62,896 nucleotides of DNA, filler included, from Nitrospinota bacterium (GCA_022562795.1; 5 parts of 5 records of this genome joined end to end with filler, not necessarily neighbours in it), one strand, 5' to 3'. Numbered from the whole stretch's first letter, positions 1 through 62,896 are shown. Translations and numbers: made by a program. The notes: generated from the sequence alone by a model not told the origin.

Positions 1-1609
1 CCATAACGTGGTCGGGCCGCTCGATGAGGGTGAGGGCCGTCCCCGTGATGGCGCCGTCGGTAAGGCCGGTGCACTCAAGGGAATCGTAGAGGCCGTCGCC
101 GTCAATCGTGACGGGTGTAGCGACCACCGCGTCGGCGCCGGCAGGGGCGCCGGGGGCGGTCACCACGTAGATGACCACTAGCCAGAGGTCGTAGATGCGC
201 AGGCCAAACCCGTCGTCGGGCCGAATCTTCACCTTGACGATTCGATCCAGGGCCGCCCATGATGTCGGGGCCCCCCAGGTCATCTCGGTTATCGCGGCCT
301 TGGGTGAGATTCTGATGCCGTCGATGTAGGCGTCGTTCTTGTTGACGATGTAATTGGTCTCCTCGTACTGGTAGTTGCAGTGGTAGGTGGCTGAGACTAT
401 CTCGCCCGAGTTGGCCAGGGGCCCCCAGTCCTTGAATCTGATCTGAGAATATTGACCGAGCGGGGGGGCGCCCCCCCACGTGGTGCGGTTGGAGTAGGCA
501 AAGGTCGTCTGGTCATCGACGCCCAAATCGTAAGCCTTGACATCATCCAGCCACGAGCCGGGATTGTCGCTCCCCGTCTCATCGTCCGCCGTGGGCTTTT
601 CGTTGTCGGTCGTCTCGCCCGTCTCGTGCTGATGCCTTTGAATTATCGCCGGGGTGTTGAGCTTGAGGCTGACGACCGAGGAGCCGGGCAGCAGGGCGGT
701 GTCTTTCAAATCGAGCGTGTACTCGCCAGCCCCCAAAGCGGTCCCCGCGACGCGGACGCGGCTCACCGTCTTCATCGGGAACGCGGGGCCCAGGTAGGTG
801 TATTCGGTCTTCTTCTCTATCACCGCGCCGCCCCGGTTGTGGAAGACTGCCGTGGTGGAATTCTGGGCGCGCGTCAGCCCGGTCAAGTCGTCGCCGCTCT
901 TGCCCGTGTAAGCTATCTCCTCCTGGCCGACGATGACGGTGCTGCTTGATGGGAAGCGGGTGGCGTCGGAGAGCTCCAGCGGGCCGGTTGAGGCCGATGT
1001 GATGTAGGCCCTGAGCAGGCTCCTCGCCCCGGCGTCGACGGGGTAGACCGGGACATCCTCGACCGTCCCTATGATTGGCCCGCAGACGCGCCCGATCGCC
1101 TCCGGCGCGGCGTTCGGGAAGTCGGTAGTGTTGATTTTATAAAGCGGGAGTGGGTCGCGCTGCGCCATCTCAATCCCGCTCACGATGACCTCAACGGTAT
1201 CGGCGGTGATGGAGGCGGCCTCCTCGGCCTGGCCCACGAAATCGGTGATGAGGTCTGCCGAGGCGTCGGCGCCCTTCATCCACCACTTTATCGTCACCGT
1301 GGCGAAGGCTATCGGGTGGGAGATGAGAAGGTCGGAAAAGCGGGAGAAGCCCGCAACCGTCTTGCTGTTAGCGAAAGAGAGCCTAAGCTCGCGGGGCTCG
1401 TTGGTCTTCGAAAAATCGTCGAAGCCGCCGACGACATCGGGCAGCTCCGTAAGCAGGCCCAAATAATCGTTCCCATCGGGGGCCGAGCTTATCGATTGGT
1501 CCGAGACGCGGATCGTCAACCCGTCGGCAAACGCGACGGTCACGAGAGCCCGCGCGTCTATCCCCCGCATCAAAGATTGGGCCATTGCTGGCGCGGTCAG
1601 GGTTTTCAA
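1..1609 (-). CDS. Putative tail tip/hub protein, 3' end outside the window (>530 aa)
   Basis: Not in the ORF track. Manual translation is open from TTG 1609 (MKTLTAPAMAQSLMRG; alternative ATG 1585) to base 2 (...LTLIERPDHVM). It lies after the tape measure and distal-tail genes. Confidence 0.7.
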   Translation of the reverse strand, partial: MKTLTAPAMAQSLMRGIDARALVTVAFADGLTIRVSDQSISSAPDGNDYLGLLTELPDVVGGFDDFSKTNEPRELRLSFANSKTVAGFSRFSDLLISHPIAFATVTIKWWMKGADASADLITDFVGQAEEAASITADTVEVIVSGIEMAQRDPLPLYKINTTDFPNAAPEAIGRVCGPIIGTVEDVPVYPVDAGARSLLRAYITSASTGPLELSDATRFPSSSTVIVGQEEIAYTGKSGDDLTGLTRAQNSTTAVFHNRGGAVIEKKTEYTYLGPAFPMKTVSRVRVAGTALGAGEYTLDLKDTALLPGSSVVSLKLNTPAIIQRHQHETGETTDNEKPTADDETGSDNPGSWLDDVKAYDLGVDDQTTFAYSNRTTWGGAPPLGQYSQIRFKDWGPLANSGEIVSATYHCNYQYEETNYIVNKNDAYIDGIRISPKAAITEMTWGAPTSWAALDRIVKVKIRPDDGFGLRIYDLWLVVIYVVTAPGAPAGADAVVATPVTIDGDGLYDSLECTGLTDGAITGTALTLIERPDHVM

Positions 1610-1646
1610 AGGCTATGCCTTTCTATCTACCAGGGTAGCTGGCTAC

Positions 1647-1697
1647 TGCGTTAATGGCGCTCGATACAGCTTCATTAGCTGACGAAGCACCGTGGCC
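1647..1697. repeat. 51-bp intercistronic motif, copy A
   Basis: 39/51 ungapped identity to 6209-6259. Confidence 0.75.
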
Positions 1698-1715
1698 TAC
1701 GAGGTAGCCTGCTAC

Positions 1716-2477
1716 TCAATTCGCTTCCCGAAGGTTCAGCTTGATGTTCCAGCGCCCATCGCTCGCCAGAACGACCTGAACGGGCCTAACCAGCTCCATC
1801 CAGTACCGGCTAGTGGACGCGTCCAAATCCCAAAACCAAAACGGCTTTAAGCTGTCGCCGCCCGCCGCCTCTTCGGCGAGTAGGGTGTCCTTGAAGCTGG
1901 TCGGGACGTTGGCGACCTCGATCCGAAGGGTCTTTTGCGTATTGCCCCGCTTGGCTTTGAAGGCGGCGCCCGACGGGCCGCGTAGGACGGTTATGTTAGG
2001 CGCCTTGCCCAAGGCCGCCCCGAAGCGATAATTGCGCTCGAAGGTCTTCTGCTCGGTGAGAAAGAGCTCTCCCACCTCCGGGGCGCTCGAAGGGGCCGTG
2101 ATGCGGAGCCGCCAGTAGCGTTTCGTGAGCGGGCCTCCCGAGACGCTGAGCTCTATCGTCCCCGCCGCCGCGACGAAGGAACCCGCTCCCCCGTCGTAGC
2201 CGCTCCAGACCGCGTTGTCGGGGGAGTGCTCCAGAAAGCAGGTGAGGCCGGTCAGGTTGTGGCCCGCGATGAGGGCTGTATCGACCTTGAATGCGCCAGA
2301 GGCGCCTTGATCTATGTTGATGGCCTTGTCTCCCGAGGCGTCCGCCGCCTTCCAGGGGAAGACGAGGTCTCTGTCGTAGAGGTGCTCCTTCGGGTTTCCG
2401 GACGCGGCATCGGTCACCGTCACGACGGCGCCGCTCTGCTCCAGGAGGTTGGCGAAGGCGAATTGGACGGTGGGCAT
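1716..2477 (-). CDS. Putative distal tail protein
   Basis: 253 aa, beta-rich, directly after the tape measure; RBS GGGGAGGGGG. Function inferred from position. Confidence 0.55.
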   Translation of the reverse strand: MPTVQFAFANLLEQSGAVVTVTDAASGNPKEHLYDRDLVFPWKAADASGDKAINIDQGASGAFKVDTALIAGHNLTGLTCFLEHSPDNAVWSGYDGGAGSFVAAAGTIELSVSGGPLTKRYWRLRITAPSSAPEVGELFLTEQKTFERNYRFGAALGKAPNITVLRGPSGAAFKAKRGNTQKTLRIEVANVPTSFKDTLLAEEAAGGDSLKPFWFWDLDASTSRYWMELVRPVQVVLASDGRWNIKLNLREAN

Positions 2478-2510
2478 TAGGCGCTACCCCCTCCCCGTCC
2501 CATGTTGATG

Positions 2511-2540
2511 GTGTCGGGGTCAGGGGCGACCCCGACTACC
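2511..2540. repeat. REP-like palindrome, family B (GTAGTCGGGGTCGCC...ACCCCGAC)
   Basis: GTAG foot plus hairpin; relatives near 6157, 11091, 12130, 23520 and 29737. Confidence 0.75.
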
Positions 2541-2553
2541 CATATAGGCTGCA

Positions 2554-3282
2554 TCAGGCCGCCCCCCTTCTCTGGTGGCGGGCGACGACCTTGGCTATCT
2601 GGCGGCCGTCGAGGTTGACCGGCACCACGATCGTAATCTCGCTTCCTCCTCCGCCCTCCCTCGCAGCGAGCTCGTCGAAGGCGCGCTGGACCTCGGGAGA
2701 GCGCTCGGCCCGGCTGAACGGGACGACGAGCTCGGCCTGGCCCCTCTCGCTCGTCATCAACAGGGTCGGCTGGGTTGTGACGGCGCCGTGCTGGGCGATA
2801 CCTATATTGGAGAACTGAGCGTCGAATCGGGCCCTAAGCTGCGCCCCCGTCAGGGCGGTCGTAAAGCTAACTGCGCCGAACTCGCCCAGGGCGGATGCGG
2901 CCCGCCGGGCTGACGCCACGATCCGGTTTAGGGCGGCGGTGGATTGATTGATCGAAGAAGCCATCTTGCTCTGGGCGACTGCCGCCTGTCGGGAGACCTG
3001 ACTTATTGCTCCTAAGGCCGACGCAAGGCGGATCGCCTCGACCGTCTCCCCGGCCAGCGCGTTGGTCATCTGCTGGAGCGCGGGGGATGCGGCCTTGATG
3101 GAGGCGGCCAGATCGATGGCCTCGAGCGACCGCTTAACGTTCGTCCCTACGACGCTGATTCTCTGGAGCGCCTGCGAGCCACGCTCGCCCAGACGGGCCA
3201 GGGCCCGCTCGGCCCTGACCGAGGCGCTGGAGACCTCCTCCCGGCCGGTTATTTTAAGGCTGACTTCAAAGGCCTGCGCCAT
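2554..3282 (-). CDS. Short tape measure protein
   Basis: 242 aa, Ala-rich helical. N-terminus FEVSLKITGREEVS and C-terminus SERGQAELVVP...VPVNLDGRQIAKVV are typical of tape measures. Follows the chaperone pair. Confidence 0.75.
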   Translation of the reverse strand: MAQAFEVSLKITGREEVSSASVRAERALARLGERGSQALQRISVVGTNVKRSLEAIDLAASIKAASPALQQMTNALAGETVEAIRLASALGAISQVSRQAAVAQSKMASSINQSTAALNRIVASARRAASALGEFGAVSFTTALTGAQLRARFDAQFSNIGIAQHGAVTTQPTLLMTSERGQAELVVPFSRAERSPEVQRAFDELAAREGGGGSEITIVVPVNLDGRQIAKVVARHQRRGAA

Positions 3283-3949
3283 TACCTCTTCATCCTCTCT
3301 TCAAGCACGTCCGCTACGACTATCTCCAGCAGGGCCAGGGAGCGCCACTCGGCGTGAGTGAGGTCGTCGGGGCCGAACCTGCAGCCCGCCTGGATATGCT
3401 GGCGTATTTCCATAATGTGAAGCGCCCAGCCCTCTGCTCCCCCTGAGGCGGACTGCTCCTCGCCCTTCGCTGCGTCAAGGGGGCAGTCGTCGCAACCTTC
3501 TGCCTCGATCCTCCGCTTGATACAGACATCTTCACCGGGGCACTCCCTGCCTTCTAAGATGCGCCGGAAGGCGCATGCAAGTTTTTTCCCAACTCCTCCT
3601 GATCCTCTGCGGCCACGGCGCTCGATGCCGCTACCGCCTCGACCTTGTGGAGGAGGGGCACGTGGGACTTCCACTCGGAAATCTCGGGCGTGAGCTCCTT
3701 GCCCTCGATGGTGTAGCCCTCTACGCGAACCGCTGTCTGGTCCCAGAGCCATTCGTCGGCCTCGGCCGGGGAGCGTCGCAGGGTCGCCTTGCCTCTGCGG
3801 ACCTCAAACTCGCTCCGCATCCGGCTGTAAGTCCGAAGCTCCGAGGCGGCGGGCTCACGCAGAACGTGAACTAGCCGGTGCTCTTCTCCGCCCCGCTCGG
3901 CGACCAGGTGGATTCTCGTCTCTTGCCAACAGCCTACCTCGTAGCTCAT
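3282..3949 (-). CDS. Tail assembly chaperone GT, -1 programmed frameshift product
   Basis: Slippery G GGA AAA AAC at 3590-3581 moves the 3949-3554 ORF into the -1 frame (KKLACAFRRILEG...MKR), ending at 3282. Confidence 0.75.
3554..3949 (-). CDS. Tail assembly chaperone G
   Basis: ATG 3949 (MSYEVGCWQ) just after the tube stop; ends ELGKNLHAPSGAS. Confidence 0.75.
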   Translation of the reverse strand: MSYEVGCWQETRIHLVAERGGEEHRLVHVLREPAASELRTYSRMRSEFEVRRGKATLRRSPAEADEWLWDQTAVRVEGYTIEGKELTPEISEWKSHVPLLHKVEAVAASSAVAAEDQEELGKNLHAPSGAS

Positions 3950-3959
3950 ATCGGCCCCC

Positions 3960-4988
3960 CTAGGCCATGTAGCTGGCGATGTTGTTGCGCACTGTAATGT
4001 CGAGCGGGTAGCCGCTCGTGGCGTCGTGGAAGACGTTCGCCTCGATATCGTAGACCGCCATGCCGTCCTCAAAGCCCATGGGCAGGGCCCGGTATGAGAG
4101 CCGGGGAAGCGTGATGGTGAGAGTGTGCTTGTAAGCGCCTTCGATGGCAGCCCCAACCGCCGTTATGATGGCCTTCAGGTAGTCGCCTGCCTCGAGGTGG
4201 TCGCGCTCGACGGCGTCGGCTACGAGCAGGCGGAAGGCGAGCTCGACCTCCCGGCGCTTTCCGTACTCAAGCCGGCCCCTGTAGAGCCCGCTGCCGGGGA
4301 AGTAGCCGTCATCTTCCATCGGGTTGTTGGCGACCGATAGGTTGAAGCTCTTAATACGGGAGGAAACGTCCACCTCGCTACCGGTCGGGCCGACTTGGAA
4401 GGTCACCCCGTGCATGCGCAAAAAGCTGCCGGCCGTCACCGACGGCATGGCGAGCGTCGAAGTCTCCCTGTATCCGCTGCCCACCAAATTCACTTTTAGT
4501 TGAAGCCGCCCCGGGCTCTCTGCGGAAATCTCGAAATCGGCGACAGCCAAGTCCCGATACAGGCTTTTCAGCGCAGCGCCGCTGGTGGCCTGCTCGACGA
4601 GGGAGGTCACGGGGAGAGAAACGGAGCTCGTAATGAAGCGGCACTGGTGGTCGTAGGTGTTGGGCGCGCCGACGCTGTCGGGCTGGGATGTGGTCACCTG
4701 GCCCAGTCCGAAGGCCGCCGCCCAGCCGGCCATGAGCGAGGTGAGATCGAAGTTGCGGGTTACTCGGACGTCCCACCGCTCGATCTCCTGCGACTCCGGG
4801 AATCCGCCTGAGGCGACCCCCCGCCCTGCCTGCTCTGAATCTGTCTCGACCGTCGGCGTCCTCACCACCACGTCGGGCCCCTTGAAGGGGGTCGCGAGGG
4901 TGAGGTCGGCGTCGGCGAGCTTCGTCCCATAAGCCGACTGCTTCTTCGTGGAGAAAGCCCAAAGGACGTCAAAATCGCGCTCAGACAT
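3960..4988 (-). CDS. Major tail tube protein (non-contractile type)
   Basis: 342 aa between gp37 and the chaperones; RBS GGAGGAGG; beta-rich (IKSFNLSVANN, LTITLP). Confidence 0.7.
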   Translation of the reverse strand: MSERDFDVLWAFSTKKQSAYGTKLADADLTLATPFKGPDVVVRTPTVETDSEQAGRGVASGGFPESQEIERWDVRVTRNFDLTSLMAGWAAAFGLGQVTTSQPDSVGAPNTYDHQCRFITSSVSLPVTSLVEQATSGAALKSLYRDLAVADFEISAESPGRLQLKVNLVGSGYRETSTLAMPSVTAGSFLRMHGVTFQVGPTGSEVDVSSRIKSFNLSVANNPMEDDGYFPGSGLYRGRLEYGKRREVELAFRLLVADAVERDHLEAGDYLKAIITAVGAAIEGAYKHTLTITLPRLSYRALPMGFEDGMAVYDIEANVFHDATSGYPLDITVRNNIASYMA

Positions 4989-5068
4989 ACATTACCCCTC
5001 CTCCGCCTCGGCGTGCTCCCTTCCCGTATGGACAGGGCGGCCAGGGCCTTCTTAAGGCAAGGCTGCCC

Positions 5069-5542
5069 CTACACAGGAGTAAAATCGACGCTGATTTCAT
5101 ATGTCGCCTCGTAGATTGAAGCATCCCTGGTGTTGATCACGAACCGCTCGGCCACGGGCTCGGGCGGGCCGACGTCCAGGCCCAGGGACTTATTGGCAAT
5201 GAGGCCCCGAACATCCCGGAGCATCTGGTAGGTCCCGGTCATTTCAACGTCACCCCGCCTCTGGGCTTTTTCCCCTCGGAGGTTCCGGGAGGCCACGACC
5301 ACCAGGAAACGCATCGTCTCGTCGTAGACCCCCTTGGCGGACTTGGTATAGCGGCTTGAGTCGTAGACAACGAGCAGGGCGGGGAATAGCTTCAACACCC
5401 GGCTCAAGTCCTCGTCCTCGAGCTCGCCCTGGTAGCTGTCCACGATGCGTGCATAGCCTCCCCCGCCCACCGGGCCGATGGGGGCCGCGTTTATGGCTGC
5501 CAGGATCGCGTCTTCGACCTGCGTTATGGTCTCGTTAGCCAC
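5069..5542 (-). CDS. Mu gp37-like (DUF1834) tail terminator/neck protein
   Basis: ITQVEDAI, VDSYQGEL, PALLVVY, VASRNLRGEKAQR and GTYQML motifs. Confidence 0.8.
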   Translation of the reverse strand: MANETITQVEDAILAAINAAPIGPVGGGGYARIVDSYQGELEDEDLSRVLKLFPALLVVYDSSRYTKSAKGVYDETMRFLVVVASRNLRGEKAQRRGDVEMTGTYQMLRDVRGLIANKSLGLDVGPPEPVAERFVINTRDASIYEATYEISVDFTPV

Positions 5543-5552
5543 GTTGTTCCCT

Positions 5553-5625
5553 TGTAGGGACAGCCTTTAGGCTGTCCGGCCTTTAGTGCCCCAAGCCCGC
5601 GGACAGGGTGAACCCTGTCCCTACA
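5553..5625. repeat. REP doublet (REPIN-like), family A
   Basis: TGTAGGGACAGCCTTTAGGCTGTCC ... GGACAGGGTGAACCCTGTCCCTACA, matching the pair beside the RAYT gene. Confidence 0.9.
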
Positions 5626-5651
5626 CAGCTGATGACGACCCATCTGACACG

Positions 5652-6110
5652 CTAAATCCCACCCGCCAGGTGCTCCCCGACTATTCTGGCGATTACTTCC
5701 ACGTCGGACTTTTGGAAGACAAGATAGGGCCTGGCGGGGATTGTGGTCGCGTGGCCCCGCCCGGCCCGGCCACCGAACTGGTGTATCCGGGCGTATATGA
5801 CGTTCGATCCAACCGCGAGTTCATCTCGCTCCGCCCTGAAGGTGATGGAGCCCATAAGCCTCCCGGTATCGACCAGTAGCTTCGTCTTGGGCGCCTTGGC
5901 CTTGAGCGTCGCCGAAGCCAACGGTTTCCATCTCGTGGGCCTCCCTCCGGCCCTGAAGTTCTCCCTGATTGAGCGGAGCATGTGGAAGCCCCCGGCCCGA
6001 AGGGGGACGGTAAGGTCCTTCGCCCTTTCCCGGATGCCCCGCAGCGCGGCCTCTGCTCCGCCTAAGGCGGACAAGCCCTCAACGTTGATGTGGACCGAAA
6101 ATCCTGACAT
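5652..6110 (-). CDS. Phage virion morphogenesis protein (Mu gpG / tail completion family)
   Basis: WKPL, LVDTGRLMGSI, VGSNVIYARIHQFGG and IPARPYL motifs. Confidence 0.92.
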   Translation of the reverse strand: MSGFSVHINVEGLSALGGAEAALRGIRERAKDLTVPLRAGGFHMLRSIRENFRAGGRPTRWKPLASATLKAKAPKTKLLVDTGRLMGSITFRAERDELAVGSNVIYARIHQFGGRAGRGHATTIPARPYLVFQKSDVEVIARIVGEHLAGGI

Positions 6111-6156
6111 AAGATGTCCTCCAGGGACCGCATCGCGGTCCGTGGCCTTTCGAGAA

Positions 6157-6204
6157 GGTGTCGGGGTGCTGCAGGCAGCCTTGGCTGGCGACTCCGACTA
6201 CCCG
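6157..6204. repeat. REP-like palindrome, family B
   Basis: Near reverse complement of 11090-11136. Confidence 0.8.
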
Positions 6205-6208
6205 GACT

Positions 6209-6259
6209 TGCGTTAATGTTGCTAGATACAGTTTCGATTGCTGATAAGGCATCGTAGCC
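6209..6259. repeat. 51-bp intercistronic motif, copy B
   Basis: Matches 1647-1697; lies just 3' of the gp36 stop. Confidence 0.75.
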
Positions 6260-6261
6260 CC

Positions 6262-6708
6262 CTAAAAATTGTCCAGGGTGCCGGTCGTATCGCCTTTCTT
6301 ACTGGTGAAAACCCGATCCGCCTTCTTCCGCGTCGTCTGCACCTCCTCGTCGTGGGTCTCGGCCGGGGGCGCCTCTACGCCGAGCGACGCCTCGCCGCGG
6401 GCAAGCGCCTTGAGCAACTTTGTGGCGTCCTCGTAGCGCTTCGTGCGGACGGGGGCGTCGAGGTCTCGCCTCGAGTAGAGGTTGTAGATTGCGACATCCA
6501 CCGATAGCTTGCGGATCAGGCCGGGTACTGGGCTAAGCGGCACCGTGTAGCGCTCCTGAAGGTGAGAGTTGACCTCGTCGTCGGCGTCCGCGATGGCTCT
6601 GGCGACGACGTTTGAGTCCACCTGGCCCGCGCCGGAGTCGTCGGTCAGCTGGATAAGCTCGCTCTCAGAGAGCTGGTCCTCAATGTCCGACTGGGTAATA
6701 TAGGCCAA
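6262..6708 (-). CDS. Mu gp36-like (DUF1320) head-tail adaptor
   Basis: MAYITQSDI, ELIQLTD, AIADADDEVNSHLQERYTVPL, DVAIYNL, RYEDATKLLK. Confidence 0.92.
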   Translation of the reverse strand: MAYITQSDIEDQLSESELIQLTDDSGAGQVDSNVVARAIADADDEVNSHLQERYTVPLSPVPGLIRKLSVDVAIYNLYSRRDLDAPVRTKRYEDATKLLKALARGEASLGVEAPPAETHDEEVQTTRKKADRVFTSKKGDTTGTLDNF

Positions 6709-6711
6709 GGG

Positions 6712-7044
6712 TTAATCCTCCTTCAGCTCGCCCAATCGTTTCTCGGCGGCTCTAATGACCGTCCGGCGCCGACGGGTTGAGCTCTCCCAATCGAGAACGG
6801 CCTGCACGGCGACAGCATCCTCCAGGCCCTCGATGTGCTCTCTCAGCTCCCTTGCCCCAGTGGCCCATGTGGGCCCTTCTTGCTCCTCGACCTCTTCGAC
6901 GACGAGCCAGGGGTCGTTCAGGATGGCTTCGGTCATCTCCTGCTCGGCAAGGAGGACCGGCTCGGGCGTGAAGGCCCTGCCGCTTCGCCGGTAGAGGCCA
7001 CTGGGGTGGCTGGCTCTGAGAGAGGTTTTATACGCGCGATTCAC
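6712..7044 (-). CDS. Mu gp35/HI1506-related small head-associated protein
   Basis: LYRRSGRAFT...AILNDPWLVVEE, between capsid and gp36. Confidence 0.65.
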   Translation of the reverse strand: MNRAYKTSLRASHPSGLYRRSGRAFTPEPVLLAEQEMTEAILNDPWLVVEEVEEQEGPTWATGARELREHIEGLEDAVAVQAVLDWESSTRRRRTVIRAAEKRLGELKED

Positions 7045-7066
7045 GATTGCAATCTCCCTATAAGCC

Positions 7067-7999
7067 TTATACGAAGGTAGTCAGCACGGCGTTTTGCCAC
7101 AGGCCGTAGCCGACGTTGTAGCGGGCTTCGGCGCCGAAAAACATGTGCTTTCGCATGAAGCGCGCGTAGTCGACGTCCTCGCCCTCCCTGACGCCAACCT
7201 GGAGGAGCTTGACGGCCTCTCGCATCTGGAAGATGAAGGGCTTAAGGAAGGTATCGGTCTTGAAGAGATACCACTTGGCCCCGGCCGTCAGGTGCGGGTT
7301 GACGATCAGGTCGGCCGCATCGCTGAGGATGTTGGTCTCGCCACCGCTCAAGGTATCTTGCTTGAGCGTCTTCTCCGCCACGCCCCACAGCGCCGGGGGA
7401 ACCATGACGAGGAGCCCCGATTGAGCCTCTTCGTGGAAGGGCTCGCCCCTGTCGTCTTTGAAGAGCGCCAGGACGACTCTGGTCGCATCGAAGGCGGCCG
7501 CAAACTCCGCTTGAGTCACGGCGTTTGGGTCGGCGGCGTTGTAGGTGCGGTCGTTATCCTGCGTGCCGCTCTCGCCTTCGGAGTGGTCGGTGTCGAAGAA
7601 GAACTGGCCGTCGTAGCAGAGCGTGGACTCGCCGTCTTTGATAAGCTGGGAGACGAGCTTGTTGGGGTGGACCTTCGCCCGCTCGGCCAGGTCCTGGACG
7701 CGAATCTGAATCGCTCCTATCTGGTCGTCCTTGAAGGCGTTCCTATCGACTGCGATCGTGGACTCCCAGTCTTTGTTGACGATGGTGTACTGGTGGTCGA
7801 GCAGCCCCTTGGGCACCCGCTCGTCTTCCCACTCCCGCATGGCGGGGGCGCTTCCGAGCCAGCCGTACTTCTCCTGTGAAGAGCTGCTCGGAACCTCGGT
7901 GGCTATCTTCGGCCAGAAGGCCTCGGCCGAATGGTAGGCGCTAAGGAAGTGCGCCTGGAGGCCCTTGGTCACTACAATTGGACTGACAACGTCGCCCAT
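7067..7999 (-). CDS. Mu-like major capsid protein gpT
   Basis: YGWLGSAPAMREW, YTIVNKDWESTIAVDRN, CYDGQFFFDTDH, KPFIFQMR, ARYNVGYGLWQ. Confidence 0.95.
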   Translation of the reverse strand: MGDVVSPIVVTKGLQAHFLSAYHSAEAFWPKIATEVPSSSSQEKYGWLGSAPAMREWEDERVPKGLLDHQYTIVNKDWESTIAVDRNAFKDDQIGAIQIRVQDLAERAKVHPNKLVSQLIKDGESTLCYDGQFFFDTDHSEGESGTQDNDRTYNAADPNAVTQAEFAAAFDATRVVLALFKDDRGEPFHEEAQSGLLVMVPPALWGVAEKTLKQDTLSGGETNILSDAADLIVNPHLTAGAKWYLFKTDTFLKPFIFQMREAVKLLQVGVREGEDVDYARFMRKHMFFGAEARYNVGYGLWQNAVLTTFV

Positions 8000-8020
8000 G
8001 ATTTGTCACCTCCCTTGTGG

Positions 8021-8527
8021 TTAAGCGTTCAGCAGGGTTTTAAGCTCGTTGATGAGGTCGGCCTCAGGCTGGCCGTAAGTGGCGTCGGCGTTGGCGACCA
8101 GAGCCGCAGCTCTTCGCTCGAACGCCGGCTCGATGTCGATCCAACCCTTGGTGGCCGAGACGTATTCTGCGAGACGCCCGGCCATGATGCCGTTGGTGCC
8201 GGTGGCGTCGTCGAAGGTCTGGTCGTCCACGACGTACATCATCGAGCCGACCATCGCCTGGGTTATGGAGCTGGCGTCCAAGAGGAAGACGCCCTTCCGA
8301 TAACACCGGCACTTGACGGCCCCGTCGGCTCCGGCCGAGTTGTCTTTCTTCTCGTAGGCCACGAGGCCGCCTCTAAGGTTCGCCGCATCCGAGGCGGGCA
8401 CCAGGTAGCCTCCTGAGTCGATGGCTACTAAGGCCCCCTTGTATATTGTGGTTGCCCCCTTCACAGGAATGGCCAGAAGAACGCCATCCTTGCGGTCTGT
8501 TTCCCTGTTCTGTGTCAGTGCTGCCAT
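8021..8527 (-). CDS. Capsid decoration/cement protein
   Basis: MAALTQNRET, TIYKGALV, DNSAGADG, YVVDDQT; located between protease and capsid. Confidence 0.8.
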   Translation of the reverse strand: MAALTQNRETDRKDGVLLAIPVKGATTIYKGALVAIDSGGYLVPASDAANLRGGLVAYEKKDNSAGADGAVKCRCYRKGVFLLDASSITQAMVGSMMYVVDDQTFDDATGTNGIMAGRLAEYVSATKGWIDIEPAFERRAAALVANADATYGQPEADLINELKTLLNA

Positions 8528-8612
8528 GCTTTACCCTCCTCTCCGCTTCAGGCGTATAATTGGCGCCGAAAAAGGCCTCACCGGCCCGCCTGAGGCGTCC
8601 GCCTAAGGCGGT

Positions 8613-9707
8613 CTAGGCCTCCTGGTGGTGGTGCTCGGAGCGGGCTAACTCCTCCAGGCTCACGCCCATCTTTACGAAGTCGGCCCTGTTCTTCTCATAG
8701 AGCCGGACGACGCTCTTTGGAACCCTGATCCGCTCCTCGCCATCCCCGAAGGTCACAACGTCGCTCGAGGCGCCAGCATCGGCGGCGACCTCGCTCAAAG
8801 GGACGGCGGAGCCTGCCTTACGCGCCTCGTAGGTTTTCATGAGCCGGGCTCTGGGAGTCGCCTCTTCGCCTTCGTCGAACGTGACCAGACTGGCCTCGTC
8901 GTCGGGCAGAGCGAGCAGCGTGATTTTTAGATCCTTGGCCTCGGCCGGGGTGGCCTTGCCCTGGGAAACGAGGCCCTCGCAGAAGGCCGCCACCTCGCGC
9001 TCGGCGGCCTCGGCATAAAGCTTCGCGATGCTCTCTTCGAGCTCGGCGGCACTTCGCTCGGCCCTGAAGGCCCGCTCCTTGAAGGTCGCCGCCTCCTGGT
9101 CCTTTTCCTTCAATTGCTCCTCGAAGCGTTTGGTGACCTCGGCGACGGTTTCCTCTACGACCTTCGCGACCTCGGCCTCGCCGAGCTTTTCGAGCCTCTC
9201 GTTGTTAGTTGTGCCCATCCGGTCCTCCTCCTCGGCTTGTGTAAGCTGCTTAAAATCCACCGTCATAGACGGCCCGCCGCAGCCCTGGCCGCCTGCAGCG
9301 GCTGGATGGGGCTCGGCCAACTTAATGGGCTCCAGGCCCTTGACGGCGGGGACCGCCGCTCCGAGCAGCGCGACCCTTTTCAGGTACTTTTTGCCCGTGC
9401 CCTGGAAGTCGAGGTAGACCTCGGCGCTTCGGTGCTTGTAGCGGCCCGAGCTGACGAGCTCCTTTAGTTCGGCGGGGACCTGGGATATGCGCGCAACCAG
9501 CGTGTCGCCGAGCCTTTTAAGCTCTTTCACCCACCCGTAGGCAGGGCCGCGGTGCTCCTCGCCCGGCGGGGCGTGGTCGAGAACGAGCGGGGCCTCATGT
9601 AGCAGTGGGTCGTAGGCCCGAGCAATCTCCTCCAAGTCTTCCATGGTGATCTCCCCCTGCGGGTAGCTGCCCGCCCGGGAGATTTCCAGCTCCACTAAAT
9701 CTCTCAT
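8613..9707 (-). CDS. Prohead protease/scaffold (Mu gpI-like), probable internal scaffold start at 9218
   Basis: APLVLDH, PAYGWVKEL, YKHRSAE, VALLGAAVPAVKGL; coiled-coil C-terminal half; in-frame ATG 9218 with GAGGAGGAGG RBS. Confidence 0.88.
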   Translation of the reverse strand: MRDLVELEISRAGSYPQGEITMEDLEEIARAYDPLLHEAPLVLDHAPPGEEHRGPAYGWVKELKRLGDTLVARISQVPAELKELVSSGRYKHRSAEVYLDFQGTGKKYLKRVALLGAAVPAVKGLEPIKLAEPHPAAAGGQGCGGPSMTVDFKQLTQAEEEDRMGTTNNERLEKLGEAEVAKVVEETVAEVTKRFEEQLKEKDQEAATFKERAFRAERSAAELEESIAKLYAEAAEREVAAFCEGLVSQGKATPAEAKDLKITLLALPDDEASLVTFDEGEEATPRARLMKTYEARKAGSAVPLSEVAADAGASSDVVTFGDGEERIRVPKSVVRLYEKNRADFVKMGVSLEELARSEHHHQEA

Positions 9708-11044
9708 GGCTCGCCCTCCCTGTAATCGTAGATCGCTCTTTGGCGCTTGGGCGGCCTCTCGGCCAGCGAGGCGCCGGTCCCCTCATGCGGGGCGGGCTCC
9801 CGCTCCGAGCCCCCTTGGGGGGATGGGGGCGGCGTCACCAGGGCCTCGCCCTCGGCCGGCGGCGGTATCCTGTAGCGCTCGTAGAAGTAGCGCGAAGAGA
9901 CCGGCAGGCCGATTCTAATAAGGCGCTCGTCGCGCTCGCTCAGGGCCTGGAGGTCCCCGATCTCCTCTGCGTGAATCTTGAGACGGGGGTATTCGGAAAT
10001 TCCCGTAAAATTGAAATCGACGAGCCAGGGGATGAGCTGCTCGTTGACGGTGGCCTCGAGCGAGGCGGCGTCGGCCTCGAGGATGTCCTGGCGCACATGG
10101 GCGTGGACCATCCCCAAGGCCTGGGTGCCGTGGCGCCCCTCGCCGCTGGTGAGCGTCTGGCCCAGAATGGCCTTCGCAACTTGAGAATCGAGGTACTCGC
10201 AAAACTCCTGGTAGGTGTCGACGCTTCCGCTCCGGGTCGCCTCCAGGAGCTCGATGACCATCCCCTGCGGGATGACGACGGCGCTATCGGTCTGGATCGC
10301 CTCGCAGGCGCTCAATAGCTCGTCCTGCTTGTCGCTCTTGGTCCCTTCGGGGTACTTGCCGATGGCTGTCGGCATGCCGAACTTCTCGGCGAAGATGACC
10401 CAGAACTTGATGACGTTCTTCTTAAACCACCAGTGCCAGTAGACGCTTTTTAAAACCGCCTCGCCGTAGGGGTTCTCGTATCGACCCCCGTGGCGGTGGA
10501 CGATGAATTTTCGAGGCGGCAGCGCGATCCCCTCATAGGAGCTCTCGGTGGTCAGAAGCCGAAGCTCGCCTCCCGGGCCGAAGACGAACCGGTCCTGCTT
10601 TCTGCTCCTTATGTCGCTGATGGCTACCCTGCCTCCCTGCGCCTCCCAAAGAATTTCGCTAACCGAAAAGCCCTTGGGGACGGCGTCGAGGAGGCTATTC
10701 AGATCCTCGTCGAATCGGGGCACCTCGGCGAGGGCGAGCCGGACGAAGTCCGCTATCTCAATATCTCTTTGAGACTGCGAGGCGGGGACGATCTCGCGCT
10801 CCTTGCTCATGACCCCGAGCCTGCGGGTCTGCAGCAGCGAGGCGATCTGTGGGTCCTTGTCCTCCATCTCGTCGTAGAGGTCGTAGCCCCTGCCGGCAGC
10901 CTCGCGCGAGAGCACCTCGTCGGGGTTGGAGAGGATTCTGCCTACAAAGCCGCGCGTGATGTCCCGGCCGGCCGTCGCGATCTCTTCGGCCTCGGGCTTC
11001 GCCCCGCCTGAGGCCGATTCCTTGAGCTCAACAACATTCGTCAT
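9704..11044 (-). CDS. Portal protein (Mu gp29, DUF935)
   Basis: LYDEMEDKD, LLDAVPKGFSVSEILW, FAEKFGMP, KAILGQTLT, ALGMVH. Start reassigned to ATG 11044 with AGGAGAG RBS. Confidence 0.95.
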   Translation of the reverse strand: MTNVVELKESASGGAKPEAEEIATAGRDITRGFVGRILSNPDEVLSREAAGRGYDLYDEMEDKDPQIASLLQTRRLGVMSKEREIVPASQSQRDIEIADFVRLALAEVPRFDEDLNSLLDAVPKGFSVSEILWEAQGGRVAISDIRSRKQDRFVFGPGGELRLLTTESSYEGIALPPRKFIVHRHGGRYENPYGEAVLKSVYWHWWFKKNVIKFWVIFAEKFGMPTAIGKYPEGTKSDKQDELLSACEAIQTDSAVVIPQGMVIELLEATRSGSVDTYQEFCEYLDSQVAKAILGQTLTSGEGRHGTQALGMVHAHVRQDILEADAASLEATVNEQLIPWLVDFNFTGISEYPRLKIHAEEIGDLQALSERDERLIRIGLPVSSRYFYERYRIPPPAEGEALVTPPPSPQGGSEREPAPHEGTGASLAERPPKRQRAIYDYREGEP

Positions 11045-11158
11045 GTTGCTCTCCTGTACGGACGAGGTTTGACTCTGTCCGCCACACCCCGGGTAGTCGG
11101 GGTCGCCAGCCAAGCCGCCTGCGGCACCCCGACACCTTTTCCCATTCGCTAAGAGAGG

Positions 11159-11237
11159 ATTATCAAAGAGCAGGGGGGCTTGTCGTCACGTACTTCCCGT
11201 ACTTCCTTTACTTCACGAATGGAGAGCGATTTTTTTG
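11159..11237 (-). promoter_or_regulatory. Putative activator-dependent promoter of the virion operon
   Basis: Minus strand: three GAAGTA repeats at 9-bp period, then ACGACA-N16-GATAAT. 11171-11237 is 62/67 identical to 29937-30003. Confidence 0.55.
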
Positions 11238-11280
11238 TTTTTTATGGTTTTTTGGTGCGGAATCAGCCAAGTAAACGGGT

Positions 11281-11457
11281 AGTAGGGGGGCCGAAAGCGG
11301 CCTTGGCCGCCCGACTACCCGGTATTATGCTGTAGGGACGCCCCTTGTGGGTGTCCGGGCTTTAAGGCGCCGATCCGCCCTTCATACCCTCGGACAGGGT
11401 AAGCCCTGTCCCTACAAAGGCACACGACGGTGTAGGGACAGCCTTTAGGCTGTCCGC
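11281..11457. repeat. REP cluster upstream of RAYT
   Basis: GTAGGGACGCCCCTTGTGGGTGTCC, GGACAGGGTAAGCCCTGTCCCTAC, GTAGGGACAGCCTTTAGGCTGTCC. Confidence 0.9.
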
Positions 11458-11497
11458 ATGTTAGTAATAATTTCCGCCACCCCGACGTCTTGTAGGC

Positions 11498-11980
11498 ATG
11501 GAATCCACTGCTCGGCCCAGAAGAAAATCCCCCCGCCTAGAGGGGTTCGATTATTCCGAATCCCGGTGCTATTTCGTCACCACCTGCACATTTCGGCGGC
11601 GTCGGGCGTTCACCGATGCTCGTTTGAATCAGACACTTCTTGCACATCTCCATGAACAGGCCAAGATTCACGGCGTCGTGCTCCACGCCTGGTGTCTGAT
11701 GACAGATCATCTCCACCTCCTTGTCGAAATGCCGGGTGATGGGCTTTCGCTGTCGGAATGGGTCGGGCGCTTTAAGGGCCACACCAGCCGAAGGGTCCGC
11801 GCGATGGGTTTCCGGGGATGGCTTTGGCAGGGGCGGTTCCACGAGCACATTCTCCGTCGGGAGGAAAGCATCGAGCGGTTGGCGGAGTACATCGTCCACA
11901 ATCCCGTTCGTAAGGGCTTGGTCGAGACGTGGGTTGAATATCCGTGGGCAGGGATGGGCATCGAAGACATCAAAGTGTAG
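11498..11980 (+). CDS. rayT: REP-associated tyrosine transposase (RAYT/TnpA-REP, Y1 HUH)
   Basis: RL.GFDYS, YFVTTCT, LMTDHLHLL (HUH), WQGRFHEHILR, YIVHNPV; flanked by GTAG REPs. Confidence 0.93.
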   Translation: MESTARPRRKSPRLEGFDYSESRCYFVTTCTFRRRRAFTDARLNQTLLAHLHEQAKIHGVVLHAWCLMTDHLHLLVEMPGDGLSLSEWVGRFKGHTSRRVRAMGFRGWLWQGRFHEHILRREESIERLAEYIVHNPVRKGLVETWVEYPWAGMGIEDIKV

Positions 11981-12180
11981 GGACAGCCTTTAGGCTGTCC
12001 GGATTTTATGGCAGCGACCTGCCCGTCTAACCCACGGACAGGGTAAACCCTGTCCCTACACGAGCACAAGACCATGTAAGGACGCTCCTTGTCGGTGTCC
12101 GGCCTTTAGGGCATTAAGGTCTGCTAGGTGGTATCGGGGTCAGGGGGTCGCAAGCGACCTTTGGTCGCCCGACTACCCGG
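11977..12180. repeat. REP cluster downstream of RAYT
   Basis: Family A doublet at 11977-12060 (the first GTAG overlaps the RAYT stop), a degenerate copy and a family B copy. Confidence 0.9.
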
Positions 12181-12216
12181 ATAGCTTAAAAAGGGGTCGG
12201 GGTTTAGGAGCAACCC

Positions 12217-12360
12217 CTATCCAAACAAAAACCCCCAGACGAGAAAGAAGCAGATCGCGAACCTCTGCCACCAACGAAGGAGGACGACGCCTTGACGCCA
12301 CTCATACACCAGCATCGCCGCGAAGAGAGCGAGAAGCAGAGCTCCGACCCAATCGGACAT
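12217..12360 (-). CDS. 47-aa protein with two hydrophobic segments
   Basis: Below the ORF-track cutoff. RBS GGGGAG; MSDWVGALLLALFAAMLVYEWRQGVVLLRWWQRFAICFFLVWGFLFG*. Confidence 0.6.
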   Translation of the reverse strand: MSDWVGALLLALFAAMLVYEWRQGVVLLRWWQRFAICFFLVWGFLFG

Positions 12361-12389
12361 TGATCTCTCCCCGGGCGGCGTCACCCACC

Positions 12390-12591
12390 GACATAGAGGG
12401 CGACCGCTTCTGTGCCCTCAAGTCTAGCGCGAGGGCCGTAAAGAGGCAACCGCCGTCCGATGAGGCCGCCGGTTCGTCTCCATCCGCTACCGTCCCATCG
12501 CTCCCTCAGGCTTTTAGCGATGAGGATATGGACCGTTTTGTCGATATCGCCGCCCCACCACCGGCAGGGGGGGCCGACCTTTCGCTATGTC
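12390..12591 (-). ncRNA. Candidate structured RNA or long leader
   Basis: Closing stem GACATAG/CTATGTC, several internal stems, no credible ORF, upstream TATATT. Confidence 0.3.
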
Positions 12592-12646
12592 CTCTGCAAT
12601 TAGTGAAATATATGGCCTGGTGGGGAGGGGCGTCGCGCGGGCCTGC

Positions 12647-12768
12647 TTTTTCCGCGATTTTCCGCGATTTTCCGCGATTTTCCGAATATTTGAATCTCCG
12701 CTAGTTTTCGCTAATTTCCTCGAATTTCCGAATTTAAAATTTCCGCGAATTTCCGGGATTTTCCGAAT
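12647..12768. repeat. Tandem 10-mer array (CGCGGAAAAT)n, on minus strand
   Basis: TTTTCCGCGA x3 plus degenerate units. Confidence 0.85.
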
Positions 12769-12790
12769 ACCGACATGATTGTCGGAATTT

Positions 12791-12868
12791 TGGCGTCCCC
12801 GGCGGGATTCGAACCCGCGTTGCCGCCGTGAAAGGGCGGAGTCCTGGGCCAGGCTAGACGACGGGGAC
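12791..12868 (-). tRNA. tRNA-Glu(TTC)
   Basis: Cloverleaf, anticodon loop CT-TTC-AC, GGTTCGAATCC, CCA end. Confidence 0.97.
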
Positions 12869-12905
12869 GCCCGACGAAGGCCGATCTACAAGATCAAGGA
12901 GGGGT

Positions 12906-12981
12906 TGGTGAGCCGCGTAGGATTCGAACCTACGACCCACGGGTTAAAAGCCCGTTGCTCTACCACCTGAGCTAGCGGCTC
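12906..12981 (-). tRNA. tRNA-Lys(TTT)
   Basis: Cloverleaf, CT-TTT-AA, CCA end. Confidence 0.97.
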
Positions 12982-13035
12982 ACTCACCTGGTGTCGATAT
13001 ATAATAGTAAAAGCCCAGTAACCTGGCAAGCCGCT

Positions 13036-13326
13036 TCAGGTGAGGCGACTCCTGAGGTCCGGCGGACGGACCCCCAGGTTCCATCGGCGGTTGAGGGCCT
13101 CGTAGCCCTCGAGCTGGGATTCGAGGTTGGCCAGCGCTTCTTCGAGGTGGGTTGTGATCAGCTCTTTCTGGTCGGTCGATTCGATTTTAAGCCGCTTAAG
13201 CTCCTCGACCAATGCCGGGTACTCCGTATCCCGAAGGGACTGACATGTGGGGTAGCTGAGCCTGCCCGTCGTTGTGCGATAAAACTCCTCTACCCGCCGG
13301 CAGAGATCTTTAAGGTCACGAACCAT
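13036..13326 (-). CDS. Hypothetical helical protein (96 aa)
   Basis: RBS AAGGGAG, protein-like composition, divergent from ilvE. Confidence 0.6.
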   Translation of the reverse strand: MVRDLKDLCRRVEEFYRTTTGRLSYPTCQSLRDTEYPALVEELKRLKIESTDQKELITTHLEEALANLESQLEGYEALNRRWNLGVRPPDLRSRLT

Positions 13327-13506
13327 GAGACAATACGCTCCCTTTCCCTATCGAGGCGGTATCATACACTTCGTGGCACAAAAATCAAGCCGCATCGTCC
13401 CCAAAGCATGCCAATAAAAACCTGGATGTAAGAAAAGTTTCCCTTGCATTGGGGTAACCCTATGTGATATTTTTTGAGGTTCCACGCCTATATTGAGGAA
13501 TCCTAA

Positions 13507-14427
13507 ATGAAGCCGGTGCAAAAAATCTGGCTCAACGGCGAGCTCGTTGATTGGGAGAAGGCCACTACACACATCCTCACCCATACCCTCCACTACGGCC
13601 TTGGTATCTTCGAGGGCATCCGCTGTTACAAGACCGACCGGGGCCCCGCCGTCTTCCGCCTCCAGGAGCATATTGACCGGCTCTACGACTCTGCTAAAAT
13701 CACCCGCATCCCGATTCCCTACCGGCCGGAGGAGCTTATTGAGGCCACGTTCGACCTCATTCGGGTCAACGACCTCGAAGAGTGCTACATTCGTCCTCTG
13801 GCCTTCCTGGGCTACGGCCGGATGGGCCTCAATCCCATCGGGCTGCCGGTCAGCGTGGCCGTGGCGGTCTGGCCATGGGGGGCCTATCTAGGCGAGGAAG
13901 GCCTCACCAAGGGCATAAGGGCCAAGATTAGCTCTTTTACCCGCCACCACCCAAACGTCATGATGACCAAAGCCAAGGTCTGCGGCAACTACGCCAACAG
14001 CCAGCTGGCCAAGGCCGAGGCCATCGAGAACGGCTACGACGAGGCCATCATGCTTGACCCGTGGGGGAATGTGGCCGAAGGCACCGGCGAGAACATCTTC
14101 ATCGTGCGTCGCGGCGACCTTAAGACCCCGCCGCTGAGCGCCATCCTCGAGGGGATCACTAGAGACAGCGTCATCGAGCTGGCCCGCACAATGGGGGTCG
14201 GCCTCCGAGAGGAGGCCTTCAGTCGCGACGAGCTCTATACTGCCGATGAGGCCTTCTTCACCGGAACGGCCGCCGAGATTACCCCCATCCGTGAGGTCGA
14301 TGGCCGAACCATCGGCTCTGGAAAGCCCGGCCACGTAACAACCAAGCTTCAGCAGTCCTTCTTCGACATTGTAACAGGTCGTGACCCCGCCCACGAACAC
14401 TGGTTGACCTACGTACCACCAGCCTAA
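13507..14427 (+). CDS. ilvE: Branched-chain amino acid aminotransferase
   Basis: [45 protein letters not shown]. Confidence 0.96.
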
Positions 14428-14563
14428 ATTGGGAACAAGGAAAATACACGGCCCCCTAGGAGGCAAGCAGTACTAATTTCCTTTCCAAAAGGCCCCATTC
14501 CTAGTAAATTACGCTGAGGGCTCTTGTGCCCGCTAGACTGAGATGGTGTGGAGCGGCTAGACG

Positions 14564-15805
14564 ATGTATTGGGCCAACTTCTTACACATCTACCAGCCCC
14601 CGACGCAGACCGACGAGATAGTAAATAAGGTCGCCCGGGAGGCCTACAGGCCCTTGGTGGAAATTCTCAGGGCTCATCCGGAAGGACGAATAACCCTCAA
14701 CATCAACGCCTGCCTCACCGAGCTCCTCGACCGGTGCGGGCACGGAGACATCATCGATGGGCTGAAGGCCCTGGCCGAGCAAGGCCAGATCGAGCTCACC
14801 GGAAGCGTCAAGTATCACCCCATAATGCCGCTCATTCCACCTGGGGAGATGGAGCGCCAGATTAGGCTCAATGAAGAGACCAACCGGGCATACTTCGGCG
14901 AGGCCTATCATCCCGAGGGGTTCTTCCCGCCGGAAATGTGTTACTCGAAAGAAGTGGCCGATGTGGTCCATAGGCTCGGCTACCGATGGATAATAGTGGA
15001 TGAAATCTCGTACAACGGCCGTCTCAGGGCCCCACCTACGGAGCGGTGCTTCACCGTCTCGGGCCTGGGCCAGTTCGGCGTCTTCTTCAAGGAGCGCAGG
15101 GTCAGCGCCGGCATAACCTACGGCTCGTGCCAGGACCTGGACGCCTTCCATCGCTTCCTCGCCGAAGCTCCCGCGGTGGAAGGCTACCTCCTGAGCGGCA
15201 CCGACGGCGAGGTCTACGGCCATCACCGCCCGGGCCAGGAACGGCTCCTCAAGGAGGCCTTCACCGACCCGACGATAAAGACGGTGACAATTTCGGAGCT
15301 TTTGGACCTCTTCCCGGCCCGCGATGTGGTGGATCCCCTGGACGGCTCTTGGTCGACGTGGGAAGATGAAATGGAACAGCGGCTACCTTATCCGCAGTGG
15401 CTCGACCCCTCCAACCCCATCCACGAGCTTCAATGGGAGCTTGCGCGGCTCGCCATAGAGGCTCTGGAGGCCTTCGAGCATGAGTCGCCCGGCGGGCCCG
15501 ACGCCCGACGGCTCCTCGACGAGGGGCTTCATTCCTGTCAGTGGTGGTGGGCGAGCTGCCGGCCTTGGTGGGATACAGGCATGGTAGATAAAGGGGCTGC
15601 CGTTCTGGTGGAGGCCGTCCAGGCTCTTGAGAGAGCTGTGGCCCAACCGGTCCTGGAGAAAGCCGAGTATTTGAGAGATCGGATTCACACCACCGCCAAG
15701 GCCTGGCACGAGAGCGGAGAGGCAGCGAGCCGAAAGAAGGCCTACCAGGAGGCTCACCGAGAGGTCTCCAGCCTTCTTACCTTCGGCGAAGAAGAAATAC
15801 CTTAG
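14564..15805 (+). CDS. Glycoside hydrolase family 57 protein
   Basis: HIYQP, GFFPPEMCY (nucleophile region), DGEVYGHH, SCQWWW. Confidence 0.88.
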   Translation: MYWANFLHIYQPPTQTDEIVNKVAREAYRPLVEILRAHPEGRITLNINACLTELLDRCGHGDIIDGLKALAEQGQIELTGSVKYHPIMPLIPPGEMERQIRLNEETNRAYFGEAYHPEGFFPPEMCYSKEVADVVHRLGYRWIIVDEISYNGRLRAPPTERCFTVSGLGQFGVFFKERRVSAGITYGSCQDLDAFHRFLAEAPAVEGYLLSGTDGEVYGHHRPGQERLLKEAFTDPTIKTVTISELLDLFPARDVVDPLDGSWSTWEDEMEQRLPYPQWLDPSNPIHELQWELARLAIEALEAFEHESPGGPDARRLLDEGLHSCQWWWASCRPWWDTGMVDKGAAVLVEAVQALERAVAQPVLEKAEYLRDRIHTTAKAWHESGEAASRKKAYQEAHREVSSLLTFGEEEIP

Positions 15806-15821
15806 CTCGTGGAGGAGGCCC

Positions 15822-17699
15822 ATGACTAATAAGAAGAAGGTGTACGTGGTGCTGGCTTTCCACGCCCACGAGCCACTCTGGGACCTTCCGGGCCAGCTTC
15901 AAAAAACGGTCTCGGACCACAGAATCATCCACGCTATGACACCCGAGCACTACCTACGCAAGCGGGCCAAGGAGGGCCGCAATGTCTACCGCGACATGCT
16001 AGCCCTAGCCTCGGCCCTCGGCGCACCGATTACAATGGACATCACCAACGAGCTCCTCCACCAGATACGAGACGTGCTCCCTAGCACCTTCGAGGAGCTG
16101 GCCCGCGCCTACCAGGACGGCCTCGTTCATCCCCTCTATACGACAGCCCACCATACCCACGCCGCCTTCCTTACCCAGGAGGAACTCTTGGAGGAGATTG
16201 ACCTCAACGCACAATTCCTCCACGACACTCTGGGAGCCACTGAGCCCGCCATCAAGGGCTTCTTTTTCACCGAGGCATCTGTGGACCGACGCTTCCTTCC
16301 CGGCCTGAAGGCCCACGGCATTGACTACATCGTCTTCCCCCACCTCCACCCCGGGAAGTCCGTCTACACTTGCTCGGATCCAGAGGCGGACTACGTTTAC
16401 AAGCCTTTTTTGGTGGAGGGGGGCTTAATCGCCTTGCCGCGCCATTTTCCAGTCTCCCAAGAAATATGGCGCCCAATAACCCGGTGGTATCCCGAAGAGG
16501 TCAAGTACCAGGGTTATCTCATGGGCCAGTATGCCGTCTTCGATACGGAGTACGCATCTGGAGAGACCCTCTCCTTTCCCATAAACAGGCGAGAAGCCAT
16601 TGTCGAGTACACAGCCGTTTTACGCCAAGCCCTCAAGGAGGCTCCCGATGGGGGCCTCATCCTCTACATCCAAGACCTGGAACTCATGGACTTCGGTGAC
16701 GCGGCTCTGGAGATTCTGGAAGAGGCATGGGACCGAGTCACCGGAGAGGGCATCGCGGATGTCCACTTCGTCACCCCACAGGAGTACGTGAAGGAGGCCG
16801 TATCCGATCCGACCGAGCTTGCCTCGGTATCCTTCGAGCGGATCTCGTGGGCGCCAGAAATCAGGCTGGTGGCCCGCTCCGACGGTCATTACCCACCTCT
16901 GGGCGCAGGGGAATTTAGGGGGCTGGATACAGGGAATATATATAGGAAGGACCCTTTCGTCTTCTGGTCCCCTGGACGGTTTTTGACCGATCTCTGCACC
17001 TGGCTAGTGGAATCCTTCGGCTACCCCGTGACCTGCCGGACTCCGGCCACCGTGCTCTCCGAGGAGGGCTACCTGCTGGCGCGCTTTCCCTATCAGGTGA
17101 GGCTTCCCCTCCACCTCAGATTCATGAAAAGGGCCTGCAACTGGGGCTGGAGACCTGACGAAGGGAGAGTCAAGCGCCCATTCCTCCACGCCTACATGTT
17201 GGCCGACTGCCTCCTGCTTCTGCTCAAGCTCAGAGAGGAGATGGCGCCGAAGCCTCCGAAGGTCCTCGACGGCAGGCTACTCGAGGGGCTGTCGCGGCTG
17301 CCGGAACTCACGATCGATCCCCGGGTAGCATACTTGAAATTCGGCCTCGAGCGGCAGCAAGACGAGCGGCAGTTCGACCCGTCCGAGGCGCTTCGCGAGC
17401 TCGACTACGCCAAGGACTTCCGGGCGAAGGCCGAGACCGCCTCCAGGCGCTTAATTGAGATTCTCCCCAAGCTTGATGACCACGAGAACAGAGATCACTG
17501 GATGGACTTTCTGCTGGAGCTACGAGAGCACTGCCGAAATATTTTTCTCGCCTCCGAGCACATTCAGCGAGCCTGGGGCCATGGGGGTGACGTGGAATTC
17601 CTGGTCGTATCTATGTACAAGTATCTTTATGACATCTACCCGCCTATTGGACCCAGGGTAATGGCCGAGGTATGGGGATCGGAGGGTCCCCCGCCCTGA
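15822..17699 (+). CDS. Divergent GH57-like protein
   Basis: FHAHEP, GFFFTEA, QDLELMD, SWAPE resemble degenerate GH57 conserved regions. Confidence 0.7.
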   Translation: MTNKKKVYVVLAFHAHEPLWDLPGQLQKTVSDHRIIHAMTPEHYLRKRAKEGRNVYRDMLALASALGAPITMDITNELLHQIRDVLPSTFEELARAYQDGLVHPLYTTAHHTHAAFLTQEELLEEIDLNAQFLHDTLGATEPAIKGFFFTEASVDRRFLPGLKAHGIDYIVFPHLHPGKSVYTCSDPEADYVYKPFLVEGGLIALPRHFPVSQEIWRPITRWYPEEVKYQGYLMGQYAVFDTEYASGETLSFPINRREAIVEYTAVLRQALKEAPDGGLILYIQDLELMDFGDAALEILEEAWDRVTGEGIADVHFVTPQEYVKEAVSDPTELASVSFERISWAPEIRLVARSDGHYPPLGAGEFRGLDTGNIYRKDPFVFWSPGRFLTDLCTWLVESFGYPVTCRTPATVLSEEGYLLARFPYQVRLPLHLRFMKRACNWGWRPDEGRVKRPFLHAYMLADCLLLLLKLREEMAPKPPKVLDGRLLEGLSRLPELTIDPRVAYLKFGLERQQDERQFDPSEALRELDYAKDFRAKAETASRRLIEILPKLDDHENRDHWMDFLLELREHCRNIFLASEHIQRAWGHGGDVEFLVVSMYKYLYDIYPPIGPRVMAEVWGSEGPPP

Positions 17700-17795
17700 A
17701 TAAATGAAGGAATCGGCTACTAATTTGGTATGAATATTGCTGTAAATACCTCTTGAGGTGACTCTACCAGCCCTGGCAGGCATTCCTGGAAGCCC

Positions 17796-18488
17796 ATGAC
17801 AAAGCTCAAGAAAAAGAGAACCAAGACCAAAAAGCCCGTCCGGGCCCTGGCCCCATTTTTGTTTGTCGCGTGCATCGAGCTCAAGGAGATGCTCGGCCGT
17901 CGAGCCCGCGACGAGCTCGATCTCCTTGAGCATTTGGAGGAGGTCCCCGCCGATTCCATCTACTTCCACACTTACTCCTACTTCCTTCGCCACAGCTACG
18001 TAAAGGGCCCATACCCCAACGACTTCGCCACCTGGGCGGCGAGTGAGGTTGGTGACAACGTCCTGGGCGAGCGTCTGGGGCTTCTAAACCCTTTCGCCTT
18101 TGAGTCCGTCGAAGCTCTAAGGAGCGAGATAATCACGATCATCGACGATCATCTACAAGGCCTTCAGGTGGTTCCACGGGTGGTCCATGGGGAACTCTTC
18201 GAGTTTATGAGCTCCCGCATCATTGAGGTCCCCACAGAGTTCGAGGTGGAAACACTGCCGGATTTTGTTGCGGCCCTCAGGAACGTGGAGGCAAGCGCCA
18301 TCTACTTCCACGTCTTCGAAGCCCAGCTCCGCATGGGCAAGGGTCAAAGCGACTTCGCCAGATGGCTGGAGATCGCCGTGGGCCAGGGGGCCCTGGCCGA
18401 ACGCCTGAACAGAATCGACCCGTACCTGCTGAGCCTGGAGGAACTCAGGGCCCAGATTCTCGAGCTCTGTGAAATGGCCCTCGACTGA
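17796..18488 (+). CDS. DUF5752 family protein
   Basis: Duplicated SIYFH...NDFA.W / AIYFH...SDFARW modules upstream of treT. Confidence 0.8.
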   Translation: MTKLKKKRTKTKKPVRALAPFLFVACIELKEMLGRRARDELDLLEHLEEVPADSIYFHTYSYFLRHSYVKGPYPNDFATWAASEVGDNVLGERLGLLNPFAFESVEALRSEIITIIDDHLQGLQVVPRVVHGELFEFMSSRIIEVPTEFEVETLPDFVAALRNVEASAIYFHVFEAQLRMGKGQSDFARWLEIAVGQGALAERLNRIDPYLLSLEELRAQILELCEMALD

Positions 18489-18496
18489 AAGGGAAA

Positions 18497-19726
18497 GTGA
18501 TGCCCAATGCCAGCCTGGAGCAGTATCGCCCATTCGTCCCACCGGGGACCTTGGAGTCCATCTACGCCATGGGCGATCGGGTTGCCGGGACAAGCTTCCT
18601 CCATGTCAACTCGACCCGCGAGGGAGGCGGTGTTGCAGAGATACTGCACCGGCTCATCCCCCTGCTCAAAGAGGTTGGGGTGAAACCCCGATGGGAGGTC
18701 ATCTCCGGCAATCCCCTGTTTTTCGAAACCACCAAGGCATTTCACAATGCCCTCCAGGGAATCGAGCAGCGCATCACCACGGAGATGTTCGATTCATATC
18801 GAGCGTGCAACGAGGAGAACGCCGGGAAGCTCAACCTCGATGCCGACGTCTCAATAATCCACGACCCTCAGCCGGCGGCTTTAATCCTTCATGGGTCCAA
18901 CCGCACGCGGTGGGTCTGGCGATGCCACATAGACGTCGCCAAGCCCCAGAGGAACGTCTGGAGCTTCCTGAAGCCCTACATTCTCAAGTATCACGCCACG
19001 ATCTTCAGTCTCCCTAAGTTCGCTCAGCGACTACCGATGCCCCAGTTTCTCATCTACCCTTCCATCGACCCGTTGAGCGACAAGAACCGGGAGCTGGAAG
19101 CCAAGGAGCAGGAGAAAATCCTGGAGGAGCTTGGTCTACCCCAGGATAAGCCAATACTCCTCCAAGTATCGCGATTCGATAGGTTCAAAGACCCTTTGGG
19201 AGTGATCAAGGCATATCAGCTGGTTAAAGAGACCGTCGACTGCAGGCTGGTCCTCGCCGGGGGCGGAGCCACCGATGATCCCGAGGGCGCCGAGGTCCTG
19301 AACAAGGTCCGGGCCGCCGCAGAAGGGGACCCCGACATCACCATCTACGACCTTCCACCCACGGCTCATCTCCAGATAAACGCTCTGCAGCGGGCCGCCA
19401 CGATCGTCATCCAAAAATCAGTCAGAGAGGGATTCGGCCTCACCGTGGCCGAGGCCATGTGGAAGGGCAAGCCGGTCATCGGCGGGGCTGTTGGAGGTAT
19501 AGCGTCCCAGATAGTCCAGGGGGTCACGGGCTACCTGGTCCATTCCATCGAGGGGGCCGCATTCCGGATACGTTATCTACTGAACCACCCAGAAGTGATT
19601 GCGAAGATGGGGGCCGACGCCAGGGAATTCGTAAGGCAAAACTTCCTCATCACCCGCCACCTTAGAGATTACCTGGCCATTTTGCTGATGATTGGCAATC
19701 TTGAGGATAGCAGAATCACCCTGTAG
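18497..19726 (+). CDS. treT: Trehalose synthase-like GT4 glycosyltransferase
   Basis: HVNSTREGGGVAEIL, IHDPQP, WRCHID, PSIDPLSDKN, VSRFDRFKD, EGFGLTVAEAMWK. Confidence 0.9.
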   Translation: MMPNASLEQYRPFVPPGTLESIYAMGDRVAGTSFLHVNSTREGGGVAEILHRLIPLLKEVGVKPRWEVISGNPLFFETTKAFHNALQGIEQRITTEMFDSYRACNEENAGKLNLDADVSIIHDPQPAALILHGSNRTRWVWRCHIDVAKPQRNVWSFLKPYILKYHATIFSLPKFAQRLPMPQFLIYPSIDPLSDKNRELEAKEQEKILEELGLPQDKPILLQVSRFDRFKDPLGVIKAYQLVKETVDCRLVLAGGGATDDPEGAEVLNKVRAAAEGDPDITIYDLPPTAHLQINALQRAATIVIQKSVREGFGLTVAEAMWKGKPVIGGAVGGIASQIVQGVTGYLVHSIEGAAFRIRYLLNHPEVIAKMGADAREFVRQNFLITRHLRDYLAILLMIGNLEDSRITL

Positions 19727-19794
19727 GTGTATCATCCGCAGGGTTTTCGTCTGCCGGATTGGCGTCGTTAAGCCTTCGGAGGCTCCCATAATAA

Positions 19795-19823
19795 AGCCCG
19801 CAACGTATTAATTGTTGCGGGCT
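19795..19823. terminator. Hairpin between convergent treT and tRNA-Asn
   Basis: AGCCCGCAAC...GTTGCGGGCT. Confidence 0.7.
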
Positions 19824-19831
19824 AAGAAATC

Positions 19832-19907
19832 TGGCTCCAGGGGCGGGACTCGAACCCGCAACCTAGTGGTTAACAGCCACCCGCTCTGCCGGTTGAGCTA
19901 CCCTGGA
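19832..19907 (-). tRNA. tRNA-Asn(GTT)
   Basis: Cloverleaf, CT-GTT-AA, CCA end. Confidence 0.97.
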
Positions 19908-20028
19908 GCGAAATGCATGCTATTATAACGCCCTACTGGAGGCCCCGCAAGGGTAAGTCAGACGGGGTATCGTACGAACTCTGATGGAATTTGAGTCTAA
20001 GGCCAAAAACCAGGGGTGAGAAATTCCG

Positions 20029-20520
20029 ATGGATGAGCTTGCGGCCCTCGTCAACGGCGTCATTGAGGGGATTCGAGATGATCTCAAACGGCTCAACTAC
20101 GAGCTTACCGCCGTCATCCCAAAGGAGTTGGAGAAGGCCCGCTCGTACGGCGACCTGAGCGAAAACTTCGAGTACCACAGCACCAAAGAGCGGCAGGCAT
20201 TTGTGCAGATGCGGGTAAGCCAGCTCAACCGTCGGCTGAGTGACCTTAGAGACCTGCCCCTCCAAAACCTGCCTCGAGAGACCGTTGGCCTCTTCAGCCA
20301 CGTTTTTCTGGAGGATGATGAAGGCGAAGTCTACGACTACAAACTGGTGCTGCCTGAGATGGTGGAGAAAGATTCATGTTCCATTTCGATAGGCGCGCCG
20401 AGGGCTAAGGCTCTTTTAGGCAAGGCTCCCGGGGATCGCGTTCGTCTTCCATCCGAGGGGGGCGGCATAGAGGCCGACATCCTCCGGTTTATCAATCCAT
20501 GGGGTGAGGAGATCGACTAA
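20029..20520 (+). CDS. greA: GreA/GreB family transcription elongation factor
   Basis: ARSYGDLSENFEYH; ISIGAPRAKALLGK. Confidence 0.85.
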   Translation: MDELAALVNGVIEGIRDDLKRLNYELTAVIPKELEKARSYGDLSENFEYHSTKERQAFVQMRVSQLNRRLSDLRDLPLQNLPRETVGLFSHVFLEDDEGEVYDYKLVLPEMVEKDSCSISIGAPRAKALLGKAPGDRVRLPSEGGGIEADILRFINPWGEEID

Positions 20521-20578
20521 ACCCTCACCGACCTTACGCCTCCCCGGCCCTCTCCAAACCGGGAGGTGTGAAAGCTTC

Positions 20579-20650
20579 CCGGAAATCGCTAATTCGGAAA
20601 ATCCCGGAAAATCTCTTATTCGGAAAATCGCGGAAAATCGCGGAAAATCC
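20579..20650. repeat. Tandem 10-mer array (CGCGGAAAAT)n
   Basis: TATTCGGAAAATCGCGGAAAATCGCGGAAAATC plus degenerate units. Confidence 0.85.
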
Positions 20651-20666
20651 GCCATCCTCTCGCCCC

Positions 20667-23141
20667 TCAGTCTGTTTTTTCACCCATAGAGAATGCGGAA
20701 CTCTGTGACGGCAGAGCCTCCCGGTTGAAATTCAACCGCTTGGCCAGACGCAACGCCGCCTCGAGAAGCTCCCCGTGGTCGGGCTTCCGACCTCTCGAAG
20801 CGCCCAGGAGCTTCGGCATCTCGCGGCAAGCCAGACGGTAATAGCGATTCTGAATGTCCCAGAGCCGAGGCTCGATCCCCAAAAGGTCGGCGAGCTCCAA
20901 AAGATGTTCGGAGCGCTCCAGGGAGGCAAACGAAAAATCCTCCTCGAGGGCGTCGAGAGACTTATCAAGGGCCTCCTCCAGGCTGCGCGTAGCGGGTTCC
21001 GTCGCGAGAGGGAGCCCCCAGCGGCCCGCCTCGTCAACGAGGGCCTCCACGGCCTCATCGTGGTTCGCAACGCCCGGTGCGCCTATCGCCTCGATGGCCT
21101 CCTTCTCCAGGGTATAGGCGGCCGCCCCCAGGAATCCCGGAACCAGCGGAGCGTTGACATCTTGGAGGTAGGTCATGAGGCTTCGGTTCTCCTCGTACAT
21201 GGCCCGGTAGGTGGAGTCGAACTTAGCCACCACCTGCTCGGTCAGCATCTCCACGACCTTGCGGCGCTTCTCGATAAATAGATCCTTCAGCGCGTAGTAT
21301 TCGAGCCCGAAAACGCCGTCGAGCGTCCGGATGACCTCGGTTAGGCCCTCCCGCTCGAACTGGCGAAGGAGGGTCGCCTCGAGATCCTCGTAGTCCTCGA
21401 TGCGGTCGGCCGCGGCCACCGAGCAGCGAAAGTCGTAGCCCCCGAGGTGGATTACCCCGTATACCGCTTGGTAAGTCTCGCGCGTGATTGTTGAAGACGC
21501 GACCACGCGCCCTACGGCGAGCCGGGCCGTCCCCTGGTCGGCGTGCCCTCGCCTCTCCTCTTTGAGGGTGTAGGAGTAGACGGCCCCGTTGGGGCCGGAG
21601 TCTTCAAAGAGCTGGCTGATGGCGTGGTGGGCCACAACCCGGGGAAGGTCTATCATCGTGGGGCGGAGCAGCTTGTCGTAAATCTCCGCTCCGGTGCCGA
21701 GCTCACCAACGTTGCTCGGGGCCTTCTCGAGGTTGCCCCGGAAGGTCTCTTCGAGGTTGACCCCGAACACCTTGGCTAGCTGAACGACCCGGGCCGCATA
21801 CTCAAGGACCTTGACCGTCTCCATCCCGGATATCTCGTCGAAGTACCAACCGCAGCTCGTGTACATGAGCATCGCATGGCGCTGCATCTCGAGGAGCTTG
21901 AGGCTCCGGGTGAGCTCGGCCTCGCCGATTGGCCGCGCCTGGTGCTTTTGGAAAAACCGCTCCAGGCCGGCCTCGGAGCGATCGAGGATGACATCTACAT
22001 AATCGTCACGCGCCGCCCAGGGCTCCTCCATCAACTCCTGCGCCTCCCGCTCGTAGAGAGCGGCCACCGCGTCGCGGAGCTCGTCCAGGGCCTCTCTCAG
22101 GGGCATGCGCCAGCGCTGATGCCAGCCCCGCCCCGGGTCCATGAGGCAACCGCAGTCGCTCCGCCACCGCTCGATGCCATGGGAGCAGCTCCAGGAGGAA
22201 TCCTCCACAATCTCCACCTCGTATCGGGGCGGATGCGCCTCCAGGAAGCGGCTATAGTTCGTTAGGGCCACCTCGGGGTTCTCCTCCAAACTTTTCAAGA
22301 GGTAGGCCAGGGCCATTTCGCTGAAGGGCAGGTGGTGGCCGTAGGTCTCCCCGTCGGTCGCCAGGTGGACGAGGCGCGCTCTCCCCCTGTGGCGGCTGAA
22401 GCTCGCGAGAACCCGCTCGAGGAAATTCTCGCCGCTTCGGGGGAGCCCCCCGAAGGCGACGGCCTGCGCCAGAGGGCCATCGTAAAAGAACAGGGAGATG
22501 GCCCGGCCCGAAGGTAGCCGGCACCGGTAGGCCCGAGATGTATTGAGCCTTTCGGCGGCCACCTCGGCCCATTCCCTGCTGCCTATCCGTCGGACCCTTC
22601 GAGCCTGGTGCGGGGCCAGGATGGTGAACGAGATGCCTTGGCCGGCCAGCGCCTCGAGGGTGGCGACGTCGACGGCGCACTCGGGGAGCCACATCCCCTG
22701 GGGCTCGCGGCCAAAACGGACCTCGAAATCACGAATGCCCCAGAGGACCTGGGTCGTCAAGTCGCGGGCGGAGCAGAGAGGCAAGATGGGGTGGTTGTAA
22801 GCCTGGGCGATGGCGTTGCCGTGACCGCCGTTTAGGAGTCGGCTGCTATGGTCGGCAGCGACGATAGCCTGGTAGACTTCCGGCTCTTCGGTCTCGAGCC
22901 ACGAGAACAGAGTGGGGCCCATGTCGAAGCTTATTCTCTCGAAATTGTTGGTTATCTCCAGGATGTTGCCATCTGAGTCGAGGAGACGGGCGGCCGTGTT
23001 GGGAGCGTAGCTCTCGGCGGTCACCCGGGCGTTCCAGTCGTGGAAGGGGGCGGCGGAGTCCTGGACCTCCACGGCCTCAAGCCACGGGTTCTCCCGCGGC
23101 GGCTGGTAGAAGTGGCCGTGAATGCATACGAACCTCTTCAT
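20667..23141 (-). CDS. GH57 glycoside hydrolase with DUF3536
   Basis: IHGHFYQPPRENPW, GMWLPE, ATDGETYGHH, SSWSCSHGIERW, MYTSCGWYFDEISG. Confidence 0.92.
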   Translation of the reverse strand: MKRFVCIHGHFYQPPRENPWLEAVEVQDSAAPFHDWNARVTAESYAPNTAARLLDSDGNILEITNNFERISFDMGPTLFSWLETEEPEVYQAIVAADHSSRLLNGGHGNAIAQAYNHPILPLCSARDLTTQVLWGIRDFEVRFGREPQGMWLPECAVDVATLEALAGQGISFTILAPHQARRVRRIGSREWAEVAAERLNTSRAYRCRLPSGRAISLFFYDGPLAQAVAFGGLPRSGENFLERVLASFSRHRGRARLVHLATDGETYGHHLPFSEMALAYLLKSLEENPEVALTNYSRFLEAHPPRYEVEIVEDSSWSCSHGIERWRSDCGCLMDPGRGWHQRWRMPLREALDELRDAVAALYEREAQELMEEPWAARDDYVDVILDRSEAGLERFFQKHQARPIGEAELTRSLKLLEMQRHAMLMYTSCGWYFDEISGMETVKVLEYAARVVQLAKVFGVNLEETFRGNLEKAPSNVGELGTGAEIYDKLLRPTMIDLPRVVAHHAISQLFEDSGPNGAVYSYTLKEERRGHADQGTARLAVGRVVASSTITRETYQAVYGVIHLGGYDFRCSVAAADRIEDYEDLEATLLRQFEREGLTEVIRTLDGVFGLEYYALKDLFIEKRRKVVEMLTEQVVAKFDSTYRAMYEENRSLMTYLQDVNAPLVPGFLGAAAYTLEKEAIEAIGAPGVANHDEAVEALVDEAGRWGLPLATEPATRSLEEALDKSLDALEEDFSFASLERSEHLLELADLLGIEPRLWDIQNRYYRLACREMPKLLGASRGRKPDHGELLEAALRLAKRLNFNREALPSQSSAFSMGEKTD

Positions 23142-23247
23142 GGGCAGGAGCAAGCCCTCCTTCATGCCAGTGAAAGCACTGACAAACCTAAAGATAGCCA
23201 ATCCGTGATGGGAAGTCCAGTCCGAGACCCTCGCTGTATAAGGGTGG

Positions 23248-23828
23248 GTAGGGGCCGCCCGGCCTGAGGTCCGCCTTCCGCCTAAGGCGGACCTCAGGCG
23301 GACAGCACCCCGACACCAACAAACCCTGTAGGGACAGCCTTTAGGCTGTCCGGCCTTTAGGGCAGGAAGCGGCAGTTCCGCCTTAGGCGGATGAACGGAC
23401 AGGGAGTCGCAAGTCCGCCTCAGGCGGAGTCGGCCCTGTCCCTACACAGGATTAGGCCAATGTAGCCTCCGTTCTCTTGTTATGTAGGGACACCCCTTGT
23501 GGGTGTCCGGCCTTTACCGGGTAGTCGGGGTCGCCCCTGACCCCGACTCCTTTTACCAGTCCTTCCTGTAGGGACGCCCCTTGTGGGTGTCCGCGAACAA
23601 GCATGACCCCCAGGAAAAGGATAAACCCCCGTCCGCATACACGACCCGCCCTTCATACCCTCGGACAGGGTAAACCCTGTCCCTACACAGGCACACGACG
23701 ATGTAGGGACAGCCCTTGTGGCTGTCCGGCACAGAAGAGAGAGGTTAACGTTGTCCGGAACAGAAAGTCGGTTTATTAATCCATATCGGAGGCCCTCCGC
23801 CTCAGGCGGATAAGGAGGGACTACCCGG
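23248..23828. repeat. Large mosaic REP cluster (families A and B plus TCCGCCTNAGGCGGA units)
   Basis: Many GTAGGGAC and GTCCCTAC units; 23575-23728 resembles 11330-11457. Confidence 0.9.
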
Positions 23829-23912
23829 GATGAGGAGGAAGAGAGGATGAGGGGTATGAAAGGAACAGGAATGATAACAAATGGTAGCCTCGTTACCCTG
23901 GCTTCGGCCCTG

Positions 23913-24012
23913 NNNNNNNNNNNNNNNNNNNNNNNNNNNNNNNNNNNNNNNNNNNNTTAATTAATTAANNNNNNNNNNNNNNNNNNNNNNNNNNNNNNNN
24001 NNNNNNNNNNNN
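23913..24012. other. Artificial contig linker
   Basis: N44-TTAATTAATTAA-N44. Confidence 0.99.
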
Positions 24013-24390
24013 ACTGAAACCTGAGCCTTTATATTGCTGAGGAAATAGAAATCAAAGGAGTATAGTTAAAACGTCAGAATTCAACGAAGAAAATTTTGCT
24101 GTATACTCCCTCCGACCACCCTCCCATCCCACGGGTCACTAAACAATATAAACTCTTCCATGCCTCCGTGTCTAGTCCAAAAATCATTTTCCTACGCTCG
24201 GAGAGCAATTTTTTTCAATTACAGGGTCCATGTTCCAATGATCAAGATTGAGTATGGGCAGGCCCCGACACGATGACTTGATAACGGCAAATTGTCCAAC
24301 GAGATAGGGCTAAAAGACTTAGGCCTTTAGCTCCATACGGGGTGGGATAGGACGGTCGAGACAGTTACGGTTTATAAAGACGCTTCCGGG

Positions 24391-25356
24391 TCACGAGCCC
24401 AGTCGCGCTCCCGGACCGATGTGATGTCGCCGGGCAAATTCTCCGGCCCCAAGCTCCTCCTCGCCGTCCAACTGGAGGGAAATCACCTGCAAGGCACCCT
24501 CACCCGAAGCAACCACAATCGCTTCGTCTGAGTCTACCCCGATAACCTCTCCAGGGTGTTGCCCTTGAACTTCATCCTGCAGGTCGCAAACTTCGCCCCA
24601 CCAGACGAAGAGCTTCCGTCCATTGTGGAACGTAAAAGCTCCAGGATAAGGATGTGTTACGGCCCGGATGAGATTGTAGATCGCGCGGGCAGGCTGAACC
24701 CAGTCAATCTTTCCATCCGCAGGTGTCCTTCGACCAAAGTAGCTCGATAGGGAATGATCCTGTGGGATACGGGGTGCCCGGCCCGATTTTTTGAGGGGCC
24801 AAGTTTCACGAAAGAGCTCACGTGAAGCTTCCGTCATTTTATGGTGTAGGGAAATGGCGGTGTCCGTATCGCTAATGGTAACAACCCGTTGGGAGATAAT
24901 CTCGCCTCGATCCGCCTTTGCCTCCATATAATGAAGGGTCGCCCCCGTTTCGGTCTCCCCGTTGACCAAAACCCAATTGACCGGCGCTCGTCCCCGGTAC
25001 TTGGGAAGGAGCGAGCCGTGGAGGTTGATGCAACCACGGGGGGGGATGGCCAAGATATCGGGGGAGACGATCTGGCGGAAAGCCAAGGAAAAAAGGATGT
25101 CCGGCTGGAGGGCCATCAAGCTACTCACAAAGATCGGCTTGTTGACGTCGTTCGGGGTATGGACCGGAATAGAATGAGTCCGGGCCAGCTCAGCGACGGA
25201 CCGGTACCAACCGTTCTCGTTGGGATCGTCGTGGTGCGTCACCACAGCGACAACCTCCTCACCTGCCTTAATGAGCTCCTCAAGACAGACGTAGCCCACC
25301 TCATGATAACCCAAAACAACCACCCTCCTAGCTGTGCTCCTCTCTCTCATCCTCAC
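24391..25356 (-). CDS. Formyltransferase (ArnA N-terminal / Fmt-like sugar N-formyltransferase)
   Basis: GYHEVG, VVTHHDDPNE, INLHGSLLPKYRGRAPVNWVLVNGETETGATLH, RAVTHPYPGAF. Confidence 0.9.
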   Translation of the reverse strand: MRMRERSTARRVVVLGYHEVGYVCLEELIKAGEEVVAVVTHHDDPNENGWYRSVAELARTHSIPVHTPNDVNKPIFVSSLMALQPDILFSLAFRQIVSPDILAIPPRGCINLHGSLLPKYRGRAPVNWVLVNGETETGATLHYMEAKADRGEIISQRVVTISDTDTAISLHHKMTEASRELFRETWPLKKSGRAPRIPQDHSLSSYFGRRTPADGKIDWVQPARAIYNLIRAVTHPYPGAFTFHNGRKLFVWWGEVCDLQDEVQGQHPGEVIGVDSDEAIVVASGEGALQVISLQLDGEEELGAGEFARRHHIGPGARLGS

Positions 25357-25370
25357 CTCATTGTAAGCGA

Positions 25371-26207
25371 TTATTCATTAAAATGGCCTATAGCGTGCCT
25401 TCCTTGATGTGACCGAGTTTCCAGAAGAACCTGAATTTGGTGTTGATTAGAATTCAGCCGTAAGGATTCCTGCCAACAGGAACGTGCCTCCTCGGATCTG
25501 CCTGCTTCCTGGAGCCACGCACCTAGCTCGTTTAAGGCCGGCACCTGGAATCGGCCGAACAGAGGATTGAGCTCGAGGCTTTCCACGAGCCGGGCAATGG
25601 CGTCTGGCGTATTGCCGAGGAAACGGTATAGGCGGGCCAGATTAAACTGGGCCTCGGAGTGGAAGGGCTCCAACCCCATGGCCCGGCGGAGGACACCGAC
25701 GGCGTCGCCAAAACGCCCTCTGGCGCAGTAGACATTGGCGAGGCCGCTTAACACGTAGCCGTCATCGCCGAAGATGGCCAGAGCCTCCAGGACGTATCGT
25801 TCGACCTCGTCCCAATCGCTCCGTTCGGTTGCCAGCAGGGCCATGTACTTCGACATCTGGTAATTAAGACACGCCGTTAGGGCTTGTCTTCTCTCAGGAC
25901 CTGAAGGGTGGTCAATATAAGCCTTACTTATCTCAAGGCAAAATCGGTCGTAGGCGATGGGGAGGTAAGGACCTTCCAGGTCGGAATCGCTGAGGCCCTC
26001 CTCAGCCAAAGCTCTAAGGGCCTCCTCGGTCTGGCGGCGGGCCTCTTCGGCTGAAATCACCCCTCCGCGCTCTCCCATGTGGGCCGTTGCGAGGTTGCAC
26101 CGGGCAAGAGCGAATGAGGGCCTGAGAGCCAGGGCCCTCTCAAAAGACTCCAGCGCCATCGATAAATCGCCCTCCAGGGAGGCCGCCACCCCTTGGGCGT
26201 TTATCAC
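25371..26207 (-). CDS. TPR-repeat protein, probably 5'-truncated
   Basis: TPR-like repeats; no RBS; the frame stays open upstream into the opposite-strand gene. Confidence 0.6.
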   Translation of the reverse strand: MINAQGVAASLEGDLSMALESFERALALRPSFALARCNLATAHMGERGGVISAEEARRQTEEALRALAEEGLSDSDLEGPYLPIAYDRFCLEISKAYIDHPSGPERRQALTACLNYQMSKYMALLATERSDWDEVERYVLEALAIFGDDGYVLSGLANVYCARGRFGDAVGVLRRAMGLEPFHSEAQFNLARLYRFLGNTPDAIARLVESLELNPLFGRFQVPALNELGAWLQEAGRSEEARSCWQESLRLNSNQHQIQVLLETRSHQGRHAIGHFNE

Positions 26208-26285
26208 CCGTGGGCTCTCGCCCCATGAGGCACGGTAATTGCTGATAAGAGCTAGCGGAATGAGCTGGTAGGGAGGAGCGAGCTT

Positions 26286-27450
26286 GTGCAGAGGGTTCTT
26301 GTAACAGGCGGAGCAGGTTACCTGGGCTCCATATTATCTCGGCGGCTCGTGGACAAAGGCTACGAAGTCTTGTGTCTCGACCGGCTCTATTTCGGAGATA
26401 AGCCCGTGGCCTTGCTTCTCGGCCACCCGAACTTCCAGCTCGTCCAAGCCAATATCGTCGACATCGCCGACCACGCCGAGCTCATGGAGGGCGTGGACGC
26501 CGTCATCCACCTGGCGGGCCTGGCCTACGACCCGTCTTGCGACCTCGACCCAGCAACGCTGAATATCGACCCGGAGGCCATAGAGGCGGCGATCACCGAA
26601 CGAACCAAGGCCATCATTCCCGTCCATATGGCCGGCTTTCCCTGCGACCTCGACCGGATTCACGCCGTGGCCCAAGGCCACGGACTAGCCGTGGTCGAAG
26701 ATGCGGCCCACGCCCTAGGGGCGCAATACAAGGGCGAGAAGATCGGGGCGATCAGCGAATTCACCTGCTTTAGCTTCTACCCTGTTAAGAACATCACCAC
26801 CATCGAGGGAGGTGCGTTGGCCACAAACAACGCCGAGTGGGCCGAGACAGCCCGCCTCTACAGCCTCCACGGGATAAGCCGAGACGCCTGGAAGCGATAC
26901 CAGCCCGGGGGCTCCCTTCATTGGGAGGCTCTTGGCGCCGGGGTTCAAGTACAACATGTCCGATATCCAGGCCTCATTGGGCATCCACCAGCTTCCCAGG
27001 CTCGACTCATTCATCGCCACGAGGCGCCGCCACGCGGAGCGATACCGGGAGGCCTTTGCCGCCCTGCCCGAGATCGAGACGTTTTTTCAGGAGGCCAACG
27101 GCGTCCTTCACGCCCACCACCTATTCATCATCGCCCTCAGTGACGGAATGCTTAATATCGACAGGGACGGCCTGATGGAAGCCCTCAAGGCAGAAAACAT
27201 CGCGACGGGCGTACACTTTCGCTCGCTCCACATCCAGCCCTACTACCGGGAAACCTTCGGCTATCGCCCAGAGGACTTTCCCCGCGCCCTGGACTTAAAC
27301 AACCGGATCCTCTCCCTCCCCCTCTACCCGACCATGACGTACCAAGACGTCGAGGACGTCATCAGGGCGGTCACAAAGCTCGTCCGCTTCTACCGGAGTG
27401 CGAAGCCCTCAAGGGTAGAGAGGTGTAAAAAGGAGAGGGTGGCCCAATGA
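26286..27450 (+). pseudogene. Chimeric NAD-dependent epimerase::DegT/DnrJ aminotransferase pseudogene
   Basis: VLVTGGAGYLGS...HLAGLAYDPSCDLDP joined to ATLNIDPEAIEAAITERTKAIIPVH...EDAAHA...SFYPVKN; one extra G near 26934 before APGFKYNMSD. Confidence 0.85.
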
Positions 27451-27517
27451 AAAAACCCGCCCCCGCGCGCGGCGGGAGCGGGCTAGGCAGGCGCCCGCCT
27501 CTCAAGGAGGCGGTCGA

Positions 27518-28138
27518 TTACTTGTTGTTCGTCGCGAAGACGACGTGCCAGAGGTCTAGTTTCTTAATCTGGTAGCAATTGTCGATGGCCAGGTCGGCGG
27601 TCTCGGCCAAGTCCGACAATTTGATGTCTGACCTCCAGCCTAGGAATCGGCAGGCTGGAGCCACCCACCTCTCAAGCGTCCCGATCACCTTGTTCTTCTC
27701 GTTTTGAAAATGGTTGACGATTACGAGGTTTCCTTCGGGCTTCAGCACACGCTTCATCTCGCTGATGGTGCGTACCGGGTCGGGAACGACCGAAATTACG
27801 AAGGTCGCCAGGACGTGGTCGAAGCTGTTATCGGCGAAAGAGAGTTGCTGGGCGTCCATCTCAAGGAGGTTTACTTGCGTGAGAGCGAGCTCCTCGACCT
27901 TGCGCCTGGCCTTGGCTAGCATATTGCCGGAGAGGTCGATGCCGATGACTTCGCAGTCCTTCGGATAGAGGGGCAATGTGAGGCCGGTGCCCACGCCCAC
28001 ATCGAGCACACGTTGGCCGGACCGAATGTTCATGGCCTCGATGACGTGCTTCTGGCGTGGGCTGAAAAACCACTTGAAGACGTAATCGTAGATATTCGAC
28101 CACGCGGAGTAAGTTTTCTTAATCTTCTCAACGTTCAT
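27518..28138 (-). CDS. Class I SAM methyltransferase (phospholipid N-methyltransferase PmtA-like)
   Basis: VLDVGVGTGL, GIDLS, MDAQQL, VISVVPDP, IVNHF. Confidence 0.8.
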   Translation of the reverse strand: MNVEKIKKTYSAWSNIYDYVFKWFFSPRQKHVIEAMNIRSGQRVLDVGVGTGLTLPLYPKDCEVIGIDLSGNMLAKARRKVEELALTQVNLLEMDAQQLSFADNSFDHVLATFVISVVPDPVRTISEMKRVLKPEGNLVIVNHFQNEKNKVIGTLERWVAPACRFLGWRSDIKLSDLAETADLAIDNCYQIKKLDLWHVVFATNNK

Positions 28139-28387
28139 CGCGCACTCCGTCTTCAGGCTCCGTCAGGCGACAAAACGCAGCACTCTCGAAACGAGAACGA
28201 TGCTATCGTATATGGACAGACTATTAAAGAAACCCAGGTGCGCCTTCGTGGAACTTGTCTTCCGCTGAAGGGGTTTCGGTACTTCCACGCGGGACGTTAC
28301 CATACCATCAGCATTTTTGCAACGTTTTTTTTGGCGCCCTTGTCACGGAGCTCTGAGGTGGTTTATTATGTAACGCCGAGAGGGATT

Positions 28388-28942
28388 ATGGGCGACAACG
28401 ACGCGAGAGTTGAGCGGCTAGACCCGTACGAGACTTACGGGCTCCAGCGCATCCCGAAAAGCCGGGCCGAGTCCTTAGAAGCGCTCCAGGCCGAGTTTCA
28501 CCGCGAGATCGCACGCCGAGCTGGAGCGTACGGGAGCCGGCTCGCAGAGCTCTTCGAAGCCCTCGAGGGGGCTCGGCAAACCTTCGAGGCGGGCCTTGGG
28601 GAGCTGGTGGATTCCGTTCTAAGAAGGCTCGGTCCTCAGGCCGCCCGGTGGTCTTGGGGCGAGCTCATCGCCGGCATCGAGGCGCTTCCCCCGAAGCGAG
28701 GGGCGACGCTGGCCCAAGGCGTGCGGGCCGTCGAGCGGTCCGCCGAGCTCCACGTGGGACTGAGGGCTCAGGCGGAGGGTGTCCGCCACCACCTCATCAT
28801 CCACCGCGAGGCGATGGGTTTCCGCCGCCACCACCTGGTCGATGAGAAGTTCCCGCTCCCGGCGGCTCTGCCGCAGGTTGAGGCGGCCTGGCGCCAAGCC
28901 CGCGCCGGGCTGAAGGAGAGCAGGCCCAAAGTATCGATATAG
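28388..28942 (+). CDS. Hypothetical protein
   Basis: ATG 28388 with GAGGG RBS; helical; C-terminal LIIHREAMGF. Confidence 0.6.
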   Translation: MGDNDARVERLDPYETYGLQRIPKSRAESLEALQAEFHREIARRAGAYGSRLAELFEALEGARQTFEAGLGELVDSVLRRLGPQAARWSWGELIAGIEALPPKRGATLAQGVRAVERSAELHVGLRAQAEGVRHHLIIHREAMGFRRHHLVDEKFPLPAALPQVEAAWRQARAGLKESRPKVSI

Positions 28943-28945
28943 CGC

Positions 28946-29019
28946 TCCCCGGTCGTCCAATGGCAGGACCCCAGACTTTGGATCTGGTGATGGAGGTTCG
29001 AATCCTCCCCGGGGATCCA
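28946..29019 (+). tRNA. tRNA-Gln(TTG)
   Basis: CT-TTG-GA loop, GGTTCGAATCC, CCA end. Confidence 0.96.
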
Positions 29020-29144
29020 GGTCCATTATAGAGTCTATATATCTTTGGCTGAAGGGGACGAAGCAGGGGGTTTTCCAACTCTAAGCACCGCCCCCTGTTT
29101 ATTTCCGAGAGACACCTCGCCGGCCCCTCGCAGCTCAAAAAAAC

Positions 29145-29173
29145 TTGCCAAATTACACCGCCTGTACTATTAT
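29145..29173 (+). promoter_or_regulatory. Sigma70-type promoter of cspA with a long 5' UTR
   Basis: TTGCCA-N17-TATTAT. Confidence 0.65.
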
Positions 29174-29315
29174 AGGGGTAGCAGGAGATAGACTTGGTAG
29201 GAACGATAGGGACGACAGACCACCGCACAGGCGTCTGTTGTGAGCCGTGCGGTTTATTTATCGCCCGCCGGTCCGTCTCGTGAGCAAAATCCAACGAGGG
29301 GAGGTGAGCGGCAGG

Positions 29316-29522
29316 ATGGAGAAAGGACGAGTAAAATGGTTCAACGAGAGCAAGGGCTTTGGCTTCATCGAGCGTGAGGACGGGCCGGACGTCTTCGTCC
29401 ATTTCTCGGCAATCCAGGGTGAGGGCTATAAGTCTCTGGCCGAAGGCCAGGCCGTGGAGTTCGAGGTAATCGAAGACACAAAGGGCTTAAAAGCCATCAA
29501 CGTGGCGAAGGTCGCCGAGTAA
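29316..29522 (+). CDS. cspA: Cold-shock protein
   Basis: [15 protein letters not shown] (RNP1) and DVFVHFSAI (RNP2). Confidence 0.96.
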
Positions 29523-29532
29523 GAGAAATCGA

Positions 29533-29563
29533 GACCCCCGTCGGGCATCCCGGCGGGGGTTTT
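29533..29563 (+). terminator. Intrinsic terminator of cspA
   Basis: ACCCCCGTCGGG-CAT-CCCGGCGGGGGT followed by T run. Confidence 0.85.
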
Positions 29564-29586
29564 CATATCTGCAATCATCCGCCCCG

Positions 29587-29620
29587 TATTCGGAAAATCG
29601 CGGAAAATCGCGGAAAATCG
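29587..29620. repeat. Tandem 10-mer array (CGCGGAAAAT)n
   Basis: TATTCGGAAAATCGCGGAAAATCGCGGAAAATCG. Confidence 0.85.
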
Positions 29621-29736
29621 GGCCGTCAGGGAGCTTGAACGGTCAATGGGGCAATCTCCCCTATTTGTGAATAACATGGGCTGGACGACCTGCAGGGACA
29701 TGTGATTTACCCCTATCCGTGGGTTTTCTCATCCGT

Positions 29737-29917
29737 GTAGTCGGGCCGACTCCGCCTAAGGCGGACTTGCGACCCAGCCCCCTTGGGGGCTTGCCCCACT
29801 GCCTGCAGCACCCCGACACCAACAAACCCTGTAGGGACAGGGCCGACCAAAGGTCGCTTGCGACTCCCTGTCCGCAAAGAAAACCCGGACAGCCTAAATC
29901 CGCCTCAGGCGGACTAC
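29737..29917. repeat. REP cluster
   Basis: Family B and A units with embedded TCCGCCTNAGGCGGA. Confidence 0.85.
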
Positions 29918-29924
29918 ATTTTTA

Positions 29925-30003
29925 AATATAAAAAAACAGGCGGGCCTGTCGTCACGCACTTCCCGTACTTCCTTTACTTCCCGAATGGGGAGCGATTTTT
30001 TTG
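29925..30003 (-). promoter_or_regulatory. Second copy of the virion-operon leader motif
   Basis: 62/67 identity to 11171-11237; ACGACA-N16-TATATT on the minus strand. Confidence 0.55.
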
Positions 30004-30054
30004 CTTGATCCGATGGTTTTGGGGGGAATCCCGCGTAGGGACAGGGCGGCCAAG

Positions 30055-30154
30055 NNNNNNNNNNNNNNNNNNNNNNNNNNNNNNNNNNNNNNNNNNNNTT
30101 AATTAATTAANNNNNNNNNNNNNNNNNNNNNNNNNNNNNNNNNNNNNNNNNNNN
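30055..30154. other. Artificial contig linker
   Basis: N44-TTAATTAATTAA-N44. Confidence 0.99.
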
Positions 30155-30657
30155 GCTGCCTCGGCGTAGAGGAAGTGGGCGGCGTAGCGCTTGCGGTCGG
30201 CGATGCCCTTTAGGACCTTCTCCTGGCTCTTGGGCCCGAAGCCGGGCAGCGCCACAAGGCGGTTCTCGTGGCAGGCGTACTCGAGCTCACGCAGCGTCGT
30301 TATGCCGAGCTCGTCGTAGATGGCTCGAACCTTGCGCGGGCCCAGGTGCGGAATATCGAGCAGCCCGAAGAGCCCTTCGGGGAGAGAGGCGCGCAGCTCC
30401 TCGTAGGCGGGCAGCCTCCCGGTGGTGACCAGCGTGGTGACCTTCTCCGTGATGGCCTTCCCGAAGCCCTTGAGCTCCCCGAGCCGACCCGAGGCCACCA
30501 GGTCTTCGACGGGCTCGGCAGTGGCCGCCAGGGTGCGGGCGGCGTTGGCGTAGGCCCGGACCTTGAAGGGGTTCTCCCCCTTCAGCTCCAGGATGACGGC
30601 CATCTCCTCCAGTACTGCCACCACCTGGTCTTTGTCCACTCCAGGAGCCTGGGCCAC
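30155..30657 (-). CDS. polX: DNA polymerase X family (PolX/PHP), N-terminal part, cut by contig end
   Basis: LELKGENPFKVRAYANAAR, IPHLGPRKV, LPGFGPKSQEKVL. Confidence 0.9.
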
Positions 30658-30692
30658 AATATCAACCTACTGCACGGGTATCTGCCTGCCCA

Positions 30693-31064
30693 TCACCGGC
30701 CTGCCTCTAGCGCTACCTCGTAGATTAATTCCGAGAGCCTCGGATGCTCGCCGATGGCCGGTAGAATCTCGATCTGCAGCCCGGGAAAGGAGGCCATCGC
30801 CTCCTCGGCTTGGGCGGGGATATCGTGAGCCACATGCCCGCCGCCTGCCATAAACAGGGGCAGAAGACGTATGCTCTCCACACCGTTTTTCACGGACTCG
30901 GCGGCCACATCCATCAAGGTGGGCGAGGCGACCTCCATATGGGCCAAGCGCACCCCGTCGGGGCCCAGCTTCTCCTTGAGGGCGGTCTCGAGCTTCTCGA
31001 AGGGCTCGATCCAGCGCGGATCGCGGCTGCCGTGGGTGAAAATGACCAGCAAGGGTCGCGTCAC
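30693..31064 (-). CDS. Short CbiX/SirB-type chelatase
   Basis: HGSRDPRW, PLFMAGGGHVAHDIP, AIGEHP. Confidence 0.85.
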   Translation of the reverse strand: MTRPLLVIFTHGSRDPRWIEPFEKLETALKEKLGPDGVRLAHMEVASPTLMDVAAESVKNGVESIRLLPLFMAGGGHVAHDIPAQAEEAMASFPGLQIEILPAIGEHPRLSELIYEVALEAGR

Positions 31065-31115
31065 ACCAATTCCTCCAACATGTAAGCCGCGCCCGTCCTA
31101 TGGAAACCGTCTCCG

Positions 31116-31676
31116 CTACCGAGGACTGCCGGGATGTTTGGTTGGCTGCGGCTCAGGCGCCGATGCCGGCTCAGTTGCAAGCCGAACGTAAATTGAAAAC
31201 GGAGTGGCCGTCACATCGCCCAGACGGCGCCCCGTGGTGTCTTTGGCCGTAAGGATGACATCCCGCTTCTGGTTGAAGGTCCGCTCGTCGAGAGAATAGA
31301 GGAGCCGGCCGAGGCGTGCGAGGACCTCATCCCGGCGGGAGGCGTCGAGCTTAGTCCACCAGGGCCCCAGACGAACCTCCATCCAGAGCACCTTCTCTTG
31401 GCTGAAGAGGCGGATGACGCGCGCCTCCAGAGTCGGGGGCCCGTTCTCCCCAGCCGGCTCGACAATAGAGGCGACGGTCTCCCGAGCGGAGCGGCGGAAC
31501 TCGGCCTCAAGCGACGAGAGGGACTCATCGGTCACAGGGTAAGCAGGGTTGATAATGGGCAGGTTGGGCACCACTGAGACCGGCGCCTCGGGCGGAGGCA
31601 CGCGGTGGCTGCACGAGACGGCCAAAACCAGAGGCGCCAAAAGTATGGACCAGCGCCACACGACGTCCTCCCTCAT
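31116..31676 (-). CDS. Putative lipoprotein
   Basis: Signal peptide with lipobox LAVSC. Confidence 0.6.
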   Translation of the reverse strand: MREDVVWRWSILLAPLVLAVSCSHRVPPPEAPVSVVPNLPIINPAYPVTDESLSSLEAEFRRSARETVASIVEPAGENGPPTLEARVIRLFSQEKVLWMEVRLGPWWTKLDASRRDEVLARLGRLLYSLDERTFNQKRDVILTAKDTTGRRLGDVTATPFSIYVRLATEPASAPEPQPTKHPGSPR

Positions 31677-31861
31677 AAAGATACAAACTTAAGGTTACTT
31701 AGTCTACAATGGCCAGCAGGCGGTGTCCACTCGCCCGCCGGGGCTTCTTCGGGCGTCCATATCTCCCAGACCTTAATCCAACCGTTTCCCTAGCGGCAAG
31801 CCAACGGCGTGCTGGACTAGGCTACCCCTCTTCGATATAGTAAAGAGCCTCAGGCTCAGGC

Positions 31862-31955
31862 GGGAGCGAATGGGGCCCGGTGGCTCCCCTGGACTTCAAA
31901 TCCAGTGTGGCGTCGAGAGGCGTCAGGTGGGTTCGACTCCCACACGCTTCCGCCA
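31862..31955 (+). tRNA. selC: tRNA-Sec(TCA)
   Basis: CT-TCA-AA loop, long variable arm, extended acceptor and D stems, GCCA end. Confidence 0.93.
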
Positions 31956-32119
31956 TAACTCTTTGTAGCTAAATGTGTTGGATGCGTGGGATGCCGGGAG
32001 GAAGGGTTCCTGCGGGTCTAAACAGGCGTGTTGACAGGAGCCGATGGTTGAGAGGTTAGGTTCCAATCAATTTGATCAGTTTGTCGACGCTTGCTTTCCC
32101 ATCACCAAAAATCATCATC
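31895..32119 (+). repeat. Left direct repeat (attL-like), 225 bp
   Basis: Identical to 45909-46133 except for 2 substitutions. Confidence 0.95.
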
Positions 32120-32203
32120 TGCCTCCTCACCGCCCTGGTGGTCAACATCAAGCGGTGGTTCAACCTCATCCAGGCCCGGGCCCCAACCCTGAGCCCTGCG
32201 TAG
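32120..32203 (+). pseudogene. Possible transposase C-terminal remnant (IS1182/IS5-like)
   Basis: CLLTALVVNIKRWFNLIQARAPTLSPA* begins exactly at the repeat end. Confidence 0.5.
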
Positions 32204-32317
32204 GCTCCGCCGATGAAGGGAAAGAAGAAAAAGAATCGAGGAAGTAAATGAGAGGGGAAGACTGACCAGATTCATAAACCTTAAGAATCCTGCCTGAAAA
32301 TCCCACTTGTCCCGCCC

Positions 32318-33136
32318 TTAGCCGGAGGATTCTTTGCGGTCAAATATGACAGCCCGAACGGTTTCGCACACGTGCTGTACGACTGCGGTCACTTCCTCCA
32401 TACGCCGCCCCAACAGGCGCATCGTGACCCCGCATTCAGCCGGCAGCTGACTGGCCCCTCCAAGGACAACTGCTGCGTCGGACACCAGGTTCTGGAGCGT
32501 GGCCGCCAGCTCCGGTGCGTGGCTAGAAGGGGTCAGGATGTGCACGATCCCAAGGATGTCGTAGGGGCCCATTAGTCCCGGGGCCGTAGGCGTTGCGTCA
32601 TGGGGGCTGATGTAGTTGTGATCGGCGAACAGGAGGGAGCCTTCCAGGTCGTGAGCCTCCACCCTAGAAGAGTAGAGTGCGTAGGCATGCCGCTCATCCC
32701 TAGCGATGCGGCCTGAACAGATCGTCTCGGCAAAGATCAGCGTGGAGGAGGGATCGGCCTCGAGGGTGACCGACTCGACAAATCGGGCATCGCGGAATGG
32801 AATCACCGGACCGGGGACGTATTCCAGGTAAGACTCCGCCTCGGTTCGCAGATGCACGTGCTGTGTGGCTGTCTCACCCGTGGAGCGGTAGATTTTGGTG
32901 GCAGCTGGCGTAGTCATCCGGACCTGGGTCCCCTCGTCAGCCCGAACCCCGATGGTGAACCGGTCCCCTTGTACGACCCCTCCGCTGGAAGACAACACGT
33001 AGACCGTAGCCATCCCAGGCATGGCGGGATCGGCGTAGATGGGCACCTGAACCTTGAGGGGCGCGCGGTGCTCTTGCTCCACAATACAGGTCCGGCCCGC
33101 TCTAAGAGCGAGGGTGAGACTGAGGGCGCCGTCCAT
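32318..33136 (-). CDS. ureD: Urease accessory protein UreD
   Basis: SSGGVVQGD, TTPAATKIYRS, YLEYVP.PVIPF, GRIARDE. Confidence 0.92.
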   Translation of the reverse strand: MDGALSLTLALRAGRTCIVEQEHRAPLKVQVPIYADPAMPGMATVYVLSSSGGVVQGDRFTIGVRADEGTQVRMTTPAATKIYRSTGETATQHVHLRTEAESYLEYVPGPVIPFRDARFVESVTLEADPSSTLIFAETICSGRIARDERHAYALYSSRVEAHDLEGSLLFADHNYISPHDATPTAPGLMGPYDILGIVHILTPSSHAPELAATLQNLVSDAAVVLGGASQLPAECGVTMRLLGRRMEEVTAVVQHVCETVRAVIFDRKESSG

Positions 33137-33789
33137 TACTTAGGCTCAGTTTCTGGAGGGTGGACGGGCCAGTCCTGAAAGAGGACCTCGCGCCGAATCA
33201 GGGCTACGACGTCGTCGATCCCCTCGCCCGTCTTGCAGTTGGTAAACAGAAAAGGCTTTTCTCCACGGTAGCGGAGAGAATCGGCTTCCATGACGGCAAG
33301 GCTTGCTCCCACGTAGGGCGCCAGGTCGATTTTGTTGATGACGAGGAGGTCAGACTGGGTGATGGCTGGTCCTCGTTTGCGGGGGATCTTATCGCCGGCG
33401 GCCACGTCGATGACGTAGATGTAATAATCAGCCAGCATAGGGCTGAAGGTCAGGGTCAGGTTGTCGCCGCCGCTCTCCAGGAATACGAGGTCGGTATCCG
33501 GGAAGCGGGTCTCCATCTCCTCAAGGGCGGCCAGGTTCATTGTTGGATCCTCCCGCACGGCGGTGTGCGGGCAGGCGCCGGTCTCCACCCCCAGGATCCG
33601 GTCTGGATCGAGGATGCCCTCCAGAGTCCGCTTCACGTGGAGGGCGTCCTCGATGGTCACCACATCGTTGGTCACCACAATGATCTTGGTGCCATCGGCC
33701 ACGAGCCGAGGGACTAGGGCCTCGATGAGGGCCGTCTTGCCGGACCCTACAGGGCCGCCTATGCCAATGCGAGGAATCGATTTCGTCAT
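33136..33789 (-). CDS. ureG: Urease accessory GTPase UreG
   Basis: [33 protein letters not shown]. Confidence 0.97.
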
Positions 33790-33800
33790 TTTGTGCCCTC

Positions 33801-34547
33801 TCAGCTGATGAAGAGCCGAACGTGCGCCTGTTCATGGCGCATTGCCATGATGTCGATAAGGGGCGTCCAGCTTCTCATTTCCTCCAGGGGTGTATCGACA
33901 TGGGCGTCTACGACCCGAATGAGATGCGGGCGGAGACGAGCCAAAATGCTCTGGGCCTGGACGTGGTCAACGCGAATGAGCCGCATGGACACGCCCAGCA
34001 AGCCCACGGCAAAGGCGTAGAGCGCCGCCAACGTCGCCTCCCGTGGGGGGACGGCTAGGGCCGCCGCCGTCGCGGCGTAGGCAATGGCCGCGTTGCCTGG
34101 AGCTTCCCCCTCCTCCACAGCGTCCATGTAGGCTTGGAGGATGGGCTGATGGGCTAACGAGAGGGCAGTAGCGAGAACCCGCTTGCCGATGCGCATGGCC
34201 GCCTCGCGGGCCTCCCGGGTGAGTTTGACTGCGGTAAGACGACGGTCGACCTGGCACAGGGCAGTCAAGTCTTCTAAAAGGGCGGCGCGATGAGCATGGA
34301 CAATGGCAACCCCATCAGCGGGGCCGACCAGGTGCTCTACGTAGGTGTGGAGGAGAGGTTCCAGGTCTTCGGCTTTTGTCACGAGGCCGTGCTGGACAAA
34401 GGTCTCCAATCCGTGGGAGAGAGTGTAAAGACCCGAAGGGAAAAACGAATCGGCCAGCTGCAACACCCCGAGGAAGCCGAGGTCGGTGGAGAGGCCTTGG
34501 GAAGCCTCACTGCTTCCGCCACTATTGGCCTTACCCTTCAAGGTCAT
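33801..34547 (-). CDS. ureF: Urease accessory protein UreF
   Basis: [20 protein letters not shown] ... [11 protein letters not shown]; start moved to ATG 34547. Confidence 0.93.
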
Positions 34548-35139
34548 GGCTGTGGGGATGCGAATGGGGGTGGTCATGGTGATGGTCGTGGTGCTTTGGC
34601 TGCAGAGGAGGGATTGCGCCGACAGCATGTTCCTCGAAGGCATAGTCGATCCCTTGGAGGTCGTAGGTTCTGAGGACCGCCTCAACCACCTCTTTGTCGA
34701 CGGCCACAGGGACGAAGAGGTCCCGACCCTTAACCATAACCGGCCAATGTTGATTTCCCAGAATGTGGCCGACCCGGACGGCTACCTCAATAATCTCTTC
34801 TTCCGACGCCGACGGCAGGAGGGTGATTCGCAAGACCTCTTCGGGCTTAAGGCGGACGACAATCATCCGTGACCCATCTTGCTCAAGGAAAAGGACGTCG
34901 CCGTCCCGTAGGAAGGTGCCGCGCTCCAAGCTGATCCCCAGACTCTCTCCCTTGTCGGTGGTGGCGCGAAAGCGCCTTTTCTGGGCATCATGCGCCGTCA
35001 GCCTCACCGTCTCCACCCTGCCTGCCGCTAGGCACTTTCGATGTAGAGCCTCCAGGCTGGCATCCTCTGCCAAGTTCCCGAGGAGCTTATCGACGACCAG
35101 CATTGGTTGCATCTCTTGAAACCGCTGTGGGTTCGACAT
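34531..35139 (-). CDS. ureE: Urease accessory protein UreE
   Basis: LRDGDVL, GHILGNQHWP, His-rich tail. Confidence 0.92.
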   Translation of the reverse strand: MSNPQRFQEMQPMLVVDKLLGNLAEDASLEALHRKCLAAGRVETVRLTAHDAQKRRFRATTDKGESLGISLERGTFLRDGDVLFLEQDGSRMIVVRLKPEEVLRITLLPSASEEEIIEVAVRVGHILGNQHWPVMVKGRDLFVPVAVDKEVVEAVLRTYDLQGIDYAFEEHAVGAIPPLQPKHHDHHHDHPHSHPHSHDLEG

Positions 35140-35160
35140 CAGACTCCATGATGGTCGTCC

Positions 35161-35871
35161 TCATAGGCGAAATAGGCCTTGAACAATGCCGACGTTTGTC
35201 AAGATGAAGAAACCGTAGGCAACGCTGGCCATACCGGTCCCCACCCGAAGCCATCGGTGGATGGGCGCATGGCTCTCCACCGTAATGAGAAAAGGAAGGC
35301 CAATCGCGGTGCTGACACACACCATTCCCAGAATAGAGCCCGCGCCGAAAATCAAGATATACAAAAGGCCCCAGAGAGGTGTGGGGATGGTGGCAAGCAC
35401 CAAGAGCATCAAGGCGGCGCTCCCCGCCATGCCGTGGACCATGCCCACGAGAAGGGATCTCCCGTGGTGGGCCGACCAGTGTTCGTGGTCATGATCCTCC
35501 CCGCCCGCATGTGAGTGGAAATGGAGGTGAGTGACACCGTCGTGTTGGTGAGCGTGGGCGTGAACCTTGCCGGTGATGTAGCCCTTGACGACGGAGACGC
35601 CGAGGGCCACAAGGACCACCCCCACGGCGAATTCCATGTAGAGGGCGATGTACTGTGGGATAGTGATCTTGAACACGATGACGAGGAGCCCTACAAGGAA
35701 GAGGGCCGTGGTGTGACCCAGGCCCCAGAAGACCCCAGCGGTGGAGGCCCGCCGCAGGGTGCGGTGCTGGCTGACGAGGGTCGAGACAGCGATTACGTGG
35801 TCGGCCTCGAGGGCATGGACAAGGCCCAAGAGGAAACCCATCGACAAGGTCGTTAGCAGGGTCGGACCCAC
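35161..35871 (-). CDS. ureH: UreH-like nickel transporter/accessory membrane protein
   Basis: HALEADH, WGLGHT, His-rich loop, GMVHGMAGS. Confidence 0.82.
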   Translation of the reverse strand: MGPTLLTTLSMGFLLGLVHALEADHVIAVSTLVSQHRTLRRASTAGVFWGLGHTTALFLVGLLVIVFKITIPQYIALYMEFAVGVVLVALGVSVVKGYITGKVHAHAHQHDGVTHLHFHSHAGGEDHDHEHWSAHHGRSLLVGMVHGMAGSAALMLLVLATIPTPLWGLLYILIFGAGSILGMVCVSTAIGLPFLITVESHAPIHRWLRVGTGMASVAYGFFILTNVGIVQGLFRL

Positions 35872-35897
35872 GTTTTCTCCTTCAGCCGAATCGGCCT

Positions 35898-37616
<1,719 letters not shown>

Positions 37617-37617
37617 A

Positions 37618-38013
37618 TTATGCCCCCTTGTAACCCTGTTCTCGTGCCTTCGACAAGGCGCGGTCACGAACAGAGGCCTCCCTGACGTCGCCGTCCGTCA
37701 GGCTGTTCAAACCGTAGATTTTCTTCATGCCTGCGAGCTCCACCAGGACCACCATACGCTCTTCCCCAGGCTCGAAACGAGTGCTGGTCCCTGATGGTAT
37801 GTTCAGGCGCATACCGAGGGCCTTCTCTCGATCGAACCTTAGGGCCTGATTTACCTCGAAGAAGTGGAAGTGGGCGCCTATCTGGACAGGCCGGTCCCCT
37901 GTGTTGGCCACTAGAAGTTCCTCTGTCCTGCGACCCTCGTTGACCACAATGTCGCCGTCGGCGGGAATGATCTCTCCAGGGACCAGGGGGGTAAGAGACG
38001 ATGAGCCGGACAT
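37618..38013 (-). CDS. ureB: Urease beta subunit
   Basis: [24 protein letters not shown]. Confidence 0.97.
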
Positions 38014-38027
38014 CGCAAGACTCCCTC

Positions 38028-38330
38028 CTATTTTATGGGTTCATGAACGGTAACCAGCTTCGTGCCGTCGGGAAAGGTGGCTTCGACTTGGACCTCATCT
38101 ATCATCTCGGCCACTCCATCCATGACGTCATCGCGGGATAAGATTGTAGTCCCTGCTTGCATCAACTCGACAACGGAACGTCCATCGCGGGCACCCTCCA
38201 CCATGGCGGATGAAATGACCGCGACCGCTTCAGGATAGTTTAGCTTAAGGCCCCTTTGTCGTCGAGCCTTTGCCACCTCCGCCGCCATGTATACTAATAG
38301 CTTTTCTTGCTCCCGGGGAGTGAGGTGCAT
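38028..38330 (-). CDS. ureA: Urease gamma subunit
   Basis: [31 protein letters not shown]. Confidence 0.98.
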
Positions 38331-38427
38331 GCTATCTTCCCTCCTTTCCTGACGGTGAAACCTTAGGGTTGGGATCCTCCTTTGCCGCCCTGCCGCCCGA
38401 GGTCCCCACCTTCCTGCCCTGCATGCG

Positions 38428-39123
38428 CTACACTGTGAGGTGCTTCTTTACGATTTCCTCGTCGATCTTCTCTGTGGAGCCCTCAGATACGATTGAGCCT
38501 CGTTCCATCACGTAGTATGAGTCGGCCAAGCGCCAGGCAAACGCCAGGTACTGCTCCACTAAGAGAATGGAGACCGTCCGCTGCTCTTTGAGGCGGCGGA
38601 TGGCGTTTTCGATCTGTAGGATGATCGATGGTTGAATTCCCTCGGTGGGCTCATCGAGCAACAGCAGCTTGGGTCGCGCCACCAGAGCCCTGGCGATAGC
38701 CAACTGCTGCTGTTCACCCCCGCTTAGGTTTCCCCCCTGCCTGGACAATATGGACTGTAACGCCGGGAACAGCTCGAAGACGTCTTGAGGAACGGTATGG
38801 CCTCTTCCTCGGAGCGCCTCCAGGCCGAGTTGAAGGTTTTCTTGGACCGTGAGATTTGGAAAAATTTCCCGCCCCTGGGGCACGTAGCCCATCCCGCGCG
38901 CCGCCCGCTGAGAGGGGGGCCGCCTGGTGATATCTTCCTCTGCGAAGTGGATCTTTCCCCGTTTCGGCCTAAGCAGGCCGGCAATGCTCTTCAAGAGCGT
39001 CGTCTTGCCCATTCCGTTTCGCCCCATGAGACAAACCACCTGCCCTGGGGGGATGTGCAGGTTCACATCGCGTAGGATGTGACTCTCGCCATAATATACG
39101 TTGAGCATCTCAATGCGAAGCAT
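38428..39123 (-). CDS. urtE: Urea ABC transporter ATPase
   Basis: [41 protein letters not shown]. Confidence 0.93.
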
Positions 39124-39871
39124 GGCCCTCGTTTCCCCGTCCCAGGTAGAGCTCAATCACCCGAGAGTCGCTCTGAACCTTTTCCATTGGGCCTTCGCAC
39201 AGGATCATCCCCTCGTGGAGCACCGTCACCTTCTTGGCAATCTGACGGACGAAGCTCATGTCGTGCTCAATGACAAGTATCGACTGGTCGGTGGCGATGG
39301 ACTGAAGCAACCGCACGGTTTTTTCCCGCTCCCCTTCTGTCATGCCGGCGACGGGCTCGTCGATGAGTAGCAGGTCCGGGTCCTGGACGATGACCATCCC
39401 GATCTCCAACCACTGTTTCTCGCCGTGGGAGAGAAGACCAGCCTTCTGGTGGGTTTTGTGAGCTAGCCCAATGACTTCCAGAATGGCGTAAATTTGCTCA
39501 ACGTCGGACGAGCTCAAGGGGTTGAAGAGCGTCGAAAAAACCTTCCGGTTCGTCTGATATGAGAGCTCCAGGTTCTCGAAGGCAGTGAAGTTCGTATACA
39601 CCCCAGGGGTTTGGAATTTGCGCCCTATCCCAAGGTTGGCAATTTGATTTACCCGAAGGCCGTTGATTTCGGACCCCTTGAAGAGGACCCGGCCTTCTAC
39701 AGGCTTCACCTTGCCGGTGATGACATCGAGGAGGGTGGTCTTTCCGGCCCCGTTGGGGCCGATCACGACCCGAAGCTCTCCCGGGTCCATAGAGAAATTC
39801 ATCCCCTGGAGGGCTTTAAAGCCGTCGAAGCTCACGGTCACGTTTTCGACTCGCACAATGGGTTCACGCAT
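39110..39871 (-). CDS. urtD: Urea ABC transporter ATPase
   Basis: VSFDGFKAL, GPNGAGKTT, GRKFQTP, LSHGEKQWLEIGM. Confidence 0.93.
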   Translation of the reverse strand: MREPIVRVENVTVSFDGFKALQGMNFSMDPGELRVVIGPNGAGKTTLLDVITGKVKPVEGRVLFKGSEINGLRVNQIANLGIGRKFQTPGVYTNFTAFENLELSYQTNRKVFSTLFNPLSSSDVEQIYAILEVIGLAHKTHQKAGLLSHGEKQWLEIGMVIVQDPDLLLIDEPVAGMTEGEREKTVRLLQSIATDQSILVIEHDMSFVRQIAKKVTVLHEGMILCEGPMEKVQSDSRVIELYLGRGNEGHASH

Positions 39872-41016
39872 TATGACGACCTTTGGGGGGCGGGGGAGGT
39901 TTCCTTGCCCACCGGCGCGGCGGTGGTGCGCCTGCGGAGGCGAAGATGCCGAAGAGAGCCCATGATGCCGTCGGGGATAAATAGGACGACCCCGACGAAC
40001 AGAGAACCAAGGAAGATAAGCCACAGATCGGGGTAAGAGGTGGTCAGGAAGCTCCTTGCCCAGTTGACCCCGATAGCGCCAACCACAGCCCCCACCAGAG
40101 TTCCTCGACCCCCGACGGCAACCCAGATGACCATTTCGATTGACGGAATGACTCCTATTTGCGAGGGAGTAATGATGCCAACTTGGGGTACGTAGAGGGC
40201 TCCGGCCAGGCCAGCCAGGGCTGCGGAGACTACAAAGACGAAGAGTTTGTAGTTAGCCGGGGAGTAGCCGGAGAAACGGACCCGGTTCTCGTTATCGCGC
40301 GTGGCCGTCAAAACTTTACCCAGTCGGGACTTGGTGATCCATCGGCAGAGCAGGTAAGAGCCTATCAGACACAACACCGTGGTGATGTAGAGGCCCCGCT
40401 GGGTGCTAGGGCTGAGCAGGTCAAATCCCAAGACGGTCTTGAAATCCGTGAGCCCGTTGGTGCCTCCGAGGTTGAGTTCGTTCCGGTTGAACAGCAGCCA
40501 TATTACAAGGGCCAGGGCCTGAGTGATGATGGCAAAATACACGCCTCGAATGCGACTACGGAATGCCAGAAAGCCGAAGACCAATGCAAAAAGGGCGGGC
40601 ACGAGGAAAATCCCAGCCAGTGTGACTCCAAAGCTGTAAAAGGGTTTCCAGAAGAGGGGCAATGCCTTGACTTGGTTCCAGACCATGAAATCGGGCAACG
40701 TGCTCTGGTAGACACTTTGCTTGCCTATGGCCAACATGAGGTGCATCCCCATAACGTAGGCCCCCAGGCCGAAGAAGACACCTTGGCCTAAGCTCAAGAT
40801 ACCCGTATAACCCCAGATGAGGTCGATTCCGAGGGCCAATATTGCGTAGGCCAAAAATTTGCCAAAGAGGTTCAGGTAAAAATCGGGCAGGTAGAGGGAG
40901 GAGCCCTGAGCCGGGAGCGCGTTCAGCAAGGGTAAGACGAACAACAGCAAAACGGCAATGAGCCCTAAGGATATCTTCTCTGCTCGAGTCCAAGAGGCTG
41001 TCGCCGTAAGTTTCAC
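39871..41016 (-). CDS. urtC: Urea ABC transporter permease
   Basis: WGYTGILSLGQG, LPDFMVWN, GVYFAIITQA, GGTNGLT. Confidence 0.93.
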   Translation of the reverse strand: MKLTATASWTRAEKISLGLIAVLLLFVLPLLNALPAQGSSLYLPDFYLNLFGKFLAYAILALGIDLIWGYTGILSLGQGVFFGLGAYVMGMHLMLAIGKQSVYQSTLPDFMVWNQVKALPLFWKPFYSFGVTLAGIFLVPALFALVFGFLAFRSRIRGVYFAIITQALALVIWLLFNRNELNLGGTNGLTDFKTVLGFDLLSPSTQRGLYITTVLCLIGSYLLCRWITKSRLGKVLTATRDNENRVRFSGYSPANYKLFVFVVSAALAGLAGALYVPQVGIITPSQIGVIPSIEMVIWVAVGGRGTLVGAVVGAIGVNWARSFLTTSYPDLWLIFLGSLFVGVVLFIPDGIMGSLRHLRLRRRTTAAPVGKETSPAPQRSS

Positions 41017-41034
41017 GTATTACTTTCCTCCTTA

Positions 41035-42813
41035 TCAGTATTCCGCCAGCCGGCCCTTGGCAGGAAAGAGCCCCGAAGGCTTCCATTGGAGGAAGAGGAT
41101 GACCAGGACGACAATCAAAACTTTCCCAAAGACCGCACCAAAGCTCGGCTCCAGCAGTTTGTTCAACCCTCCGATCCCAAAGGCTGCGGCCAGAGTGCCA
41201 GCCAGCTTGCCAACGCCACCTGCCACGACCACCATGAAGGAATCCACAATGTAGTTCTGGCCGAGGTCGGGTCCCACGTTGCCCACCGTGCTCAGGGCGC
41301 AACCGGCCATGCCGGCCAGACCCGAGCCCAGGGCGAAGGTGTAGGTATCCACCTTGCGGGCAGGAATTCCCAAGCACGCGCTCATCTCCCGGTTCTGTGT
41401 GACCGCCCGCACCCGCAGGCCTGGTTTGGAGTGAAAGAGCAGGAGGTACGTCCCTACGAGGCTTGCCACCGCCAGGACAATGATGAAGAGGCGATTGTAG
41501 GGCAGCTGCACACCTACCATGGCCTGGAACCCGCCTCTGAGCCAACTAGGGGCCGTGACGTCCACGTTGGCAGCTCCGAAGATTAACCGGATGGCCTGCT
41601 GAAGGATAAGGCTCACTCCCCACGTGACCAGCAGGGTATCCAAGGGGCGACCGTAGAGGAATCGAATGACACTTCGCTCCATCACGAAGCCCATCGCGCC
41701 TGCCACCACAAAGGAGAAGGGAATGGCAAGTAAGAAGTAATAGTCAAACAAGTTCGCGGGAAGGTAGGTCTGAAACCAACCCTGCATGACAAAGGCCGAG
41801 TAAGCTCCCAACATCATCAGCTCACCGTGGGCCATGTTGATGACGCCCATGAGGCCGAAGGTTACGGCCAGGCCCAGGGCCATGAGCAGCAGAATGGAAG
41901 ATAAGCTCAACCCACGAAACAGCGTGCCCACTACACTGGTGATCCCCTCCCACCGCTCGATTTGTTCAATGGCGACTTCCGCCGCCCGCTGAACGGAACC
42001 GTCGCTCGTTGCACTGTCCCCGCCAGCCGGTGCCTCCACTAAGCGCTGCAGAGTTGAGAGGGCAGTCTCGGCCCGTAGTTCACCAAGCCTTACAGCCGCT
42101 TCCCGCCGGACCTCAGGATTGTCATCCGACAGCTTTAGGAGGTTGATGGCTTCGTGGATGGCGTTCCGGATCCACCACGTGGGTTCTTTGGAAAGCGCTT
42201 CCTCCAGTAGGGGTATGAGTTCGGGACGGCCTAAGCTACCGAGCCTCGTTGCGGCAGACCGTCGCGTGTTGGGATCGAGGTCGAAAAGGTTGACTCGGCT
42301 TCGCAACTCATCAATTATCGGCTTCATGATGCGCCGCAAACGGCGGTCGGGCCAGATGGCTTCCAGCGCCGAGGTCTCGACGTAGATAGCCTGACCATCG
42401 TCAGACTGAATGATCTCTCCATTGTCCGCTCGGACAATGGAAACAACCTCCTTTTCATCGCGGGTAGCGTGTTCCCGGGCGATGACCGTCTCACGACCTC
42501 CGGAGGGTTGTCTCCATACGTAGAGGCTCCCTCCACGCAGGGCCTCGAGGACCGAAAGCACCCGGGGGTCGCCTAGCTTGCCCAAGGCGATGACGGCAGC
42601 CCTCTGGACAGCCTTGTCGGGGCTTGAGAGATCAGCGACGAGGCGAGCCAACTCAGTAGCCGGGCTACGCCCATGGGAGCTTGCCCCAGGCGGTTGAGAA
42701 GCCTTAGCGGCGACTGGCCAGAGAATTCCTATGCTCACCACCAAAAGGACGAATGCCCCCGAGAGGAGGATCGTGTGCGTGGAAAGTCTCGCCTTAGCTA
42801 GCATTGTTCTCAA
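41035..42813 (-). CDS. urtB: Urea ABC transporter permease with N-terminal HEAT-like domain
   Basis: FGLMGVINMAHGE, LYGRPLDTLL, GQNYIVDSFMVVV. Confidence 0.93.
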   Translation of the reverse strand: MRTMLAKARLSTHTILLSGAFVLLVVSIGILWPVAAKASQPPGASSHGRSPATELARLVADLSSPDKAVQRAAVIALGKLGDPRVLSVLEALRGGSLYVWRQPSGGRETVIAREHATRDEKEVVSIVRADNGEIIQSDDGQAIYVETSALEAIWPDRRLRRIMKPIIDELRSRVNLFDLDPNTRRSAATRLGSLGRPELIPLLEEALSKEPTWWIRNAIHEAINLLKLSDDNPEVRREAAVRLGELRAETALSTLQRLVEAPAGGDSATSDGSVQRAAEVAIEQIERWEGITSVVGTLFRGLSLSSILLLMALGLAVTFGLMGVINMAHGELMMLGAYSAFVMQGWFQTYLPANLFDYYFLLAIPFSFVVAGAMGFVMERSVIRFLYGRPLDTLLVTWGVSLILQQAIRLIFGAANVDVTAPSWLRGGFQAMVGVQLPYNRLFIIVLAVASLVGTYLLLFHSKPGLRVRAVTQNREMSACLGIPARKVDTYTFALGSGLAGMAGCALSTVGNVGPDLGQNYIVDSFMVVVAGGVGKLAGTLAAAFGIGGLNKLLEPSFGAVFGKVLIVVLVILFLQWKPSGLFPAKGRLAEY

Positions 42814-42901
42814 TTTATCTTATCAACTGCCCGGAGCAGAGGTCTTCCCTCCGCTCCGGGCGATTACCCGTAGACCTCCGCTAATCGACGGGTCGTGAAG
42901 T

Positions 42902-44236
42902 TTAGGTCTTTATGTACGTTCCCTTATGATCGACCCAGTCGCAGCCCTTGTCTGGGTTGGTGTATTCGCTCCACGGCTCAGGCGCCACCAGACCCTTGGA
43001 GCGCGAAACGGTGCGGAACTGCCCATCTGCGAGAATCTCTCCGATAAGGACCGGCTTGTGGGTGTGGTGGTTCCTCTCGTCCAGCTTCACCCAGCCGCCG
43101 GGGGCCAGGGTCTTCTGCCCGTAGGCCGCTTGACGAACGGCATCGACCTCAGTGGTACCCGCCTTCTCGACGGCCTGCTTCCAGAGGTATACGCCGAAAT
43201 ATGCCGCCTCGATGGGGTCATCGGTGACTCGCTTGTAGCCCCCAGGCAGCTTTTTGCGTTTGCAGTACGCCTTAAAGTTCTTCACGAACCGTTTGTTTTG
43301 GGGGGTGTCGACCGACTGGAAGTAGTTCCAGGCAGCAAGATGCCCCACCAAGGCGGAGGTATCCATTCCGCGGAGTTCATCCTCTGCCACGCTGAAGGCA
43401 ATGATGGGGGCATCCTCGGATCTCAACCCCTGATTGGCGAACTCTTTGTAGAAAGGCACGTTGCTGTCGCCATTGATGGTGCTGATAACGGCAGCATCGC
43501 CGCCTGCGGCGAACTTTTTAATCTTGCCGATGATGGTCTGGTAGTCTTGATGGTGGAAGGGGGTGTACTCCTCCATAATGTTTTTCGGCGGCACACCCTT
43601 GGCCAGGAGCATAGCCCGGAGGATCTTGTTGGTCGTCCGGGGATAGACGTAATCTGTACCGAGGAGGTAGAATTTCTTGTATTCACCCCCCTCTTCGCTC
43701 ATAAGGTATTCGACGGCCGGGACGGCTTGCTGGTTGGGGGCAGCCCCGGTGTAGAAGACATTTCGCGAACATTCTTCACCCTCATACTGCACAGGGTAGA
43801 AGAGCAGCCCGTTGTACCGCTCAAAGACGGGCAGCACCGACTTGCGGCTTACAGAAGTCCAGCAGCCGAAAACCACCGGTACCTTCTTCTGGAGCAAGAA
43901 GTACTTCGCCTTCTCGGCAAAGAGGTCCCAGTTGGAGGCCGGATCGACGACAATGGGCTTGATGGATCGGCCCAACACGCCCCCCTTGGCGTTGATCTCC
44001 TCCACAGCCATAAGGACCACATCTCGTAGGGAGACCTCGCTTATGGCCATCGTCCCGCTGAGGGAGTGAAGGACCCCTATTTCGATGGGGCCCTTGGCCG
44101 CGTGCGCGTACTTCGCTAAGGAAAGCCCTCCCAAAAGCGAAGCGGCCGTGGCCCCCATCCCGATCTTGGCGGTCCGCGCCAAGAAATCTCGGCGAGATAG
44201 ATTTCTGGCCCCGCTGTTGTTGCTCTTAGTCGACAT
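42902..44236 (-). CDS. urtA: Urea ABC transporter substrate-binding protein (Tat signal)
   Basis: SRRDFL; GVLHSLSGTMAISE, GCWTSVSRKSVLP, YPVQYEG, DYVYPR; ATG 44236 with GGAGGAGG RBS. Confidence 0.95.
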   Translation of the reverse strand: MSTKSNNSGARNLSRRDFLARTAKIGMGATAASLLGGLSLAKYAHAAKGPIEIGVLHSLSGTMAISEVSLRDVVLMAVEEINAKGGVLGRSIKPIVVDPASNWDLFAEKAKYFLLQKKVPVVFGCWTSVSRKSVLPVFERYNGLLFYPVQYEGEECSRNVFYTGAAPNQQAVPAVEYLMSEEGGEYKKFYLLGTDYVYPRTTNKILRAMLLAKGVPPKNIMEEYTPFHHQDYQTIIGKIKKFAAGGDAAVISTINGDSNVPFYKEFANQGLRSEDAPIIAFSVAEDELRGMDTSALVGHLAAWNYFQSVDTPQNKRFVKNFKAYCKRKKLPGGYKRVTDDPIEAAYFGVYLWKQAVEKAGTTEVDAVRQAAYGQKTLAPGGWVKLDERNHHTHKPVLIGEILADGQFRTVSRSKGLVAPEPWSEYTNPDKGCDWVDHKGTYIKT

Positions 44237-44365
44237 TACGTTTCCTCCTCCTTCTCCTTTCACCTTTGACGAACCATCGGGAAGGCGAACTAGTCTGTCG
44301 TTGGACCCACGGTCCTGGGTGTTGACCGCTTCCGTGAGGCTCACCTGCCCTTGGTCGGAGCCACC

Positions 44366-44493
44366 AAAAAATGGTGCCCCTGGAGTTCCATAGGAAGGCG
44401 CCGTTGCCTCGCAAGAAGGATACGCCGTTGTATCCTAAACCGCTTACTATGACGAATTACCTGACTGGTGGGAAAGGATACTTCGCTGTACCC
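44366..44493 (-). promoter_or_regulatory. ANTAR-target RNA leader with overlapping intrinsic terminator
   Basis: Hairpins GGGTAC-AGCGAA-GTATCC, AGGATAC-AACGGC-GTATCCT and AGGC-AACGGC-GCCT (C-G closed, A1/G4 hexaloops); the last overlaps GGCGCC...GGCACC-ATTTTTT. Confidence 0.85.
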
Positions 44494-44516
44494 CAACCCA
44501 CTAACTATCCTTACTT

Positions 44517-44532
44517 AACAAGATACGTGCCA
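44517..44532 (-). promoter_or_regulatory. Sigma54 -24/-12 promoter of the urt-ure operon
   Basis: TGGCACG-TATC-TTGTT. Confidence 0.7.
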
Positions 44533-44648
44533 AATCCCTCCCTCATGGGTGCCAGCCTACTAATCCTTGCTTTTTAACATGTTATAGGTGCGACGAGAAA
44601 AAACCTGTTTTCAACATCGATTGTAGTTAGGCTGCGATTGCTCAACAT

Positions 44649-45308
44649 TTAATCACCCCCGGGCGGTTTCGCGGCATTTGGTACTTGCTCCGAGACCTCC
44701 CCTTGCAGACACTGGATGCCAAGAATAATAGCTTCAGCCACCTCGTTTATCGGCTGGCGAGAGCTCATGCTGAGCCGCCGCATTTGGCTAAAGGCTTCCT
44801 GTTCGGTGATCTTCCGCTGCTCCATGAGGATGCCCTTGGCCCGCTCAATAACCTTCCTGTGCTCGAGTTTCCCTTCAAGTTCGCGGACCGCTCCACGTAG
44901 CATCTGAAGGTCTTCAAACCGCTTGAGGGCTATTTCGATGGTTGGTTGGAGCTCCTCGATATCAAACGGTTTCTTCATAAAGGCCATGATTCCTGCTTCT
45001 TTGGCCCGCTCGACAGTTTCAGCATCGCCGTACGCCGTCAGCAGGATAATAGCTGTGGGATGGTGTTCGTTGATGGCTCGGGATGCCTCCAAACCATCGG
45101 GTGCAGGAATCCGAGCATCCATCAGAATGATCTGCGGGCGTACTTGTAACGCTAGTTGGATAGCTTCCTCCCCGGTCTCCGCCGCCGCAACCACCGTATA
45201 GCCCAACGTCGGGAGGCTCTTGGTTAGGACCAGGCGGATGGACGGGTCATCATCCACGATGAGAACCGTCTTGCCTACCTGGCTACCTTGTTTATGATTT
45301 CTGGCCAA
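44649..45308 (-). CDS. REC-ANTAR response regulator (NasT/PdtaR/EutV-like)
   Basis: LIVDDD, ILMDAR, LLTAY, KPF; ANTAR RKVIERAKGILM...EQEAFSQMRRLSM. Confidence 0.93.
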   Translation of the reverse strand: MARNHKQGSQVGKTVLIVDDDPSIRLVLTKSLPTLGYTVVAAAETGEEAIQLALQVRPQIILMDARIPAPDGLEASRAINEHHPTAIILLTAYGDAETVERAKEAGIMAFMKKPFDIEELQPTIEIALKRFEDLQMLRGAVRELEGKLEHRKVIERAKGILMEQRKITEQEAFSQMRRLSMSSRQPINEVAEAIILGIQCLQGEVSEQVPNAAKPPGGD

Positions 45309-45422
45309 TGGGCTTCGATCCTTCCTTAATAGCGTTTCCGGATTTGATGGTGGGCAGTGCCATCTGCTCGTCGGGGCAACCGTGGAATCCTGACCCTAGT
45401 CACTATTCAAGGGAGATTGGAT

Positions 45423-45438
45423 AGCAAGGAACATGCCT
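45423..45438 (-). promoter_or_regulatory. Sigma54 -24/-12 promoter of the ANTAR regulator
   Basis: AGGCATG-TTCC-TTGCT. Confidence 0.6.
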
Positions 45439-45908
45439 CTCTTGCGCGTCTTCAAGAAGCGAGACTCCAACTCATGCTTTTTTAATACCTTGAGTACGGA
45501 ATGCTTGCGTCGTTCCGTTCGAAGACCGATCTATCGGAATCAAGCTATGATTAGATATTAGGCAGGAATAAGCTTGAGTGACTAACTCTTGAAGCAAGCT
45601 TTGGCCTTCCATGGTCCTCTCAGAGGCACGACCCCATTGAAGCGCCATGCCCTAACGCTGGAGCCTGTACCTGTTGCAGGTTTGACGAAATCGCAGATAG
45701 ATGTTCGGGGTGGGAGTAAAGGTCCGACCCAACCGTGCCGGTTTAATTAGTACGTATAGTCCCGTTAATATTAACTCAAGCCATCCAACAACTCCAAATC
45801 CAACCAAATTCGTGCCAACTTAGACTGAATTGATGAGGCGAGTTAAGTTGCTGCAAACTAAGCCGTTCCAGGGTCTTGGGGCGCTGGCTTGATTTGGCAC
45901 CGCTCGAA

Positions 45909-46133
45909 TTCAAATCCAGTGTGGCGTCGAGAGGCGTCAGGTGGGTTCGACTCCCACACGCTTCCGCCATAACTCTTTGTAGCTAAATGTGTTGGATGCG
46001 TGGGATGCGGGGAGGAAGGGTTCCTGTGGGTCTAAACAGGCGTGTTGACAGGAGCCGATGGTTGAGAGGTTAGGTTCCAATCAATTTGATCAGTTTGTCG
46101 ACGCTTGCTTTCCCATCACCAAAAATCATCATC
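45909..46133 (+). repeat. Right direct repeat (attR-like): 3' half of selC, spacer and 3' end of pntB
   Basis: 223/225 identity to 31895-32119. Confidence 0.95.
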
Positions 46134-47440
46134 GTCTTCTGGTCGTAGAAGAGCTCGTTATCCACCCCCGAGAAGCCCGGGCTTAGGCTCCGTTTGCAGA
46201 TGATGACGGTTTGCGCCATGTCCGCATTGAGGATAGGCATCCCGTAGAGCGGGCTGTCTTTTTCCGTTCGGGCGGCGGGGTTGATGACGTCGTTGGCTCC
46301 AATCACTAGCGCGACATCTGTATGTTGGAAGTCGTCGTTGATCTCGTCGAGATCGAGCAGAAGGTCGTAGGACACGTTCGCCTCCGCCAGCAGGACGTTC
46401 ATGTGCCCCGGCATCCGACCAGCCACGGGATGGATGGCGTACCGGACGGTGGTTCCGTTATCTATCAGGAGCTTCGCCATCTCGTGCAAGGCGAATTGGG
46501 CTTGGGCGACGGCGAGCCCGTAGCCCGGAATTATGATGACCGACTGGGCGTCCTCCAGCATCATCGCCGCGTCTTCTTCGGAGTATTCGGTCACGTAGCG
46601 CTTTTCTGTCGTCCGGGCTCCCCCGTAAGCGTCAACACCTACCGCCCCAAATACGACGTTCAAAAGAGAGCGGTTCATGGCCACACACATTATATGTGTC
46701 AGGATCAGTCCCGAGGCGCCGACCAGGGCGCCGCTGACGATTAGGACGATGTTGGAGAGGACGAATCCAGTCATCGCGGCAGCTATCCCGGAGTATGAGT
46801 TCAGAAGGCAGATCACCACGGGCATATCGGCGCTTCCGATGGGGAGCACGAGCAACACCCCCAGCGCAGACGCAATGACCAAAATTAGCATCAGGCTCGT
46901 TACGTTGGAGTAATTTAACGTAAATACCCCACTCAAGACGAGGAACACGATGAACAGGATGGCGTTCAGCGGCTGCTGAAATTTGAACACCACTGGGGTG
47001 CCTTTAACTAGATCTTGTAATTTAGCGAATGCCACAAAGCTGCCGGTAAAGGTCAGTGAGCCAACAAACACACTGAGGATGATTGTAATTACTATATCGA
47101 GCCGTGGCACACCTACCAGCCGATAGTACTCTGCAATCGCCACCAGGGCCGAGGCCCCTCCGCCGAGCCCATTGAAAATAGCCACCATCTGCGGCATGGA
47201 CGTCATCTGGACCCTCCTTGCCGTGATGGCGCCTATGGCGCTTCCAACGACGATCCCAACGATAATGAACTTGTAGTCGATAATCTGCTTATCGAGGAGG
47301 GTCACTAAGATAGCGATGGCCATACCAATAACGGCGAACAGGTTGCCGCGCCGCGCCGTCCTGGGCGAGCTCAGCTGTTTCAGTCCAAGGATGAAAAATA
47401 CCGCAGAGAGGAGGTAGGCCAGATTTCGTGCAACTTCCAT
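46070..47440 (-). CDS. pntB: NAD(P) transhydrogenase beta subunit
   Basis: MTSMPQMVAIFNG, ADMPVVICLLNSYSG, GYGLAVAQAQ, HPVAGRMPGHMNVLLAEA. Confidence 0.97.
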   Translation of the reverse strand: MEVARNLAYLLSAVFFILGLKQLSSPRTARRGNLFAVIGMAIAILVTLLDKQIIDYKFIIVGIVVGSAIGAITARRVQMTSMPQMVAIFNGLGGGASALVAIAEYYRLVGVPRLDIVITIILSVFVGSLTFTGSFVAFAKLQDLVKGTPVVFKFQQPLNAILFIVFLVLSGVFTLNYSNVTSLMLILVIASALGVLLVLPIGSADMPVVICLLNSYSGIAAAMTGFVLSNIVLIVSGALVGASGLILTHIMCVAMNRSLLNVVFGAVGVDAYGGARTTEKRYVTEYSEEDAAMMLEDAQSVIIIPGYGLAVAQAQFALHEMAKLLIDNGTTVRYAIHPVAGRMPGHMNVLLAEANVSYDLLLDLDEINDDFQHTDVALVIGANDVINPAARTEKDSPLYGMPILNADMAQTVIICKRSLSPGFSGVDNELFYDQKTMMIFGDGKASVDKLIKLIGT

Positions 47441-47456
47441 CGCCGTTTCCTTATCT

Positions 47457-47744
47457 TTACTTCTTGTCCCGCTTGAACCGTTCCAGCATCCGATCGGTGA
47501 CCATGAAGCCCCCTACAACGTTGATAGTGGCGAATATGACGGCCACCGTGCCGAGGACGATACTGATGCCCTTGTGCCCGCTTCCGGCGCTGATCAACGA
47601 GCCGACCAGAGTAATGCCTGAAATTCCGTTGGAGCCAGACATGAGGGGGGTGTGAAGCAAGGGGGGCACTTTGGTTATCACCTCAAACCCGACAAATGCT
47701 GCAAGTACAAAGATATAGAACGAGACTAAGAGGACTCCTTCCAT
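47457..47744 (-). CDS. pntAB: NAD(P) transhydrogenase alpha subunit, membrane part
   Basis: VPPLLHTPLMSGSNGISG, NVVGGFMVTDRML. Confidence 0.95.
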   Translation of the reverse strand: MEGVLLVSFYIFVLAAFVGFEVITKVPPLLHTPLMSGSNGISGITLVGSLISAGSGHKGISIVLGTVAVIFATINVVGGFMVTDRMLERFKRDKK

Positions 47745-47748
47745 GCCG

Positions 47749-48903
47749 TCATCCTTCTTCCTGAAAAGCGTTATTCACCATCTCATTGACAATTTCACCG
47801 TTGTGTGTAATGCAGGCGCCCTTCGTGATTTCATCCTCGAAATCGAGAGCGCCATCTTCGTCACCGTACAAATTCCTGAACAAGTTGGTGATGTTCTTCG
47901 AATACATCTGGCTCGCATCGACCGGGAGCGTGGCCGGCAGATTCAGTGGGCCATAGATGGTAACACCGTGGCGCACAACATCTTTCCCGGCTTCGGTAAG
48001 CTCGCAGTTGCCACCATCTCCAGCAGCGAGGTCGATGATGACGGAGCCTTCCTTCATCTGCTGGACCATCTCTTCGGTTATCAAAACAGGGGCCCGTTTC
48101 CCAAAGATCTGGGCCGTTGAGATGACAGCATCCATTCTGTCCAGCCGACCTCCGATTATCTCCCGCTCTTTTAGCAGGAACGCATCCGACATCTCCTTGG
48201 CATAGCCTCCAGCTGCCTCGGCATCTTCCTCAAACTCCATCTCGATAAATTGGGCCCCCAGGCTCTCCACCTGCTCTCTTACTGCGGGCCGAACGTCAAA
48301 GGCCTCAACCCTGGCGCCGAGCCTTCGGGCCGTAGCAATGGCCTGGAGACCTGCAACCCCCGCCCCAAGGATTAAGACCCTGGCCGGGGGGATGGTTCCG
48401 GCGGCCGTCATCATTAGCGGGAAGAATTTTCCGAGTCGCTGAGCAGCAATCAGGACGGCCTGGTAGCCTGCAATGTTGGCCATGGAGCTCAGGGCGTCCA
48501 TGCTCTGGGCGCGCGCGATACGGGGGACGAACTCCATGGAGAAGCTCGTAATCTTCTTATCCACCATCTGCTGGATAACATCCCGATTCTCTATCGGCGC
48601 CAAGAAGCCGATGAAGGTTGAGCCCGGCTTGATCATTTCAGCTTCATGCTTCCCGGCCTTCTCGTTGTGCTGGGGGGGTTGGACCTTCATAATCACATCG
48701 GCCTCGGAGTAGAGGCTCGGTGCATCGCCGACAATAGTCGCACCGGCCTCTTCGTATTCCGTGTTTGAAAACGAAGAGGCTTCTCCGGCATCTCTCTCCA
48801 CGAGCACCTCTGCCCCGGCCTTCTTCAGCAGGCCGACCATCTTCGGGACAAGAGCTACACGCGTCTCACCGCTCGCAATCTCTTTCGGAACGCCGACTTT
48901 CAT
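47749..48903 (-). CDS. pntAA: NAD(P) transhydrogenase alpha subunit, NAD(H)-binding part
   Basis: RAQSMDALSS, GAGVAGLQAIATA, GGYAKE, GGNCELT. Confidence 0.96.
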   Translation of the reverse strand: MKVGVPKEIASGETRVALVPKMVGLLKKAGAEVLVERDAGEASSFSNTEYEEAGATIVGDAPSLYSEADVIMKVQPPQHNEKAGKHEAEMIKPGSTFIGFLAPIENRDVIQQMVDKKITSFSMEFVPRIARAQSMDALSSMANIAGYQAVLIAAQRLGKFFPLMMTAAGTIPPARVLILGAGVAGLQAIATARRLGARVEAFDVRPAVREQVESLGAQFIEMEFEEDAEAAGGYAKEMSDAFLLKEREIIGGRLDRMDAVISTAQIFGKRAPVLITEEMVQQMKEGSVIIDLAAGDGGNCELTEAGKDVVRHGVTIYGPLNLPATLPVDASQMYSKNITNLFRNLYGDEDGALDFEDEITKGACITHNGEIVNEMVNNAFQEEG

Positions 48904-49482
48904 AATGGCGATCTTCCTCTTTTACGCCCGTTGTTCGATTGGTGCCTGCCTTCGCCCCGGGTGCTCTAAAGCGCCCCATCGAAGTATAGCACCTTTTCGC
49001 GCGACATAGCTTACACGAATTTTGGCCGCCTTAGCAAGTATATTGGTTCGTTCTAATTAGAAAGATTGCCCCATGTCTTCTCGACGGGCCAGTACGACCT
49101 TCCAGGGTTTAAATATCATCAATCGACCAACAATGGAATTTGACCCAAACCCCTCAGGGGGATCCTGGGCGGCTCCGGGCATTAGCTTTCTTCTATATAG
49201 GGCCTTCCGCAACAGGTCGCATTGACATTAGTCAAGTGAAGGTGCTTTTTGATTGGGATGGAGAATGGTTCTTTACCCACCATACTCGACCATTGGGTAT
49301 GAGTGCATTTTATTGCCTAGAGCTTTGAAATGGCCCTTTTAAAGGTAATCCCTTTGCATTCAAGCTACAAGCTTGTTTGATTTCCACTCCCTTTCGTGCC
49401 CAGAAAGCCCCCCTTGACCCTTGACATCTACGCAAAAAAATCCATATTTACAATAGGTTAGACCGGTGAGGGATCGATCGAC

Positions 49483-50685
49483 ATGAATCTGCCCATCTAC
49501 ATGGATAACCACGCCACAACTCCTGTCGACAGGCGGGTCCTGGAGGCGATGCTTCCCTACTTTTGCGAGGATTACGGTAACGCCGCAAGCCGAAACCATT
49601 CATTTGGTTGGCGGGCCGAGGAGGCCGTAGGGCGGGCCAGGGAGCAGGTCGCCCGGCTGATAGGAGCCAAGCCCAGGGAAATTATCTTCACCAGCGGGGC
49701 GACCGAGAGCGACAACCTCGCTTTGAAGGGCGTGGCCGAGATGTATCAAGAGAAGGGCGATCACATCATCACCCAGGTGACCGAGCATAAAGCTGTTCTC
49801 GATACCGCCAAGCGGCTTGAGCGCCAAGGCTTCGAGGTCACCTATCTGCCGGTTGACCGAGAAGGGTTGGTAGACCCGGACGACGTTCGGCGTGCGTTCA
49901 GGGAGACGACTATTCTCATCTCCATCATGGCGGCCAACAACGAGATCGGCACACTCCAGCCGGTGGAGGAGATCGGCCGGATCGCCAAGGAGCGGGGAGT
50001 GCTGTTCCACAGCGACGCGGCCCAGGCATTGGGCAAAATACCTGTCGATGTAAGAGCCTGGGGGACGGATCTTGTGAGCCTGAGCGCCCACAAGATGTAC
50101 GGGCCGAAGGGGGTGGGTGCTCTCTACGTTCGGCGCCTAGACCCCCGGGTGCGGCTCTCCCCGATGATGGACGGCGGGGGCCACGAGCGTGGCATGCGGA
50201 GCGGCACCCTTGACGTGCCGGGCATCGTTGGGTTCGGAGCGGCTTGCGAGCTGGCTTACCGGGAGATGGAAGCTGAGGCCGAGCGGATTCGGGCGCTGAG
50301 GGACCGGCTCCAGTCTGGCATCCTTTCCCATCTAGAGGAGGTCTACCTCAACGGCCACCCCGATCGGCGCCTTCCGGGCACGTGCAATCTGTCGTTCGCC
50401 TACGTGGAGGGCGAAAGCCTTGTTACGGGCCTCAACGATATAGCGCTCTCCAGCGGCAGCGCCTGCACATCGGTCGGCCATGAGTCCTCGCACGTGCTAA
50501 AGGCTCTGGGGCTGAACACGGAAATGATCAACTCGTCTCTCCGTTTCTGCCTCGGCCGGTTCAACACCGAAGAGGAGGTCGAATACGTAATTCAAAAGGT
50601 CAGGGAGGTCGTGGAGCGGCTCCGGGAGCTATCCCCCCTCTACGAGGGGACTAGGGATGGTCTTGACGTCTCCTCCGTTCTGTAG
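49483..50685 (+). CDS. iscS: Cysteine desulfurase
   Basis: [37 protein letters not shown]. Confidence 0.96.
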
Positions 50686-50698
50686 TAAAAAGACAGTA

Positions 50699-50770
50699 AT
50701 TCCGGAAAATCGCGGAAAATCGCATCGGGGAAATTCCGGAAATTCCGGAAAATCGCGGAAAATCGCGGAA
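50699..50770. repeat. Tandem 10-mer array (CGCGGAAAAT)n
   Basis: About seven perfect or degenerate units between iscS and iscA. Confidence 0.85.
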
Positions 50771-50840
50771 AGAAGCATTATATTAATAAATGGAACGAAA
50801 TTCGATCCATTCGATACGGCGATATGAGAGGAGTTAAATA

Positions 50841-51164
50841 ATGGCGCTCGAGTTAACAGAGATTGCAGTAACGCAGGTAAAGGAGCTGATTGAGGGCCAA
50901 GGCAACCCAGACCTGAAGCTCCGAGTCGGGGTGAAGGGTGGAGGCTGCTCGGGCATGAGCTACACCCTGGCTCTCGATGCCCAACAGAAAGAGGGTGACG
51001 AGGCATTCACCTACGGCGACGTCACAGTCTTGGTGGACATGAAGAGCTACCTCTTCTTGAACGGCACCACCTTGGACTACGTCGAAGACATCATGGGCGG
51101 GGGCTTCAAGTTCGAGAATCCGAACGCCCAGCGAAGCTGCGGTTGCGGCAGCTCCTTTGCCTGA
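50841..51164 (+). CDS. iscA: A-type Fe-S carrier (IscA/ErpA)
   Basis: GGGCSGMSY, NPNAQRSCGCGSSF. Confidence 0.93.
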   Translation: MALELTEIAVTQVKELIEGQGNPDLKLRVGVKGGGCSGMSYTLALDAQQKEGDEAFTYGDVTVLVDMKSYLFLNGTTLDYVEDIMGGGFKFENPNAQRSCGCGSSFA

Positions 51165-51378
51165 GGGGCTAGCGGCCCTCGGGTTCCGTCTTCAACCACG
51201 CTGGCCCGCTTTCGGCGATGAAGGTGCCTTCGGCCTCCATCGAGACCTGATGTCGGCAGTACGCTAGACGCGAAACCTGCAGCCGGAGACCTATTCTTCG
51301 GGATTCCTTAGAAGATAATGATGAGAGGCAGCGGTCAGACGGCCCTGCCTCTTTCTGATTGAGGGGAAGGACCCGGCA

Positions 51379-52491
51379 ATGGAAACTCACTCCGATAGTC
51401 ATCTACCCCTGGAGGCGCTACACGAGGCCCTTGGCGCTGCCTGGCGGGAGCGGGAGGGCTGGCGCCTGCCGGCCCACTACGGCGACCCCGAGGCCGAGCA
51501 TCAAGCCGTTAGAGCCTCGGCCGGTCTGGTGGATGAGTCGGCCCGCGTCGTCCTTAGAGTGACCGGCAGCGATCGGGTGGAATTCCTCCATGGGCTTACC
51601 ACCAACCACATCAAAGAGATGAAGCCGGCCGAGGGTACATACAACGCCATGCTCACCCCGAAGGGGAGGGCGGTCGGGGAGCTCATCGTCTACGCCCTGG
51701 CCGACCACCTCCTGCTCGACATCCCCCCCGAGTGCGCCGATGCCGTCCAGAAGGCCCTCGATTTCTATCATTTCTCGGAAGAGGTCGAGTTCACCGATGT
51801 ATCGGCCCGCAGGGTCGTGCTCGGTCTTCACGGGCCCAAGGCCGCTGGATTGCTGGAGAAGGTCTCGACCTTCACCGTCAACGACCTGCCCGACTACCAT
51901 CTCCGGCGGGGGAGCCTCGGCGGAGTGGACGTCATGGTGGCCCGGGTCAACCGGACGGGAGAGGACGGCTTCGAAATCCACGGCCCAGCTGAGTCGGCCG
52001 AGGCGCTTTGGAAGGCGCTAATCGAGGGGGGAGCAGCCCCCGTGGGCCAGGAGGCGATGGAGACCTTGCGGATCGAAGCGGGCATCCCCCGGTTTGGGAC
52101 TGAACTGGATGAGCGGGTGATTCCCTGGGAGGCAGGCCTCGACCACGCCATCCACCTGAACAAGGGATGCTACGTCGGCCAGGAGGTCATCGCCCGTATG
52201 GAGTACCTGGGCAAGGTCGCCAGAAAGCTGGTGGCTCTTCGCCTCGAGGGTACGATCGTTCCCTCCGAGGAGGCCGAAGTCCGCGATGGAGACGAAGCCG
52301 TGGGCAGGGTTACGAGCGCGTGCGTTGGACCCACCGTGGGCGGGCCCGTGGCCTTGGCCTACGTCAAGCGCAACTGGGCCGAGGAGGGGACGGTCCTCGG
52401 CGTGGAGAACGATGGAGACATCTTGACCGCCACCGTGGCCAAACGGCCCCTGGCGGGATCCGTCCCCCCGCCGCGTGAGTCCCGTGGCTGA
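51379..52491 (+). CDS. ygfZ: YgfZ/GcvT-like folate-binding protein
   Basis: KGCYVGQE signature, TGEDGFE, LRIEAGIP. Confidence 0.85.
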   Translation: METHSDSHLPLEALHEALGAAWREREGWRLPAHYGDPEAEHQAVRASAGLVDESARVVLRVTGSDRVEFLHGLTTNHIKEMKPAEGTYNAMLTPKGRAVGELIVYALADHLLLDIPPECADAVQKALDFYHFSEEVEFTDVSARRVVLGLHGPKAAGLLEKVSTFTVNDLPDYHLRRGSLGGVDVMVARVNRTGEDGFEIHGPAESAEALWKALIEGGAAPVGQEAMETLRIEAGIPRFGTELDERVIPWEAGLDHAIHLNKGCYVGQEVIARMEYLGKVARKLVALRLEGTIVPSEEAEVRDGDEAVGRVTSACVGPTVGGPVALAYVKRNWAEEGTVLGVENDGDILTATVAKRPLAGSVPPPRESRG

Positions 52492-52545
52492 GCCGCGCCG
52501 CACCGACCCCCTATCACTCCTGATGAAAACCAACCGAGCATAGGC

Positions 52546-52792
52546 ATGATGACCGAGACGGCTGATATTTGCATCGTGGGTGGCGGCATCATCGGCTGCA
52601 GCCTGGCATTCGAGCTTGCCCGCGCCGGGCGGCAGGTGGTGGTGTTGGAGAGCGACCATGTGGGGAGCAAGGCGAGCGGAGAGGCCGCCGGCATGCTCAC
52701 CCCGCTCGCCGAGGCGGACGGCCCCGGCCCTTTCCTCGATCTCGGGCTCAAGGGCCAGGCCATGTTTCCCGAGGCCGAAGCGGAGCTCAAGG
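52546..52792 (+). CDS. FAD-dependent glycine oxidase (ThiO-like), cut by contig end
   Basis: IVGGGIIG, ASGEAAGML. Confidence 0.78.
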
Positions 52793-52892
52793 NNNNNNNN
52801 NNNNNNNNNNNNNNNNNNNNNNNNNNNNNNNNNNNNTTAATTAATTAANNNNNNNNNNNNNNNNNNNNNNNNNNNNNNNNNNNNNNNNNNNN
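52793..52892. other. Artificial contig linker
   Basis: N44-TTAATTAATTAA-N44. Confidence 0.99.
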
Positions 52893-54449
52893 CTGGCCGA
52901 TCCGGCCCTTAAGAAGGTGGGACACAACATCAAGTACGACTGGGTGGTGCTGGCCAACGCCGGCGTGGAGCTTAAGGGGGTTGCCTTCGACACCATGGTC
53001 GCCTCCTACGTGCTCAACCCCTCCCGCCGCCAGCACAACTTGGCCGGCCTTGTCCTCGAACACTTCAACTACACGATGACCACCTACGAAGATGTGGCCG
53101 GCAAGGGAGCGAAGCAGGTCTCATTCGACCAGGTGCCCATCGAGGCGGCGACGGCCTACGCCTGCGAGGACGCCGACTACACTCTTAGGCTCGCCGACGA
53201 GTTGAGCGCGGAAGTCGCCTCCGCCGCCATGGCTCCCCTCTTGTATGAGTTGGAGATGCCCCTCATCGAGGTGCTGGTGGCGATGGAGCGGTGGGGGGTG
53301 AAGATCGACGCCGCCGTCCTGCGGGATCTCTCCAAGGAGCTTGAGGGTCAGATTGAAGCTCTCGCAACGCGCATCTACACCCTGGCGGGAGAGGAGTTCA
53401 ACATTAAGAGCCCCGTTCAGCTTCGGGCCATCCTGTTCGAGCGGCTCGGGCTTCCCGTCCTTAAGCGGACAAAAACGGGCCCCTCTACCGACCATGAGGT
53501 CCTTGAGCAGCTCGCCCTACAGCACGACCTACCGGCGGAGGTCGTCAACTACCGGGCTCTGTCGAAACTCAAATCCACCTACGTCGACGCACTGCCGGCC
53601 CTCATCCACCCGGCCACCGGCCGCATTCACACCTCGTTCAACCAGACGGTCACCGCAACGGGCCGGCTCTCTTCCTCGGACCCGAACCTCCAGAACATCC
53701 CGGTTAGAAGCGAGGTCGGCCGTCGCATACGGCAGGCCTTCGTGGCGGAGGAGGGCTGGCGGCTCCTGTCGTGCGATTACAACCAGATTGAGCTCCGCAT
53801 CCTCGCACATCTCTCCAAGGACACGGTGCTTCTGGAGGCCTTCGCCGCCGGGGAGGACATCCACAACCTTACGGCCTCCGAGGTCTTTGGTGTGGGGCCG
53901 GCCGATGTCACCCCCGACCAGCGACGGGTGGCCAAGGTCGTAAACTTCGGCATCATCTACGGGCTCTCGCCTTTCGGGTTGGCCCGCGACCTCAAAGTCT
54001 CCCGCGAGGAGGCCCGGGAATACATCGACGGCTACTTCGCCCGCTACGCCCTGGTTAAGGACTACATCGAGGCCACGAAAGCCGAGGCGCACGAAAGGGG
54101 CTACGTCACCACCGTCCTGGGGCGTCGTCGCTACCTGCCGGAGCTGGCCAGCGCCGACCGGGTCACCAAGGAGATGGCCGAGCGGATGGCCGTCAACACA
54201 CCCATTCAGGGCTCTGCCGCCGACCTCATCAAAAGGGCCATGGTGGAGATTTACGGGGAGATAGTCGAGCGGGGCCTGGAGGCGAAGATGATTCTCCAGG
54301 TCCACGACGAGCTTCTCTTCGAGGTGCCCGACGACGAGGCCGACGAGGTCGAGAACCTCGTGGTTGATAAGATGGTCGGAGTCGTAGAGCTCGACGTTCC
54401 AATAACCGTTGATGCTAAATGGGGTAAGTCCTGGAGCGAAGCCCATTGA
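52893..54449 (+). CDS. polA: DNA polymerase I, C-terminal part
   Basis: GHNIKYD, TGRLSSSDPNLQNIP, DYNQIELRILAH, AKVVNFGIIYG, LQVHDELLFE. Confidence 0.97.
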   Translation: MADPALKKVGHNIKYDWVVLANAGVELKGVAFDTMVASYVLNPSRRQHNLAGLVLEHFNYTMTTYEDVAGKGAKQVSFDQVPIEAATAYACEDADYTLRLADELSAEVASAAMAPLLYELEMPLIEVLVAMERWGVKIDAAVLRDLSKELEGQIEALATRIYTLAGEEFNIKSPVQLRAILFERLGLPVLKRTKTGPSTDHEVLEQLALQHDLPAEVVNYRALSKLKSTYVDALPALIHPATGRIHTSFNQTVTATGRLSSSDPNLQNIPVRSEVGRRIRQAFVAEEGWRLLSCDYNQIELRILAHLSKDTVLLEAFAAGEDIHNLTASEVFGVGPADVTPDQRRVAKVVNFGIIYGLSPFGLARDLKVSREEAREYIDGYFARYALVKDYIEATKAEAHERGYVTTVLGRRRYLPELASADRVTKEMAERMAVNTPIQGSAADLIKRAMVEIYGEIVERGLEAKMILQVHDELLFEVPDDEADEVENLVVDKMVGVVELDVPITVDAKWGKSWSEAH

Positions 54450-54644
54450 CATCCATTGGCATTCGTTCCTCGGCAGCTTCTGGGGCAAAATGTCATACTC
54501 AAAATGCGTCCCTTGAGCCTCAAATTGTCATTTTGTCATATTAGGCGAGGATTTTATGCCTTAAGGATACAATAGGGCATTTCAAATCAGACAGTTTCGC
54601 AGGGGAGGGGATGCGATCTTTTTTTCGAATGTGCATTTTTTTCC

Positions 54645-54673
54645 TTGACAGGATGTCCCTGCAGGCTTATATT
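54645..54673 (+). promoter_or_regulatory. Near-consensus sigma70 promoter with no downstream ORF
   Basis: TTGACA-N17-TATATT, followed by a perfect 13-bp hairpin at 54714-54746. Confidence 0.6.
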
Positions 54674-54802
54674 ACTTTTGAACGCGAACAAACCTTCTAT
54701 CCAATTCCATTCGTTGAAAGCCAGCCCGGCCCAGGCTGGCTTTCAAGCATTTAGAGCAGGACTCCTCCTTAACTACATAGTTCTCCTCTTCACCACGCTT
54801 AA

Positions 54803-55225
54803 TTATCCCTCTCCTAAAATCTCCCCGCCGGGTTCTGGCTCATCAAGGAAAGCATGAGCCCTGGGAGCCTCCTCCCCTTCGGGGCGGGATGTGGGCGGCC
54901 CCGCTCGTTGGTGCACGCTACGCCACTCGCCAAGAGTCGGCCCCCAAGGGTTGAGGACCCGGTCAGGCCTGCCTGCCAGAAGCTGGTAGGGCGCGACCCT
55001 TAGAGCGCGGGCGGCGCCGAAGAGGAGCGGGACGGGAAGGCGCTCCCGGCCGGCCTCATAATCGTCGAGGGTCGCCTCGGGGATTCTGAGCCGCCGGGCC
55101 AATGAGACCGTTGAAACCCCCCCCGCCCGCCGGGCAGCGGCCAACTGGCCTCCCAGCAGGCGGCTTTCGGCCATAGAGAAATAGGCCCAGTCGTTATACA
55201 TCACCAAGTCGAAAACTCCTCCCAT
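54803..55225 (-). CDS. XRE-family HTH protein
   Basis: LGGQLAAARRAGGVSTVSLARRLRIPEATLDDYEAGR. Confidence 0.65.
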   Translation of the reverse strand: MGGVFDLVMYNDWAYFSMAESRLLGGQLAAARRAGGVSTVSLARRLRIPEATLDDYEAGRERLPVPLLFGAARALRVAPYQLLAGRPDRVLNPWGPTLGEWRSVHQRAGPPTSRPEGEEAPRAHAFLDEPEPGGEILGEG

Positions 55226-55446
55226 CCCTATTGACGAGCGGGGCAGGCCAATTCTTACCGTTGGTCCTAGGGTTTGGTCGAAATGATAATCGTCAAAGTA
55301 TCTTGGATCCCAAGTATCATCACTAGCGGTGTGGATTAAACGCTTATATTGATTTTGTAGGATTGCATGATAGAGTATGGATTCTTGAATAAGAGCAAAT
55401 ATTAATTTTAAATCATATCTCTTGAGTTGGGTTTTAAAAAAATACC

Positions 55447-56139
55447 ATGAAAAAACATTTTGAAGAATTGGTCGATAGGGTCAAGGCAGATCCACGTTAT
55501 GATGTGTTGAGCGAAGCTACAACGGGTATGGCGGGAAAGTGGATTATATATAGTGAGATCGTGCAGAAAAAACCGAGGCTCGTAATTGAAATTGGTACCA
55601 GTCATGGGCTTTCCACATTTTTCATAGCATCAGCCCTAAAATATAATAACCGGATAGATAGCGAGGTCATTACCATTGATCCTGAGAAATCAGAATTGGC
55701 CGAAACCTTTATTCGGGACAATGAGTTGGATGATTGTGTCACGTTTTTAAGCATGACGTCGGACGACGCGTTTGTGAAATATAAAGCCGAATGGAAAGAC
55801 AAGGTTGATATGGTGTTTATTGATGGAGACCATTCTTATGAAGGAGCGAAGAAGGATTTTTTGAACTGTCTGGATATTGTTTCCGATCAAGGGGCTATGC
55901 TGATGGACGATGCCTATGATTTAGGATCTAGAAAGAGACCGCGTTGCGGAAGGTATTTCAGAAAAATTAAAAATATCCATTATTGCGACCCCGACCCGGT
56001 GACTTGGAACAGCTTTGCAAAATGGTATAAATCCGAATATAGACCGGGCAGGGTCTACAAATCATCGATGGAATGGTTGGCTTTTATTACTAAGGCATAC
56101 ATACGAAAGAAATATAATAAACTCGTCCGGCCTGCATGA
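55447..56139 (+). CDS. Class I SAM methyltransferase (Methyltransf_24-like), AT-rich
   Basis: VIEIGTSHGLST, ITID, DMVFIDGDHSYEGAKKD, LMDD. Confidence 0.85.
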   Translation: MKKHFEELVDRVKADPRYDVLSEATTGMAGKWIIYSEIVQKKPRLVIEIGTSHGLSTFFIASALKYNNRIDSEVITIDPEKSELAETFIRDNELDDCVTFLSMTSDDAFVKYKAEWKDKVDMVFIDGDHSYEGAKKDFLNCLDIVSDQGAMLMDDAYDLGSRKRPRCGRYFRKIKNIHYCDPDPVTWNSFAKWYKSEYRPGRVYKSSMEWLAFITKAYIRKKYNKLVRPA

Positions 56140-56267
56140 CTGTATGGCCAAGTAGCATAAATCAAATTGGGGACCCGGTTGGGCCCGCCTCGTAAGCTCT
56201 GAGGGTTGCCTCGGGTCCGTTGCCTTTTCGCGCCCCCCAACCTAGGTTAAGATGGGGAGGGGGTGGT

Positions 56268-57860
56268 ATGACGATTACCGTTCCCGAAGAAGCCGTTCAG
56301 GCCAGGGGCCGCGCCCTGGCGGCCCGCATGACCGGGGATGAATCGACCCTGTTCAGCACCGATTGGTGGGGCGGCAAGCTCCTTAATTGGGCGATGGCCG
56401 ACGAGGCCACAAAGGTCGCCCTCTTCCGCTTCATCGACGCCCTTCCGAGCCTCTCGAGCCCCGCCGAGGTCGTCCGACACCTCCAGCAATACCTGGGCCG
56501 CCCCGAGGTCAAGGTTCCTGGATTCCTATCCTGGGGGCTCGACCGGCTGGAGCCCACCGGGATGCTCGCCCGCAGGGCGGCCGACCAGGTGGAGAAGAAC
56601 GTCGCCGAGCTCGCCCGGCGCTTCATCGTCGGCGAGACCCCCCGCGACTCCCTGCCCAGGCTCCGGGCCCTCTGGGACGCCGGTCGGCCGGTGACCGTCG
56701 ACCTGCTCGGCGAGGCCTGCCTGAGTGAGGCCGAGGCCGATGAATACCAGGCCCGCTACCTGGAGATCCTTACAACCCTCAACGCAGAGATGGCGACATG
56801 GACCCCTCGGCCGGGCGCCCCCGAGGGCCTCGGCCCTCCCTTAAACATCTCCGTCAAGCCCTCGAGCCTTGCCCCCTACCTGAATGCGGCGGCCCTGGAG
56901 GCCTCGGTGGAGCGAATCTTCGCCCGGCTCTTACCCATCGCCCAAGAGGCCCGAAGCGTCGGGGCCTTCATAAACCTCGACATGGAGCAGGTCCACCTCA
57001 AGGAGATCACCTTCGAGCTCTACCGAAGGCTCCTGGAGGAGCCGACGCTGAAGGGCTACGACGGCTTCGGCCTTGCAGTCCAGGCCTATCTTAAAGAGAC
57101 CGAGGACGACCTCGCGGGCCTCCTGGCCTGGGCGCGGCAGGGCGGACACCGTATCGCCATCCGGCTGGTCAGGGGCGCCTACTGGGATTACGAGACCATC
57201 TCAGCGCGCCTCAGGGGCTGGCCCTCTCCCGTCTACACCGAAAAGGCGGCCACCGACGCCTCCTACGAGCGGTGCATCCGTCTCCTTTTGGAACACGTGG
57301 ATGAGGCCCGTGTCGCCTTCGCCACCCACAACCTCAGAAGCATCGCCTACGGACTGGCGGCCGCAGAGGCTGCGGGCCTGGACCCCGGTGCCTGGGAGGT
57401 CCAGACCCTCTACGGCATGGCCGAGCCCCTCAAGGTGGCCCTCTCCTTAGAAGGTGTGGCCCTGAGAGAGTACGCCCCCATCGGAGAGCTCGTCCCCGGC
57501 ATGGCCTACCTCGTTCGCCGGCTTCTTGAGAATACGTCGAGCGAATCGATACTAACGCGGAAATTCCCGGAGGAAGAGGCGGTCGAGACGATTCTCGTTC
57601 CGCCCGCCCCGGCGGCGACCGGCGAGACGCACCCCGTCCCGCCCGAAGACCTGGGCGACCCGACCACCTGGCGGCCCTTCGCCAACGAGCCTCCGGCAGA
57701 CTTCGCCAAAAGCGAGGCCAGGTACGCCTTTGCCCGCGCCCTCGAGGCCGGCGAGGCCGCCTTCGGGGCGACCTTCCCCATCCTCGTAGACGGCGAGCCT
57801 GTCGAGACCGAAACCCCTCTGGTCTCGTTCAACCCGGCCCGCGAGGGGGTCGTCGTAGGG
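56268..57860 (+). CDS. putA: Proline dehydrogenase / P5C dehydrogenase, cut by contig end
   Basis: LFRFIDALP, VDLLGE, INLDME, IRLVRGAYWD, FATHN, MAYLVRRLLENTS, FANEP. Confidence 0.93.
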
Positions 57861-57960
57861 NNNNNNNNNNNNNNNNNNNNNNNNNNNNNNNNNNNNNNNN
57901 NNNNTTAATTAATTAANNNNNNNNNNNNNNNNNNNNNNNNNNNNNNNNNNNNNNNNNNNN
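57861..57960. other. Artificial contig linker
   Basis: N44-TTAATTAATTAA-N44. Confidence 0.99.
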
Positions 57961-58008
57961 CTCGCTGCTGCGCGGGTAGACGCTATAGCATCCGGGACTT
58001 GGCTTAAC

Positions 58009-58488
58009 GTGCGTTCGTTCAAGCCGGAGAAGTTCCATGAGACCGAACCAGACGAGATAAGCCGCAGGGTGAAATGGTACTACTGCCCGCATGTGCTTTC
58101 CGAATTTACACTACCATTCCTGGACATGGCTTACAGGTTCAACGTGCTCGATCTGCTTCAGGCTGACATGAGCCTTGGCTCAGCCTACACTGACGTGCTT
58201 TTCTCCGGTGCTCAGCCTACATCCACAGACTACTCGGAACAGCAATCTCACCGGCACTACTTGCAGTGTCTACACAGACAATGCTTCTTGGCCTCGCGAG
58301 GGTCGTACAAGGAGACCTTCAACGATCATCTTTCCGTACTCGACAACGCCGAATCTGTAATTGACGAACTTCACCTACGAGGCGTGCGTGGCCGAGACCG
58401 AGACTTTGGGAAATTTATCGACGTAAACAGCTCCGCTCTGACTGCTCTCGACCATGCAAGGGGATTCGTACTTGAGCGCATTTGGTGA
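58009..58488 (+). CDS. Hypothetical protein, likely 5'-partial
   Basis: Open frame at the contig start with lower GC; no recognised motif. Confidence 0.4.
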   Translation: MRSFKPEKFHETEPDEISRRVKWYYCPHVLSEFTLPFLDMAYRFNVLDLLQADMSLGSAYTDVLFSGAQPTSTDYSEQQSHRHYLQCLHRQCFLASRGSYKETFNDHLSVLDNAESVIDELHLRGVRGRDRDFGKFIDVNSSALTALDHARGFVLERIW

Positions 58489-58687
58489 AAGTTAATGACG
58501 TTAGGTTGGCTGGCTGAAATATAAACCTCCTTGGCCCTTTTCGCAACCACAAAGCAAAGAGGGAGACTTCCCTAGGAATCCTTAACTCCTCATAATTTAT
58601 TAAAAGTTGATCTTTCATCAGAAATCGCCCTTCGGCTACGCGGGCTTAGGGCATCATCCTTGCCTCCAACGTGGTAAGCTCCCCGCT

Positions 58688-59452
58688 ATGGACAAAGGGA
58701 CGGTCTTCTTCCCCGACCCCCACCTGGTCGGCACCCCAGCCGACTGGGGCATGGCCTACGAGGAGGTATGGTTCGAGGCGTCCGACGCCGTAAGGCTCCA
58801 CGGATGGTTCGCGCCCGCCCCGTCCGCCTCCGAGCGGCCGGCTACACTGCTTTGGTTTCACGGCAACGCGGGCAACATCAGCCACAGGCTGGAGAACCTC
58901 GCGCTGCTGCAGAGTAAGGTCGGCTGCGCCGTCTTGCTCTTCGACTACCGGGAGTACGGCTTAAGCGGCGGGTCGATCACGAAAGCGGGCACCTTCCTCG
59001 ATGCCGAGGCGGCCTACGAGGCCGCCGTCACGCGGGCCGAGGGCGGCCCCGAGCGGCTCGTGCTCTTCGGCCGGTCCCTGGGGACGGCCCTCGCCGTCCA
59101 CGTGGCGACTCGAATGCCCTGCGCCGGTGTCATCCTGGAGGCGGCCTTCACCTCGACGGCCGACATGCGGGCCCTCTACGGGGCTTTCCTGCCGCCGCCC
59201 TCCCCCGGCGAGGTCGCCTACGACTCCATAAGCCAGATCGACCGCGTGGCCGCCCCGCTGCTCTTCATCCACGGCGCCCACGACGCCGTCATCCCACCGG
59301 CCATGGGCCAGGCCCTCTACGACCAAGCGGGCGAGCCCAAGAGCCTCTACCTGGTGGAGGGCGCAGGCCACAACGATACCTACTGGACGGGAGGCGAGGA
59401 ATATTTTAGAAACATCGCCGCCTTCGTCCGGGAGTGTACGGGGGGTTGTTGA
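58688..59452 (+). CDS. Alpha/beta hydrolase (ABHD13/BEM46-like)
   Basis: FHGNAGNI, DYREYG, GRSLG, HGAHD, GAGHND. Confidence 0.9.
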   Translation: MDKGTVFFPDPHLVGTPADWGMAYEEVWFEASDAVRLHGWFAPAPSASERPATLLWFHGNAGNISHRLENLALLQSKVGCAVLLFDYREYGLSGGSITKAGTFLDAEAAYEAAVTRAEGGPERLVLFGRSLGTALAVHVATRMPCAGVILEAAFTSTADMRALYGAFLPPPSPGEVAYDSISQIDRVAAPLLFIHGAHDAVIPPAMGQALYDQAGEPKSLYLVEGAGHNDTYWTGGEEYFRNIAAFVRECTGGC

Positions 59453-59519
59453 AAGTCTCGTCTTCGAGGCCCAGATGTGGTACAAGGCCCCTTAAGAGCT
59501 CCAAGACGAGGAATGAGCC

Positions 59520-59939
59520 GTGGACCCACCCGCACCGACGAGCCCGTCCTACACCATCCTTGTCGTCGATGACCTTGAGGACAACCGAGACCTCCTTCGC
59601 CAGTGGTTGGAGCGCCACGACTACCAGGTGGTGGCCGCCGCCAGCGCCGAGGAGGCTTTCGAAAAGCTGGCCTCGGCGCCCATCGACCTGATATTGCTCG
59701 ATATACAGATGCCGAAGATGGACGGGTTCGAGTTCCTCCGGCGCCTTAGGAGCGACGAGCAGCTCCGCCATACACCGGCCATTTGCTTAACGGCCCACTT
59801 CTACGAGGCGGCGCACATAGCCGACGGCCTCACCTTCGCCTCGGGCTACTTTACAAAACCTTTTTCCTTCCGCGACCTGCTTACGAAGATGGAGGTGGTG
59901 CTGCAGACCCGCCGGCCCACCGACGCTTCGGCCCTTTGA
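59520..59939 (+). CDS. Single-domain response regulator
   Basis: ILVVDD, LLDIQMPKMDG, LTA, KPF. Confidence 0.9.
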   Translation: MDPPAPTSPSYTILVVDDLEDNRDLLRQWLERHDYQVVAAASAEEAFEKLASAPIDLILLDIQMPKMDGFEFLRRLRSDEQLRHTPAICLTAHFYEAAHIADGLTFASGYFTKPFSFRDLLTKMEVVLQTRRPTDASAL

Positions 59940-60014
59940 CACGCCCCAGCTATGAGCTATGCGTGGGCGGAGGTTCGGGGTAGGTGTGTGAGGGATATAC
60001 GTCGGTTTGGTTGG

Positions 60015-60578
60015 CTAGGCTCGGCTGTCCCACACGATGTCGGGGGCCCCTTTTCGCTTGTTTTCGTAGCGGGCCGCAACGAAGAGGGCGTCGGAGAGCC
60101 GGTTCAGGTAGGTGACGACGAACGGCCCGACCGCCTCCTCACGGGCCAGGGTGACGAGCTTTCTCTCGGCGCGTCGGCAGACGGCGCGGGCGACGTGGAG
60201 GGCGGCCGCCCCAGGGGTGCCGCCCGGGAGGATGAAGTTCTCGAGGGGGGGAAGCTCCTCCGAGAGCTCGTCCATGAGCGCCTCCAGCGCATCGACGTGC
60301 CGGGCCTCTATGGTAGGGCCCCGATGGCGCTCCTTATCCTGCTCCGGGATGCAGAGGTCCGCGCCGAGATGGAAGAGCTCGTTCTGGATGGGCGTGAACG
60401 CCCGGACGAGGCGCTCGTCAAGCCCGCAGGCGAGAGCCGTCCCAAGGAACGAGTTGAGCTCGTCCACATCGCCGTATGCCTCGATCCGTAGCGCATCCTT
60501 GGCAACCCGCTCGCCGCTTCCGAGACCCGTGGTCCCATCATCCCCGGTCCGCGTGTAGACTTTCGTGATTCTGGGCAT
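60015..60578 (-). CDS. PduO-type cob(I)alamin adenosyltransferase
   Basis: [42 protein letters not shown]. Confidence 0.95.
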
Positions 60579-60700
60579 CGCCGCCTCGCGATCCTCCCTG
60601 CAAGCCCCTATCTTAAGGGGTCAGAAACCGGTCTTCCCTCAGAGTACACATCCGGCCGCACACCGTCAAGCGCCGCTTGGTGGGCCTTATCTATCCGTGA

Positions 60701-61897
60701 TTACGGCCAGGTGAGCCGCTTCGTCTCGACGCCCTCAAGAGACATTGAGACGAGGGCCTCCACGTCGAGGGCGGCCTCGGCGGCCTCCAGCTCCTCGGGC
60801 GTGGAACGAGTGGCGGGCCGACGCGGCATCAGGAAGCTGCAGCAGTCATCATGGGGCTGGATGGAGACCTCGTAGGTGCCGATGGCCCTGGCCAGACTGA
60901 TTATCTCCTGCTTGTCCATGCCGATAAGGGGCCGGAGGATGGGCATCGCTGCGGCGGCGGCCTCGATGGTGGTGATGTTCGTAAGCGTCTGGGAAGAGAC
61001 CTGCCCGAGGCTCTCCCCTGTCACCAGCGCCTTGGCCCCGAGCTTTTGGGCGATCACCTCGGAGATCCTCACCATGAAGCGCCGGTAGAGAATGATGCGC
61101 AAGTGCGCAGGGGTTTCGGCCACGATGCGCTGCTGCACCTCGGCGAAGGGCACAAGCGAGACGGATGCGCGGTTCTGGAAGCGGGTGAGCAGCTCGGCGA
61201 CCTCCAGGGCCTTGTCCACCGAGGCGCGGTCGGTGTAGGGATAGGAGTGGAAGTGGACGAAGTCGACCAGGCAGCCGCGCTTCAGCATCGTGTAGGCGGC
61301 CACCGGGGAGTCGATCCCCCCCGAGAGCATACAGGCAACCCTGCCCGAGACCCCCACGGGCAGGCCCCCCGGCCCCGGGTGTCGCTCGCAGGCGACCAGC
61401 GCCGTCCCCGAGACGATCTCGATGAGCAAGGTTAAGTCCGCCGCATCCGAGAGGTCGACGGCCGCTCCCGTGGCGGCCTGGACGCGGGCGCCGATGTGGG
61501 CGTTCAGCTCGGGGGTGTTTAGCGGAAAGCTCTTGTCGGCCCGCTTTGTCTGGACCCGAAAGCTATCGAAAGCATACTGGGAGGTGGCCTCGTCCACGGC
61601 CGCCTCAATATCCTCCAGGGTGGCCTCGACCCGGTGGGCCGGTGAGAAGTTGACCACCCCGCAGACCCGCCCGAGCCGCTGGCGGACCTCTTCCCAAGGG
61701 CTATCGGGCGCCAGATCCACCACGAGACGGCCGTAGAGCTTGCGGACCGCCTTAATGTGAAGACCGGCAAGGGCGCGGGAGATGTTCTCAATGAGAGTCT
61801 TCTCGAAGATCGGTCGGTTGCCGCCCTTGAGGGCCAACTCGCCGTAGTGGACCAGCACGTGGTCGAACCGGCCTGCTCGCTCCGCCCGCTTTTCCAT
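60701..61897 (-). CDS. thiI: tRNA 4-thiouridine synthase (no rhodanese domain)
   Basis: YGELALKGGNR, THUMP region, LSGGIDSPVA, TGESLGQVSSQT, DDCC. Confidence 0.95.
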   Translation of the reverse strand: MEKRAERAGRFDHVLVHYGELALKGGNRPIFEKTLIENISRALAGLHIKAVRKLYGRLVVDLAPDSPWEEVRQRLGRVCGVVNFSPAHRVEATLEDIEAAVDEATSQYAFDSFRVQTKRADKSFPLNTPELNAHIGARVQAATGAAVDLSDAADLTLLIEIVSGTALVACERHPGPGGLPVGVSGRVACMLSGGIDSPVAAYTMLKRGCLVDFVHFHSYPYTDRASVDKALEVAELLTRFQNRASVSLVPFAEVQQRIVAETPAHLRIILYRRFMVRISEVIAQKLGAKALVTGESLGQVSSQTLTNITTIEAAAAAMPILRPLIGMDKQEIISLARAIGTYEVSIQPHDDCCSFLMPRRPATRSTPEELEAAEAALDVEALVSMSLEGVETKRLTWP

Positions 61898-62007
61898 AGG
61901 GTTATGGTAGCACAGGACAGGTCCGCTCGGTAGGGCGGCCTACCCACGCGCCAGCCGCCGGGCCGCTGCCCGGACACTCGTATTCAGGGGATTGCAAAAA
62001 AGGAGCT

Positions 62008-62042
62008 ATCGCGGAAAAACCCGGAAAATCGCGGAAAAACGC
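62008..62042. repeat. Degenerate 10-mer array
   Basis: ATCGCGGAAAAACCCGGAAAATCGCGGAAAAACGC. Confidence 0.7.
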
Positions 62043-62117
62043 AAATGGGCCGGACCCGATCTCGGCCGGACCCCGCCGGAATGGAAACCGGTCCGTTTTG
62101 ACGACAATGCCTCTCAG

Positions 62118-62816
62118 CTAAGGCACGACGCTCAATCGTTGCAGGATGCTCCGGTCTATTCTCCCCGTGGCCTTAAGCCCCACCTGGCGCTGGAAGCTCT
62201 TGACGGCCTGGGCCGTCTGGCGCCCGATGAGTCCATCGGCAGGCCCAGGATGGTATCCGATGAGGGCTAACCGCCGCTGGACCTCCTTGATTTGAGCCCG
62301 GCTGGGTTCCCAGCGCCTGGACTTGGGCTTACTATAGCGATAGGTCCTCGCAACCGGCTCCGCAGACCACCCGTTGTAGCCCTCTATCCCGAGGCTCGCC
62401 ATCAGCCGGCGATCGATCCCCCCCGTGGGGGACAGGCTCACGTCGAGCCGGAACCGCCGGATTGACTGGGCTGTTTTACGACCGATGCGCCCGTCGATCC
62501 TCCCTACGGGGTAGCCCTGACGCTTGAGCCGACGCTGCACCTCTCGAACCAGGGAAGGCGTCACCCTAACGGGCGATGGCGCAAGCGGCTTCGGCGCGAA
62601 GGCCCTCGCCACGGTGAGGGGCTGCTTGTGCGCGGCACGCTGCGGCGCGGGTGGAGGAGAATGTACGACGGACAACGCCGGAGGGGCTGGCGCAGGAGCC
62701 AGCGGCGAAGCGCTCACGGGATGAAACGCCGTCTGCTGGACGGCGGGGGCCGCTTGGGGCAGTCCTTCCTCCCAGATAGGCAGCCGGAGAGGCGCCCGTC
62801 GCCGGGCGGAAGTCAT
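62118..62816 (-). CDS. Protein with two peptidoglycan-binding (PG_binding_1) domains, possibly 5'-partial
   Basis: VQRRL..GY..G..DG.IG..T...I/V..F motif twice, after a Pro/Ala-rich linker. Confidence 0.8.
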   Translation of the reverse strand: MTSARRRAPLRLPIWEEGLPQAAPAVQQTAFHPVSASPLAPAPAPPALSVVHSPPPAPQRAAHKQPLTVARAFAPKPLAPSPVRVTPSLVREVQRRLKRQGYPVGRIDGRIGRKTAQSIRRFRLDVSLSPTGGIDRRLMASLGIEGYNGWSAEPVARTYRYSKPKSRRWEPSRAQIKEVQRRLALIGYHPGPADGLIGRQTAQAVKSFQRQVGLKATGRIDRSILQRLSVVP

Positions 62817-62896
62817 GCCCGACCCGCGCGAAGTAGCGGGGGAGACCAGCGAAGCCGAAGCCGTCCGGTAGACGGAAGGGAAACCTGTTCGGCCTG

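Follow-up and report, generated by a model that had tools for sequence, protein, structure and literature searches.

Mu-like siphoviruses, such as D3112, B3 and RcapMu, have flexible tails and are either transposable or Mu-headed. Domesticated defective prophages kept under purifying selection are another point of reference, the concept reportedly being that of Bobay et al. in 2014. The third is RcGTA, for which the published accounts describe a multilocus 'genome' (PMC5026251) as well as experimentally shown particles, random packaging and host regulation (PMC5026251, PMC11841831). RcGTA resembles the locus described here in being a chromosomal phage-derived head-tail cluster under purifying selection; the present module is apparently not self-transferring, and the needed genes probably occupy more than one locus. 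In contrast, RcGTA is an HK97-type module with the terminase inside its main cluster, whereas the present one has a Mu-type head, the terminase outside, and is known from its genes alone. With domesticated defective prophages it shares truncation, retention in the species, intact ORFs and synonymous-rich variation, but it keeps a complete virion-structure operon instead of scattered genes and seems to have its cognate large terminase (TerL) at a second locus. An earlier sequence-only reading knew of no described gene transfer agent (GTA) with a Mu-type head; this agrees with a limited literature search, the main text of the GTA review PMC11841831 containing 0 occurrences of 'Mu-like'.

The window, i.e. 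the whole analysed stretch of 62,896 nucleotides, consists of five contigs joined via N...TTAATTAATTAA...N linkers. The host is an uncultured marine-sediment bacterium whose relatives bear the NCBI names 'Nitrospinae/Nitrospinota bacterium'. The module is located on the contig 1–23912, which ends within the tail-tip gene. Due to the concatenation, the sequence truly contiguous with the portal extends 12.8 kb upstream and no further, and the module is bounded at position 1 by the end of its contig, not by a window cut. The module (1–11044, minus strand) comprises 13 intact genes for a Mu-like head and a siphovirus-type tail with the portal gene first and all reading frames open, so the family matches of its ORFs bear out the proposed uninterrupted set of virion genes. 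The nearest sequence among Mu-like siphoviruses, with 72–76% nucleotide identity, is L001, an element on contig C177 of the sister genome G001. The likeness to L001 and to Mu-like siphoviruses includes the colinear Portal_Mu, gpI-like protease, gpT, gp36, gpG-like and gp37 genes followed by those of the tube, G/GT chaperone, tape measure and tip.

The portal (446 aa, 9704–11044) matches the full profile of PF06074 (1.2e-117) and is devoid of the MuF domain. Its start is ATG 11044, where the relatives align and an AGGAGA ribosome-binding site is present, and not TTG 11113. The protein aligns with residues 1–411 of the 732-aa portal-MuF fusion of L001 and ends 32 aa past the portal domain with a C-terminal tail common to short relatives. 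Its stop overlaps the protease start (ATGA, 9704–9707), as had been noticed, and a search of the window for MuF (gp30), either following the portal or fused to it, gave no match, in line with the claimed absence of gpF. The next gene encodes a Mu gpI-like head maturation protease/scaffold (8613–9707; phrog_976, 1.3e-54), which matches PF10123 with 28 bits at a cut-off of 25.2. It is followed by a 168-aa virion structural protein (8021–8527; phrog_1731, 1.5e-29), a Mu gpT-type major head protein (7067–7999; PF10124, 1.2e-68), a 110-aa protein conserved in L001 (6712–7044; 50% identity to a 135-aa ORF), a Mu gp36-like head-tail adaptor (6262–6708; PF07030, 9.8e-37), a virion morphogenesis protein of the Phage_tail_S/Mu gpG-like type (5652–6110; PF05069, 3.3e-27) and a Mu gp37-like neck or tail-terminator protein (5069–5542; PF08873, 7.6e-26). 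Hence the gp29-family portal, gpT, gpI-like protease/scaffold, gp36 and gp37 of the Mu-like head module are all matched.

The putative tail tube protein (342 aa, 3960–4988) is assigned by position; it is 78% identical to its counterpart in L001 and 45% in L009, has a weak match to phrog_290 and no sequence match in the PDB. The tail assembly chaperone (3282–3952) is formed by the G frame 3554–3952 and a –1 frame extension 3282–3752, with the slippery site G_GGA_AAA_AAC at 3590–3581; A_AAA_AAC and the extension frame are conserved in phase in L001. The tape measure (2554–3282) is indeed very short, 242 aa against 606 aa in L001 and 660 aa in L009. It aligns with residues 1–70 and 391–606 of the L001 protein, which itself has weak matches to tape-measure PHROGs, and so carries an in-frame internal deletion. 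The 253-aa distal-tail-like protein (1716–2477; weak phrog_8610 and phrog_9522) is homologous to L001 20452–21231. The last gene (2–1609), which is cut by the end of the contig at position 1, encodes the first 536 aa of a tail-tip or host-specificity-like protein with weak PHROG matches only, 67% identical to its homologue, a 761-aa ORF of G001:C177.

The 23.9-kb contig was found to contain no gene for terminase, lysis, regulation or MuF. Homologues of gp27 and gp28 terminase were found neither upstream of 11044 nor elsewhere in the window, and the terminase, early genes and MuF domain of the relatives gave no real tblastn/tblastx match anywhere in it. As for MuA/MuB transposase, repressor and ends, no early gene of the relatives matches the window, where the sole transposase-like gene found is a host RAYT; the reported lack of transposase, repressor and terminase thus holds within the window. 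Unlike Mu-like siphoviruses, the module has no adjoining gp27, TerL, MuF, GemA, lysis or early genes, contains host REPs between its genes, and has host tRNAs and metabolic genes at the terminase position. In this species everything upstream of the portal ribosome-binding site is replaced by a host REP/RAYT cluster (11284–12180, plus strand; repeats 11284–11470, RAYT 11498–11980, repeats 11975–12180), beyond which lie tRNA genes and metabolic genes of the host. The RAYT belongs to Y1_Tnp (PF01797, 1.3e-14) and is flanked by REPs on both sides, with further REP copies at 5.5, 23.3–23.8 and 29.8–30.0 kb, as in a REP/RAYT system. The genes of tRNA-Glu and tRNA-Lys (12791–12981, minus strand) belong to a host flank whose synteny extends to G001 and G003. 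REPs, RAYT and host tRNAs had all been recognized upstream of the portal. The supposed promoter-like leader (11171–11237) turned out to be one of the host repeats; another copy, 92.5% identical, is at 29937–30003, and G001 has three. The only sigma-70-like site here scores 9/12, which does not exceed chance, 3 such sites being found with 2.2 expected.

Three host repeat families occur far above chance (e.g., 8 copies of CCGCCTNAGGCGG with 0.02 expected). In the module they occupy six sites, 2508–2543, 5544–5628, 6058–6070, 6152–6205, 8599–8611 and 11089–11141. Four of these are intergenic, one is just upstream of the portal and one is in frame in an ORF, so host repeats do sit between and within the genes with the frames unbroken, as had been stated. 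Two of the six are polymorphic. The GACTACCC-type repeat at 2508–2543, between the tape measure and 253-aa genes, has 97% copies at two G001 loci; depth peaks sharply at it, and metagenome runs X11 and X15 have alternative joints 2477->2575. A REP hairpin pair at 5544–5628, between the gp37 and gpG-like genes, is missing from X11 (joint 5541->5649), and the corresponding gap in L001 is 1 nt. The in-frame site, inside the gpG-like ORF, is the 13-nt palindrome CCGCCTAAGGCGG (6058–6070). The GACTACCCGG-type repeat between the gp36 and gpG-like genes (6152–6205) is an inverted copy (89–96%) of that at 11089–11141, which begins 45 nt upstream of the portal start; 11084–11120 is absent from run X15 and from the nearly identical sequence L008.

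In L001, L009 and L002 TerL directly precedes a portal-MuF fusion of 689–746 aa, in L001 together with gp27, and the tape measures have 606–923 aa; therefore, the short portal and short tape measure are derived. Besides the complete MuF-bearing element on C177, G001 carries a second, fragmented short-form copy, with the portal end, protease start and same ATGA overlap on contig C467 (323 nt) and the short tape measure on C40. Both in-frame deletions (the MuF domain and ~360 aa of the tape measure) evidently predate the split from this copy of the sister species. The portals P0003–P0005 (75–76% identical) end in a homologous tail, and in this short-form sister lineage TerL seems to lie on the same contig as the portal, right before it; the lineage may be an ordinary viable phage. 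Of the stand-alone domesticated module envisaged earlier the long residence and maintenance stand, but the MuF-less form with a short tape measure is no hallmark of stand-alone modules. The sister genome has the short-form copy, but in G003 nothing matches the portal or TerL and the module is lacking, and at the tRNA-Glu locus of G001 there is no module within 2.3 kb. Identity at 4-fold sites is 0.54 for the module versus 0.62–0.72 in five of six host genes and 0.89 in UreC, and the portal tree is a trichotomy. The dS of the module to both G001 copies (about 0.9–1.3) exceeds that of host genes (0.15–0.74), so strict co-divergence with the host is not supported.

Comparison with the second copy in G001 over 1696 codons reveals no stops and gives dN 0.212, dS 0.926 and dN/dS 0.23; host genes have 0.06–0.22. 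In the relative-rate test, 81 changes are confined to the window and 77 to L001. L008 is 99.35% identical, ungapped over 5359 nt, with 16 synonymous, 15 nonsynonymous and 4 intergenic differences; the synonymous share of the coding differences (16/31) is above the expected 24.4% (binomial p 0.001). The best-supported differences in four metagenomes are synonymous in 25 cases, nonsynonymous in 10 and intergenic in 4 (25/35 versus 24% expected); across these two comparisons 52–71% of SNPs are synonymous. Nine sediment studies together yielded 20 runs with the truncated module (at least 74% of 31-mers). All four runs compared contain it with the same truncations, the portal/protease junction being bridged in 4/4 and the short tape measure in 3/4, and its depth is similar to that of the host flank. 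In run X10 the tape measure gene lacks 1 nt at 2844, close to the end of a contig. Among the contigs listed, the module has 2.7 times as many differences per base (214/27,894) as the adjacent host genes (62/21,944). The tail-tip gene is the most diverse (76 of the 214 in 5461 nt), with mostly synonymous SNP clusters, and in 4/4 runs the listed Logan contigs start in it at position 31. Many SNPs of the module are clustered, which fits recombination with circulating phages, and synonymous-rich variation could be imported in this way. These patterns indicate phage-derived structural genes under purifying selection in the host lineage, with diversity above the host flank. The proposed long-resident, maintained module, neither a fresh nor a rotting prophage, is consistent with the common truncations, synonymous SNPs, open frames, frameshift site and dN/dS.

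Six NCBI MAGs whose portals are of the window type apparently carry a TerL of the family as well, on other contigs, as judged indirectly by accession blocks and contig sizes. The TerL clusters P0153 and P0155 are 75–77% identical to the TerL of L001 and include members of 486–500 aa along with shorter or partial ones; in the six MAGs their accessions are within about 100–1100 of those of the portals. TerL clusters 3–5 have 30 members and portal clusters 1–2 have 31. Four members of the TerL clusters comprise just a C-terminal piece of 328 aa, and the gene may be broken in them. The TerL identities (P0155 versus P0152 78%, versus L001 76%) parallel those of the window portal (versus P0004 76%, versus L001 72–74%), which fits one co-evolving element. 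The location of the packaging genes elsewhere, as had been surmised, fits these findings.

The module may be regarded as an inert relic, namely a functionless deletion remnant of a Mu-like prophage, too young to decay and with its synonymous variation imported by recombination. The lack of terminase and MuF on its contig, the elevated diversity with SNP clusters (e.g., 137–179, 1328–1340, 10617–10670), the circulation of the related complete phage L001 in the clade, and a divergent portal fragment in X15 with loose ends at 10205 and 10332 are all compatible with it. Nevertheless, this explanation is unlikely: the deletions are common to a copy at dS ~0.9 with dN/dS 0.23 and no stops, the window branch shows no excess of amino-acid change, the repeat insertions leave the ORFs unbroken, and SNPs isolated by ~100 nt or more are synonymous in 12 cases versus 6 (hand tally, L008 and metagenome union).

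Even less probable is an ordinary complete prophage, with TerL and early genes just past the REP cluster and the portal-RAYT-tRNA join an assembly chimera formed at repeats, or with the remaining genes left of the contig end. The repeats do start close to the portal, no second assembly spans the region from portal to tRNAs (other REP copies form the end of L008, and the Logan contigs are interrupted in this region), TerL and portal in the window species are always on separate contigs, as repeats would cause, and the contig stops inside the tail-tip gene. However, the 23.9-kb contig continues beyond the repeats with 12.8 kb of host genes syntenic with G001 (tRNA-Glu, tRNA-Lys, aminotransferase, GH57), and in Mu-type order TerL precedes the portal and does not follow the tail. 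In one MAG a 328-aa TerL piece is on a 5317-nt contig and the portal on a 4873-nt contig; if the contig end cuts the gene, ~4 kb downstream of it would be free of a portal. We consider it similarly improbable that the module is a selfish remnant exchanging parts with, or complemented by, infecting Mu-like phages, with TerL from another prophage and selection acting on the phage gene pool and not on the host. The two forms of the element in G001, the clustered variation peaking in the tail-tip gene and the break of all listed contigs at one point there agree with such helpers. On the other hand, 10 NCBI-sourced portal clusters were checked; none belongs to the six MAGs, so they provide no second portal type, no other portal cluster has a comparable membership, and TerL identities track portal identities as in one element.

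The module is a maintained, split, phage-derived structural module. That 1–11044 represents the structural half of a Mu-like-headed, siphovirus-tailed element, maintained and split with its terminase elsewhere, and at or moving toward GTA-like domestication, is to our mind about an even chance. As the data show, the two in-frame deletions arose before the split from the sister copy, and the region upstream of the portal ribosome-binding site was exchanged in this species for the host REP/RAYT cluster, tRNA and metabolic genes. The 13 genes have stayed open with the programmed frameshift site kept and polymorphism mostly synonymous. The same genomes probably retain a cognate intact large terminase at another locus. 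With the terminase provided in trans, the module could still build short-tailed particles, and would represent a split, non-self-transmissible defective prophage at or nearing GTA-like domestication.

A broader proposal, that a new Mu-headed, short-tailed GTA-like viriform family exists in the uncultured Nitrospinota-labelled sediment lineage, with the head-tail operon (MuF-less portal, 242-aa tape measure) and TerL at separate loci under host-level selection and small particles packaging host DNA, seems rather doubtful at present. As hypothesized here from its genes, the module itself may have a GTA function: selection has preserved it despite its separation from the packaging genes, and it may therefore be a domesticated producer of particles.

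Thirteen genes follow one another without interruption on the minus strand, from 11044 to position 1, as a set of virion genes running unbroken from the portal, which is what the sequence-only reading had claimed. The portal gene (9704-11044; PF06074, E 1.2e-117) starts at ATG 11044, which replaces the previously assigned TTG 11113, and its stop does overlap the start of the gene for the gpI-like protease/scaffold (8613-9707). These are followed by genes for a virion protein (8021-8527; phrog_1731), the gpT major head protein (7067-7999; PF10124, E 1.2e-68), a 110-aa ORF (6712-7044), gp36 (6262-6708), a Phage_tail_S/gpG-like protein (5652-6110), gp37 (5069-5542) and a 342-aa tube-like protein (3960-4988), for which a PDB sequence search gave no match. 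The tail chaperone (3554-3952, with a -1 frame extension at 3282-3752) has the slippery site G_GGA_AAA_AAC, which is kept in phase, together with the extension frame, with L001, the closest relative with sequence in hand (25-kb contig C177 of the sister genome G001). The set is completed by the tape measure (2554-3282), a distal-tail-like protein of 253 aa (1716-2477) and the first 536 aa of the tail-tip protein (2-1609), cut by the contig end at position 1. The left-end Logan contigs, among those listed, start at window position 31 in all four runs. Because these starts and the end of the window contig at position 1 both fall inside the tail-tip gene, a branch point at 1-31 across the population is suggested, for example a repeat or a receptor-binding end that varies or inverts. 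Close relatives were not found in an IMG/VR scan with the tail-tip protein.

The module and L001 are colinear, with 72-76% of nucleotides identical. L001 carries gp27 and the large terminase (TerL) directly before a 732-aa portal-MuF fusion and also encodes a GemA homologue and an M15 peptidase. A more distant relative, L009 (portal 53% identical), has TerL and a 746-aa fusion, and the fusion of a further relative, L002, is 689 aa long. Relative to these three the MuF domain (~320 aa) is lost in the window. Also lost, relative to the relatives, are ~360 aa internal to the tape measure, in frame, and all sequence upstream of the portal ribosome-binding site. The tape measure, rightly described before as short, has 242 aa vs 606 aa in L001 and 660 aa in L009; at roughly 1.5 Å per residue a tail of about 36 nm would be predicted from it. 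The absence of terminase and gpF/MuF was likewise confirmed: the whole window yielded no sign of terminase, MuF or early genes. Judged by these comparisons, the short form (MuF-less portal and shortened tape measure) is derived relative to L001, L009 and L002.

The window is not a single piece of DNA: four N...TTAATTAATTAA...N linkers (23913-24012, 30055-30154, 52793-52892 and 57861-57960) separate five contigs from the same bin, and neighbourhood across the linkers is artificial. A contig end breaks off the tail-tip gene at position 1, and the DNA polymerase I ORF (52917-54449) is cut by another. The module lies on contig 1-23912, and genuine contiguity upstream of the portal extends for just 12.8 kb; this DNA contains tRNAs, a class IV aminotransferase, GH57 enzymes and tRNA-Asn. 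Moving upstream from the portal, host repeats come first, then a RAYT gene (REP-associated Y1 transposase; PF01797, 11498-11980), further repeats, a small ORF, tandem 10-mers, and tRNA-Glu with tRNA-Lys. The REPs, RAYT, small ORF and tRNAs named earlier are thus all present, and the promoter-like leader is not: it is a host repeat (11171-11237) with a 92.5% identical copy at 29937-30003 and three more copies in G001, and the single sigma-70-like site within it is no better than chance. Integration into tRNA-Glu was considered and set aside, as neither an integrase nor an att-like repeat was seen on the contig and the element belongs to a Mu-like family.

Several features of the host contigs were recorded in passing. 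Degenerate 10-nt units (TTTCCGCGAT-like, at least six copies) occupy 12649-12770 just before tRNA-Glu, and indel variants of this array occur in the metagenome run X15. A 625-aa ORF (15822-17699) between a GH57 gene and the following host gene is absent from the syntenic G001 contig C641. Its product has no match in G001 or G002, an uninformative negative; the ORF is an insertion/deletion difference between the host lineages of the window and G001. On the third contig (30155-52792) urease alpha (35898-37667) shares 98% protein and 96% DNA identity with G001, and five other host genes share 80-89% protein identity; the urease/urea-transporter contig was either exchanged recently between lineages or mis-binned. 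ARAGORN places two tRNA-SeC on one contig (31862-31955 and 45878-45965), at least one of which may be false.

Three host repeat families are shared by the module and by host intergenic clusters at 23.3-23.8 and 29.7-30.0 kb. The module gaps that hold the repeats measure 1 to 68 nt, or are overlaps, in L001, in which no REP or GACTACCCGG-type elements were found. Two positions are polymorphic: the REP pair 5544-5628 is missing in run X11, and 11084-11120 is missing in X15 and in L008, a near-identical IMG/VR contig of the truncated form. The repeats do not break module frames, in agreement with the initial claim; they lie in gaps, and a copy of the palindrome CCGCCTNAGGCGG inside coding sequence stays in frame. 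This pattern is consistent with a long residence during which repeats colonised the module again and again and insertions that broke ORFs were purged. Alternatively, REPs may prefer gene ends for mechanistic reasons. The 13-nt CCGCCTNAGGCGG itself has 8 copies in the window vs 0.02 expected (6058-6070 and 8599-8611 among them); it is also found in frame within coding sequence, at sites that differ between the window module and the G001 phage (L001 11550, 14997), and behaves like a tiny element inserted independently.

The short form is not confined to the window. Short portals whose C-terminal tail is homologous turned up in a protein search, at 93-95% identity for P0001 and P0002 (clusters of 24 and 7 members) and at 75-76% for P0003-P0005, and according to the cluster listings 76%-type pieces originate from G001 itself. 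A DNA search of G001 revealed a second, fragmented module copy over eleven small contigs. G001 contains, accordingly, two related Mu-like elements: the well-assembled C177, with TerL and the portal-MuF fusion, and a shattered short form (C40, C149, C172, C281, C369, C450, C467, C567, C661, C345, C485 and C561; 244-1539 nt). The portal end and protease start, with the identical ATGA overlap, lie on C467 (323 nt). In C40, tape-measure residues 1-59 and 170-189 match L001 residues 1-59 and 530-549, and this tape measure is therefore of the short form. Portal scans of genome and metagenome contigs returned no contig with P0003-P0005 or P0143. In the portal tree L001, the window group and the P0003-P0005 group form an unresolved trichotomy, a topology with which a single loss of MuF would be compatible. 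Both in-frame deletions are old and common to the window and the second G001 copy.

Because synonymous sites are saturated, ML estimates of dN/dS were unstable; NG86 and 4-fold-site identity were used instead. Between the window and the second G001 copy, 1696 codons contain 0 stops and give dN 0.212 and dS 0.926, i.e. a ratio of 0.23, which is non-neutral; the ratio for six host genes compared with G001 is 0.06-0.22. The divergence behind this value postdates the deletions, since both copies carry them. Within the species, L008 is 99.35% identical to the window over 5359 ungapped nt, with identical truncations; the 35 differing sites comprise 16 synonymous, 15 nonsynonymous and 4 intergenic, whereas a synonymous share of 24.4% would be expected among coding differences that arose at random (p 0.001). 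The best-supported 40 differences listed from four metagenomes (476 further differences exist) include 39 inside 1-11044: 25 synonymous, 10 nonsynonymous and 4 intergenic. In a relative-rate test with L009 as outgroup, 81 amino-acid changes are window-specific and 77 L001-specific, so that the window shows no acceleration; four other outgroups gave the same result.

TerL homologues were found at 72-80% identity to L001 TerL, and their identities run parallel to portal identities; close relatives were not found in IMG/VR scans with L001 TerL and P0155. Members of TerL cluster P0152 lie on contigs of 10,999, 8,523 and 4,478 nt, the sizes of the contigs with short portals P0143, P0147 and P0005, and the second TerL fragment of G001 (C281) is 98% identical to P0152. 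On these grounds TerL of the sister-lineage short form appears to be on the portal's contig, presumably adjoining the portal. In the window species the pairing was judged by accession numbers and contig sizes. The NCBI accessions of TerL clusters P0153 and P0155 fall ~100-1100 from window-type portal accessions in six MAGs, but the contigs (up to 42 kb) are not those of the portals, and in size they match none of the listed members of portal clusters at 70% identity or above. TerL clusters 3-5 hold 30 sequences, which agrees with the 31 in portal clusters 1-2; four TerL members are 328-aa C-terminal pieces that may or may not come from intact genes. As for a second portal, 10 further NCBI-sourced portal clusters were checked and none traces to the six MAGs, and no other portal cluster among the top 120 exceeds 8 members. 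We infer that the window species probably retains a cognate TerL at another locus.

At about an even chance, we favour reading the module as the split-off structural part of a Mu-headed siphovirus-type element, maintained by selection and unable to transmit itself. This part would have separated from its packaging half at the REP/RAYT cluster and may produce particles. Among the rival readings, an ordinary prophage whose assembly is chimeric or broken by repeats is rather improbable. The first 10 kb of the window are represented by 74-92% of 31-mers in 20 runs from 9 sediment/marine metagenome studies, one of which may be the source; no RNA run is among those listed. In four runs, one per study, contigs bridge the MuF-less junction in 4/4 and the short tape measure in 3/4, and module depth in non-repeat bins is about that of the host flank.

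An inert relic kept fresh by recombination is an unlikely reading, but several findings speak against simple maintenance. The listed contigs differ at 214 of 27,894 nt in the module vs 62 of 21,944 nt in adjacent host genes (2.7-fold), the tail-tip gene being the richest (76 of 5461 nt). Since many module SNPs are clustered, their import through recombination with related phages is likely, and this could bring pre-filtered variation. As for indels, X15 lacks 18 nt in frame at 9775, X2 has paired -1 and +1 changes at 776/784, and X10 has a 1-nt deletion at 2844, close to a contig end. Host-congruent descent, proposed as a check, is not evident, since module dS exceeds host dS: against either G001 copy dS is 0.93-1.27 and 4-fold-site identity 0.47-0.57, vs 0.15-0.74 and 0.62-0.72 for host genes (identity in five of six; UreC 0.89). 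Neither portal nor TerL was found in G003, the one other genome of G001's phylum that was searched, and no module lies within 2.3 kb of the G001 tRNA-Glu locus, where TatA-like and other sequence is found. A remnant linked to other phages is also an unlikely explanation.

Experimentally shown gene transfer agents (GTAs) are few; PMC11841831 names five lineages, the Rhodobacter, Bartonella, Brachyspira, Desulfovibrio and Methanococcus agents, and the term 'Mu-like' occurs 0 times in its main text. The statement that no GTA with a Mu-type head has been described stands to the extent that a limited, non-exhaustive literature search found none. If the module and a distant terminase still build particles, this would be an independent origin of GTA-like domestication from a Mu-type ancestor, and the host of the would-be Mu-type GTA is an abundant, globally distributed sediment bacterium. 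The steps of domestication could then be ordered through close intermediates: the complete MuF-bearing phage, the short form with apparently adjacent TerL, and the split short form. If no particles are made, the module would still be a clean case in which selection keeps a truncated prophage intact as REPs colonise its intergenic gaps.
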